DNA from: Nostoc sp.
GTDB lineage: Bacteria; Cyanobacteriota; Cyanobacteriia; Cyanobacteriales; Nostocaceae
Length of the DNA stretch: 32,000 nucleotides
Assembly: GCF_036919555.1 (NCBI RefSeq)
Contig: NZ_JBALCS010000100.1
Coordinates: 69,934-101,933 of the forward strand
Reading direction: 5' to 3'
Position 1 is the stretch's first letter, and each line of letters begins with the position of its first letter. Below, one piece after another: positions 1-32,000 of this stretch. The notes under the pieces are model-generated. The model had not been told where the DNA came from. It saw only the letters and a list, made by a program, of their open reading frames with translations, and made no database searches. Made by a program: the position numbers and the translations under genes.

Positions 1-641
1 GGCTGACACACACCTTTGGTTGTGAGTTCTGCGATCGCGCGATCGTTAGCTTCAATATATTCTGGTGGTATCATGTCGCGCCATCGGACTCGCCCTGCTA
101 GCAAATCCTGTTGTGAATAACCTACCATTTCTAAAAAAGCATCATTCGCCTCTGCGATCGCTCCGTCCATTTTGACTACAATTACCCCAATAATGTTGGA
201 ATCTACCAACCTTCTAAACCTGGCCTCACTCACCTGAAGATATTGTTTGGCAGTGCGTAACTCGGAATTGAGCAAGCTAATAAGTATTGTCACTAGCACA
301 AACAAGCCTAACCGCACCATGCTATCTAGACTCGCAACAAACAGCGAAAATACTGGCTCTAAAAAAAAGTAGCTGACGGCTAAAGTAGACAAAGCGGTAG
401 CCAGCAACCCTGCTTCCATGCCGCTATACCAGGCACTAACCGCCACGGCAGCAAAAAACAGCAGAAAAATAGTTGGTTCCAGTAGTGGCTGTAGCAATAG
501 TGTTAGCAGCAATCCGCTACCAACAGCCAATAGTCCCACAGCATAACGCGCTAGCAGGAAACGTGTTCCTTTCAATGTGGCTTCTCCTTTTATGCAGCTA
601 GCTAAAGGATTATTCCCAAAATCAGCTAGATAATGCTGCAT
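1..641 (-). CDS. Sensor protein N-terminus (DUF4118/KdpD-like membrane domain followed by the start of a PAS domain), probably a histidine kinase. The 3' part lies outside the window.
   Basis: Not in the ORF track because it is cut by the window edge. My minus-strand translation from the ATG at 641-639 reads MQHYLADFGNNPLASCIKGEATLKGTRFLLARYAVGLLAVGSGLLLTLLLQPLLEPTIFLLFFAAVAVSAWYSGMEAGLLATALSTLAVSYFFLEPVFSL...RLGLFVLVTILISLLNSELRTAKQYLQVSEARFRRLVDSNIIGVIVVKMDGAIAEANDAFLEMVGYSQQDLLAGRVRWRDMIPPEY. It stays open to position 1. The multi-TM pattern followed by a coiled linker and a PAS-like block is typical of DUF4118-PAS sensor kinases. Confidence 0.7.
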   Translation of the reverse strand, partial: MQHYLADFGNNPLASCIKGEATLKGTRFLLARYAVGLLAVGSGLLLTLLLQPLLEPTIFLLFFAAVAVSAWYSGMEAGLLATALSTLAVSYFFLEPVFSLFVASLDSMVRLGLFVLVTILISLLNSELRTAKQYLQVSEARFRRLVDSNIIGVIVVKMDGAIAEANDAFLEMVGYSQQDLLAGRVRWRDMIPPEYIEANDRAIAELTTKGVCQ

Positions 642-833
642 CTACGCCCGTCGTAGACATCGCTCAACACCTATTATCAGGGGAAAAATACACATTTTAG
701 CAGTTAGTTACTGCGAATCTATCTAAAGTCGTAAAACTCAGTTTTAGTAAAGGTACAATAGCTGATAATTATCACTCTAATTATATATATAATTTTTTAG
801 TCTCTATCAAAAAGAATAGATTTATTAACTTTT

Positions 834-2126
834 TCAATTAATTCCCTTTAGTATATAAGTCATCATTTCACCTTTACCCTTAACCATAATTAAACCTCGT
901 TTCTCCAAAAAGTATTTATCCTTTAAAAGCTGATAAGTTGCTTCACAAACCTGGATACTACCTGCTATACCATGTGATTCCATTCTACTAGCTGTATTAA
1001 CTGTATCTCCCCAAAGGTCGTAGGCAAACTTTTTCAGCCCAATCACCCCTGCCACAACTGGCCCTGTACTAATGCCAATACGGATGCTAAAAGACTGGTT
1101 ATTTTCTTCGTTAAACGTAGCTATAGCATTTTGCATATTCAAGGCCATGTTAGCTATTACTGGAGCATGGTTATTAGACTTATTTGGCAACCCCGCAACA
1201 GCCATATATGCATCGCCAATCGTCTTGATTTTCTCTACTCCATGACGTTCTGCTAATTGGTCGAACAAACAGAATATTGTATTTAATAACTCGACTAATT
1301 CGGCAGGAGATGTCCGAGTTGAAAGCTCTGTAAAGCCAACAATATCGGCAAATAGCACCGTAACTTCTAGAAAGCTATTGGCAATAGTTGTATACTGTTG
1401 TTTTAATTGTTCTACAATCATCTCTGGTAGAATATTTAGTAGCAGCATTTCTGATTTTTGCTGCGCTAGTTCCATTGCCTTACGGGCGTAAAATTCTTTT
1501 TTTCGCAAGCGTTCGTATAAATAGACAGAGAAGACACAAATTATGCAGGTCCAAAATAAGTATAAACCCTGCTCCATGTAAAAAGCGAATGGATTTTTTA
1601 ATATAGGATTATATAAGATATATAAAATTAAATAGCAAACAATTGTTCCAATTTGCGAAATTAAATGTATCCACCATTGCACTGGAACGATTGTAGCCTG
1701 AGTGAGAAACATCAGAGTCCAAATATTACTTCTAGGTTCCAGACTATTAAACAACAAAGCTATATCAATTTGGACAGCACAAGTTACAGACCAGCATAAA
1801 CTCAAAAAAATTAAGTTTGGGTAACGACGACCTATAGAGTTTTTACATAAACCCCAACAAATGAACGTGAATAGTTCTACTAAAAGACCGATTTTGAAGG
1901 CGTATATCTTGCCTTCTAATTGTGAATTTGCCCAAAGAAAAAAAGCGATCAAAGTCAAGCCAGCTACTAGGATAATCTGCGCTTGCAATTGCAGCCGTTT
2001 CAGCTGAAAGCTCTGTCGCTGTTCTTTGTAGGATTCGGCAAGATTATTGTTGGTTTGCCCATAGGACATTCCGTGACTAATGAGCGTATCTAGTTGGGTT
2101 TTGTCTGAGTTATTTGGATGAATCAT
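834..2126 (-). CDS. Membrane-anchored class III adenylate/guanylate cyclase
   Basis: 430-aa ORF. The N-terminal half has several hydrophobic helices. The C-terminal half carries cyclase homology domain motifs: VLFADIVGFTELS, KTIGDAYMAVAGLP, YDLWGDTVNTASRMES. Confidence 0.9.
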   Translation of the reverse strand: MIHPNNSDKTQLDTLISHGMSYGQTNNNLAESYKEQRQSFQLKRLQLQAQIILVAGLTLIAFFLWANSQLEGKIYAFKIGLLVELFTFICWGLCKNSIGRRYPNLIFLSLCWSVTCAVQIDIALLFNSLEPRSNIWTLMFLTQATIVPVQWWIHLISQIGTIVCYLILYILYNPILKNPFAFYMEQGLYLFWTCIICVFSVYLYERLRKKEFYARKAMELAQQKSEMLLLNILPEMIVEQLKQQYTTIANSFLEVTVLFADIVGFTELSTRTSPAELVELLNTIFCLFDQLAERHGVEKIKTIGDAYMAVAGLPNKSNNHAPVIANMALNMQNAIATFNEENNQSFSIRIGISTGPVVAGVIGLKKFAYDLWGDTVNTASRMESHGIAGSIQVCEATYQLLKDKYFLEKRGLIMVKGKGEMMTYILKGIN

Positions 2127-2190
2127 GCACTTTTTGCGTTATTAGTAATTAAGGGAGTAGGGAGTGGGGCATGGCGAATGGAAATAATTA

Positions 2191-2239
2191 CCAATGCCCA
2201 ATGCCCAATGCCCAATGTCCAATGCCCAATGCCCAATAC
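2191..2239. repeat. Heptamer tandem repeat (CCAATGC x7, two degenerate units), STRR-like
   Basis: Direct reading: ccaatgc ccaatgc ccaatgc ccaatgt ccaatgc ccaatgc ccaatac. It sits in the divergent intergenic region between the cyclase and the helicase. It generates the spurious MPNAQCPMSNAQCPIL N-terminal extension seen in the ORF track. Confidence 0.9.
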
Positions 2240-2241
2240 TC

Positions 2242-3864
2242 ATGGTTCGCACCCCCACATTAAATTTTGATCGTGGCACATTAATTTTGCATCCACCACC
2301 ACGCGGCAAAGGTTGGATGGATTATGCTACGTGGGATGATCGAGTTGAAAAATTCCGCATTCCGGCGATTAGATACCGATCGCTAGTGGAAGCACTACAA
2401 GCGGAAGATGTTAATTTTATCGATGAGGCCAAGCAATTTTATCCTGTAGATTTGGTTCCCAGCCTGGAAATGGAACCCTATGCCCACCAGACTGAGGCGC
2501 TAGCGGCTTGGAAACTGGCGGGTAGACTAGGGGTAGTTGTGCTTCCTACGGCGGCGGGAAAGACTTATTTGGCGCAAATGGCGATGCAGTCAACGCCACG
2601 CACGACGCTGATTGTGGTGCCAACTTTGGATTTAATGCATCAGTGGTATGCACACTTAGTAGCGGCTTTCCCTGATGCTGAGGTGGGATTGCTGGGGGGT
2701 GGTTCGCGGGATAGAACGGCTATTTTAGTTGCAACTTATGATAGTGCAGCAATTCACGCCGAAACGTTGGGAAATCAATATGCGTTGATTGTTTTTGATG
2801 AATGTCATCATTTACCGACAGATTTTAATCGGGTGATTGCTGAATATGCGATCGCACCTTATCGGCTGGGACTCTCCGCGACACCGGAACGCACTGATGG
2901 TAAACACGCTGACTTAAATATTCTCATTGGCCAAGAAGTATATCGCAAACGCGCTGAAGATTTGGCGGGAAAGGCGTTAGCAGAACATGAAATTGTTCAA
3001 ATTAAGGTAAAGTTATCGCAACTTGAGCGGGAAAGATACAATCAACTAATTCAAACCCGCAACGACTTTTTGAAGCAATCTAAGATTTCTTTGGGGAGTC
3101 TTCAAGGTTGGCAAATGTTCGTGCAAATGAGTGCTAGATCGCAATCTGGACGTAGAGCTATGTTAGCGCACCGGGAAGCAAAAGATATCGCCTTGGGTAC
3201 TGATGGTAAATTGCGAATTCTGGTTAATTTATTGGCAGAACATTATCCGGCAAGAATTTTGATTTTTACTGCTGATAATGCAACGGTTTACCGCATTTCT
3301 CAAGAGTTACTAATTCCGGCAATTACCCATCAAACTCCTGTAAAGGAACGGCATGAGATATTAACAAAGTTTCGAGAGGGTAAATATAATACTTTGGTTG
3401 CTTCTCATGTGTTGAATGAAGGTGTTGATGTGCCTGCGGCTTCTGTGGCAATTATTTTATCGGGAACGGGTTCGGCTAGGGAGTATACTCAGCGATTGGG
3501 GAGGGTTTTACGGAAGGGGAATATTGAGAATAAGCGGGCGATTTTATATGAGGTGGTGGCGGAGGATACGAGTGAGGAAGGGACTTCGGCGCGGCGGAGA
3601 GGGGAGAGGAGTAACGAACCACGAAGGCGCGTTCACGAAGTGTCTCGAAGAGAAGGACACGAAGGGAAGAAAGAGAATAAAGGGAAGTTAGAGGTTGTGT
3701 ATGGGAGTGGGAAGGAAGGGAGTTTGAAGGCTGCGGAACAGTTAGAGATTAATTATTCAACTGGAAGTTCAAAATCTAAAATTCCAAATTCAGATGTTAC
3801 CGACAGATTTACTGATGCATCGCCAAAACGGGGAGGAGATTATTCCGAAGAGACTGAAGATTGA
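2242..3864 (+). CDS. Superfamily 2 DNA helicase, XPB/Ssl2-like (DEAH type), with a low-complexity basic C-terminal tail
   Basis: Helicase motifs: I LPTAAGKT, Ia VVPTLDLMHQW, II VFDECHHL, III LGLSATPER, V LVASHVLNEGVDVP, VI QRLGRVLR. I placed the start at ATG 2242 (MVRTPTLNFDRGTL) because 2194-2241 is the heptamer repeat. It is followed by a DUF790/Bax1-type gene, the usual XPB partner. Confidence 0.85.
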   Translation: MVRTPTLNFDRGTLILHPPPRGKGWMDYATWDDRVEKFRIPAIRYRSLVEALQAEDVNFIDEAKQFYPVDLVPSLEMEPYAHQTEALAAWKLAGRLGVVVLPTAAGKTYLAQMAMQSTPRTTLIVVPTLDLMHQWYAHLVAAFPDAEVGLLGGGSRDRTAILVATYDSAAIHAETLGNQYALIVFDECHHLPTDFNRVIAEYAIAPYRLGLSATPERTDGKHADLNILIGQEVYRKRAEDLAGKALAEHEIVQIKVKLSQLERERYNQLIQTRNDFLKQSKISLGSLQGWQMFVQMSARSQSGRRAMLAHREAKDIALGTDGKLRILVNLLAEHYPARILIFTADNATVYRISQELLIPAITHQTPVKERHEILTKFREGKYNTLVASHVLNEGVDVPAASVAIILSGTGSAREYTQRLGRVLRKGNIENKRAILYEVVAEDTSEEGTSARRRGERSNEPRRRVHEVSRREGHEGKKENKGKLEVVYGSGKEGSLKAAEQLEINYSTGSSKSKIPNSDVTDRFTDASPKRGGDYSEETED

Positions 3865-5008
3865 TCAGAAAACTTCGGAGTTGGCGATTGAGTTAATTAA
3901 TTATTTTCAATCAGCAGTGGGGAAGACTCAGGGTGTGCTTGAGCGACAACTGACTGATTTTGAAGGAGATTCTACAGATTATCGGGTGAAGCGGGGATTA
4001 GCTTATATTCTCAAAAGCAGTTTTTGCACTTTTGAGGTAGTTAGTCCTTTGGAACCACAAATGTTAAGAGAACGGGTGTTTTCGCTAGCTTCAAAGTCTG
4101 TTTCTAGTCGGGAATCAACACAAGTTACTCTTGGTAAAGTTGCTGATGAGTTAACTCAAGAACTTGAACGGGAAGTTTTATTGGAACAGGTTCGGAATGG
4201 ACTATATGCTGATTTATCTGAAAATAAGATTTTGACTGTGTTTGATGCACCAACAGCACCAGATTTGTTGAATCGATATAATTTATCTCAGGTACAGGGT
4301 GTGTTTTATAAGGCCAGTCAACTGGTGTTAAATGCTCATCGGAATGTTCCGGGTGAATATAAGCTGTTATTCCGCTATTTAAAGTTGTTTCAATTGATGG
4401 CTTATATTGAGGGCGATGCTGACCACGGGTTTACAATTACCATTGATGGGCCGACGAGTTTGTTTAGTTCTAGTACGCGGTATGGGTTAGCGATCGCAAA
4501 ACTTATTCCTGCTTTACTTCACGTTACTAGATGGAGTCTTTCTTCGATTCTCCAAAGCCGCGACGCTTATACAAATACTTGGAAAACTGGACGTTTCACT
4601 CTCAATTCTGAATGTGGTTTGGTATCTCATTATCCACCAGGGAAGCCCTACGATAGTATGCTAGAAGCATCCTTTGCTGATAAGTGGGATGCGTTGAAAA
4701 GTGGTTGGGCGTTAGAGCGAGAAGTTGATTTGATCCCAATTCCCGGTAGCGTGATGATTCCCGATTTTCGCTTGGTGCATTCTGATGGACGCACTTTCTT
4801 ATTAGAAATTGTTGGTTATTGGCGACCTGAATATTTACAAAAAAAGTTTTCTCAGGTGCGGCGGGCTGGACGTGACGACTTGATTTTGGCAATTTCTGAG
4901 CGACTTAATTTAGAAAAGGCGGGAGTAAAATTAAATGATGTCCCCGGAAGAATTGTTTGGTTTAAAGATAAGTTATTGCCGAAAGCTGTGTTAGCTGTGA
5001 TGGATTGA
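3794..5008 (+). CDS. DUF790 / Bax1-type endonuclease (XPB-binding nuclease family)
   Basis: 404-aa ORF. It begins MLPTDLL and has a C-terminal nuclease signature, SVMIPDFRLVHSDGRTFLLEIVGYWRPEYLQKK, which I recognise as DUF790. Its start overlaps the helicase 3' end by 71 nt. Confidence 0.8.
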   Translation: MLPTDLLMHRQNGEEIIPKRLKIDQKTSELAIELINYFQSAVGKTQGVLERQLTDFEGDSTDYRVKRGLAYILKSSFCTFEVVSPLEPQMLRERVFSLASKSVSSRESTQVTLGKVADELTQELEREVLLEQVRNGLYADLSENKILTVFDAPTAPDLLNRYNLSQVQGVFYKASQLVLNAHRNVPGEYKLLFRYLKLFQLMAYIEGDADHGFTITIDGPTSLFSSSTRYGLAIAKLIPALLHVTRWSLSSILQSRDAYTNTWKTGRFTLNSECGLVSHYPPGKPYDSMLEASFADKWDALKSGWALEREVDLIPIPGSVMIPDFRLVHSDGRTFLLEIVGYWRPEYLQKKFSQVRRAGRDDLILAISERLNLEKAGVKLNDVPGRIVWFKDKLLPKAVLAVMD

Positions 5009-5023
5009 TTAAGGAGAAATGAG

Positions 5024-5266
5024 ATGAAAAGTATAGAAACAATTGCCACGGTTACAAAAGATGGTAAGATTACAGCGCAATTACCATTGGATATTCCAGA
5101 GGGTGAACATCAGGTGGTAATAGTAATTGATGAAAAGCCTTTGGCAGAGAAAGCAGAGAGCAAGGAACAACGCCCTCCTCTAAACTTCCCTGTAGATAAT
5201 TATGGTTATTGGCCTGAAAATCTTTCTCTAAGACGTGAGGATATGTATGGTGATTGGGGTCGCTAA
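5024..5266 (+). CDS. Putative type II antitoxin (VapB-like partner of the downstream PIN toxin)
   Basis: 80-aa ORF with a good RBS (aaggagaaatgag before the ATG). It starts 15 nt after the Bax1 stop and overlaps the PIN gene start. Small size and an acidic C-terminus are typical for antitoxins. I cannot assign the fold family by eye. Confidence 0.6.
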   Translation: MKSIETIATVTKDGKITAQLPLDIPEGEHQVVIVIDEKPLAEKAESKEQRPPLNFPVDNYGYWPENLSLRREDMYGDWGR

Positions 5267-5699
5267 CTCTGTATTTCTGGACACGAACATTTTAGTGTAT
5301 GCAAATGTGTCCGAATCTCCCTTTCACCAAGCAGCACTACAGGCTATTGAAAATCTTTATGACGCAGGAATTGAATTATGGATTAGTCGCCAGGTGTTGC
5401 GGGAATTCTTAATGACTCTTAGTCGTCCACAAGCATTGATGAATCCCCGACCTGTTGCGCTCATAATTGAGCGTACCCGATTTTTTCAAGCTCAATTTCG
5501 AGTAGCTGATGAAACCGCCCAAGTGACAGAAAGACTTTTATCTCTAATGGAGCAAATTACTATTGGTGGTAAGCAAGTTCATGATGCAAATATTGTTGCC
5601 ACGATGCTAGTTTATGGCATTCCTCAGTTACTCACTCACAACATAGGTGATTTTGTAAGATTTTCTGGGTTAATTACTGTCTTGCCATTACAAGGTTAA
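5247..5699 (+). CDS. vapC: PIN-domain ribonuclease toxin, VapC family
   Basis: PIN signature: N-terminal VFLDTNILVY acidic motif and, later, VHDANIVATML. About 150 aa. It overlaps the upstream small ORF by 20 nt. Alternative starts are GTG 5235 and GTG 5250. Confidence 0.8.
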   Translation: MVIGVANSVFLDTNILVYANVSESPFHQAALQAIENLYDAGIELWISRQVLREFLMTLSRPQALMNPRPVALIIERTRFFQAQFRVADETAQVTERLLSLMEQITIGGKQVHDANIVATMLVYGIPQLLTHNIGDFVRFSGLITVLPLQG

Positions 5700-5810
5700 C
5701 GCCGTGTGCGACTTTATCTCAAACCTAACCCCCAACCCCTTCCCTACTAGCGTTGGGGAGCAAGAATCAAAGCCTCTCGACCTTTCGGGGAGAGGAATGG
5801 AAGCGGGGTT
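5699..5810 (-). mobile_element. Truncated copy of a small MITE-like dispersed repeat (same family as 26118-26276, opposite orientation)
   Basis: acgccgtgtgcgactttatctcaaacctaacccccaacccc...ggggagcaag..aaagcctctcgacc...ggggagaggaatggaagcggggtt aligns with the reverse complement of 26118-26276, with internal indels. The distal terminal inverted repeat is missing. The element begins at the last base of the vapC stop codon. Confidence 0.75.
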
Positions 5811-5840
5811 CCAATTTCGGTAATTGTACAATTCCACTGG

Positions 5841-6533
5841 CTAACCCCAAACGTTTCTGCGTTCCCAATATTGGACAACTCTTTTTTCCCACTGTTCCCA
5901 GTAATCTTTGATGACTGCTGATTCAAACCAAAATACCTCTGCTGGCATTTCTGGAATCGCTACTACCAAAAGAGCGTGCTTTAACTGAATACCATAATCT
6001 CGATAATACTCGTTAGCGGCTCCTATGTATGCCGTAAGTTGCAGTGGATGTTCATATAAATGCTCAATTGAGCCTTTGGGTTTGTCTGCTGTTTTCCACT
6101 CACAAATACAAGGAATACCTTGATAGCTGGCTATACAATCAACTTTGCCAGAATAACTCAAATCATGATGAAAAACAGAGCCTTCCACGAGTCTAACTGT
6201 GTCGATTTGTTGTAAAACTGGCTGGATACTCTCCCAATAAGGGCGACTCGCTTCGGGACAAACAGGGTTTTGTCCAAGGAGGTAGCGCTCAATTTGTTTG
6301 TGTGTTTGGGTTCCCCGACGGCTAGCAGTTGTAGTAATGCGGGTAGCTTCTTCTGTACCAACACGCGCTTTCCAGTTTAATAATCTGTCTCTGTCTGCTT
6401 GTGATTTGGTGGTATTAAGTATTGTAGTAACGCTAGGGAAGCGATTTCCGTTGGCATCTACATAATATTGTTTACCATTTTCTCTCTTGGCTGTGGCATT
6501 AATGCTTGGTAGCAGTTGGGTATCAAATTGCAT
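5841..6533 (-). CDS. PD-(D/E)XK nuclease, RecB-family or Cas4-like exonuclease fold without an obvious Fe-S cysteine cluster
   Basis: 230-aa ORF. It has FPSVTTIL and RGTQTHKQIERYL N-terminal motifs, a catalytic-type GKVDCIA...CICEWKT block (D-x12-E-x-K), and a downstream QLTAY (QxxxY) motif typical of RecB-like nucleases. Confidence 0.75.
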   Translation of the reverse strand: MQFDTQLLPSINATAKRENGKQYYVDANGNRFPSVTTILNTTKSQADRDRLLNWKARVGTEEATRITTTASRRGTQTHKQIERYLLGQNPVCPEASRPYWESIQPVLQQIDTVRLVEGSVFHHDLSYSGKVDCIASYQGIPCICEWKTADKPKGSIEHLYEHPLQLTAYIGAANEYYRDYGIQLKHALLVVAIPEMPAEVFWFESAVIKDYWEQWEKRVVQYWERRNVWG

Positions 6534-6626
6534 CAGTTGGTGTGTTGACTTTAATGTGTGTGATATATTTCCGAAATAGACAGAGCTACATTTGTATCTC
6601 CAAGTGCAATTAACTATTTTATAATT

Positions 6627-7088
6627 ATGGAACTTGTAACACTGACGGCGGCTGGAATCGCAACTCTTATTTTCTCAGAAGCCCTCAAAGAAGGAGGAAA
6701 AACTTTAGGAAAAGGTGTTTCAGAAAAAGTTGCTCAACTCTTGAATGCTATTCGTGAAAAGTTCCAGGCTGCGGGAACTGAAGGACTACTGACACGAGCG
6801 CAAGAAAATCCTATAGAGAAGAATACCTCAAAGTTCCAAGATGAACTGGAAACACAGATGGAAGAAGATGAAGCCTTTGCCAACCGTTTACAGGAATTAA
6901 TGACGCAGCTTAAATCAAACGAAACGATTAATCAAATTGTTCTCAAGGGAGTTCAGGTAAAAGGTAAGGCTAAAGTAGGCGATATAGATTTGGCAGCCAC
7001 GAGAGACGGTTCAGTGAATCAAGAAGCGGTGGTTGATTCTCAATTTGGCGACGATCTTGACGTTGGTGATGTGAACATAAAAGCCTAA
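6627..7088 (+). CDS. Small helical protein with a hydrophobic N-terminal helix and a duplicated C-terminal Q..VGD motif. Candidate Bell/HeLo-like membrane-targeting effector paired with the downstream NLR.
   Basis: 153-aa ORF ending 4 nt before the NB-ARC gene start. N-terminus MELVTLTAAGIATLIFSEAL is hydrophobic and rich in small residues. The middle is charged and helical. The C-terminus carries NQIVLKGVQVKGKAKVGDIDL and NQEAVVDSQFGDDLDVGDVNIK. Confidence that it is coding is high. The functional call is an inference. Confidence 0.6.
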   Translation: MELVTLTAAGIATLIFSEALKEGGKTLGKGVSEKVAQLLNAIREKFQAAGTEGLLTRAQENPIEKNTSKFQDELETQMEEDEAFANRLQELMTQLKSNETINQIVLKGVQVKGKAKVGDIDLAATRDGSVNQEAVVDSQFGDDLDVGDVNIKA

Positions 7089-7092
7089 AATC

Positions 7093-9540
7093 ATGAACGA
7101 TCGCCCTAACTCTGAGAAAATACAGCAGAGTGCGTTTGAAAATGTTCAAGCCCGCGATATCACAGTTGGGAGCTTTACCCAGAATGAAAACCAGGGGAAA
7201 ACTCCCAAGGCAAAAGGTATTCCGCAAAATCTTCCCCTGAGTGGGGTGTTAAAGTTTGTTGGACGTGAAGCCGAACTGCAAACCCTTCACCAGATGTTGC
7301 AGGAAGATAATCAGGTGGCCATTGCAGCGATCGCTGGCATGGGTGGACTGGGTAAAACAGAATTGGCCTTACAATATGCAAAGGCTCACCGTGAAACTTA
7401 CAAGGGTGGAATTTGCTGGTTACTGGCAAGGGCTGGAGATCTGGGCATTCAAGTTGTACAGTTTGCCAGAACGCAGCTTGACTTAAACCCGCCAGAGAAT
7501 TTAACAGAAGATTCTAACCAAAAATTACTCGCGCAAGTCCAATATTGCTTTCGGCATTGGCGTGAGGGTGATGTGCTGCTAGTGTTGGATGATGTCAGTG
7601 ATTACGAGCAAGTCAAGCCTTATCTACCATCGCCATCTTCCCGATTTAAAGTGCTGATGACTACACGTCAGTACTTTGGAGGCATAGCAAAATTATCTTT
7701 GGATGTGCTGCAACCAGAAGCGGCGCTGGAGTTATTAAAGTCTTTACTCAAAGATACACCGGGGCGAATTGAAAAAGAATTAGCTGTAGCAAATCAATTG
7801 TGTGAGTGGCTGGGATATTTGCCCTTGGGTTTGGAATTAGTGGGGCGATATCTAGCGCGGAAACGGGATTTGTCTGTAACAGAAATGTTGCGGCGATTGA
7901 AAGAAAAACGACTAGATGAGCGTTCCCTCTCTAAGTCCAAGTCAGAAGGTAACATGACAGGACAACGGGGTGTGTTAGCAGCTTTTGAGTTAAGTTGGCA
8001 GGAATTAGAGGATGATGACAAGCAGCTTGGTTGTTTGCTGAGTTTATTTGCCGCCGCACCTATATCTTGGAAATTGGTGGAACACTGTTTACCAGATGAA
8101 GACGAGGAAGAGTTAGAAGAAATTAGAGATGATAAGTTGTTGAATTTGCATTTACTTCAGCGCAAAGATGAGGGAGTTTATCAACTACATCCACTGCTAA
8201 GGGAGTTTTTTCAATATAAGCTTATAGATTTACAGCAAGCAGAGGAATTAAAGCGATCGCTTTGCCAAGTAATGGTAGTAGTAGCAAAAGATATTCCTCA
8301 GACACCCACATTGAGAGATATTGCTCAAGCAACTCTTGCCATCCCTCATCTTGCAGAAGCTGCCACAGTTTACCAAGCTTGGTTAAGCGATGATGATTTA
8401 ATCTGTCCTTTTATAGGCTTGGGTAGATTTTACGAAGGTCAAGGAGCTTACACCCAAGCATTACCGTGGCGTGAACAATGTTTATCAGCTGCTAGAAAAC
8501 GTTTTGGGGATGAACACCCTTCTGTGGCAATTAGCCTAAACGATTTGGCAGGACTCTACGATTCACAAGGAAAGTACAGCGAAGCCGAACCTTTGTACAT
8601 CCAAGCTTTGTCCATATATAAACGCCTGCTGGGGGATGAACATCCAGATGTGGCAATTAGCCTGAACAATTTGGCAGAACTCTACCGTTTACAGGGAAGG
8701 TACAACGAAGCTGAACCTTTGTACATCCAAGCTTTATCCATGAGAAAACGCTTGCTGGGGGATGAACATCCAGATGTGGCACAAAGCGTAAACAATTTGG
8801 CAGGATTCTACGTTTTACAGGGAAGGTACAGCGATGCCGAACCTTTGTACATCGAAGCTTTGTCCATGAATAAACGCCTGCTGGAGAATGAACACCCAGA
8901 TGTGGCACAAAGCCTGAACAATTTGGCAGAACTCTACCGTTTACAGGGAAGGTACAACGAAGCCGAACCTTTGTACAAGGAAGCTTTTTCAATGAGAAAA
9001 CGCTTGCTGGGTGATGAACACCCAGATGTGGCACAAAGCCTGAACAGTTTGGCATTACTCTACCACTCACATGCAAGGTACAGCGATGCCGAACCTTTGT
9101 ACAAGGAAGCTTTGTCCATCAGAAAACGCCTGCTGGGCGATGAACACCCAGATGTAGCAATTAGCCTGAACAATTTGGCAGAACTCTACCGTTTACAGGG
9201 AAGGTACAACGAAGCCGAACCTTTGTACAAGGAAGCTTTGTCCATGAGAAAACGCTTGCTGGGCGATGAACACCCAGATGTGGCACAAAGCCTGAACAAT
9301 TTGGCATTACTCTACCACTCACATGCAAGGTACAGCGATGCCGAACCTTTGTACAAGGAAGCTTTGTCCATCAGAAAACGCCTGCTTGGAGATGAACACC
9401 CAGATGTGGCACAAAACCTGAACAATTTGGCAGCATGCTACTATTCACAGGAAAGGTACAGCGATGCCGAACCTTTGTTCATCCAAGCTTTATCCATGAG
9501 AAAACGCCTGCTGGGGGATGAACACCCAGATGTGGCATAA
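7093..9540 (+). CDS. STAND/NLR-like NTPase: short N-terminal motif region + NB-ARC domain + TPR (kinesin-light-chain type, 42-aa) array. The reading frame is stopped by an in-frame TAA inside the TPR array.
   Basis: NB-ARC motifs: P-loop GMGGLGKTELA, Walker B LLVLDDV, MTTR, and a GLPL-like LGYLPLGLEL. These are followed by repeats of xSLNNLAxLYxxQGRYxxAEPLYxxALSxRKRLLGDEHPDVA. Only about 55 aa precede the NTPase domain, so there is no fused effector domain. Confidence 0.9.
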   Translation: MNDRPNSEKIQQSAFENVQARDITVGSFTQNENQGKTPKAKGIPQNLPLSGVLKFVGREAELQTLHQMLQEDNQVAIAAIAGMGGLGKTELALQYAKAHRETYKGGICWLLARAGDLGIQVVQFARTQLDLNPPENLTEDSNQKLLAQVQYCFRHWREGDVLLVLDDVSDYEQVKPYLPSPSSRFKVLMTTRQYFGGIAKLSLDVLQPEAALELLKSLLKDTPGRIEKELAVANQLCEWLGYLPLGLELVGRYLARKRDLSVTEMLRRLKEKRLDERSLSKSKSEGNMTGQRGVLAAFELSWQELEDDDKQLGCLLSLFAAAPISWKLVEHCLPDEDEEELEEIRDDKLLNLHLLQRKDEGVYQLHPLLREFFQYKLIDLQQAEELKRSLCQVMVVVAKDIPQTPTLRDIAQATLAIPHLAEAATVYQAWLSDDDLICPFIGLGRFYEGQGAYTQALPWREQCLSAARKRFGDEHPSVAISLNDLAGLYDSQGKYSEAEPLYIQALSIYKRLLGDEHPDVAISLNNLAELYRLQGRYNEAEPLYIQALSMRKRLLGDEHPDVAQSVNNLAGFYVLQGRYSDAEPLYIEALSMNKRLLENEHPDVAQSLNNLAELYRLQGRYNEAEPLYKEAFSMRKRLLGDEHPDVAQSLNSLALLYHSHARYSDAEPLYKEALSIRKRLLGDEHPDVAISLNNLAELYRLQGRYNEAEPLYKEALSMRKRLLGDEHPDVAQSLNNLALLYHSHARYSDAEPLYKEALSIRKRLLGDEHPDVAQNLNNLAACYYSQERYSDAEPLFIQALSMRKRLLGDEHPDVA

Positions 9541-9789
9541 AACCTGAACAATTTGGCAGCATTCTACTATTCACAGGGAAGGTACAGCGATGCCGAACCT
9601 TTGTTCATCGAAGCTTTATCCATGAGAAAACGCTTGCTGGGGAATGAACACCCAGATGTGGCAATTAGCCTGAACAATTTGGCAAAACTCTACCATTTAC
9701 AGGGAAGCTATAGCAAAGCCGAACCTTTGTTCATCCAGGCTTTGGATATTTGTGAGCAACAGTTAGGGGTTGATCATCCCCTAACTGTT
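8530..9789 (+). repeat. Tandem array of ten 126-bp (42-codon) TPR-encoding units with high nucleotide identity
   Basis: Unit boundaries read directly at 8530, 8656, 8782, 8908, 9034, 9160, 9286, 9412, 9538 and 9664. Units 4+5 (8908-9159) and 6+7 (9160-9411) differ at about 10 of 252 positions. Confidence 0.9.
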
Positions 9790-9846
9790 AGTGTGCATGA
9801 AAATTTAGCAGATTTGCGCGATCGCCTCTCCTCAAATCAAGAATAG
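9541..9846 (+). pseudogene. In-frame 3' continuation of the NB-ARC/TPR gene (two more TPR units and a C-terminal cap), separated by the single TAA at 9538-9540
   Basis: Same frame as 7093 (both coordinates are 1 mod 3). The translation NLNNLAAFYYSQGRYSDAEPLFIEALSMRKRLLGNEHPDVAISLNNLAKLYHLQGSYSKAEPLFIQALDICEQQLGVDHPLTVSVHENLADLRDRLSSNQE continues the repeat register exactly. The ORF-track start at 9553 is a TTG inside a repeat unit. Confidence 0.8.
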
Positions 9847-10241
9847 GCAAGTTTTGTGCAAAGCGTACCATGTTAAAAGTTAGATTTGCGATCGCCTGAA
9901 TTCAACCGTTCGTTTTCTGAATTCGGCCCTTCGTTTTCTAAGACTGATCCCTCTCCTAAAACTGATTAAACTACATTCAGAGCGATCGCTTCTCGGCAAA
10001 TCTGAACTCGGCGGTTAAAGAACTCCATAACTGGGGCGACTTTTACGTAATGCTTTGGCTAACCACCAAAAAGGTGATCGCCCATCTACCAGGAAAAACG
10101 ATCGCATGAGTGGAACCTTATCTCAATCGTTAATTTCATGCTAAATTTGAGCTAAAATTATTCGGTAATTGCAGGTAATTTCAGGAGATTTACGATAATA
10201 ATATCACCGTAAATCACGGCGGCAAAACTATGCTTCCAATT

Positions 10242-10266
10242 AAAAAACCGCCAAATGGCGGCTTTT
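10242..10266 (-). terminator. Rho-independent-type terminator hairpin downstream of tRNA-Val
   Basis: aaaaaaccgccaaatggcggctttt. The stem is ccgcc/ggcgg (10248-10252 / 10257-10261) with a 4-nt loop. On the minus strand it is followed by a T-run. A T-run on the plus strand too makes it look bidirectional. Confidence 0.6.
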
Positions 10267-10271
10267 CGTAA

Positions 10272-10344
10272 TGGGCAGTACCAGACTCGAACTGATGACG
10301 TCCTGCTTGTAAGGCAGGCGCTCTACCAACTGAGCTAACCGCCC
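10272..10344 (-). tRNA. tRNA-Val (anticodon UAC)
   Basis: The minus-strand sequence gggcggttagctcagttggtagagcgcctgccttacaagcaggacgtcatcagttcgagtctggtactgccca folds as a cloverleaf. It has a 7-bp acceptor stem, D arm gctc/gagc, anticodon stem cctgc/gcagg with loop cTTACaa, and a T arm with a ttcgagt loop. It is 73 nt and CCA is not encoded. Confidence 0.92.
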
Positions 10345-10479
10345 AATCCTTAACTACTATAGCAAAATATTTCGCGTTGCGCTAGTAGTTTTGGGAAAAT
10401 CTTTTTTTCTCTTATACTGACTCAATATTCAGTTACTCAACACGGGCTAAACGCCCCGCTATCGCTAACAGGATTTAGG

Positions 10480-11061
10480 ATGCCCTCTGGTCGGACGCAC
10501 GATCGCATTACAATGTATGCTCTGCCGTTCGTGGCGGGCGTTACTTTCTGGCAGACTCGCAGTAGCAATGCGACTTTGTTGGTTGCAGGCGGATTTCTAT
10601 TTGGAGGGCTGATGTTTGGCCCCGATTTGGATATTTACTCTGTGCAATTTCAACGCTGGGGTTTGTTGCGCTGGATTTGGCTACCTTATCAAAAAAGTCT
10701 CCGTCATCGTTCTTTTTTATCCCACGGGCCGATTATTGGCACGATCCTCCGGGTACTTTATCTCGGCTGTTTACTCGCTATCTTGGCAATTTTCGTGATC
10801 ACGATCGCCGAAAGGTTATGGAATCTGAGTTTTACTTGGCAGGATTTGGGTAGAACTGTGGGGCGATCGCTCGTGGATTACGATACTGAATATATTGCTC
10901 TGTTTTTGGGGTTGGAACTCGGTGCGATGAGTCATTCTCTCAGCGATTGGGGGGGTTCGGCATACAAGCGCTTTCAAAAACAAGGGGTTAGGGGGTTGCT
11001 TCCTAGTGGCAAAATTAAGAAGCGGAAAGTGAGGAGTGGTCGGGCGAGATTGAAGAAATAA
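10480..11061 (+). CDS. DUF2227-family membrane-associated metal-binding protein
   Basis: 193-aa ORF. The N-terminal SGRTHD motif, GPDLDI, a SHGPIIGT block and hydrophobic segments match what I recall of the DUF2227 / COG2389 family. It has a basic C-terminal tail. Confidence 0.6.
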   Translation: MPSGRTHDRITMYALPFVAGVTFWQTRSSNATLLVAGGFLFGGLMFGPDLDIYSVQFQRWGLLRWIWLPYQKSLRHRSFLSHGPIIGTILRVLYLGCLLAILAIFVITIAERLWNLSFTWQDLGRTVGRSLVDYDTEYIALFLGLELGAMSHSLSDWGGSAYKRFQKQGVRGLLPSGKIKKRKVRSGRARLKK

Positions 11062-11111
11062 TTTTTTTAACGCAAAGGAACGCTCAGGGAAGCGCAGGGG
11101 TAGGCTGAGGT

Positions 11112-11927
11112 ATGGAAAATCAAGATGAGAGTTTGGTGGCTTTGCAGGAGTTGATTGAGGTAGTGGCGAAGTTGCGATCGCCTGATGGTGGTTGTCCTTG
11201 GGATTTGGCTCAAACTGCCCAAACGCTGATACCTTATGTCATTGAAGAAGCTTATGAGGTGGTGGACGCGATTAAGGGTGGGGATTGTGCTGCGATCGCA
11301 GAGGAGTTAGGCGATTTATTATTACAAGTGGTACTGCAAGCCCAAATTGCTAGCGAATCTGGAGAATTTTCCCTCAAAGAAATAACTCAGGGGATTTCCC
11401 AAAAGTTGATTCGCCGTCATCCCCATGTGTTTGGTGATGTGTCTGTTGCAAGTGTGGATGAGGTGCGGCAAAATTGGGAACAAATTAAAGCTGCCGAAAA
11501 AGGCGAAGCATTCGCAGACAGTCAAAAACTTAGTGCTAAACTCGCTCGTTATGGACGCACCCTTCCCCCACTGACGGCGGCGATGAAGATTTCTCAAAAG
11601 GCTGCGGCTATGGGGTTTGAATGGGAAAATATTCAGGGGGTCTGGGATAAGTTTGATGAGGAGTTGGGGGAGTTTCAACAGGCTCTAGCTGAGGAAACAC
11701 CAGAACGACAACAAGCAGAATTAGGCGATTTACTGTTTGCGGTGATTCAGCTAGCCCGTTGGCATAATCTTGACCCTAGCGCTGCTTTGCAAGGCACCAA
11801 TCAGCGATTTGTCCAGCGATTAGAAAAAATGGAGGCAGCTGTTGATCGTCCCTTTTCTGATTACAGTTTGGATGAGTTAGAAACTCTCTGGCAACAGGCA
11901 AAAGCCCAACTTGCCAAAGAGCAGTAA
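11112..11927 (+). CDS. mazG: Nucleoside triphosphate pyrophosphohydrolase MazG
   Basis: 271 aa with the tandem MazG domain signature: CPWDLAQT, EEAYEVVDAI, ELGDLLLQVV, RRHPHVFGD. The second domain has ELGDLLFAVIQLAR. Confidence 0.9.
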   Translation: MENQDESLVALQELIEVVAKLRSPDGGCPWDLAQTAQTLIPYVIEEAYEVVDAIKGGDCAAIAEELGDLLLQVVLQAQIASESGEFSLKEITQGISQKLIRRHPHVFGDVSVASVDEVRQNWEQIKAAEKGEAFADSQKLSAKLARYGRTLPPLTAAMKISQKAAAMGFEWENIQGVWDKFDEELGEFQQALAEETPERQQAELGDLLFAVIQLARWHNLDPSAALQGTNQRFVQRLEKMEAAVDRPFSDYSLDELETLWQQAKAQLAKEQ

Positions 11928-12005
11928 TACATCCCATTTTACATTTGATTGGACTTTGGACAAAAAAGAGTAAGTTCGCGGAAATTCTACGCGAACAAAA
12001 GTAAA

Positions 12006-12043
12006 AGACTAGAGAAACATAAATTACTATGTCTCTCTAGTCT
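12006..12043. other. Long inverted repeat (15-bp stem with 1 mismatch, 8-nt loop) downstream of mazG, possibly a terminator or RNA-stability hairpin
   Basis: agactagagaaacat-aaattact-atgtctctctagtct, read directly. There is no clear U-tract, so its function is uncertain. Confidence 0.35.
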
Positions 12044-12375
12044 CTGGAACGCATAAATCATATTTAAGATTTTCAAGTTATCTATGTAATAATACTTAAA
12101 ATATTTTGATCGATGTAAAATTAAAAGCTCTAATCTGTCTGTGTTTGATAATTACAGAATAAATGTTTTGAACCCAATCAAGCTTCACCCGATCAGAGTA
12201 ATTATTGATAACCCAGATGGTTCACCCGATTGGAGGAAGACATACCAATAGAGATAAGAATGAAAATTCATGAATTGTGCTTACCAAGGATTTCGGGCAA
12301 CGCATAATTAATTTCACCAGATGTCTAATCATCAACTCTGGTTGATAAGATGAGGAAAAAGTAAAGATTTGTGCT

Positions 12376-13683
12376 ATGACTATTCTTGACATTGCTTCTC
12401 CCCTAATTACGATCGCAGGGCAAACCCGTCAAGCTGCAAGTAAGCTAGCGATCCTCTCCAGTGAGGCAAAAAATCAAGCACTTGAAGCGATCGCTCAAGC
12501 TTTAGAATCAGCTAGAGATGAAATTTTAAAGGCAAATGTTGCTGATTGTGAAGCTGCTACTGCCGATGGAATTTCCAAACCGCTTTATAAACGCTTGCAG
12601 TTGGATGAACATAAATTAAGAGATGCGATCGCTGGGGTACGAGATGTTGGTAAGCTAGCTGATCCAGTGGGTAAACTCCAGATTCACCGCGAACTAGACA
12701 CTGGTTTGACTCTCAAGCGGATCACTTGTCCTTTAGGTGTTTTGGGGATTATTTTTGAAGCACGTCCAGAGGCGGCGATTCAAATTGTTTCCTTGGCGAT
12801 CAAATCGGGCAATGGTGTAATCCTTAAAGGTGGAAAGGAAGCGGTGCGTTCTTGTGAAGCGATCGTTAAGGCAATTAAGCAAGGATTATCTCATACTGCT
12901 GTTAACCCTGATGCGGTACAGTTGCTAACAACTAGAGAAGAAACTCTAGAACTTTTGAAATTAGATAAATATGTAGATTTAATTATTCCTAGAGGTTCTA
13001 ATTCCTTGGTGAGGTTAGTGCAGGAAAATACGCGCATTCCGGTACTAGGTCACGCCGATGGAATTTGTCATCTTTATATAGATAAAGCGGCTGATATTTC
13101 TAAAGCAGTTCCGATTACTGTCGATGCCAAAGCGCAATATCCTGCTGTTTGTAATGCGATTGAAACTTTGCTAGTTCACTCCTCTATTGCTAGAGAATTT
13201 TTACCAAAAGTTGCCGATGCTTTGCAAGAACGCCATGTGGAATTAAGAGGTGATAAAAGTACCTTAGCGATTTTGCCTAACATTACAACTGCAACAGAAA
13301 CAGACTGGGAAACTGAATACAGCGATTTTATTTTGTCGATTAAGATTGTAGATTCTATAGAAGATGCGATCGCCCATATTAACGAATATGGTTCTCGTCA
13401 TACTGACGCGATTATTACTGAAGATTCAGTATCTGTTGAAACTTTCTTTGGACTTGTCAATTCAGCCAATATCTTTCACAATTGTTCTACCCGATTTGCT
13501 GATGGTTTCCGCTATGGTTTCGGTGCAGAAGTCGGGATTAGTACACAACAAATGCCTCCCCGCGGCCCCGTTGGTTTAGAAGGATTAGTGACATACAAAT
13601 ATCAAATGACTGGCGATGGTCATATTGTAGCTACTTACACCGGAGCTAATGCTAAATTTTTTACTCATCAGGATTTGGGGTAA
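12376..13683 (+). CDS. proA: Glutamate-5-semialdehyde dehydrogenase (gamma-glutamyl phosphate reductase)
   Basis: 435 aa. It has the ProA pattern: [63 protein letters not shown]. Confidence 0.92.
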
Positions 13684-13756
13684 AACATCCTCAAAGTTAT
13701 GGGCTTTAGTAATGGGATAAATACACCAATTTATCAAAACAGAATAAAGGCATCAG

Positions 13757-14165
13757 TCGTCAGAATTCATGCTGAATTTTGACCGAAAAAGCGGATAGCG
13801 CAGCGTAAAGCCTTCTCTTCTCTCAAGGGGAAACGCTACGCGAACGCCAACGGCATAGCAACTCTTAGAGACGCTACGCGTAGTTTGCTTCCCCAAAGGG
13901 GTATGCTTAGATCGAGTCTGCGAGCGTCTGAATAAACGGCGTTTTTGCACCCCTACTAAATCTACGATTTGATGGTCTTCTATTAGTGGTGGTAACAGAG
14001 CTTGCCTGCCCTGAGCCTACGTCCTACCCCTATGGGGAAGCAAGCTAGCAAGAGCGTCTCGTAGAGAAGGGTCGAAGTGCCGGTCTGAATCCTTCACTGA
14101 TAGCCCAGTGTTAGCTCATCCGAGAGCGTCTTGATTCTGACTCATGAATTCTGACTTCTGAATAC
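13757..14165. repeat. Composite of small GC-rich dispersed repeats flanked by a 13-bp perfect inverted repeat and TCTGA-type heptamer-like motifs
   Basis: gtcagaattcatg (about 13759-13771) and catgaattctgac (about 14143-14155) are exact reverse complements. The interior holds imperfect palindromes such as aggggaaacgctacgcgaacg / acgctacgcgtagtttgcttcccc and ccctatggggaagcaagc. The 65-aa ORF at 13753-13950 is probably spurious. Confidence 0.5.
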
Positions 14166-14257
14166 TTCTTCAAATGGTAAGCATTTTTTTTATGATCTAT
14201 GATTGGGATATACTAACGACAACAGAGTATCATTTACACAAATTAGAGTGAGGTATT

Positions 14258-14584
14258 ATGAGAGAACAAGTAAAAGTTATTAAGATCATCGGTAATTTAA
14301 ACGCCACAACTTCACAAGAGTTTCGGCAAAAGATTACTGATATTTTAGTAAGTGGTGCGAAAATTGTATTAGTTGATTTTCAAGATGTAACATTTATGGA
14401 TAGCTCAGGTTTGGGAGCTTTAGTATTAGCTTTCAAAACCTTGCGAGCCGCAGATACTAAGCTCGTTCTCTGCTCAGTTAATGAGCAAGTCAGGATATTA
14501 TTTGAACTGACTAATATGGATAAAGTATTTGAAATCTTCCCCAGCCAAGAAGCATTTAATCAGGTTTTAGTCTCAAAGAATTAG
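14258..14584 (+). CDS. STAS-domain anti-sigma-factor antagonist (SpoIIAA/RsbV-like)
   Basis: 108 aa with the typical STAS layout and the phosphorylatable-serine motif FMDSSGLGALV. Confidence 0.85.
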   Translation: MREQVKVIKIIGNLNATTSQEFRQKITDILVSGAKIVLVDFQDVTFMDSSGLGALVLAFKTLRAADTKLVLCSVNEQVRILFELTNMDKVFEIFPSQEAFNQVLVSKN

Positions 14585-15721
14585 TTAATTAAAGTTAATT
14601 TGCAAAATAGATAAATCATCATCAAAACCATCTTTGGAGTTCAGAGCGATTAAATAACTCAGTACGCGCTCAAGTTGGCAATCAACAGGATCTTGTAAGC
14701 TAACTAGTAGCTGAATAAAAGCATCCAAGCTCCAAAGTGTGCCATCTGATTTAGTGAGTTCATAAGCGCCATCACTAAAAATGTAAAGGGTACTGAATTT
14801 TTCAATATTGCAAAAGCCATCAACATATTTTGCCTCTGGAAACATCCCAACTGGCATACCGGGCGTTTTCAAGAGTTTAACTTCAGACTTCCTTGGAGAT
14901 GTGCCGGTTACTAAAACTGCTGGTGGATGACCTGCACTAGCATAAATTAACTGGCGGTTGATTCGGTTGTAAACTCCGTACCAAATCGTAAAGTATTTGT
15001 CATTTTGATAATTCATCTGAAAGGTATCATTCAAAGCCTTCAATACATCACTAGGTTGATAATAATCCAGACTTTTGAGCGCACGAGAACGCAGCAGATT
15101 CAGCACTGAAACAGAGGGAAGAGTAGCTTTGAGGCCATGTCCGGCAGTATCCATTAAGTAAATTGCCAGATAATCAGCATCGAGCCAGTAGTAATCGAAA
15201 CAATCACCGCCAAGTTGCCGCGAGGGAATGAATCGGAAATTTATATTGAAGGGTTCAGTCATGGAAAGAGGCAGCAGCGATCGCACATATTCTGCGGCTT
15301 CTGACATTTCTGATTCTAAAAGCAACTTTTGAGCTTGCAAATCTCTACTCAATTGATGCAGGCGTAATCCCGCTCTTACCCGTGCTTGTAATTCATTGTG
15401 CTCGATAGGTTTGGAGATAAAATCATCAGCACCAGCATCTAGACCTTTGACGCAATCGGCAACGGAATCTAAGGATGTTAATAAAATAAAGAATGTGGTA
15501 TAAAATTTGGGGTCTTTCTTAATGCGATGGCAAACTTCCAGTCCACTCAACCCCGGCATGATCCAATCACAAATAATTAATGCTGGATTGTAAGCCAGTG
15601 CCTTTTCTATTCCTTCTTCGCCGCTACTGGCAGTAACTACCTCATAACCCTGTTTTTCTAACATCCTTTTCAGGAGTATTTTTATTGAATAGTCGTCATC
15701 AATTACTAGTATTTGAAACAT
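14585..15721 (-). CDS. Response-regulator receiver domain fused to a PP2C/SpoIIE-type serine phosphatase (RsbU-like)
   Basis: REC motifs: ILVIDDD, LIICDWIMPGLSG, KP. The C-terminal PPM/SpoIIE block has GGDCFDYYW, DTAGHGL, AGHPP, FSDG. Confidence 0.88.
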   Translation of the reverse strand: MFQILVIDDDYSIKILLKRMLEKQGYEVVTASSGEEGIEKALAYNPALIICDWIMPGLSGLEVCHRIKKDPKFYTTFFILLTSLDSVADCVKGLDAGADDFISKPIEHNELQARVRAGLRLHQLSRDLQAQKLLLESEMSEAAEYVRSLLPLSMTEPFNINFRFIPSRQLGGDCFDYYWLDADYLAIYLMDTAGHGLKATLPSVSVLNLLRSRALKSLDYYQPSDVLKALNDTFQMNYQNDKYFTIWYGVYNRINRQLIYASAGHPPAVLVTGTSPRKSEVKLLKTPGMPVGMFPEAKYVDGFCNIEKFSTLYIFSDGAYELTKSDGTLWSLDAFIQLLVSLQDPVDCQLERVLSYLIALNSKDGFDDDLSILQINFN

Positions 15722-15846
15722 AAAAAGTTGGATGAAACACTCATTAATAGTTGGCTGTAAAAATAGGAAATAAAAATATGATATCGACTAATTAGTTAGT
15801 AGTATATCCAGATATAATACTAACTAATTTATCTTTTTACGTCGAA

Positions 15847-15871
15847 TTTATGACTGTTTAACAGTCATAAA
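15847..15871. other. 11-bp-stem AT-rich hairpin/palindrome 4 nt downstream of the DUF1350 stop and upstream of the REC-PP2C gene
   Basis: tttatgactgt-tta-acagtcataaa, read directly. There is no U-tract. It could be a weak terminator or an operator. Confidence 0.3.
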
Positions 15872-15874
15872 ACA

Positions 15875-16642
15875 TTATGGTGCTGTCAGAGGATTTAACC
15901 ACAAAAGAATATTGCTTTTTAGCTGATTCAAGTCGCGGTATGCTTCTTGCTTGAACCATTGCCCTAAGGCATCAAAGGGAGTGAAAAATGTTCCAGTTTG
16001 CCATTTAATATCTTGACCTAGAGGTGTTGTGTGAGTTCCTGGTAACGTTTGTGTTGTCACCATCTCATCAAAGCGTTCTTGTAAGATTTTGGTTAAAGCT
16101 GCCGATTGATCAATTGTGTCATTGCTAAATTTTATTAATAAATTGCGCCGGATATTGTAATGATCTTGGATAAGCTTGTTAGTTTCCAAAGGTGAGGGGG
16201 TAAACTCGATCGTAAAAGTAGAATTGAACTGTTCTACTAAGGGGATAGCTTCTTTTGCGGCGTAGTTGTTGAAGGATATTAAAATATTGCCTGCGCGTTC
16301 TACTTTAAAGAGGCTACCAATGAGCAAGTGAAGTTTACAACCCATACTGTGTCCAATGCCGTAGATGGGGAAGTAAAGCTTGCGTAATGCTCCAGAGTCA
16401 TGTAAGCGTTCGAGAGTGCGGTCAAAGTTTAGCAGTACGGATTGTGCGATCGCAGTATGATCCAATGTATTGACGAAAGGCGTAGCAATTACAACATAAC
16501 CTTTACTTGCCAGTTCTTCCAGTAACCAGCGATAAGTGATGTGCGGTGCAGTGGCGACAAATGCACCTCCTAAAAAATGGATGATACCGATGGGATTTCG
16601 GGGAATGATTACCCAGTTACCTCTGATTTCTTTCCAGTCCAT
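15875..16642 (-). CDS. DUF1350-family alpha/beta-hydrolase-fold protein
   Basis: 255 aa. The N-terminus IIHFLGGAFVATAPHITYRWLLEELA and the nucleophile-elbow-like GIGHSMGCKL match the cyanobacterial/plant DUF1350 family as I recall it. Confidence 0.7.
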   Translation of the reverse strand: MDWKEIRGNWVIIPRNPIGIIHFLGGAFVATAPHITYRWLLEELASKGYVVIATPFVNTLDHTAIAQSVLLNFDRTLERLHDSGALRKLYFPIYGIGHSMGCKLHLLIGSLFKVERAGNILISFNNYAAKEAIPLVEQFNSTFTIEFTPSPLETNKLIQDHYNIRRNLLIKFSNDTIDQSAALTKILQERFDEMVTTQTLPGTHTTPLGQDIKWQTGTFFTPFDALGQWFKQEAYRDLNQLKSNILLWLNPLTAP

Positions 16643-16819
16643 GCGGATAAGCGATCGCTTTACGAATATTCTTTATGTTAGACCGGAGATCGCAACCGTG
16701 GGAAGGATTATGGAAAAAGCCATTGAGAATATCTGGTGAGTCGGTTACGTTGCCTTAACCTGAGCATGTAGGCTTTGTCTAATTCACTTCTTTTACCCAC
16801 GTTGCCCTGAGTATTAGTT

Positions 16820-17539
16820 TTAACGCTGAGTCTGTAATCTTTTCATTTCGTCTTGCACATCTAACGCAATTTGTAATGCTTCATTGAGCAACCTTCCATG
16901 TTCGGTAGCCTGTTCGGTTACTTGCATGGCTGTTAAAGTTGCTAAATTGTTGACGAATAATTCTGTATTACTAAGGATAAAGCTCTTATGCTCCCTCAAA
17001 ATCCTTTCTGTCTTCAAAGCGCGAACTAAATCAGCTTTGGTGAGTTTAAGCGCTTCGATAACACCTTCCCTTTCCTTTATAACTACTTCTGGATTACCAG
17101 CTTCTTCTATTTGGTCATTAATATCTATTACTCTAATAACAGTATTATATCTACTCACCTCATTTAACAGAGTTTGCAGAGATTTTGTCATATTAATTTT
17201 GACAATTTTCTTTCTAGTTTTCCAGATTAAATATAAGATAGTTTGCGTAAGTCCGCCAACCCAAAGACCTAAGATAATTAACAATATCCAAGATGGAACT
17301 GTGATCCACGTCACAAAAAATTTAATAATTATATCAAATAAAATATAGACAAAAACAAATGTAGAAAATCCAATAAAAACTACAGTTGCACCTTCAGAGC
17401 TTTTCAGCTTTTGGATATATATATTTGCTAATAGTTTCAGAGGATTTGTGATGATTAAAAGTTGCTCATTGACAGGCAAATTAGCCAGCTTTTGTAGTTC
17501 ATCCTGACTAATTTCCAAGCCCTGTAAATCATCCCGCAC
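16820..17539 (-). CDS. Hypothetical membrane protein (two adjacent TM helices followed by a long helical C-terminal domain)
   Basis: 239-aa ORF, AT-rich. It has hydrophobic stretches VVFIGFSTFVFVYILFDIII and ILLIILGLWVGGLTQTILYLIW. I recognise no family signature. Confidence 0.55.
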   Translation of the reverse strand: MRDDLQGLEISQDELQKLANLPVNEQLLIITNPLKLLANIYIQKLKSSEGATVVFIGFSTFVFVYILFDIIIKFFVTWITVPSWILLIILGLWVGGLTQTILYLIWKTRKKIVKINMTKSLQTLLNEVSRYNTVIRVIDINDQIEEAGNPEVVIKEREGVIEALKLTKADLVRALKTERILREHKSFILSNTELFVNNLATLTAMQVTEQATEHGRLLNEALQIALDVQDEMKRLQTQR

Positions 17540-17707
17540 AGCTTTTCAACCCTTGCCAGAATAGTTATCTAATCTAATATAGCAATCAAATTTCTAGAAT
17601 GCTGGCATTTTGTCTAAACTTTTTCAGGCAAGTCAATACTTCTAGTAAAGTCAGGATTTTTTGTACAATACGATACTTTATTCTGACTCCTTAATTCTGA
17701 ATTCTTC

Positions 17708-18628
17708 TTAAAGTAAACAGCGTTCAATCGTCGCTACAACTGATCGAGAAAGAGTATCAAAATCGTAACCACCTTCTAAGCCAAATACAATTTTACGAGT
17801 TACGCCTAGACAATAATCAGTAAACAAAGCGTAGTCTTCTGGCTGCAAATTGATACTTGCCAAAGGATCTGCGGCATTGCCATCATAGCCAGCACTCACA
17901 ATCAGTAAATCCGCTTGAAAGTTAGCTAAAAACGGTACGACCTGTCTTTCAAATAGTGGCTGATATACTGCAATATCACTACCAGGGGGTACAGGTAAAT
18001 TTAAGACATTATTATGAAAGCCGCGTTCTGTCGATCTTCCAGTACCGGGATAGCATGGGTACTGATGTAGGGAACAGTAGGCGATGCGTGCTTCAGTTTC
18101 AACGATCGCCTGAGTACCATTACCGTGATGCACATCCCAATCGAGGATGGCGACGCGGTTAATTCCAGGTTGTTCCAGGGCAAATAAAGCGGCGATCGCT
18201 GCATTAGAAAATAGGCAAAAGCCCATCCCCGCATCACTTTCTGCATGGTGTCCTGGGGGACGCGCCAATACAAAAGCCGGATTAGCCGACTTTAGGACAG
18301 CCTCAACTCCATCTAACCAGGCACTGACTGCCAACAATGCCACATCATAACTGCGCGGGGAAACTGGCGTATCTCCATCCAAAGGACCGCCGCCACTAGA
18401 AGCGATTTGCCAAAGTTTTTTGATGTAGGCTGGGCTATGGGCTTTCACTAACACAGATATCAGTGATGGCTGTTCTGATGCTGGTGTCGGCTCACGCCAG
18501 GTAATTTTATCTGCGAATATAGCTGCTTTTAGGGCAGTAGCGATCGCTATCAAGCGTTCTGGTCTTTCGGGATGATATTTTCCAGTCTTGTGATCTAAAA
18601 ATTCGTCGGAATAAATGACTGGCAGCAT
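17708..18628 (-). CDS. Histone deacetylase-family protein (acetoin utilisation / acetylpolyamine amidohydrolase type)
   Basis: 306 aa with the HDAC catalytic motifs RPPGHHA, DWDVHHGNGTQ and SAGYD...D. Confidence 0.88.
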   Translation of the reverse strand: MLPVIYSDEFLDHKTGKYHPERPERLIAIATALKAAIFADKITWREPTPASEQPSLISVLVKAHSPAYIKKLWQIASSGGGPLDGDTPVSPRSYDVALLAVSAWLDGVEAVLKSANPAFVLARPPGHHAESDAGMGFCLFSNAAIAALFALEQPGINRVAILDWDVHHGNGTQAIVETEARIAYCSLHQYPCYPGTGRSTERGFHNNVLNLPVPPGSDIAVYQPLFERQVVPFLANFQADLLIVSAGYDGNAADPLASINLQPEDYALFTDYCLGVTRKIVFGLEGGYDFDTLSRSVVATIERCLL

Positions 18629-18722
18629 AGAACGAAAAAGGTTGGCAGCAAAACAATCAATGCTATTGTATCGTCACTGGTACAAACAGTTTTCCCTATC
18701 CCCTGTTCCCTTTCATAAAGTA

Positions 18723-21359
18723 CTAGAATGTTGGGCGTTTACTTTCGAGAATTTCTGTTGCAATCTTTGCAGAAAGTGGCCGGTAGAATAAAAAGCCCTG
18801 TACATCGTCACAGTTGATCGATCTCAAGAACGCCAGTTCCTCTTCTGTTTCTACCCCTTCGGCTGTCAACTTCAATCCCAAGCTCTGTCCCAAGCCAACT
18901 ATGGCCTTGATAATATGAGCAACTTTGACATCGTGCGTCAAATCTTGAATAAAAGACTTATCTATTTTCAGATTGTGGAGTGGCAAAAGCTGTAGGCGCG
19001 AGAGTGAGGAATGACCCGTACCAAAGTCATCAATGGAGATGTAAACACCCATCTGCTGTAAATTCTCTAACACCGTTTTGGTAAAATCTAAATTTTCAAT
19101 GGCTGTGCTTTCGGTAATTTCTAATTCTAAAAAGCGGGCTTCTAGCGCCGTTTGTTCTAACATTTCGGCTATAATCTCCAGCAATTTGGGTTGGCGGAAC
19201 TGCTTCAGAGAAAGATTGACAGCGATCGTTATCGGTGGCAATCCCATATCTTGCCAGGTTTTATTTTGGCTACAAGCTGTCCGCAGCACCCATTCGCCGA
19301 TGGGGACAATTAATCCACTTTCTTCGGCGAGGGGAATGAAGACACTGGGTGCGACCAACCCCATCTCTGGGTGCTGCCAACGCAACAGAGCTTCCATACC
19401 AGTAATTTCTTCTGTGGCAATGTTCACACGAGGTTGATAGTATACCGTAAATTCTTTACGTTCTAGGGCATAGCGCAAGCTCTTTTCTAAAGTCAGGAGT
19501 TCAGGATTTTTGGCGCTCAGGGAAACACTGTAGAATTGGTAGTTATTCCGCCCTTTGTCTTTGGCGTAGTATAAAGCGGCATCTGCGTGCTGAATTAGTG
19601 TTTCGGCATCAGGACTGTTGCTATCAAGCAATGCAATACCGAGGCTGGCAGTCACATAAAGTTCATGCCCTTGGAGATGGAAAGCATCCTCTAAGGCTTG
19701 TAACATTCTATTCGCCACCAGCGTTACTTCTTCAATATCATTGACTCGCGGGAGTAAGATAGTGAATTCATCACCTCCCCAACGGGCTATGGTGTCTCCG
19801 CCTCTGAGTGAGTCTTGTAATCTTTGAGCGACGCTTTCTAACAATTGATCTCCCAGAGTGTGCCCCAAAGTGTCATTAATCACCTTGAAACGATCCAGGT
19901 CGAGAAAGATCACAGCTAAACTTTCCCCATTCCGAGTGGCGTTGGGCAGGGTTTTAGTGAGCAGTTCGTTAAATAGTAGGCGATTGGGCAACCCTGTCAG
20001 CAGGTCATGGAGGGCTTGATAGCGAATCTTTTCTTCTACTTGCTGACGCTGCTGCGTACCAATGATACTGGCGGCCATTGTCAAAAGGGTAGATTCTTCG
20101 TGCCTAGACCAATGACGCTCAAAGGTGCAGTCTGCCAAGCCAAGATAACCCCAGAACTCCTTCTCGAAGCAAAGAGGGACTAGGAGAAGGGATTGAATGC
20201 CATCTCTAATCAGGAATTCTTGTTCGGCGATCGGAAATTTTTGGGTGAGTCCGCTAATCGCCTGGCCGCTAGAAAGAACAGTATACCAACGAGCTAATCC
20301 AGAAGCTTGATAAGGCTGATTCTGCCAATGCTGGTGGGTAGATTCAAGAAAGGAGTGTGTCCATTCAAACCGTAGGCTGACTGCCATTTCCCCTGTAACA
20401 GGATGGGGATGGTTTTGAAAGAGATAGGCACGATCTGCCTTGGCTGCTTGGCCCAATACAGCTAGAGCTCGATCAATACCAGTTTCGTAATTTATTTCCC
20501 CCAGCAAATAATTAGCGGCTTCCGCAACTGCTTGTAGCAAGCGATCGCGCTGACGCAGTTCAGCTGTCGCCTGTTTTTGCTCTGTAATATCCCTAATAAT
20601 AAAAGTTCTAATTAAATCACTTTCAGGAAGGTAGAGAACCGATTGTTCAAAAACTTCTGCGCCTACTTCCACCTCCCGCACAAAAGAATTTTTTTCTAGA
20701 TTCTTAACTCCACTCAGAAGTCCGGTTAATATCGGGTGTTGCGTGCCAACTTCCCGAAGTTTGGGAAACTTGAGAGTTGCGGCTGGATTGAGATAAGTAA
20801 CTGTTCCCTCAAAATCCATCTCAATAATTGGATTCGGGATGAGTTCAGGAAAGGATGCTAGGCGAGCTAGGGCGGATTCACTAGCGGCTTCAAAAGTGGT
20901 ATCAACAGCTAGGGTTTGAAAAGGATTGGCAGGACTGGCTTGCTCTGATAAGAAACCAGATAAGTCTTCAACATCATGAGATTCAGAAAATGCTTCTTCT
21001 GAGAGGTTGGAAATAGCATAATATTTAGCTTGAGCTTGATTTCCGCCAAAGGCGATGATATCTCCGTTTCTGAGATTATGAGAAAAGCATTTAGTCCCAT
21101 TTACAAATAAGCCATTAGTACTTGCTTTTCCCTTGTAGTTGCCATCAATAATCTGGAAGCCGTATTGGTCAGTCTCTGGAACAGTTACTCGCAATAAAAT
21201 TGCATGTTGCATTGATACTGACCGGGAAGCCAAGACAATAGTGTTTGCGGGATGCCGCCCCAGAGAATAAGTAGTTTCTTGCAAGGGGACAGTTCGCTGC
21301 CCTTCCAGGTCTTGAATGACCAACAGATGGCGTATTTTTTCCCGCTCATTTCCTAGCAT
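18723..21359 (-). CDS. Multidomain c-di-GMP signalling protein: FHA - PAS - GAF - GGDEF - EAL
   Basis: 878 aa. FHA: YSLGRHPANTIVL...VSMQHAIL...STNGLFVNG. A PAS-like block ends at IIRDITEQK. The GAF-like region has YLFQNH...GYLGLAD. GGDEF: RWGGDEFTILL. EAL: MEALLRWQHP, DDFGTG, KIDKSF. Confidence 0.9.
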   Translation of the reverse strand: MLGNEREKIRHLLVIQDLEGQRTVPLQETTYSLGRHPANTIVLASRSVSMQHAILLRVTVPETDQYGFQIIDGNYKGKASTNGLFVNGTKCFSHNLRNGDIIAFGGNQAQAKYYAISNLSEEAFSESHDVEDLSGFLSEQASPANPFQTLAVDTTFEAASESALARLASFPELIPNPIIEMDFEGTVTYLNPAATLKFPKLREVGTQHPILTGLLSGVKNLEKNSFVREVEVGAEVFEQSVLYLPESDLIRTFIIRDITEQKQATAELRQRDRLLQAVAEAANYLLGEINYETGIDRALAVLGQAAKADRAYLFQNHPHPVTGEMAVSLRFEWTHSFLESTHQHWQNQPYQASGLARWYTVLSSGQAISGLTQKFPIAEQEFLIRDGIQSLLLVPLCFEKEFWGYLGLADCTFERHWSRHEESTLLTMAASIIGTQQRQQVEEKIRYQALHDLLTGLPNRLLFNELLTKTLPNATRNGESLAVIFLDLDRFKVINDTLGHTLGDQLLESVAQRLQDSLRGGDTIARWGGDEFTILLPRVNDIEEVTLVANRMLQALEDAFHLQGHELYVTASLGIALLDSNSPDAETLIQHADAALYYAKDKGRNNYQFYSVSLSAKNPELLTLEKSLRYALERKEFTVYYQPRVNIATEEITGMEALLRWQHPEMGLVAPSVFIPLAEESGLIVPIGEWVLRTACSQNKTWQDMGLPPITIAVNLSLKQFRQPKLLEIIAEMLEQTALEARFLELEITESTAIENLDFTKTVLENLQQMGVYISIDDFGTGHSSLSRLQLLPLHNLKIDKSFIQDLTHDVKVAHIIKAIVGLGQSLGLKLTAEGVETEEELAFLRSINCDDVQGFLFYRPLSAKIATEILESKRPTF

Positions 21360-21852
21360 GGCTGTTCCTCAAATTCTTATATCCTTATGTATTAGTCTGA
21401 AAAATACTACTCCCAGAAGTACAGACTTTCAGTCTGCACTTCTGGGGAGATTTGCTCAATCAAAGTTGTCACCGTCGGTGATTTCAAAATTAGTTTGAGG
21501 GTGCAAACTAGCCTTTCTGTTCATGATTAACTGCACTCAGTCCCGATTCCTGAGTCAATTAAAAATTACTCAGTAGTTATGTACTTGGTACATACCCTGC
21601 TGTTCTGTTGCTCCCCTTGGAGGCGGTCTTTTAACCCACATTCCACACGGGCTAAAGCATAGCTATCCGCTAACGAAATTCAGCACTCTTCATCTTCTGG
21701 AATGAGATGGCTAATTGTTCAATCAGTTTTTGCGGTAAAAGTTCTAGCTGTTTTCTCCACTCATACATAAGTTATAAACTTTGTCCCTTCGTCTATATCA
21801 TCCAACCTTGTCTTTCATAGGATACCCAGATTAACAATTCAAAATTCAAAAT

Positions 21853-23640
21853 TCAAAAAGGATTATAGAATAAACTAAAATACAGACCGTTTTCTTGTAA
21901 TGTTCTCTCATTTGAGTCAACAGATACTAAAGGAATGCCCCAGTCAAGACGAACGGTGAAGCGATCGCTCTGTGACCAACGCAAACCCAGACCAACAGCA
22001 GCTAGAATATTATGATCGGGATTCTTTTCACCAGAACTATTCCAGCCAATACCAAAATCCGCAAAGGGGACAACCTGTAAGGTGCTATCTATCTGGGGTA
22101 AGCGCAGAATCGGTACTTGAACTTCAGCAGAAACAAAAGTGCCATTATCCGTCAGCAGGTAATCTTGACGGTAGCCTCGAATGCTATCCTGCCCACCTAA
22201 GCCAAATTGCTCTAAAGGTAATAGTGTTCTGGATGCGAGTTGCGTATTTAAACGAAGTAATAGTAAGGTTTCAGGAGCTAAAAGGCGTGCCCACTGCGCT
22301 TGCCCTTGCCAAGCAAAAAAACGGCTGTCGGGAGGATTTTGATTAATCGTGGGATTCAACGCATCTATGCCCAAACTAAATTGAGAGCGGAGGGCGATGA
22401 CTTCATGGCTGTTACGAGAAGTCCATTCTTGAAAAAATCGCAACGCAGATACCTTGGTGCGTCCCTGTTCATCAGCGCCTAAACCGGGGAAAGCTAGTCG
22501 CTCTCCCAAGGGGGAATAGGAGGCTTCACTTTCCCGTCGGGAGGCTGTCAACCCCACGGCGAATTCTTGTGTCGGAGTTTGAACTATGGGCTGGCGAAAT
22601 GTTAGTTCGTAATAGCGAGAAGCCGATTGGATATCTAAAACGTTGAAAGGAGGTTCAATGACATTACTTGAGGTAGTGCCATAGTTGAAACTCAGGGTTC
22701 CGTTCTGGGGATTGAGTGGTAATGTATAGCTGGCGTCAAAGGAGTTGCTACCATCGGTATTAGTGTAAGCTACACCTAGAGCGTCTCCCAGTCCCAATAA
22801 GTTGGCTTCATTCAATTGTAATCGGCGGCGGAAACTGCCAACGCTAGGCGATCGCCCATTATCAAGAATTATTTGGCTACTAAAGGTTTTTGCCTCACTG
22901 ATCTTAACTTCTAAGAGACTCACACCATTTTGCGATCCTGCCGAGAGTTCAGCAGAGACGTTTTGAATCAAAGGATTAAGTTGCAAAAGTTGCAGTGCCT
23001 CTAGTAGACGCTGGCGATTCAGAGGCGGTGATGTCGCTATTGCTAGTCGGCTACGGACATAATTCGGATTCAACCGCCGAGTCCCAGTTACGTGGATATC
23101 TTCTAATTTACCTTCCACCACCTGAATTTTAACAACACCCGATCGGATTGTTTGGGGTGGAATATAGGCACCAGAAGTAATGTAACCATTTTTGACGTAT
23201 AGATCAGTGATTTTAGAACGTGCTTGATACACTTCAGTCAGTGAGATCGGTCGTTTCGTAAATTCAGCAGTGGCTTTGGCTAACTCTTGGGCACTGAAGA
23301 CTGTGCTACCAATAACTTCAAACCGTTCAACAACAATACTTTGAGGAAAGTTACCAGGTAGTGGTTCCTCAGGTGTGGGAGTTGGGGCAGAGGGGGGAAA
23401 TAGTTCTGCTGGTGGGGGAAGTGGCTGTGGCAGTTCCGGTGAGGGAAGTGGCGAAGGTGCAGGTGGTTGGACATCCTGTGGTGGTGGGAGTTTTTGCGAC
23501 AGGATGAAATTACTAGTTGGTAATTCTTTAGTATCAATAGCCTGAGCTTTCTCTGGACTAGAAGATATGCTGCTGAGTGATAGAAGCATACTCAGAGGTA
23601 AGCAGGAGACTATCAGATTCTGAGGATATTTATCAATCAT
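21853..23640 (-). CDS. ShlB/FhaC/HecB-family outer-membrane transporter (TpsB of two-partner secretion) with signal peptide, proline-rich linker, POTRA and beta-barrel
   Basis: 595 aa. It has an N-terminal signal-like segment and a PPPQDVQPPAPSPLPSPELPQPLPPPAELFPPSAPTPTPEEP linker. The POTRA-like block is VERFEVIGSTVFSAQEL...YVKNGYITSGAYIPPQ. The C-terminal barrel has alternating beta-strand character and ends with the aromatic YNPF. Confidence 0.8.
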   Translation of the reverse strand: MIDKYPQNLIVSCLPLSMLLSLSSISSSPEKAQAIDTKELPTSNFILSQKLPPPQDVQPPAPSPLPSPELPQPLPPPAELFPPSAPTPTPEEPLPGNFPQSIVVERFEVIGSTVFSAQELAKATAEFTKRPISLTEVYQARSKITDLYVKNGYITSGAYIPPQTIRSGVVKIQVVEGKLEDIHVTGTRRLNPNYVRSRLAIATSPPLNRQRLLEALQLLQLNPLIQNVSAELSAGSQNGVSLLEVKISEAKTFSSQIILDNGRSPSVGSFRRRLQLNEANLLGLGDALGVAYTNTDGSNSFDASYTLPLNPQNGTLSFNYGTTSSNVIEPPFNVLDIQSASRYYELTFRQPIVQTPTQEFAVGLTASRRESEASYSPLGERLAFPGLGADEQGRTKVSALRFFQEWTSRNSHEVIALRSQFSLGIDALNPTINQNPPDSRFFAWQGQAQWARLLAPETLLLLRLNTQLASRTLLPLEQFGLGGQDSIRGYRQDYLLTDNGTFVSAEVQVPILRLPQIDSTLQVVPFADFGIGWNSSGEKNPDHNILAAVGLGLRWSQSDRFTVRLDWGIPLVSVDSNERTLQENGLYFSLFYNPF

Positions 23641-23998
23641 CGCACTGGACTATTTTTTGTTAGGAACTGTGGGATTATACGGCGACTATTTCAGATGTGA
23701 ATCTTACTGTTGCTAAAGTTGATATCTTGGGCAATTCTCAATTTATTCAGCACTGAGTAAGGTAAATGTCATATTTATTCAGCTAGGGAAGTATCAATGC
23801 AGACTTAAAAGTATTGATGGTATTTGAGCCGCATAAGCAAGCAGATATGTTGGAATTATCTGTGTCTGCCAGAGATATAGACCTAAAGTATTTGGATAAA
23901 TCAGGATTTTGTGTATGACGCGATCCAGGTTACACTTATGACTTCTGAAGGTAAGCAAGTAGGCGCAAATAATTAGAAGATGCTGTCGGGTAGACACC

Positions 23999-25840
23999 CT
24001 AAAGATCCATACCCCTTTGCTTAAACATTCCCATCAATTTATGTTTCCGAGCGTGGGTTTGCATCAAGTTTTCCCGATAGCTTAACCAGTCTGCTTTCTT
24101 CCCAGATTCCAAGTAGGCATTACGTGCCTTTTTCAACCATTCAACCGCATAGTAGTAGTATTCGGCTTTACCTGCATTCATAATCTTTTCGGCACGACGA
24201 CAAGCATTAGCAATCACCCAACCCGGATTGTGAGGGATAGCAGCATCCATGACTCGGTGAATCAACTCGGAATAATAAGAACTGAGTTCACTAACGATCG
24301 CAATTGCATCATCAATTAGCCCTTCATATAAAAATATATCCACCTTGTCTGATTCTGTTCCCCAACCACTATCAGTACGGATAATTTTCAGCAGGTCTGT
24401 TTTGAGGCTTTCCCAATTTTCCCCAGCCAATTCTGTCATCTTTTGGTAGTCAACAAAGCAAGGTTTGACTTGAAAAGCCGCCTTGATTGCTAATAAAGCA
24501 GCTTGACTATTACCCCATTCCAGAGCCAAATCACTTGTCCAAATTCCCAATTCGTACTGACAATTACCCGGTAAATTTAATCCACTCTGGGCTATATCTA
24601 GTGCTTGCTGTAATGCCCCCTGAACGCTGAGTGTTTTCGCTAAAGCAAAGGCTTCTTCCATTGAGTTCATCTGGGTTTGAGCAGCATCAATTGCTTCTTC
24701 CACTCTACCTAAACGCCCTAGCATTGTTAGATACTGCTGGGTTTGTCCTTCCGCTTCTGCTAAATATAGGTATTCTTGGTAACGTTCCTGACGTTCGAGA
24801 ATTTTCAGCCGAATTAGTGCCAAATCATCTGCATAATCTGGCACGTCTTCTTCCCAAGCTCCCCTTTCGGTGATATTACCTTGGATAACTTGCACCAGTG
24901 GCGGATAATCCCAACCTTGGCGTAAAGCCTCCATAACTAGGCCAAAATCAGCATTCCATTCATCTTGCCAGGTTTCCAAATTTATTTGAATATCAACTTT
25001 TTCTTCTGGGGTCAGCTCCACACTGAGAATTGCTTCACACCAGGCATTATTCAATTCTCCGACAATTTGATCATTTTCAACGCCGTATTCTGCAACCTCA
25101 TGCCAATTTTCCACACAGGTAGAGGTAATCACTTCTAAAATAGCGATCGCATTTTCACCCTCTCCCTGTTCGCTAAAATCTATCGCAGTTTGGACTACAC
25201 TCAGCAATTCCCCGGCAATCGGGTCTTCTTCGCACCCCTCCTCAAAGTAACGCACGGCATCCCGGAGAATCTGCCGTACTTGTCCCCGAAAGGGAGCCGG
25301 ATCAATAGTACTACGGCGCAGAGGTTTTGTGGTTGTTTCCTCCCCAGCAGGATTGATCATCCAATTAACATGGCGGTTAATCGCCTCGATTAGTGGTGGG
25401 TATTCTGTTACCAAATTTTGCAGCAGCCTTTGAGTTTGGATATGATCCAAGCGATCGAGTAGTTGTTCTAAGGTAGGGCGCTGCTCAATATTTTCTGAGT
25501 TACGCGCACAAACGAGCATCGTCGCTACAATGTGTTTGCACCAACCCTCAAAGTTGTAACCACAGGTACAGTTGACTGAGGTTAACCCACTGCTATCGAA
25601 ACTCAGATTGACATGATCAGGTCTAGTTTGATTGCCCATAACATCTGCCTGAAGCAGATGACCACGTTGGGTAACAGCATTGACAGCACCAGCTGCATAG
25701 TATGCCTCGCCCTGCTGGAAAGATTTGGCGTTAGCATGACGGCGGATAGTAAATTCACTAATTTGGGGAATAGACATGGAGCAATTGCCATTGGATTTAG
25801 TCACAGATTTTTGTAGTAAAGCAGAGTTAAGCGTAGTCAT
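23999..25840 (-). CDS. SWIM zinc-finger domain protein with a long helical-repeat C-terminal region
   Basis: 613 aa. The SWIM CxCx(n)CxH signature is VNCTCGYNFEGWCKHIVATML. The remainder is alpha-helical and TPR/HEAT-like by composition. Confidence 0.8.
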   Translation of the reverse strand: MTTLNSALLQKSVTKSNGNCSMSIPQISEFTIRRHANAKSFQQGEAYYAAGAVNAVTQRGHLLQADVMGNQTRPDHVNLSFDSSGLTSVNCTCGYNFEGWCKHIVATMLVCARNSENIEQRPTLEQLLDRLDHIQTQRLLQNLVTEYPPLIEAINRHVNWMINPAGEETTTKPLRRSTIDPAPFRGQVRQILRDAVRYFEEGCEEDPIAGELLSVVQTAIDFSEQGEGENAIAILEVITSTCVENWHEVAEYGVENDQIVGELNNAWCEAILSVELTPEEKVDIQINLETWQDEWNADFGLVMEALRQGWDYPPLVQVIQGNITERGAWEEDVPDYADDLALIRLKILERQERYQEYLYLAEAEGQTQQYLTMLGRLGRVEEAIDAAQTQMNSMEEAFALAKTLSVQGALQQALDIAQSGLNLPGNCQYELGIWTSDLALEWGNSQAALLAIKAAFQVKPCFVDYQKMTELAGENWESLKTDLLKIIRTDSGWGTESDKVDIFLYEGLIDDAIAIVSELSSYYSELIHRVMDAAIPHNPGWVIANACRRAEKIMNAGKAEYYYYAVEWLKKARNAYLESGKKADWLSYRENLMQTHARKHKLMGMFKQRGMDL

Positions 25841-26117
25841 AACTATCTTTTAGATGTAATCTTTTGAATTGATTCAAGTTACCTCCATACCTAACTCCTT
25901 TTATCCTAATTTCCAATCTTGTTGCAGACTGCACAACTACACGTCCAGTCGCTTCCTTAATACCGAATTATTCCGTTATTCAATGCCCCCTGTGTAAATC
26001 CTCTGGATAAATCTTAAATCCAGCTTAGGTGTTAGGCTAACGCGCTGTAAAGAAATTCAAAGGTGTGGGGAATCGGGAGTCTGGATGAGACTGTAATTTC
26101 TATTCATTAACTAGCTC

Positions 26118-26276
26118 ACGGGATGTGCGACTTCTTCTTAAAACCCCACTTCCATTCCTCTCCCCGTTGGGGTTAGCCTGCCGTTAGGCAAGGGTCGAGA
26201 GGCTTTAAGTCTTGCTCCCCTTCCCTACCAGGTTTGGGGCTGGGGGTTAGGTTTGAGAGAAAGTTGCACACCGCGT
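26118..26276 (+). mobile_element. MITE-like small dispersed repeat with imperfect ~20-bp terminal inverted repeats and a 6-7-bp flanking direct repeat (TAGCTC[A])
   Basis: The left end acgggatgtgcgacttcttc matches the reverse complement of the right end, acgcggtgtgcaactttctc, at 15/20 positions. tagctca occurs at 26112-26118 and 26277-26283. The interior is homologous to 5699-5810 in the opposite orientation. Confidence 0.75.
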
Positions 26277-26576
26277 TAGCTCAGAACTGGGAATTAGCTT
26301 TACTATCAGGCAAATAGTCACCTACTTTCTTGTTGCTTTTCTGGGAAAACCAACTTATATAATGAAAACATCCATATTTTCCCCAGAAGTCAGTGAATCA
26401 TAATTTGAGTTAGCAACACCCGAACCTTAAATCAGTGAACAGTCAACAGTAAACACTCCTGATAGTGTATGGTGAGTGATTTAGAGTCAAGGGATAAAAC
26501 TGATAACTGTTAAAGGGGTTGCACTGATTGTCGGTCAAGTTGAGAATAAATAGACGAAGCACACGGGGAAACTAAC

Positions 26577-28007
26577 GTGAGTCAAGAATTTGATTACGAT
26601 TTAGTAATTATCGGCGCTGGTGTAGGCGGACATGGCGCAGCCTTACACGCCGTAAGTTGCGGTCTGAAAACAGCGATTATTGAAGCTGCTGATATGGGAG
26701 GAACCTGTGTTAATCGGGGCTGTATTCCTTCTAAAGCACTGCTGGCAGCATCTGGACGTGTGCGGGAGTTACGCAATGCCCACCACCTCAAGTCACTAGG
26801 AATTCAAGTTGGTAGCGTGGAATTCGATCGCCAAGCGATCGCTAATCATGCTAGTAATCTCGTATCGAAAATTCAAGGCGACTTAACCAACAGCCTCAAA
26901 CGTCTAAAAGTCGATATCATCAGGGGTTGGGGAAAAATCGCTGGGGCGCAAAAAGTCTCCATCACCACAGACGGTGGTGAAAAAACCATCACAGCCAAAG
27001 ACATTATCCTTTCTCCTGGTTCAATTCCTTTTGTGCCTCCAGGGATTGAAGTAGACGGCAAAACTGTCTTTACCAGCGATCAAGGCGTCAAGTTAGAGTC
27101 ATTACCAGACTGGATGGCGATTATTGGCAGTGGTTACATCGGCTTAGAATTTTCTGATATTTACTCAGCTTTGGGTTGTGAAATCACCATGATTGAAGCC
27201 CTAGATCAGCTAATGCCAGGATTTGACCGCGATATTGCCAAACTTGCCGAACGAGTGCTGATTACTCCCCGCGATATTGAAACGAAAGTAGGGATATACG
27301 CCAAAAAAGTCATTCCCGGTTCACCTGTGGTGATTGAGTTAGCAGATTTCAAAACCAAAGAAGATTTAGATGTGATCGAAGTAGATGCTTGCTTGGTAGC
27401 TACGGGACGCATCCCCGCGACCAAAAATCTCGGTTTAGAGTCTGTGGGTGTGGAAATTGATCGGCGGAATTTTATCCCAGTTGACGATCGCATGGCAGTG
27501 TTGTCAGCCGGTGAAGTAGTACCGCATTTGTGGGCAATTGGCGATGCTAATGGGAAGATGATGTTGGCACATGCGGCTTCTGCTCAAGGCATCATCGCGG
27601 TAGAAAACATAGTTGGGAGGGAAAAAATAGTAGACTATCGCAGCATCCCGGCCGCGGCATTTACCCATCCAGAAGTCAGCTATGTGGGCTTAACGGAAAC
27701 CGCAGCGAAGGAGTTGGGACAAACCGAAGGCTTTGAAATCGCCACCAGTAAAAGTTACTTCAAAGGGAATTCCAAAGCGTTAGCAGAAAATGAAGCCGAC
27801 GGGATTGCCAAGGTGATATATCGCAAAGACACCGGAGAAGTCTTAGGCGTTCACATTTTCGGACTGCACGCCTCAGACTTAATTCATGAAGCGTCAGCCG
27901 CGATCGCAAACCGTCAATCTGTGCAAAGCCTTGCACATCTAGTTCACGCCCACCCGACACTTTCCGAAGTCTTGGACGAAGCTTATAAACGAGCGATCGC
28001 CATCTAA
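26577..28007 (+). CDS. lpdA: Dihydrolipoyl dehydrogenase (E3 component)
   Basis: 476 aa with a GTG start. FAD motif: [15 protein letters not shown]. Redox-active disulfide: [16 protein letters not shown] motif: [11 protein letters not shown]-terminal interface: HAHPTLSE. Confidence 0.93.
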
Positions 28008-28010
28008 AAG

Positions 28011-28070
28011 TTAGGAGTCAGGAGTTAATAATTCCTAACTCCTAACTCCTAATTCCTAACTCCTAACTCA
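28011..28070. repeat. Heptamer tandem repeat (CTCCTAA-type, about 5.5 units), whose upstream inverted copy forms a hairpin just after the lpdA stop
   Basis: ttaggagtcaggagttaa (28011-28028) is nearly complementary to the following ttcctaactcctaactcctaattcctaactcctaactca (28032-28070). This is an STRR-like intergenic repeat and may act as a terminator. Confidence 0.7.
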
Positions 28071-28079
28071 GCACTGATT

Positions 28080-28970
28080 ATGCAAATTCGCCGCCGTTCA
28101 CCTAACCCAGCTATTAATGTATCGATATTGCGTTATCAGACTGCCGTGCCTGATGCAGCGCCAAAGAACATCTTGGAGGAAATTGTCTGGCAGAAAGAAG
28201 TAGAATATGACCAAATGCGGGAAAAAGTTCCTTTACAGGAATTGGTCAAGCAGGTACTAACTGCGCCGCCAACTCGTGATTTTATCGCCGCCTTGCGCCA
28301 AGGTAAGACTAAGCCAGCATTGATTGCCGAAGTTAAAAAAGCTTCACCCAGTAAAGGCGTTTTACGAGCAGATTTTGACCCAGTAGCGATCGCTCTTTCT
28401 TATCAGCAAGCCAAAGCTACTTGTATTTCTGTGCTGACCGATGTCAAGTTCTTTCAAGGTAGTTTTGACAACTTAGCCAAGGTTCGGGCTGCCGTAGATT
28501 TGCCGCTACTGTGCAAAGAATTTATCATTTATGCTTACCAGATATACTTGGCGCGGGTTCAGGGTGCAGATGCAATTCTATTGATTGCAGCTATCCTGGG
28601 CGATCAAGATTTGCAATACTTCCTGAAAATTGCTAATAAACTGAAAATGGCAGCCTTGATTGAAGTCCATAATTTGGTAGAACTTGACCGTGTGTTAGCC
28701 TTAGATGGGGTCTCCTTAGTAGGAATTAATAATCGCAATTTGGAAGATTTCTCTGTTGACCTGCAAACTACTTGCCAACTTTTAGCTGCAAGAGGTAGCC
28801 AATTGCAGGAGAAAAACATCCTTGTTGTCAGCGAGTCAGGACTACACAACCCAGATGATTTGAGTTTGGTACTTACAGCAGGTGCATCTGCGGTACTCAT
28901 TGGAGAATCTTTGGTAAAACAACCAGATCCCGGCGCAGCGATAGGCCGTATCTTGCCGACGAATTTCTGA
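28080..28970 (+). CDS. trpC: Indole-3-glycerol phosphate synthase
   Basis: 296 aa with the motifs [44 protein letters not shown]. Confidence 0.92.
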
Positions 28971-28982
28971 AAGCAACACCGT

Positions 28983-29004
28983 CCCTGCGCGAAGGGGCGC
29001 AGGG
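28983..29004 (+). terminator. GC-rich hairpin 13 nt after the trpC stop (8-bp stem ccctgcgc/gcgcaggg, 6-nt loop), non-canonical (no U-tract)
   Basis: Read directly: ccctgcgc-gaaggg-gcgcaggg. Confidence 0.4.
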
Positions 29005-29214
29005 CAACTAACTGCACACAATAACCGAGCGGCCACACTATGCGTAGATACGCAGCACTTTGCTGTTAAGTTATCATCAATATCTTTGCCAAATCTTCAT
29101 TGCTAATCAAATAAAAGCCATAAGCAACTAGTTATTTCTTATGTAACAATTCATTAACAAGAGACAAACTCTGACTAAGACAAAATCCCAAATATAAAAT
29201 CAAAATTTAACTTC

Positions 29215-29466
29215 ATGGAGCAAATTCCTCTACCTTCACCTATTCACTACGAACTTATACTTCAACTTTTAGAAAGACAAACCATGTTAGCGGTAAATGA
29301 TAATCCAGATTTACGGCATCAAGTGAATCAGCTAATTATTACTCTCCGTAAAGCTGCTGTGCAGCAAAAACGACTAGAAGAAATTTGCGAGTTTTCCTCT
29401 GTAACTATTGATCACCGTTGGTCGATCAACCATCATAACAATAGCAAAGTTGTTGCCCCTGATTGA
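29215..29466 (+). CDS. Hypothetical protein (83 aa)
   Basis: ORF only. I recognise no motif. It sits 82 nt upstream of the carbonic anhydrase gene on the same strand. Confidence 0.4.
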   Translation: MEQIPLPSPIHYELILQLLERQTMLAVNDNPDLRHQVNQLIITLRKAAVQQKRLEEICEFSSVTIDHRWSINHHNNSKVVAPD

Positions 29467-29548
29467 AGCTGATAACTTAATATTGATTTAGAGGAAACTG
29501 TAGATCAGCTAAAATATTGATCATATTCTCTCTCGAATTTGACGAAAG

Positions 29549-30217
29549 ATGAAATATAACAGCATTGATGAACTCTTCAGAAATAATCAGGCTTGGGTTG
29601 CGGAGAAACTGATTCTAGACCCAACTTACTTTCAAGAATTATCAAATGGACAAACACCACCTTTTCTATACATTGGGTGTTCTGATAGTCGTCTGGCATT
29701 AACAAGCTTTACCCGTACTGAACCAGGAGAGTTATTTGTACATCGTAATATTGCCAATCAAGTTTCTCTGACGGATATTAACTTTTTAGCCGTTTTAGAA
29801 TATGCAATTTTACATCTTGGGGTGGAACATATTATCGTTTGTGGTCACTACGATTGCGGCGGAATTAAGGCGGCTTTAGAAGGAAGAACCATCGGAATTC
29901 TTGATAACTGGGTAAATCCGATTCGGGAACTATACTTACAGAAACAAGAAGAAATTGATGCCTTGCCAACAAGAGAAGAACGTCTGAATCGTTTGGCGGA
30001 AATCAATGTTGTGGCACAAGTAAAAAATCTTTACCAAACTTCGATGATGCGTCAGGCACTCTATGAACGAAAAGCGCCTATTGTTCATGGCTGGGTACTA
30101 GATATACGCACTGGGCTAATTAAAGATTTGAACGTTTCAACTGTGCAATGGCAATTGCACATCTGCCCCTTACTTCTAGAGTTTAGGCTCTACGCCATGT
30201 TAAAAAATGAGAGTTAA
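29549..30217 (+). CDS. Beta-class carbonic anhydrase
   Basis: 222 aa with the zinc-ligand and active-site motifs GCSDSR, HRNIANQV and VCGHYDCGG. Confidence 0.9.
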   Translation: MKYNSIDELFRNNQAWVAEKLILDPTYFQELSNGQTPPFLYIGCSDSRLALTSFTRTEPGELFVHRNIANQVSLTDINFLAVLEYAILHLGVEHIIVCGHYDCGGIKAALEGRTIGILDNWVNPIRELYLQKQEEIDALPTREERLNRLAEINVVAQVKNLYQTSMMRQALYERKAPIVHGWVLDIRTGLIKDLNVSTVQWQLHICPLLLEFRLYAMLKNES

Positions 30218-30532
30218 TTCGGTATTTATCGCCACACAACAATATACATTTGAGAGGGGATCAATCATGGCTTTACAACTTTTATTTGAAGTGAAATAAA
30301 TAGTTGTTTTTTGTCACACTCTTGTAAATTTTACATCAAAGTTATAAATTATTTTTTTATATTTTTGTCCAATTAGAGTTACTAATAAATATTACTAATA
30401 GAAGAGTCTGTTATGGCTCTGGCTAACGTACCGTGACAGATTAGATTAACAAAGTAACACACTTTAAAAGTTGGATATTTATTTAATTGTAAATCCCCAA
30501 TTTATTTCAATACAGTTCAGTTAAGGATAATT

Positions 30533-30605
30533 GTAGGTTGGGTTTAAGAAGTGAAACCCAACAAACCCTGCAAAATGTTGGGTTTCGTTCCTCAACCCAA
30601 CCTAC
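30533..30605. repeat. Nested palindromic element (outer 12-bp perfect IR gtaggttgggtt/aacccaacctac, inner 10-bp IR gaaacccaac/gttgggtttc), MITE-like
   Basis: Read directly. A further partial copy of the arm (aacccaacc) lies at about 30626-30639. Confidence 0.7.
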
Positions 30606-30783
30606 GCGTGTTAAGGTTTTTGGCTCTAACCCAACCGTATTGCAATTTATTTTTAATTAAGAAGTTGCGGATATCTAATTAATAGCTCTTTTCGTAGAGG
30701 CAATTCATGAATTGCCTCTATGCAAATATTACTCAGAATCAGTAACGCCGAGATTGGTACACTCAAGCTATCCCGACAAAGAA

Positions 30784-30942
30784 TTATTTCTTAGAAATTA
30801 TCCACACTGCATGAATAATCCCAGGAATGTAACCAAAAAGCGTCAAAACTATATTAATCCAAAAGTCTATACCAAAACCTACTTGCAAAAAAACTCCCAA
30901 AGGCGGTAAGAAAATGGCACACAGAAGACGAACTAAATCCAT
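30784..30942 (-). CDS. Pmp3/YqaE (UPF0057) family small hydrophobic stress-induced membrane protein, 52 aa
   Basis: Below the ORF-track size cutoff. The minus-strand translation is MDLVRLLCAIFLPPLGVFLQVGFGIDFWINIVLTLFGYIPGIIHAVWIISKK. It is preceded by a strong RBS (aacaGGAGGttcaaATG). The FLPPLGVF...LT..GY.PG..HA pattern is the family signature. Confidence 0.88.
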   Translation of the reverse strand: MDLVRLLCAIFLPPLGVFLQVGFGIDFWINIVLTLFGYIPGIIHAVWIISKK

Positions 30943-31082
30943 TTGAACCTCCTGTTAATCTCATAAAAACAGCTTGTTGGCGAAGTTATTCACCACTATT
31001 CAAGCATATTTGGACTTTTCAAAGATAACATTTATTCTCTCAATCGAGGTCACGCTTCAGATGCAGTAAACCGCACTCAAGA

Positions 31083-31430
31083 TTAGCCACCGCTAATTTT
31101 AGCTTTATAACCTAGCTTGGTCAAAATCTCGACAATTTTCTGCTTGTGTTCGCCCTGGATTTCAATTTCGTTGTCTTTAATTGTCCCACCTGTCCCACAC
31201 TGGGTTTTCAACTGCTTCACCAAATCGGCCAAGGTTTCCGCTTTGCCTTGAAAACCGCTAATCACTGTGACGGTTTTGCCTTTGCGTCCTTTGCGGGAAG
31301 CTTGTACTTTGAGATTTTGTTGTTGTGGGGGCAGTTCTGGAATTGGTCTTTCTGTGGCGGCAGAGTTGTCGTTGCCAAATTCGCGGTAGACAAAGCCTTT
31401 ATCGGAAGATTTGGGATTGGAAGAAGACAT
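31083..31430 (-). CDS. Translation initiation factor SUI1/YciH family
   Basis: Signature: RKGKTVTVISGF...LKTQCGTGGTIKDNEIEIQGEHKQKIVEILTKLGYKAK. I prefer the start at ATG 31430 (MSSSNPK, 115 aa) over the ORF-track start at 31457, but it is unresolved. Confidence 0.85.
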   Translation of the reverse strand: MSSSNPKSSDKGFVYREFGNDNSAATERPIPELPPQQQNLKVQASRKGRKGKTVTVISGFQGKAETLADLVKQLKTQCGTGGTIKDNEIEIQGEHKQKIVEILTKLGYKAKISGG

Positions 31431-31644
31431 AAAATGAATGTTTAAGAAAAATTTCAAAGGCAGTGGAAACTTCTACGCAACCATTCTGCTGGGATATCAA
31501 TTTCTAGGCTAACATCACAAATCCATTGCAAGGGATTCAAAGTAATTGGGCATGGGGCATTAACGAAAAATTTAGTTCCCAGTCCCCAGATGTGCCCCAG
31601 ACTTTCTATAATAATTAAGTCATTCCCGTCATCAAAATCAACTC

Positions 31645-32000
31645 GTGACTACCACTCCCCTGTCTGCAAGTTCAACTGCTCAGGTTCCCGATACGCTAGG
31701 TCGCTTTGGACGCTTTGGCGGTAAGTATGTACCTGAAACGCTGATGCCTGCTCTTACTGAACTAGAAACAGTTTATCAGCAATACCGTAATGACCCTAGT
31801 TTTCAAGCAGAACTACAGCAGTTATTACGAGATTATGTAGGACGTGCCACACCATTGTATTTCGCTGAACGCTTGACTGCTCATTATGCCCGACCCGATC
31901 GCACCGGACCACAAATTTACTTAAAGCGCGAGGATTTAAATCATACTGGCTCTCACAAAATTAATAATGCCCTCGGTCAGGTATTGTTGGCAAAGCGCAT
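31645..32000 (+). CDS. trpB: Tryptophan synthase beta chain, 5' part (continues beyond the window)
   Basis: Not in the ORF track because of the window edge. Translation from GTG 31645 reads [41 protein letters not shown]...[13 protein letters not shown]...[26 protein letters not shown]. This contains the classic TrpB N-terminal and PLP-lysine (HTGSHKIN) motifs. Confidence 0.9.

Follow-up and report, generated by a model that had tools for sequence, protein, structure and literature searches.

The closest described relatives of the locus reported here are the archaeal XPB-Bax1 pairs of A. fulgidus (PDB 6p66) and S. tokodaii (6p4f/6p4o/6p4w), which have the same two-gene order, helicase then nuclease. 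Structural and biochemical work on the archaeal proteins has provided a mechanism and has defined E275, D305 and E318 as the nuclease residues of AfBax1 (PMC7293015), and a summary of the system is available (PMC13024598). Pairs of DUF790/COG3372 and COG1061 helicase genes, those of cyanobacteria included, were noted by Feder and Bujnicki in 2005, who predicted a PD-(D/E)XK nuclease for repair or recombination (PMC1189080). The XPB of M. tuberculosis (Rv0861c) is likewise a bacterial XPB-type SF2 helicase, a likeness of type to the Nostoc helicase and not of directly compared sequences, and has ATP-dependent 3'-5' unwinding as well as strand-annealing activity (PMC3353954). According to the same 2012 paper, an XPB-Bax1 complex had not been identified in bacteria by then (PMC3353954), and our search of the literature after 2012 found no report of one.

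The pair described here lies in a window of 32,000 nucleotides, i.e. the whole stretch of Nostoc sp. DNA that was analysed, and is exactly the DUF790/COG3372 and COG1061 association of the 2005 survey (PMC1189080), from which it does not differ in kind; new beyond that work are the Nostocales-wide conservation, selection and neighbourhood data. Judged by its sequence, the locus is a genuine bacterial copy of the known archaeal XPB/Bax1 pair. Its host is bacterial and presumably also has UvrABC, unlike the archaeal XPB-Bax1 hosts with which it was compared.

Layout and active sites of the pair

The sequence-only reading had described an SF2 helicase with complete motifs I-VI, followed and overlapped by a DUF790/Bax1 gene with an IPDF nuclease signature. 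Whole-window ORF calls found both genes as described at 2242-5008, and their identity was borne out by Pfam, PDB and fold matches:

2190-2240, no strand: STRR-type heptamer repeat, (CCCAATG)n in tandem, directly 5' of the helicase start
2242-3864, plus strand: XPB-type SF2 helicase, 540 aa (Pfam, PDB alignment, motifs)
3794-5008, plus strand: Bax1/DUF790 endonuclease, 404 aa (PF05626, PDB, AF2/Foldseek)
3794-3864, plus strand: overlap of the helicase 3' end and the Bax1 5' end, 71 nt in different frames, operon junction

The longest helicase ORF spans 2194-3864, and a true start at 2194 was ruled out because the extension consists of the heptamer repeat, as read from the sequence at 2190-2240. 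Since this extension is repeat-made and hence spurious, the ATG at 2242 (MVRTPTLNFDRGTL...), which had been proposed as the start, is credible. Word depth in the RNA-run contigs rises to 14,000-30,000 at the repeat, a jump which indicates that related genomes contain very many copies of the element. RNA-run contigs from related strains cover both genes of the pair. The same 71-nt overlap is present in most Nostoc loci (retrieved-locus coordinates: XPB end at 10068+3, Bax1 start at 10001); it measures 14 nt in Persicimonas, in a metagenomic contig from ENA and in the majority of the examined Deinococcus plasmids, and at two other loci the genes have just one base in common or stand a short distance apart. 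In scans for promoters and terminators the counts did not exceed shuffle expectation, and operon boundaries can thus not be claimed from them.

The helicase aligns over its full length with A. fulgidus XPB (PDB 6p66_A/2fwr, E 1e-97), which it resembles in the damage-recognition domain (DRD), HD1, thumb and HD2. Pfam matches were obtained for XPB_DRD (6.5e-26), ResIII (2.8e-23), Helicase_C (2.2e-19) and ERCC3_RAD25_C (1.6e-17), with ResIII and Helicase_C scoring above the Pfam cut-offs, and the parts follow each other in the order DRD, HD1 with motifs I-III, RED variant, thumb insert, HD2 with motifs IV-VI, and tail. The DRD (PF18458) matches the full profile, positions 1-57, at about residues 7-63 and aligns to the N-terminus of AfXPB; motifs I-VI are complete, with GKT at 106, DECH at 186, SAT at 212 and QRLGR at 417 (numbered from 2242); and the thumb (ThM) insert between HD1 and HD2, at about residues 244-315, aligns with AfXPB without a gap. 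The RED position after motif III reads R-T-D (R217-T218-D219), whereas the archaeal motif is R-E-D. ATPERTDG is found in 74 of 76 Nostocales XPBs, and three other bacteria have A, E or P as the middle residue and keep the R and the D. A further difference from archaeal XPB is an extra C-terminal tail of ~85 aa, which is of low complexity, hypervariable and overlaps the Bax1 start, with a dN/dS of 0.48 as opposed to 0.040 for the core. By the NCBIfam equivalog model NF045503, whose cut-off of 610 is far from reached at 186.6 bits, the Nostoc helicase is an XPB homologue and not an archaeal equivalog.

The second gene product matches PF05626 over residues 1-402 of 404, corresponding to profile positions 1-386 of 387 (E 6.8e-155, 516 bits vs a cut-off of 28.8), and is similar to AfBax1 from residue 1 to the nuclease domain (PDB matches: AfBax1 4.9e-31, P. 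furiosus Bax1 1.2e-28). The E-values place the helicase and nuclease matches far beyond chance. By homology, Bax1 begins with an XPB-binding domain at the N-terminus, continues with a Cas2-like domain and ends in a nuclease domain of the PD-(D/E)XK type (VRR-Nuc-like). The expected signature is present, with IPDF at 322 and LLEIVGYW at 336, and the triad E291/D324/E338, which does not vary among 12 aligned sequences (36-50% identity), aligns with E275, D305 and E318 of AfBax1, so that both proteins share the same E/D/E triad. In addition, Y138, D140, Y162 and N163 correspond to Y131, D133, Y155 and N156 of the XPB-interface/N-terminal site of AfBax1, whereas the position of Af E135 is Ser in Nostoc, and the C-terminal domain of AfBax1 (400-468) is missing (404 vs 468 aa). 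With the AF2 model (pLDDT 85.1, pTM 0.80) as query, all eight Foldseek matches in the PDB at E<=0.001 were Bax1 chains, the best being 6p66_B (E 2e-26), to which the predicted fold has a TM of 0.66. The NCBIfam Bax1 equivalog models scored 162.7 and 133.2 bits, the cut-off of 500 not being reached, which puts the nuclease, like the helicase, far under the archaeal equivalog cut-offs.

Conservation in the Nostocales and the variable downstream slot

A GTDB contig profile search with a 12-sequence Bax1 alignment matched at least 596 species, the best 80 of which are all Nostocales at 81-98% identity, and XPB adjoins Bax1 in the same orientation in 76 of 82 Nostocales loci. Bax1 is found at 97-99% identity in over 100 Nostoc assemblies, several of which have it on chromosomes of 7-8 Mb. 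The dN/dS of the pair (XPB core 0.040, Bax1 0.053) is lower than that of the flanking cyclase, 0.14. The Nostocales pair is chromosomal and vertically inherited, and strong purifying selection constrains both genes.

The genes that follow the pair, after a gap of 15 nt (5009-5023), had led the sequence-only reading to propose a defence-like context made up of VapBC within 15 nt, a RecB-family nuclease and an NLR module, and each of these genes is indeed there:

5024-5266, plus strand: VapB-like antitoxin, 80 aa (weak RelN antitoxin match, 6e-4)
5235-5699, plus strand: VapC PIN toxin (Pfam PIN 1.6e-12; TIGR00028, NCBIfam VapC, 5.6e-14)
5841-6533, minus strand: PD-(D/E)XK exonuclease (Pfam 7e-06)
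7093-9540: NB-ARC and TPR protein, NLR-like, STAND (NB-ARC 5.2e-18)

The VapB-like and VapC ORFs overlap by 32 nt and have the layout of a type II toxin-antitoxin module, with a TIGR00028 score for VapC below the model cut-off of 73.6; a repeat search of the intergenic region at 5650-5900 found nothing internal. Across the 82 Nostocales loci these neighbours come and go, the VapB-like gene being present in 28, VapC in 25, the PD-(D/E)XK gene in 30 and NB-ARC in 16, and the first gene 3' of the pair belongs to 41 different families in the 77 loci with at least 1.5 kb of downstream sequence. Conservation is more frequent on the upstream side, where a cyclase gene occurs in 24 and a PAS kinase gene in 17 of 68 loci. 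In Nostoc punctiforme the pair is followed by DEAD helicase, IF3 and TetR genes and has no VapBC, exonuclease or NLR beside it, and in Fischerella PCC 9431 Bax1 stands alone between MTA phosphorylase and valS. Moreover, the dS of VapBC is about 0.80 (dN/dS 0.21-0.28) as compared to 0.27-0.30 for the pair, which indicates that VapBC has a history separate from that of the pair. VapBC is a facultative passenger outside the conserved pair, and the view of the pair as the conserved flank of a variable TA/STAND slot fits the data better than that of a defence gene.

Defence, mobility and the linked VapB-like gene

From this context alone it had been suggested that the pair may act in anti-phage or anti-plasmid defence. 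In such a module, foreign DNA or intermediates of replication would be loaded with the helicase and then cut by Bax1, possibly in cooperation with the VapBC, PD-(D/E)XK or NLR genes further downstream. The wider comparison leaves this suggestion unsupported, and we regard such a function as distinctly unlikely. The context itself is real in the window, with the VapB-like gene directly following Bax1 in about one third of the Nostocales species, from many genera, and with Bax1 and VapBC found on one RNA-derived contig; however, the same neighbours are facultative, have in the case of VapBC their own history, and in Fischerella and in other phyla the surroundings consist of housekeeping genes. 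The gene neighbourhoods reveal no conserved defence association. Defence genes are usually patchy in distribution and fast-evolving, whereas the pair was present in the loci of all of the best 80 matching Nostocales species, with a dN/dS of 0.04-0.05, a degree of presence and constraint unlike the usual pattern.

A second argument for defence is the resemblance of the helicase core to PbeA (PADLOC, 1.1e-51) and to the dnd-restriction helicases (TIGR04095, 4.2e-31), with which it shares an XPB/ResIII-like core. The PbeA match, however, pairs helicase residues 79-482 (counted in the ORF from 2194) with PbeA positions 238-657, which is the generic helicase core, and because only those residues are covered it contains no equivalent of the DRD; the TIGR04095 score of 108 is far below the cut-off of 600. 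Unlike Pbe and Dnd systems, the Nostoc helicase has Bax1 as its partner, which matches no PADLOC model, and the PADLOC scan of the window proteins on either side of the pair gave no match to the PbeB, PbeC or PbeD models, nor is there a Dnd partner nearby. Membership in a Pbe or Dnd defence system was accordingly rejected, and no recognised defence system was found in the rest of the window. A phage origin or homologue was ruled out for Bax1 as well, as the IMG/VR scan yielded no phage relative, PHROGs no match and tblastn against 50,697 phage records no match.

Our literature search found no work linking XPB-Bax1 or DUF790 to defence, and queries on a defence role, cyanobacterial XPB and COG3372 returned only bioinformatic surveys from 2005-2012 and archaeal structural work. 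A Druantia paper of 2026 merely cites a study of a bacterial XPB ATPase. Feder and Bujnicki had left open a 'selfish character' (PMC1189080), which can be counted in favour of defence.

Outside the cyanobacteria, the neighbourhood survey covers a handful of loci and is not a statistic. Kinases, haem synthesis and similar housekeeping genes surround the pair in Persicimonas and in two bacteria known from metagenomes. The closest non-cyanobacterial relatives, at 45-50% identity, are on Deinococcus megaplasmids, and others are on haloarchaeal megaplasmids; some of the Deinococcus plasmid copies have type I restriction-modification genes no more than a few kb away, which would agree with a defence role, and IS elements adjoin some copies. 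Deinococcus reticulitermitis is among the nearest 50%-identity cluster representatives. In D. gobiensis a spore photoproduct lyase gene is directly upstream of the pair, and in D. peraridilitoris topA and NucS lie beside it; these repair-gene neighbours were counted as support for a role in DNA maintenance.

Carriage on megaplasmids, in some cases close to restriction-modification genes or IS elements, indicates that the pair is horizontally mobile. Together with the toxin-antitoxin module frequently found at its 3' end, this would also suit a mobile, semi-selfish cassette that became fixed in the Nostocales and is stabilised by the adjacent module, an explanation that we consider extremely improbable, given that in the Nostocales the pair resides on the chromosome, shows congruent divergence and in many loci keeps its synteny with the upstream cyclase or kinase, that it persists in the two thirds of the loci that lack a toxin-antitoxin module and even where the XPB and Bax1 genes are separated, and that its dN/dS is very low, which points to selection for host benefit.

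The VapB-like gene lies 8-19 nt 3' of Bax1 in numerous genera of the Nostocales (Nostoc, Aulosira, Tolypothrix, Scytonema, Stigonema, Brasilonema and Anabaena), was detected in several loci without a VapC of the window type, and is part of a VapBC that shares an RNA-run contig with Bax1 in a related strain. The spacing across genera and the shared contig suggest a linkage more persistent than pure chance insertion gives. Here we speculate that the pair and the persistent VapB-like gene might form one unit, in which DNA structures that are aberrant or foreign would be sensed by the helicase-nuclease, whose signal would feed into a toxin-antitoxin switch. We hold this to be very unlikely, and if it were true it would mean a surveillance or abortive-infection role for a pair so far regarded only as archaeal NER. 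In a milder version, the pair may be a specialised desiccation or radiation repair system that was transferred among Nostocales, Deinococcus and haloarchaea.

Probable role in DNA maintenance

Given that the pair is vertically inherited, strongly constrained and chromosomal, a housekeeping role in DNA maintenance appears most likely, and we believe that the pair is probably the bacterial counterpart of archaeal XPB-Bax1, expressed from one operon, and not an immune module. Complex formation, substrate and physiological role are here inferred by homology with the archaeal proteins. According to this model, XPB would bind distorted or forked DNA through its damage-recognition domain and thumb motif, and would translocate and open a bubble using ATP (GKT/DECH), while the N-terminal domain of Bax1 would dock on XPB and its nuclease domain (E291/D324/E338) would cut one strand at the junction of single-stranded and double-stranded DNA. 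The pair would thereby repair or process DNA bubbles or forks, and would probably be complementary to UvrABC.

We know of no phenotype of a bacterial XPB-Bax1 pair. This absent phenotype was counted against our main explanation, as were the R-T-D motif, the VapB-like linkage, the plasmid mobility and the repair data from Halobacterium. In the latter organism, which has UvrABC like cyanobacteria, dark repair of UV photoproducts requires only UvrABC (PMC1590041), and a classical NER role is therefore doubtful.

The same observation, that UV dark repair can do without XPB homologues where UvrABC is present (PMC1590041), favours the proposal that the complex acts not on lesions but on structures which arise in transcription or replication, for example R-loops, reversed forks or the bubbles of stalled RNA polymerase, and resolves them, in possible analogy to XPB as the promoter-opening translocase in TFIIH. 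It would also be in line with the unwinding and annealing of strands by M. tuberculosis XPB (PMC3353954), with the preference of archaeal XPB-Bax1 for bubble or Y-shaped DNA over a specific lesion (PMC13024598), and with the strong constitutive conservation and low-level expression without damage treatment. The retained damage-recognition domain and the association with a photoproduct lyase in D. gobiensis, which points to UV damage, speak against this proposal, and we consider it unlikely.

For the scanning of genomes, the locus holds a lesson, in that the proximity of VapBC, a RecB-like nuclease and an NLR-like STAND gene in a single genome was here no evidence of defence. Together with the strong constraint, the presence of the pair in every Nostocales locus retrieved suggests that genetically tractable Nostoc or Anabaena strains would be good organisms in which to find the function of XPB-Bax1, and better suited to the purpose than hyperthermophilic archaea.

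Identity and layout of the helicase and nuclease genes

The window DNA is Nostoc-like and chromosomal; its closest homologues all lie in Nostoc assemblies, in several cases on chromosomes of 7-8 Mb. The genes, their layout and their neighbours were confirmed in every detail as the sequence-only reading had described them, and its identification of an XPB-like helicase paired with a Bax1/DUF790 nuclease proved right by Pfam, by PDB alignments and by the match of the Bax1 fold.

Features in the window
834-2126, minus: membrane-anchored class III adenylate/guanylate cyclase, upstream of and divergent from the helicase gene
2194-3864, plus: helicase ORF as called, including a repeat-derived 5' extension
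2242-3864, plus: helicase gene from ATG 2242, 540-aa product
3794-5008, plus: Bax1/DUF790 ORF, 404-aa product
15 nt after Bax1: antitoxin-like (VapB-like) ORF, 80 aa
overlapping the antitoxin-like ORF: PIN/VapC ORF
5841-6533, minus: PD-(D/E)XK protein, 230 aa, matching the phage-type exonuclease family phrog_298 (3e-44)
6627-7088: ORF without family match, 153 aa, with a hydrophobic N-terminal helix, ending 4 nt before the NB-ARC gene
7093-9540: NB-ARC and TPR STAND protein, 815-aa part
21853-23640, minus (within 21853-25840): ShlB/FhaC-type two-partner-secretion transporter

The helicase carries the XPB damage-recognition domain (PF18458, 6.5e-26) together with ResIII, Helicase_C and ERCC3_RAD25_C, and aligns nearly end to end with XPB of Archaeoglobus fulgidus (PDB 6p66_A/2fwr, E 1e-97), including the thumb insert between both RecA-like domains. 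Counted from ATG 2242, its motifs lie at residues 106 (GKT), 186 (DECH), 212 (SAT) and 417 (QRLGR). The position of the RED motif is occupied by R-T-D, within ATPERTDG in 74 of the 76 Nostocales XPBs examined; three other bacterial XPBs have A, E or P in the middle and retain R and D. Past motif VI follows a charged, low-complexity, Nostocales-specific C-terminal tail (window 3600-3864, residues about 455-540), which is 91-148 residues long after QRLGR in Nostocales versus about 37 in other bacteria and evolves near-neutrally (dN/dS 0.48 versus 0.040 for the XPB core). The last 71 nt of this tail overlap the conserved start of Bax1.

Directly 5' of the helicase start, at 2190-2240, lies a (CCCAATG)n heptamer tandem repeat. 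In contigs assembled from RNA sequencing runs of related Nostoc strains, depth rises a thousand-fold at this repeat, from about 15-30 at the flanks to 14,000-30,000, and dozens of unrelated contigs terminate in it, for which reason we regard it as a highly dispersed, noncoding STRR-type repeat and place the helicase start at ATG 2242, the start that had been chosen from the sequence. A second dispersed element occupies 5723-5778, between VapC and the PD-(D/E)XK gene; just these 56 nt are matched by many unrelated RNA-run contigs at a depth of 350-770, and a search around them for an internal repeat found none.

The Bax1 product matches DUF790 over its whole length (Pfam, E 6.8e-155), as well as Bax1 of known structure from A. 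fulgidus (4.9e-31), Pyrococcus furiosus (1.2e-28) and Sulfurisphaera tokodaii (1.2e-23). The nuclease site of the A. fulgidus protein (AfBax1) consists of the acidic residues E275, D305 and E318 (DuPrez et al., PMC7293015), which align with E291, D324 and E338 of Nostoc Bax1 and show no variation among homologues at 36-50% identity. In the archaeal complex, N-terminal Y-A-D and Y-N residues make contact with XPB; Nostoc Bax1 keeps these too, as Y138, D140, Y162 and N163. At E<=0.001, the AlphaFold2 model (pLDDT 85, pTM 0.80) matched no PDB chains other than Bax1, most closely 6p66_B (E 2e-26, TM 0.66 over about 410 columns). The Nostoc protein ends soon after the nuclease domain and has no counterpart of AfBax1's C-terminal domain.

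The helicase and Bax1 genes share 71 nt, read in different frames, an arrangement common to most Nostoc species. In related Nostoc strains, RNA-run contigs extend over the helicase, and in one run a single contig spans Bax1 through the VapBC genes, which is supportive of co-transcription without proving it, as such contigs may contain DNA. Scans for promoters and terminators by simple methods did not exceed chance and detected no terminator between Bax1 and the gene that follows.

Conservation and constraint in Nostocales

We compared 82 loci, namely those of 80 GTDB species representatives (the best 80 of at least 596 matching species) and two complete Nostoc chromosomes. These best 80 are all Nostocales, with Bax1 identities of 81-98%, and include Nostoc, Desmonostoc, Tolypothrix, Calothrix, Anabaena, Dolichospermum, Scytonema, Fischerella, Stigonema and Umezakia. 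XPB adjoins Bax1 in 76 of the 82, the exceptions being contig ends and the Fischerella/Westiellopsis group. The pair is sometimes split, with both proteins still intact: Fischerella PCC 9431 (locus L070, 10001-11215) has a lone, intact Bax1, 84% identical, between MTA phosphorylase and valyl-tRNA synthetase (valS), and in Tolypothrix campylonemoides (L075, 6045-11215) a GMC oxidoreductase gene is inserted between XPB and Bax1.

Selection on genes of the locus (window versus up to 38 Nostoc species)
XPB core: dN/dS 0.040, dS 0.30
Bax1: dN/dS 0.053, dS 0.27
PD-(D/E)XK: dN/dS 0.13, dS 0.21
Cyclase: dN/dS 0.14, dS 0.42
VapB: dN/dS 0.21, dS 0.80
VapC: dN/dS 0.28, dS 0.80

The XPB core and Bax1 have the lowest dN/dS values listed, which places the pair with the most constrained genes of the locus. 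The divergence of the toxin-antitoxin module, measured by dS, is far deeper than that of its flanks, which indicates allelic replacement or exchange and not co-evolution with the pair.

Neighbouring genes and the proposed defence role

Across the 82 loci, a VapB-like gene is present in 28, VapC in 25, the PD-(D/E)XK gene in 30 and NB-ARC/TPR in 16. Among the 77 loci whose downstream sequence is long enough, the first gene 3' of Bax1 falls into 41 different families; this slot is also taken by, among others, ParE/RelB, an EEP nuclease together with a PLD-type protein, or AAA_35-GGDEF proteins. The upstream flank is steadier, with the cyclase in 24 of 68 loci and a PAS kinase in 17 of 68. In N. 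punctiforme PCC 73102, a DEAD helicase, IF3 and a TetR/efflux cluster come immediately after cyclase, XPB and Bax1, and none of the defence-like genes occurs at that locus. From context, the sequence-only reading had proposed that the pair acts in anti-phage or anti-plasmid defence; the variability of the neighbours, the constraint on the pair and the lack of a match of Bax1 to PADLOC models all speak against this. The helicase does match PbeA (PADLOC, 1.1e-51) and the dnd restriction helicase (NCBIfam, 4.2e-31), but the likeness is limited to the generic helicase core, and no partner gene of either was found among the window proteins scanned. No phage copy of Bax1 was found, nor any publication that puts forward or tests a defence role for XPB-Bax1. 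In Nostocales the pair is a core operon, inherited vertically and under strong constraint, bordering a variable slot whose toxin-antitoxin modules and STAND-type NTPases are gained and lost.

The persistence of a VapB-like gene immediately 3' of Bax1 in many genera, where it starts 8-19 nt downstream, is not fully explained. Two such genes stand in tandem in L004, L016, L017, L020, L028, L043, L045, L052 and L076, and a VapC similar to that of the window was not detected beside the VapB-like gene in several loci (e.g. L015, L021, L024, L028, L037 and L079). Given this persistence, and the loci without such a VapC, a functional link with the pair keeps a small probability.

The PD-(D/E)XK protein matches Cas4 only weakly; despite its phage-family match, its gene is vertically conserved in 30 of the 82 Nostocales loci, with a dS resembling that of core genes. 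A close copy (94%) of the 153-aa ORF turned up in just one other locus (L027); the ORF may encode, as a gene of its own, an N-terminal or effector module for the STAND protein. The latter's 815-aa part scored 317.5 against a cut-off of 300 with the NCBIfam model 'FxSxx-COOH system TPR protein'. This ORF stops at 9540 and another TPR-encoding ORF runs from 9553 to 9846, a break that suggests an in-frame stop or frameshift within the TPR array. The cyclase matches Pycsar cyclase models in a generic way (PycC, 7.7e-15) and has no adjacent effector gene. The remaining 22 kb of the window hold signalling, metabolic and secretion genes and no recognised defence system. There, a 613-aa protein without Pfam family adjoins the ShlB/FhaC-type transporter (21853-25840, minus) and matches, over roughly its first 145 residues, the PADLOC candidate PDC-S62 (8.3e-18).

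Relatives outside cyanobacteria and the probable role

Outside cyanobacteria, the pair's nearest relatives lie on Deinococcus megaplasmids (45-50% identity), and haloarchaeal megaplasmids carry more distant ones (plasmid matches H1-H12). On plasmid P1 of D. gobiensis (L090, 6501-10260), a spore-photoproduct-lyase family gene precedes the pair by 55 nt in the same orientation; the context comprises topA and NucS in D. peraridilitoris, and in D. wulumuqiensis a NERD helicase together with an exonuclease and a type I restriction-modification system a few kb off. Other Deinococcus contexts hold metabolic genes, IS elements or restriction-modification fragments. In Persicimonas caeni and two long metagenomic contigs, the XPB_DRD helicase and DUF790 stand amid protein kinases, haem-biosynthesis genes, hydrolases and others, and a Polyangiales genome has DUF790 alone, adjoining ETF genes. 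In this small sample there is no consistent association with defence, and there are a few associations with repair. Persicimonas, one ENA metagenomic contig and most Deinococcus plasmids examined have an XPB/Bax1 overlap of 14 nt, which shrinks to one shared base in D. peraridilitoris and gives way to a short gap in one JGI contig.

By analogy with the archaeal complex, XPB would most likely use ATP to open distorted or forked DNA, and Bax1 would most likely cleave at the junction of the DNA so opened. Halobacterium has both UvrABC and XPB homologues, and UvrABC alone accounts for its dark repair of UV photoproducts (PMC1590041), which makes a canonical NER role doubtful in organisms containing UvrABC. 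When XPB of M. tuberculosis was characterised, no bacterial XPB-Bax1 complex had been identified (Balasingham et al., 2012, PMC3353954). Pairs of a DUF790 (COG3372) gene with a COG1061 helicase had been described, in cyanobacteria too, by Feder and Bujnicki (2005, PMC1189080), who predicted a PD-(D/E)XK nuclease with a part in repair or recombination. XPB-Bax1 is an ordinary, already catalogued gene pair and no new kind of system. It probably serves genome maintenance, and what gives it value is its tractability for addressing a long-standing question.

Follow-up and report, generated by a model that had tools for sequence, protein, structure and literature searches.

A pair of adjacent genes in a 32,000-nucleotide stretch of DNA from Nostoc sp. 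(the window, taken here as the whole stretch analysed) probably constitutes, with a likelihood that can be put at roughly 0.72, a two-gene Bell/BASS4-NLR amyloid-signalling module and a bacterial analogue of the fungal HET-S/NWD2 system. In fungi, signalling from an NLR to its effector through amyloid templating is established, and in bacteria amyloid-templated signalling has, to our knowledge, been shown for one system only, the non-NLR Bab/Agp. The pair belongs to a class catalogued computationally in 2020 and is not a new kind of system: OYD94771.1/OYD94772.1 is listed there as a bass_04 Bell/NLR pair, and OYE01065.1/OYE01066.1, BAZ20404.1/BAZ20405.1 and BAZ86411.1/BAZ86410.1 are further cyanobacterial pairs of Bell/BASS4 and NB-ARC/TPR proteins (Dyrka et al., 2020, Table S2, bioRxiv 10.1101/2020.01.06.895854). 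BAZ20404.1 is from Scytonema (locus L032). The Bell/BASS reading put forward in a preliminary description of this DNA is sustained by the 89% identity of the small protein to the catalogued OYD94771.1, with which it shares a 90% cluster, by its helical domain and beta tail, by a motif recognised at profile level and by conserved adjacency. The novelty implied by the same description is absent, since the prediction of this class in cyanobacteria dates from 2020 and one cyanobacterial pair with BASS3, that of Nostoc punctiforme, has already been tested experimentally, with prion formation in Podospora and, in vitro, fibrils. The motifs of BASS1 and BASS3 form prions and fibrils, the NLR-side motif converting the Bell-side one, and amyloid formation with conversion is reported for BASS1, BASS3 and BASS11 only. 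In Escherichia coli, Bab/Agp acts against phage T5 by abortive infection, for which it uses amyloid signalling (Ibarlosa et al., 2024). The biological role of the numerous Bell/NLR pairs found in filamentous cyanobacteria and in actinobacteria is considered unresolved by the same authors (Ibarlosa et al., 2024) and is still phrased as a suggestion in a 2026 review (PMC13506858).

The layout of the locus (Table 1) agrees with the preliminary coordinates, which placed a 153-aa ORF 4 nt ahead of an NB-ARC + TPR gene of about 917 codons on one strand. The small ORF starts with MELVTLTAAGIATLIFSEAL and ends with ...GDVNIKA. This is the collinear arrangement of the class, with a single strand, a 4-nt gap and an NB-ARC protein with about 10 TPR units; 57% of collinear pairs are separated by 10 bp or less (Dyrka et al., 2020). 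The two genes are likely to form one transcript, and scans for promoters and terminators gave scores no better than those of shuffled sequences. The location among defence-type genes, as previously described, is borne out only in part. On the left, the pair is flanked by an XPB-like helicase, DUF790, a VapB-like/PIN pair and a PD-(D/E)XK nuclease; the right flank and the remainder of the window contain signalling or housekeeping genes.

Table 1. Features of the gene pair, with positions numbered from the first letter of the window.
Feature	Position	Strand	Remarks
Small effector gene, Bell domain + BASS4 tail	6627..7088	+	153 aa + stop
N-terminal helical domain	6627..6920	+	AlphaFold2 on N-terminal alignment
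BASS4 pseudo-repeat 1	6930..6998	+	aa 102-124, NQIVLKGVQVKGKAKVGDIDLAA
BASS4 pseudo-repeat 2	7017..7085	+	aa 131-153, NQEAVVDSQFGDDLDVGDVNIKA
Spacer AATC, 4 nt	7089..7092	+	from the effector stop codon (ends 7088) to the NLR start (next ATG, 7093)
NB-ARC + TPR NLR gene	7093..9846	+	917 codons + stop, nonsense codon inside
NLR-side BASS4 motif	7120..7185	+	aa 10-31, IQQSAFENVQARDITVGSFTQN, profile match
TPR array	8476..9846	+	~10 near-identical 42-aa (126-nt) units + C-terminal cap
In-frame TAA	9538..9540	+	codon 816, within TPR unit 9

The small protein is identical in sequence to MEH2412621.1 / WP_335120991.1 of Nostoc sp. and has 155 homologues, all from filamentous or colonial cyanobacteria. 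Its assignment to Bell is based on homology to the Bell-side proteins OYD94771.1 and OYE01065.1 of Table S2 (the latter, P0034 of locus L016, at E 6e-38). It has the features by which a Bell domain is defined, namely some 100 aa of helical structure, a hydrophobic helix 1 and an acidic second or third residue: it begins M-E-L-V-T-L-T-A-A-G-I-A-T-L-I-F, with E at position 2, and residues 1-17 have a Kyte-Doolittle hydropathy of 1.97. AlphaFold2 places helices at 2-16, 18-23, 29-49, 52-60, 64-80 and 82-98, and the helical domain alone, modelled on the N-terminal alignment, reaches a pLDDT of 88.4 and a pTM of 0.82. The hydrophobic N-terminal helix, helical body and beta tail seen in the preliminary description are thus recovered, the predicted helices extending over residues 2-98 and the strands over 102-152. 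The N-terminal consensus of the family, MEPxTLTAAAIATLIFSEALKEGGK, carries a 'MEPxT' signature of the type reported for Bell, Hell, Bab and Avast2, in which a 'MEPIS' motif is conserved (Ibarlosa et al., 2024). A profile search with the helical domain returned 516 clusters (50% identity) at E<=0.001. In Pfam, PADLOC and NCBIfam no family was matched by the small protein above threshold, HeLo, HeLo-like and SesA being among the unmatched Pfam families, and searching the PDB sequences by profile likewise gave no hit. Foldseek comparison of both models with the PDB gave no significant match (best E 0.8-1.9, TM <=0.41), the hits to Rx-CC (4m70) and to the HELLF fibril (6eka) lying at noise level, and so demonstrated no structural link to HeLo, MLKL, CC or Bab. 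The relation to HeLo, HeLo-like, MLKL and CC (RPW8, Rx_N) domains is therefore by analogy only; the topology of Bell folds itself varies widely (Ibarlosa et al., 2024).

The beta tail of the small protein contains two pseudo-repeats of 23 aa each, parted by the 6-aa linker TRDGSV. Their local alignment has a score of 31, reached by 31 of 5000 shuffles, which at the level of sequence makes the internal repeat significant. In the AlphaFold2 model the strands of the first repeat (102-104, 114-117, 120-123) recur in the second (131-133, 143-146, 149-152) with an offset of exactly 29 residues, and the predicted arrangement of residues 102-152 is a stack of two beta layers, the tail of the full-length model having moderate confidence only (pLDDT 55-76). 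In Table S2 the Bell-side motif is aligned with the equivalent of repeat 1 in OYD94771.1 (96-122) and with the second repeat (125-151) in other members of the family (Dyrka et al., 2020).

In the NLR, the NB-ARC domain (aa 59-281; Pfam, E 5e-18), with Walker A GMGGLGKT at aa 82-89 and Walker B LLVLDD at 162, is followed by about 10 TPR_12/TPR_10 units, which Tandem Repeats Finder resolves as 9.8 copies with a period of 126 and 87% matches. No effector domain was found in the ~58 residues ahead of the NOD, in agreement with the earlier view of an NLR lacking a fused effector, with about 55 residues before the P-loop domain. The N-terminal motif scores 25.1 bits against an NLR-side BASS4 profile for which 27 different motifs from the NLR side of other loci were used, a value never attained when the N-terminus was shuffled 2000 times (maximum 7.8); against the same profile, residues 103-120 of the effector score 5.8 bits, which 11 of 2000 shuffles reach (p ~0.006). 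The NLR head resembles the catalogued motif VVQRILENVWAGRDITIGDIHQ of OYE01066.1 minus one residue, a deletion that also sets it apart from other BASS4 heads. Among PADLOC models, the NLR matches a generic TPR model and, faintly, mad8 (E 0.008), and the effector matches none of the curated defence models, so that the pair is not assigned to a known anti-phage system.

The NLR gene contains a single internal in-frame stop, and as called it is read as a protein of 815 aa with a separate ORF of 97 aa behind it. Since the nonsense codon would remove the last ~2.4 TPR units and the cap (LGVDHPLTVSVHENLADLRDRL), the copy of the module in this Nostoc may be impaired, weakened or inactive. It is quite possible, even if not the favoured reading, that the two genes are a genuine Bell/NLR pair by descent that no longer functions here, the sensor being unstable, ligand-blind or a pseudogene and the small gene a persisting orphan. 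The TAA stands where the preceding TPR unit has CAA (Gln), and the otherwise intact frame beyond it points to a recent change; yet one base of so repetitive an array, within a metagenome-type assembly, could be an error, and no independent copy of the TAA allele was found. The missing cap (LG.(N/D)HP.T...NL..LRD) is kept in most other full-length relatives listed, which would speak for a damaged sensor, whereas the shortened NLR keeps its BASS4 head and the whole of its NB-ARC, along with about 8.4 TPR units, and the number of units varies widely among relatives, some of which have intact ORFs that are shorter still (696-786 aa).

The gene neighbourhood, whose conservation the preliminary description had proposed to check, is indeed conserved: an NB-ARC gene lies directly downstream of the effector homologue in ~35 of 61 related cyanobacterial loci, most often after a gap of 3-4 nt, and the pairing is therefore not due to chance. 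In ~10 of the 61 the partner is of another type (membrane-anchored TPR, HEAT-repeat or multi-pass NACHT-like) with the BASS4 motif at its N-terminus, and in many loci HMMs of the Bell-side repeats match the downstream protein within its first 10-60 residues (E 1e-5 to 1e-2), the best value for controls with reversed sequences being E ~1. The motif is modular, heading these non-NLR partners on one side and, on the other, occurring as an identical type of tail on a different helical domain (P0115). Within the pair described here the common motif is recognised at profile level, the head-to-tail similarity in pairwise alignment alone being weak and not significant (p ~0.15; ~26% identity by eye), and across loci cognate pairs show no greater similarity than non-cognate ones (permutation p = 0.22). 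Such low similarity would suit an arrangement, in our opinion unlikely, in which the small protein and the NLR form a stoichiometric complex through similar beta-prone segments (by beta-strand augmentation, as adaptor or inhibitor) with no self-propagating amyloid, the small protein being perhaps a membrane anchor or regulator and not a pore-former. The lack of a structural match to known pore-forming bundles is in line with this arrangement, as is the fact that prion and fibril results for Bell/NLR motifs cover BASS1 and BASS3 only; nevertheless, related BASS motifs form prions and cross-seed, amyloid conversion underlies Bab/Agp, the composition shows an abundance of Q, N, G and V and an alternation of hydrophobic residues, and the two stacked pseudo-repeats of the effector face one motif in the sensor, as in HET-S/NWD2 (Dyrka et al., 2020). 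It is highly improbable that the NB-ARC/TPR protein is part of an FxSxx-COOH / cyclophane RiPP or SARP/AfsR-type system, with the small ORF as precursor peptide or unrelated co-transcribed gene, because, although the NLR scores 317.5 bits against NCBIfam FxSxx_TPR (cut-off 300) and is matched by the HaaT and AfsR models far under their cut-offs, the former match spans aa 54-674 and reflects generic NB-ARC+TPR similarity, Pfam detects no DNA-binding SARP domain in the NLR, the small protein is a folded helical protein of 153 aa, lacking a terminal FxSxx, and not a short precursor, and the FxSxx-COOH RiPP system is effectively refuted by gene content, with no FxsA ending in FxSxx, no FxsB neighbour and, across the window, neither a radical-SAM/SPASM maturase nor any further Fxs gene.

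If the pair is an amyloid-signalling module, its mechanism can be sketched by analogy with HET-S/NWD2 and E. coli Bab/Agp. A ligand, perhaps phage or another non-self cue, would be bound by the TPR array, and the NB-ARC domain would then oligomerise, gathering the N-terminal BASS4 motifs into a cross-beta fold. This fold would template the double repeat of the effector into a two-rung beta-solenoid, and the refolding would free helix 1 from the bundle for insertion into the membrane. The cell would die as a result, either in an abortive infection or in a regulated death inside the filament. The hydrophobic helix 1, together with the precedent of Bab and HET-S, suggests that the small protein would kill by targeting the membrane. 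In Nostoc, defence against cyanophages or cell suicide at the level of the filament are the suggested contexts.

A wider and rather doubtful proposal is that the Bell/BASS4 effector serves as a common death 'socket' for interchangeable sensors that carry BASS4 as an address label, because differing NB-ARC paralogues follow the effector gene in its relatives, the DNA similarity between locus L003 and the window ending at the NLR start, at the 4-nt junction, and because ~10 loci have non-NLR sensors. If NTPase-less membrane-bound TPR proteins do trigger the effector by amyloid templating, nucleation could proceed without the STAND oligomerisation engine, and in cyanobacteria the paradigm would then reach past NLRs, just as Agp took it past them in E. 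coli. The pair is a compact BASS4 example that combines a double repeat like that of HET-s, a sensor allele that may be naturally truncated and sensor-swapped relatives, and together with the latter it could provide a test set for templating, sensor specificity and cell death in Nostoc.

Among known systems, the closest are the cyanobacterial Bell/BASS4 pairs of Table S2, with which the present pair shares effector family, tail motif, gene order, strand, tight spacing and NLR architecture, including the position of the motif at residues ~10-31. It differs from the catalogued pairs in a head that is one residue shorter and in the nonsense codon of the NLR, and from OYD94772.1 in having another NLR paralogue, with the head IQQSAFENVQARDITVGSFTQ here and ILQSILQNVQVGGNLTTGNITQ there. 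The Avs/Avast and bNACHT systems have a similar logic of STAND NTPase and repeat sensor; in Avast2 and bNACHT02/11/23, however, a 'MEPIS'-type N-terminal helix is fused straight onto the NLR, whereas in the present pair the effector has a gene of its own and is coupled via a short common motif, and the NLR is unmatched by any PADLOC Avs model. In Bab/Agp of E. coli ECOR25 (Babybell + BASS11), an abortive-infection system by experiment (Ibarlosa et al., 2024), a motif is likewise common to the effector and to the N-terminus of the adjoining TPR sensor. Bab nonetheless has 109 aa in all, 80 of them in its domain, and one BASS11 motif, Agp is a TPR-GreA/B-C-PIN sensor and not an NLR, and neither a PDB sequence match nor a fold match to the small protein was found. 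HET-S/NWD2 of Podospora anserina comprises a HeLo pore-former with two HRAM pseudo-repeats and a NACHT-WD NLR with one R0 motif; it differs in its NACHT and WD repeats, in place of NB-ARC and TPR, in its HeLo domain, to which similarity is undetectable here by sequence or Foldseek, and in its motif, which in the present bacterial host is BASS4, with 23 residues and a 6-residue linker. Common to both are the neighbouring genes, an effector in which a helical domain, its helix 1 hydrophobic, is combined with two pseudo-repeats joined by a short loop, an NLR that bears the motif once at its N-terminus and lacks an effector domain of its own, and a predicted two-rung beta arrangement.

By its sequence, the gene pair is a member of the Bell-domain/BASS4 class that was catalogued computationally in 2020 (BASS4 is a short amyloid-signalling motif), and the Bell/BASS-type reading offered in the preliminary description proved right. 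An exact look-up identified the effector as MEH2412621.1 / WP_335120991.1 (Nostoc sp.), which falls in the same 90% cluster as OYD94771.1 and matches it at 136 of 153 positions in BLASTP (89%). This orthologue is listed by accession, together with OYD94772.1, in Table S2 of Dyrka et al. (2020; bioRxiv 10.1101/2020.01.06.895854), a catalogue of Bell/NLR motif pairs, with KSNETINQIVLKGVEVKGKAKVGDINL as the Bell-side and ILQSILQNVQVGGNLTTGNITQ as the NLR-side motif; the bass_04 pairs of the same table include OYE01065.1/OYE01066.1 (the former being homologue P0034), BAZ20404.1/BAZ20405.1 and BAZ86411.1/BAZ86410.1. A Bell domain is defined there as ~100 aa of helical structure in which the N-terminal helix is hydrophobic and position 2-3 is acidic, and 57% of the collinear pairs are ≤10 bp apart (Dyrka et al., 2020), a definition and a spacing that the window pair fits. 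The ORF list and the raw sequence confirmed that the 153-aa ORF ends 4 nt before an NB-ARC and TPR gene of about 917 codons on the same strand.

Features of the locus and non-NB-ARC partners in related cyanobacterial loci (L numbers); plain coordinates refer to the window
Feature	Position	Strand	Remarks
Class III cyclase	834-2126	-	
XPB-like SF2 helicase	2194-3864	+	XPB_DRD, ResIII and Helicase_C; PADLOC PbeA-like, E 1e-51
DUF790 protein	3794-5008	+	overlaps XPB-like helicase by ~70 nt
VapBC-type pair	5024-5699	+	80-aa ORF overlapping 154-aa PIN-domain ORF
PD-(D/E)XK nuclease	5841-6533	-	
Small effector ORF	6627-7088	+	153 aa; ORF list and raw sequence
Spacer AATC	between effector stop and ATG at 7093		4 nt; raw sequence
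NLR reading frame	7093 to stop at 9844-9846	+	917 codons, one internal TAA
NB-ARC	NLR aa 59-281		Pfam, E 5e-18
Walker A GMGGLGKT	NLR aa 82-89		
Walker B LLVLDD	NLR aa 162		
TPR_12/TPR_10 units	NLR from ~aa 460 on		Pfam
In-frame TAA, codon 816	9538-9540	+	CAA in preceding 126-nt unit
tRNA-Val, anticodon TAC	10271-10345	-	425 nt downstream of NLR stop
DUF2227 and MazG	right flank, with tRNA-Val		then housekeeping and signalling genes
Non-NB-ARC partners, 1	L037:6467-8668, L039:6492-8264, L047:6464-8254, L021:6534-8558, L015:6730-8067		
Non-NB-ARC partners, 2	L044:6560-7399, L052:6471-9122, L038:1145-3208, L014:6461-6976, L042:559-1074		

The effector family comprises 155 homologues at E≤1e-3, nearly all of 150-156 aa; those with a named source all come from filamentous or colony-forming cyanobacteria. 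Its alignment is divided into a conserved N-terminus (consensus MEPxTLTAAAIATLIFSEALKEGGK, where the window effector starts with MELVT in place of MEPxT), a helical body and a C-terminal pair of similar 23-residue segments joined by a short linker. In the window effector the two segments are NQIVLKGVQVKGKAKVGDIDLAA and NQEAVVDSQFGDDLDVGDVNIKA, with the linker TRDGSV, and their mutual alignment beats 99.4% of shuffles (31 of 5000 reach its score). The helical body and beta-prone tail described at the outset find a counterpart in the full-alignment AlphaFold2 model (overall pLDDT 74.8, tail blocks 55-76), which predicts helices to residue 97, then tail strands at 102-104, 114-117 and 120-123 that recur at 131-133, 143-146 and 149-152; this recurrence after 29 residues fits the expectation for two stacked layers. 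When residues 1-100 were modelled alone, a confident helical domain was predicted (pLDDT 88.4, pTM 0.82). No Pfam, PADLOC or NCBIfam family passed its threshold on the small protein. The matches to CsgF (E 0.055), GvpT (E 0.0012; 19 bits, cut-off 80) and NFACT-C were dismissed as sub-threshold noise, and the label 'Fis family transcriptional regulator', given to homologues by some sources, is without domain support.

When a single genome per species was scanned, 61 related loci emerged, and for each of them the ORF following the small gene was extracted and scored against the window NB-ARC region. This gene-neighbourhood comparison upheld the pairing: an NB-ARC protein is encoded directly downstream in about 35 of the 61 loci, most often after a gap of 3-4 nt, and the N-termini of these proteins carry a recognisable motif, e.g. 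VQKIFENVQAEGNITVGNITQIYQ. Moreover, HMMs built from the two effector-side repeats match the downstream proteins, in every case between residues 10 and 60, at E 1e-5 to 1e-2, against a best E of ~1 for reversed-sequence controls. Since the window NLR itself is matched weakly by these HMMs, at the right place (E 3), a reverse profile was made of NLR-side motifs, for which 27 distinct examples were taken from other loci, all outside the clade of the window. With it, residues 10-31 of the window NLR (IQQSAFENVQA-RDITVGSFTQN) score 25.1 bits, a value reached by none of 2000 shuffles (maximum 7.8), and effector residues 103-120 score 5.8 bits, reached by 11 of 2000; both scores indicate that effector and NLR carry the same type of motif. 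The profile tests replaced a direct BLOSUM62 local alignment of NLR residues 1-50 with the effector tail, which was not significant alone (p ~0.15); identity between the two copies in the window pair is roughly a quarter, by eye, and across loci cognate motif pairs are not more alike than non-cognate ones (p = 0.22). Promoter and terminator scans did no better than shuffles.

The best-supported reading of the pair, by analogy, is the HET-S/NWD2 logic, of which the architecture is the observed part, while we infer every dynamic step from HET-S and Bab/Agp. A ligand would be sensed by the TPR array, the NB-ARC domain would oligomerise, and the clustered BASS4 heads at the NLR N-termini would form a cross-beta nucleus; this nucleus would template the two repeats of the effector into a two-rung solenoid, the helical domain would be destabilised and helix 1 would insert into the membrane. 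The BASS4 partners might instead bind through their beta-prone segments in a non-amyloid, stoichiometric interaction, an account that we consider rather improbable. The gene content of the window leads us to reject two other readings of the NLR, as an FxSxx-COOH / RiPP protein (which NCBIfam suggests at 317 bits, the cut-off being 300) and as a SARP.

Nothing resembling an effector domain was found ahead of the nucleotide-binding domain (NOD) of the NLR, in agreement with the earlier view that it has no fused effector. In its TPR region Tandem Repeats Finder detected a 126-nt unit repeated 9.8 times (87% identity), and the number of units differs widely among relatives, so that the array has the appearance of a rapidly reshuffling repeat sensor. 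The 42-aa units (8476-9846) are near-identical save for a few positions, e.g. ELYRLQGRYNE, LLYHSHARYSD and ACYYSQERYSD. When the region is aligned by 126-nt units, the in-frame TAA takes the place of the CAA that the preceding unit has in '...DVAQNLNN...'; as the frame is otherwise intact, it is taken to be a one-base nonsense change. The 815-aa product would keep the BASS4 head, the NOD and ~8.4 TPR units and lose the last units with the C-terminal cap LGVDHPLTVSVHENLADLRDRL, which is kept by most of the other full-length relatives listed. A shortened array need not be dead, given how much relatives differ in repeat number; the absence of a cap, though, argues for impairment. The 815-aa protein has no database record, the only indexed contig carrying the effector sequence is 1.5 kb long, and an exact-pattern scan of metagenome contigs with C or T at the stop site gave no match; thus no independent copy of the TAA allele that would rule out an assembly error was found among records, indexed contig and metagenome contigs.

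Comparison with related loci points to an exchange of partners. Window 6553-7096 aligns with positions 5927-6470 of the related locus L003 (likewise with L009-L012), where the effector gene is 93% identical in DNA; the similarity to L003 ends at the NLR start codon, beyond which L003 has another NLR paralogue whose BASS4 head also differs. This suggests that sensors have been swapped through recombination at the 4-nt junction. Furthermore, in about 10 related loci a BASS4-like N-terminal motif is found on a downstream partner that is not an NB-ARC protein: in six of these partners TPR repeats follow hydrophobic, transmembrane-like segments and there is no NTPase domain, one has weak HEAT-repeat matches, one that contains several hydrophobic segments is weakly NACHT-like, and the other two, of 171 aa each, match no known family. 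The parts of the effector, helical domain and tail motif, likewise appear modular among the homologues examined (P0115, P0135, P0173, P0174, P0183, P0193, P0194, P0151, P0153 and P0154). In P0115 a BASS4 tail of the window type follows another N-terminal helical domain, and the helical domain of the window type is in turn combined with other C-terminal motifs ('..NFTFNDEVKGSAFG..NNKW', '..SSIGNVSSGSNTTIGDIN..'); these and other tail types on that domain (e.g. NDEVKGSAFG) were not found in Table S2. The domain is also found in front of long proteins or behind long N-terminal extensions (P0194, P0151), which are possibly TIR-like candidates.

The gene content of the flanks makes the earlier placement of the pair among defence-type genes only partly true: it holds in part and fails for the right flank. 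The left flank is common to close relatives at 87-95% nucleotide identity, and the effector-plus-NLR stretch at only 76-89%. The VapBC-like pair is kept in L002 and L013 and absent from L001, whose similarity breaks across window 5119-5828, with ~2.8 kb of unmatched DNA there instead. No other Pbe components were found beside the XPB-like helicase, and its PbeA match is best read as generic helicase similarity. XPB and Bax1 form a helicase-nuclease pairing in archaea, which the helicase and DUF790 genes (2194-5008, +) presumably recall. Beyond the NLR stop no DNA similarity was detected in any relative compared, a tRNA gene is missing from the locus in all 10 relatives scanned, and the tRNA-Val region possibly marks the edge of an island or a site of rearrangement. 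Just 3' of the NLR stop and before the tRNA gene, at 9896-9939, there are 2.1 copies of a 21-nt direct repeat, CTGAATTCAACCCTTCGTTTT. Farther on, no Pfam family was matched at E≤1e-5 by a 239-aa ORF (16820-17539, -) or by a 613-aa ORF (23999-25840, -), the latter adjoining a ShlB/FhaC-type two-partner-secretion transporter (21853-23640).

With regard to known systems, Foldseek searches of the PDB with the full-length and N-terminal domain models gave nothing significant (best E 0.8-1.9, TM ≤0.41) and recovered neither Bab nor HeLo, and a profile search of PDB sequences was empty. We thus relate the effector to HeLo, MLKL, CC or Babybell by analogy and through the conserved N-terminal segment. 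A 'MEPIS'-type N-terminal segment is common to Bab, Bell, Hell and some antiphage NLRs, the folds of Bell domains differ greatly in topology, and what Bell/NLR pairs do biologically 'remains to be elucidated' (Ibarlosa et al., 2024; bioRxiv 10.1101/2024.11.07.622273); a 2026 review (PMC13506858) still words it as a suggestion. BASS1 and BASS3, the latter including a Nostoc punctiforme pair, were tested in Podospora for prion behaviour and in vitro for fibrils, and the text of the same paper names pseudo-repeats for BASS1 and BASS6 only (Dyrka et al., 2020). Three features may each go slightly beyond the 2020 catalogue, namely the double, HET-s-like repeat of BASS4, the suggested swap of NLR partners at the gene junction and the BASS4-headed partners without a NOD.

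Follow-up and report, generated by a model that had tools for sequence, protein, structure and literature searches.

Organization of the Locus

The window, which is the whole 32,000-nucleotide stretch of Nostoc sp. DNA that was analysed, contains an effector gene and an NLR-type gene on the same strand, with the ATG of the NLR gene located 4 nt past the stop codon of the effector gene (Table 1). The effector features an N-terminal Bell domain and a tail with two pseudo-repeats, r1 and r2, that are separated by a short linker. The NLR-type protein features a related motif, r0, close to its N-terminus, followed by a NB-ARC NTPase domain and a TPR array. The core of r0 as determined by a hidden Markov model (HMM) spans aa 12–33 of the NLR, QSAFENVQARDITVGSFTQNEN. 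The assignment of the second gene as NLR-type is based on Pfam matches to NB-ARC (E = 5e-18) and TPR_12 (E = 5e-142). The TPR array has a 126-nt period with 9.8 copies and 87% matches according to Tandem Repeats Finder, and it is presumed to be the ligand-sensing domain.

Dyrka et al. (2020) reported that 57% of collinear Bell/NLR pairs are no more than 10 bp apart. A promoter and terminator scan of positions 6400–10500 gave a site count that is not above that of shuffled sequences, and no site was located between the effector and NLR genes. A reading of the conserved junction as translational coupling or as an RNA element was rejected because the motif relation is at the protein level and survives in loci where the two genes are separated by intergenic gaps of 90–440 nt.

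Table 1. Coordinates of the features of the effector/NLR gene pair, numbered from the first letter of the window.
Feature	Position	Strand	Evidence
Effector gene, 153-aa Bell-domain/BASS4 protein	6627..7088	+	ORF
Bell domain, all-helical, effector aa 1–96	6627..6914	+	AlphaFold2 model, aa 1–98 profile search
r1 pseudo-repeat, effector aa 102–122, NQIVLKGVQVKGKAKVGDIDL	6930..6992	+	
r1–r2 linker, effector aa 123–130, AATRDGSV	6993..7016	+	Alignments; family consensus ATRDGSV
r2 pseudo-repeat, effector aa 131–152, NQEAVVDSQFGDDLDVGDVNIK	7017..7082	+	
NLR-type gene (NB-ARC + TPR), 815 codons to in-frame TAA	7093..9540	+	ORF, Pfam
r0 motif, NLR aa 11–34, QQSAFENVQARDITVGSFTQNENQ	7123..7194	+	Profile-profile match to r2 and r1
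NB-ARC NTPase domain, NLR aa 59–281	7267..7935	+	Pfam PF00931, E = 5.2e-18
Walker A GMGGLGKT, NLR aa 82–89	7336..7359	+	
TPR array, 42-aa units	8506..9744	+	Tandem Repeats Finder; TPR_12 and TPR_10 matches
In-frame TAA inside a TPR unit	9538..9540	+	Sister repeats read Q there (DVAQxLNNLA)

The N-Terminal Bell Domain

The effector has 155 cyanobacterial homologues, of which the best is 95% identical and comes from Nostoc sp. Its closest relatives are found in Nostoc, Nodularia, Anabaena, Scytonema, Brasilonema, Tolypothrix, and similar genera, and, judged by these genera, the host is of the filamentous or multicellular kind that is characteristic of Bell/BASS pairs. The AlphaFold2 model of the effector features helices at aa 2–16, 18–23, 29–49, 52–60, 64–80, and 82–96, with a pLDDT of 84–92 across aa 31–90. 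The N-terminal helix (aa 2–16, MELVTLTAAGIATLIF) is hydrophobic and includes the acidic residue E2, which is at least 90% conserved among the homologues. A Bell domain is a helical domain of ~100 residues that begins with a hydrophobic helix and has an acidic second or third residue, in a small protein of about 120–150 aa; the effector, at 153 aa, shows these features. Additionally, a profile made from aa 1–98 retrieved 737 representative proteins, some of which have BASS8- or BASS5-type tails. Examples are P0152 (E = 1e-25), which has a BASS8-type tail ending in ...TIGRDQININEIHGDSTRIGG, and P0264 (E = 5.6e-11), which has a BASS5-type tail ending in ...KLADKIGINIQGG. The helical domain is identified as a Bell domain because its profile finds relatives with these tails, and it is homologous to Bell proteins that bear other BASS tails.

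The effector has no match to a Pfam or PADLOC family and no match to the sequences of solved structures in the PDB. In PADLOC-DB 2.0, which catalogues antiphage defence systems, the NLR matches only a generic TPR model and, weakly, mad8 (E = 0.008). A Foldseek search of the PDB with the AlphaFold2 model of the Bell domain returned nothing significant (best E = 0.88), and a HeLo/MLKL/Rx-like or Bab-like fold is therefore without support; the coiled-coil domain of potato Rx was considered as a fold match, and its E-value of 3.5 made it unusable. A pore or membrane function of the effector is likewise without structural support, because the PDB contains neither a structure match nor a sequence match.

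The Motif Shared by the Effector Tail and the NLR

The initial annotation of this DNA described, by eye, a short motif that is present twice in the effector tail and once at the NLR N-terminus. Its limits for r2 (aa 131–152) and r0 (aa 11–34) agree with the present analysis, and r1, which had been placed at aa 103–122, starts one residue earlier at aa 102. The proposed [DK]-h-x-V-G-[DS]-h core is found in all three copies, the spacing between the preceding Gln and this core is x(2-3) and not x(3-5), and the hydrophobic residue that was thought to precede the Gln in every copy is a Ser in r2. When all six frames of the window are translated (63,996 residues), the core is found in r0, r1, and r2 and nowhere else, a count that is not an unbiased test because the pattern was fitted to these three sites. 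Smith-Waterman alignments with BLOSUM62 and 5000 shuffles gave p = 0.16 for the effector tail against the NLR N-terminus. Taken separately, r2 and r1 gave p = 0.048 and p = 0.67 against the NLR N-terminus, and r1 against r2 gave p = 0.013. The window pair alone is not significant, and therefore the claim of a shared motif rests on family-level tests.

The motif is conserved in homologous gene pairs. All three copies are present in 47 of 47 cyanobacterial pairs that have a complete Bell-type tail, where r1 and r2 were read from the tail alignment and r0 was located by a seed HMM; this r0 count is partly circular because the seed model was built from 12 of the 47 partners. An HMM built from r2 alone matches 43 of 48 partner sequences, a set that includes the later excluded locus L017, and its best match is at the r0 position in most of them. 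An r1-only HMM likewise has its best match there in the majority of partners, and the E-values of the individual Bell-side matches to the partners are mostly weak. In the reverse direction, the r0 HMM was run on six-frame translations totalling 231,740 aa; most of its top non-self matches are Bell r2 segments, and r2 is its best target outside r0 itself. Profile-profile alignment with hhalign gave a score of 29.3 for r0–r2 (probability 95.7%, z = 13.0), 23.0 for r0–r1 (probability 91.4%, z = 9.4), and 29.1 for r1–r2 (z = 12.3). The null distribution from column-shuffled profiles has a score of ~7 ± 1.7, and 0 of 150 shuffles scored as high as observed. The resemblance is thus no better than shuffled controls in the window's own pair, whereas the family profiles lie far above them (z = 9.4–13.0). 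At the family level, the two proteins share a motif of the length expected for Bell/BASS pairs (~20–25 aa). The relation of r0, r1, and r2 is weak in one pair and decisive in the family.

Co-variation within pairs, which the initial annotation had suggested as a check, is slight between r0 and r2 and absent between r0 and r1. The mean r0–r2 BLOSUM score is 30.8 for cognate and 27.8 for non-cognate combinations (p < 1e-4 in a permutation test that ignores phylogeny), and no r0–r1 cognate co-variation was found in the homologous pairs (p = 0.69). The alignments used for these scores were trimmed, and inserted residues were lost in some clades.

Near-identical Bell tails adjoin several different r0 variants, an observation that was counted against the amyloid-cassette explanation.

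Assignment to the BASS4 Class

Homologous cyanobacterial pairs have been catalogued as 'bass_04', a class with cya_02 and nlr_13 as member motifs (Dyrka et al. 2020, bioRxiv 10.1101/2020.01.06.895854, Table S2). The Bell-side pattern of this class is Q-x-h-h-x-x-h-x-h-x(2-3)-h-x-h-G-[ND]-h-x-Q and the NLR-side pattern is Q-x-I-[FL]-E-N-V-x-A-x-G-N-I-T-V-G-[ND]-I-T-Q. The window r1 is identical at 25 of 27 positions to the Bell-side motif of OYD94771.1 (residues 96–122), which belongs to the Nostoc pair OYD94771.1/OYD94772.1 in Table S2. The window r2 resembles the motif of BAU63955.1 (EAVTDSKIGEDLTMGDVNM), and r0 fits catalogued NLR-side strings such as QKIFENVQAEGNITVGDITQ. Two of the loci compared here, OYE01065.1/6 (L015) and BAZ20404.1/5 (L030), are themselves listed as bass_04 in Table S2. 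String comparison, together with the HMMs made in the present analysis, places the window pair in the BASS4 class.

BASS4 pairs and the window pair have the same protein family, motif, and gene order with a tiny gap, and the partner is an adjacent NB-ARC/TPR gene on the same strand, which agrees with the collinear NB-ARC or NACHT gene with TPR or WD repeats that is expected in Bell/BASS pairs. The window differs from Table S2 in its r0 variant, ARDITVGSFTQNEN, which is absent from the table, and in the premature stop of its NLR. Table S2 gives one Bell-side match per pair, so that r1 and r2 are not both marked; a repeat of the motif on the Bell side was noted for BASS4 in PMC8086366. The gene pair belongs to the known BASS4 family, and it is a rediscovery and not a new system because the family was already published in 2020 as BASS4. 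The literature on bass_04 describes homologous pairs with the arrangement of amyloid motifs in an effector tail and an NLR (HET-s r1/r2 versus NWD2 r0) that had been proposed from the window, and the three-way motif relation is reproduced at the family level. No amyloid or cross-seeding experiment on BASS4 was found in the literature, and a search for later BASS4 experiments gave only the 2021 grammar paper.

Proposed Signalling Model and Alternative Explanations

The locus is probably a BASS4-class cassette for amyloid signalling, made up of one Bell gene and one NLR gene in a Nostoc-like filamentous cyanobacterium, a judgement that includes the mechanism. For BASS4 we infer fibril formation, cross-seeding, membrane attack, and a biological trigger from the analogous HET-S/NWD2, BASS1/BASS3, and Bab/Agp systems. 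The NB-ARC/TPR protein would be the sensor, with a TPR array that would bind a cue, possibly one derived from phage or from another non-self source. Oligomerization driven by the NB-ARC domain would gather several r0 segments, which could then form a cross-beta (beta-solenoid-like) fold. This fold would template the r1-linker-r2 tail of the effector, and each effector molecule would contribute two stacked rungs, one from each pseudo-repeat, in the manner of HET-s. Refolding of the tail would free the hydrophobic N-terminal helix of the Bell domain, which would attack the membrane so that the cell is killed or arrested. In this strain the cassette may be weakened, because the NLR ends early at an in-frame stop and r0 is changed at three of its hydrophobic positions.

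An unlikely alternative, compatible with the amyloid-cassette explanation for the family as a whole, is that the cassette in this strain is a decaying remnant of an ancestral BASS4 that no longer signals here. The TPR frame continues past the in-frame TAA to position 9846, and positions 9553–9846 score against TPR_12 with E = 3e-29; however, because the array is repetitive, a sequencing error could explain the TAA, and an NLR that is cut at this point still has about eight TPR units in addition to r0 and NB-ARC. The window r0 has SFTQNEN in place of the SITQIVN or SITQIIN of its orthologues, and the changes relative to L002, L003, and L005 (ATT>TTT, ATT>AAT, and GTA>GAA) are non-synonymous transversions at three hydrophobic positions. 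The r0 seed model nevertheless gives this r0 a score of 38.8 bits, which is inside the orthologue range of 31.8–44.0, and L028 likewise has Q-N at the same place. Clear decay is also seen in related loci, where the partner ORF is as short as 168 aa in L002 and 398 aa in L007 and where L017 is a Bell-TPR fusion, but the Bell gene in the window is intact.

It is quite improbable that the shared motif is a non-amyloid docking element, in which r0 and r1/r2 would form a soluble heterocomplex of beta-strand or beta-solenoid type that acts as a stoichiometric tether with no self-propagating polymerization. The AlphaFold2 model, with a pLDDT of only 57–72 in the tail, has r1 strands at aa 104, 107, 110–111, 115–117, and 120–123 and r2 strands at aa 133, 136, 139–140, 144–146, and 149–152, each exactly 29 residues beyond its r1 counterpart. 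Such a two-rung beta unit within a monomer would suit a docking element, as would the low cognate specificity and the fact that amyloid experiments on BASS4 were not found in the literature. The matching strand patterns of r1 and r2 were equally counted in favour of the amyloid cassette, as indirect support. In the window's clade 5 of the 21 residues of r1 are also lysines, an unusual content for an amyloid core; however, the composition of the motif (Pro 0%, Q 11%, N 9%, G 8%, V 9%, and I 9.5%) and its G/N turns are typical of amyloid signalling motifs. The composition of r0, r1, and r2 agrees with the published BASS bias, and the three copies have a common register of hydrophobic and G/N/D residues. 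The docking explanation is further opposed by the interchangeable BASS tails that the same Bell domain bears, by the proven prion formation of BASS1 and BASS3, and by the one-plus-two copy layout, which mirrors HET-s/NWD2. A chance resemblance between low-complexity Q/N/G/V-rich segments with no functional link would fit the p = 0.16 of the window pair, but it is extremely improbable and is refuted at the family level by the HMM and profile-profile tests (z of 9–13), in which the Bell-side and r0 HMMs find one another within 231,740 aa; the motif also keeps its positions throughout the 47 pairs and survives the 90–440-nt gaps.

The several r0 variants that adjoin near-identical Bell tails are also a basis for a more tentative reading. 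Several genomes contain two or three BASS4 pairs, for example those of Nostoc CCY 9925, Tolypothrix VB511288, and Brasilonema angustatum, and the r0 copies in multi-pair genomes do not discriminate among the paralogous Bell tails. Additionally, a regex check detected no Walker A motif in 11 of the 47 r0-bearing partners, which therefore do not look like NLRs. Among them are ~880-aa proteins that match HEAT repeats weakly and end in hydrophobic C-termini, proteins that combine TPR repeats with hydrophobic (putative transmembrane) segments, and a ~170-aa protein after which come a transmembrane protein and a convergent gene, the product of which resembles Hsp70/actin by eye. BASS4 could perhaps be a shared 'wiring standard' as opposed to a set of private pairwise codes, which is a tentative idea; if it is true, one executioner could integrate several sensor types, including non-NLR sensors, through cross-seeding.

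Comparison with Known Systems

Fungal, animal, and bacterial immunity are linked by amyloid templating as the signal that passes from an NLR to a cell-death effector. This general picture is unchanged, because the window adds one more cyanobacterial member to a class that has been in the catalogue since 2020. The fungal example of HRAM amyloid signalling is HET-S/HET-s with NWD2 from Podospora anserina, and the beta-solenoid of HET-s(218-289) is described by PDB 2KJ3 (cited in PMC8086366). As in the window, the genes are adjacent, the effector has a helical N-terminus with a hydrophobic helix 1 and a tail with r1 and r2 joined by a loop, r0 is at the NLR N-terminus, and the proposed working principle is the same. 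In contrast to the fungal system, the window pair has a shorter linker (8 aa), a bacterial host, a Bell domain in place of HeLo, and a NB-ARC/TPR in place of a NACHT/WD architecture. Neither a HeLo nor a HET-s_218-289 profile matches the window pair in Pfam at E ≤ 0.1, and the relation to HET-s/HRAM is an analogy of layout alone with no sequence membership.

Bab/Agp (BASS11) from E. coli is an antiphage abortive infection system for which an amyloid signal leading to cell death has been shown (bioRxiv 10.1101/2024.11.07.622273). Like the window pair, it consists of a small Bell-related helical protein and an adjacent sensor, with the motif at the C-terminus of the former and the N-terminus of the latter. 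It differs in its BASS11 motif, in its TPR-GreA/B-C-PIN sensor without an NLR, and in the size of Bab (109 aa), for which no pseudo-repeat is described. The fold and sequence searches of the PDB gave no Bab-like match for the window effector.

None of the three copies contains the RHIM-type [IV]-Q-[IV]-G core, and the pair has no RHIM match in Pfam. The window pair is nevertheless like BASS3, RHIM, and fungal PP systems in that a short amyloid motif is common to the Bell tail and the NLR N-terminus. Prion behaviour, conversion of the Bell side by the NLR side, and fibrils have been demonstrated for BASS1 and BASS3. Beside these systems, the window pair has a clean r1/r2/r0 layout and could serve as a test case for BASS4, a predicted class in the literature found, or for cross-talk among paralogous pairs within a filament.

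Gene pair and genomic surroundings

The effector gene is closely followed by a second ORF whose predicted product is an NLR-type STAND protein, because it combines an NB-ARC domain, a Walker A motif and a TPR array. The small effector matched no family in Pfam or PADLOC searches. The pair sits in ordinary chromosomal surroundings. The upstream neighbours could form a defence- or repair-flavoured neighbourhood, in which the PIN-domain protein is preceded by a small overlapping ORF, possibly as a toxin-antitoxin pair. A promoter and terminator scan gave no signal above shuffled sequences, and none between the effector and NLR genes.

Features of the gene pair and its neighbours
Feature	Residues	Nucleotides	Strand	Basis or remark
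Upstream neighbours		2194-6533		XPB-type helicase with DUF790 protein; PIN-domain protein; divergent PD-(D/E)XK nuclease
Effector ORF	153 aa	6627-7088	+	ORF call
r1	effector 102-122	6930-6992	+	sequence
r2	effector 131-152	7017-7082	+	sequence
NLR ORF	815 codons	7093-9540	+	ORF call; 4 nt past effector ORF
r0	NLR 11-34	7123-7194	+	sequence
NB-ARC	NLR 59-281		+	E=5e-18
Walker A GMGGLGKT	NLR 82-89		+	sequence
TPR array of NLR, long				TPR_12, E=5e-142
TPR tandem array		8506-9744	+	126-nt (42-aa) units, 9.8 copies, 87% matches
In-frame TAA in TPR unit of NLR		9538-9540	+	sister TPR units read Q (DVAQxLNNLA)
Downstream neighbours				DUF2227, MazG, proA-like ORF (the last named by eye)

The motif copies and their conservation

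The initial annotation described by eye a motif that occurs twice in the effector tail (r1 and r2) and once at the NLR N-terminus (r0). All three peptides are present, with the start of r1 one residue off, and the proposed pattern fits approximately, the gap after Q being 2-3 residues instead of 3-5. In the six-frame translation of the window (63,996 residues), the core [DK]-h-x-V-G-[DS]-h is confined to r1, r2 and r0, the three sites to which it had been fitted. Local alignment of the effector tail with the first 50 NLR residues scored 25 against 20.8 ± 3.9 for shuffles (p=0.16); the corresponding values were p=0.048 for r2 and p=0.67 for r1 against the NLR N-terminus, and p=0.013 for r1 against r2. 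A likeness no better than shuffled controls had been named as grounds for dropping the idea, and this is what the single pair gives because p=0.16, but related sequences reverse the result.

The small protein has 155 homologues, of which the named ones are cyanobacterial and the best is 95% identical and from Nostoc sp., and a genome scan yielded 56 related loci. A complete tail is present in 47 loci, the window included; r1 and r2 both align in every one of these tails, and an r0 copy with the consensus Q-s-I-F-E-N-V-Q-A-g-G-N-I-T-v-G-d-I-T-Q-I opens the next gene in these loci, a count that is partly circular since the r0 seed model was drawn from 12 of the 47. In most partners, the top match of HMMs built only from the Bell-side r2 or r1 fell on the r0 position; the r2 model matched 43 of the 48 partner sequences scanned, among them that of a locus excluded afterwards (L017), with mostly weak per-match E-values. 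Conversely, Bell r2 segments made up most top non-self matches of the r0 HMM in 231,740 aa of six-frame translation from the loci and the window. Profile-profile comparison gave probabilities of 95.7% for r0-r2, 91.4% for r0-r1 and 95.7% for r1-r2, with scores of 29.3, 23.0 and 29.1; column-shuffled controls scored ~7 ± 1.7, and none of 150 attained the observed scores. The three profiles have a common hydrophobic register and common G/N/D turn positions, and proline is absent from the pooled motif, in which Q, N, G, V and I are abundant. Orthologous and paralogous pairs alike have kept the motif across the 47 loci, and at the level of sequence the resemblance among r1, r2 and r0 is confirmed as real.

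Assignment to the Bell/BASS4 family

The Bell domain was defined by Dyrka et al. 2020 (bioRxiv 10.1101/2020.01.06.895854) as a helical domain of ~100 aa whose first helix is hydrophobic and which has an acidic residue at position 2 or 3, found in ~120-140-aa proteins of filamentous bacteria. The same study described ten families of bacterial amyloid signalling sequences, BASS1-10, common to Bell C-termini and the adjoining NLR N-termini, and its Table S2 lists OYD94771.1/OYD94772.1 from a Nostoc cyanobiont as 'bass_04'. The Bell-side string of OYD94771.1, KSNETINQIVLKGVEVKGKAKVGDINL, is identical to the window r1 at 25 of 27 positions. Two further 'bass_04' entries, OYE01065.1/OYE01066.1 and BAZ20404.1/BAZ20405.1, correspond by motif strings, species and contig to loci of the genome scan (L015 and L030, respectively). 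The reading of two effector repeats and one NLR copy was therefore both correct and already published, as Table S2 lists such homologous pairs.

The AlphaFold2 model of the effector (mean pLDDT 74.7, pTM 0.69) has a helical part, aa 2-96, in which aa 31-90 reach pLDDT 84-92, and E2 and the hydrophobic stretch after it are conserved. PDB structure and sequence searches with the effector returned nothing significant. A search with the aa 1-98 profile gave 737 representative proteins (E<=1e-3), and in the best 150 of them this N-terminal domain is combined with tails of several kinds: BASS4-type ones, one of BASS8 type (P0152, E=1e-25, ...TIGRDQININEIHGDSTRIGG, cf. the bass_08 entries), one of BASS5 type (P0264, E=5.6e-11, ...KLADKIGINIQGG) and a few with a BASS7-like terminal F-N-F, the last by loose regex match only; many further tails fit none of the motif patterns used. 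Interchangeable tails on one domain are the hallmark of Bell/BASS proteins. We assign the window pair with high confidence to the published BASS4 Bell/NLR family; it is thus already known. By eye, Bell-like domains also appear fused to a TIR-like N-terminal domain (P0179) or an alpha/beta-hydrolase-like domain (P0203), or with long repeat-rich C-terminal extensions (P0139, P0140).

Pair specificity and state of the window copy

Co-variation within pairs, suggested as a check, is weak for r0-r2 (mean BLOSUM 30.8 cognate vs 27.8 non-cognate) and absent for r0-r1. Near-identical Bell tails adjoin at least four r0 variants: ARDITVGSITQ, ARDIKIGVFNQ, VAGNMKVGNINL and VGGNLTTGNITQ. Of the genomes with several BASS4 pairs, some show clear paralogue discrimination (L022/L047) and others show none (L005/L011, L018/L019 and the three Brasilonema pairs). 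Upstream of r0, the NLRs of L018, L019, L030 and L052 feature a further Q/N/G-rich segment, NIQQQAENSTLSGGMQAIQGDNNIQLQGNS (partner aa 1-41), possibly an amyloid-like motif of a second, different kind.

The NLR ORF ends at the TAA, and TPR sequence continues in frame beyond it for ~100 codons (9541-9846); the stop reflects either a nonsense mutation or an error of sequencing within the repeat array. NLR sensor domains often have repeats with such strong internal conservation. The partner ORFs of close orthologues are 168 to 1215 aa long. Compared with the closest orthologues (L002, L003 and L005), the window r0 differs by three non-synonymous A/T transversions at hydrophobic positions, clustered in its second half at 7165-7185 (ATT>TTT, ATT>AAT and GTA>GAA), which change I, I and V to F, N and E, so that it reads SFTQNEN vs S/R-ITQI-V/I-N; its score on the r0 model is still inside the orthologue range. 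At L001 this N-terminus comes with another r0 variant, VAGNMKVGNINL, which has a 3-nt insertion. Decay is frequent in related loci, the partner ORF being only 168 aa in L002 and 398 aa in L007. At L017 (4001-4436) the N-terminal half of a Bell gene runs in frame into the C-terminal end of a TPR protein, which suggests a decayed locus that lost the BASS tail, r0 and NB-ARC by deletion. The window copy may itself be weakened.

Partners other than NLRs

At five loci (L013, L034, L036, L040 and L048; ~4460-8320 per locus) the gene after Bell/BASS4 encodes a ~170-aa protein that is not an NLR and has r0 at its N-terminus; a Pfam search with the L013 protein, the one of the five searched, gave no family. 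Closer inspection of two loci, L013 and L036, shows that the following gene overlaps and encodes ~425 aa with hydrophobic segments, ahead of a convergent ~652-aa protein that is Hsp70/actin-like by eye. These loci may represent a non-NLR BASS4 system. Other r0-bearing partners that are not classical NLRs occur in L044, L047, L050 and L053, in L014 and L020, and in L037. Some are ~870-940 aa long and lack a Walker A motif by regex, and the one scanned (L047) has weak HEAT-repeat matches; the L044 and L047 partners have a hydrophobic stretch at the C-terminal end. In others r0 is followed by hydrophobic, putative transmembrane segments and TPR-like sequence, confirmed as Pfam TPR only for L020, and one combines a NACHT match below threshold (24.4 bits, cutoff 26.7) with a C-terminal half that has hydrophobic stretches. 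The remaining value of the analysis lies in these r0-type motifs at the head of non-NLR partners and in BASS4 itself, which in the papers found has been predicted only.

Proposed mechanism

A cue would be sensed by the TPR array, and NB-ARC oligomerisation would cluster the r0 segments into a cross-beta nucleus that templates the effector r1-linker-r2 region; templating would in turn activate the Bell domain for membrane attack. The AlphaFold2 model places strands at 104/107/110-111/115-117/120-123 in r1 and 133/136/139-140/144-146/149-152 in r2. These patterns are identical and offset by exactly 29 residues, as a two-rung solenoid would give, at a pLDDT there of only 57-72. A literature search found no experimental tests of these steps for BASS4. 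We hold an amyloid-signalling mechanism for the pair with moderate confidence, by analogy with HET-S/NWD2, with the E. coli Bab/Agp BASS11 antiphage system and with experiments on BASS1 and BASS3. The latter two motifs show prion behaviour in Podospora and form fibrils, BASS1 gives cross-beta diffraction as well, and in both families the NLR-side motif converts the Bell-side motif.
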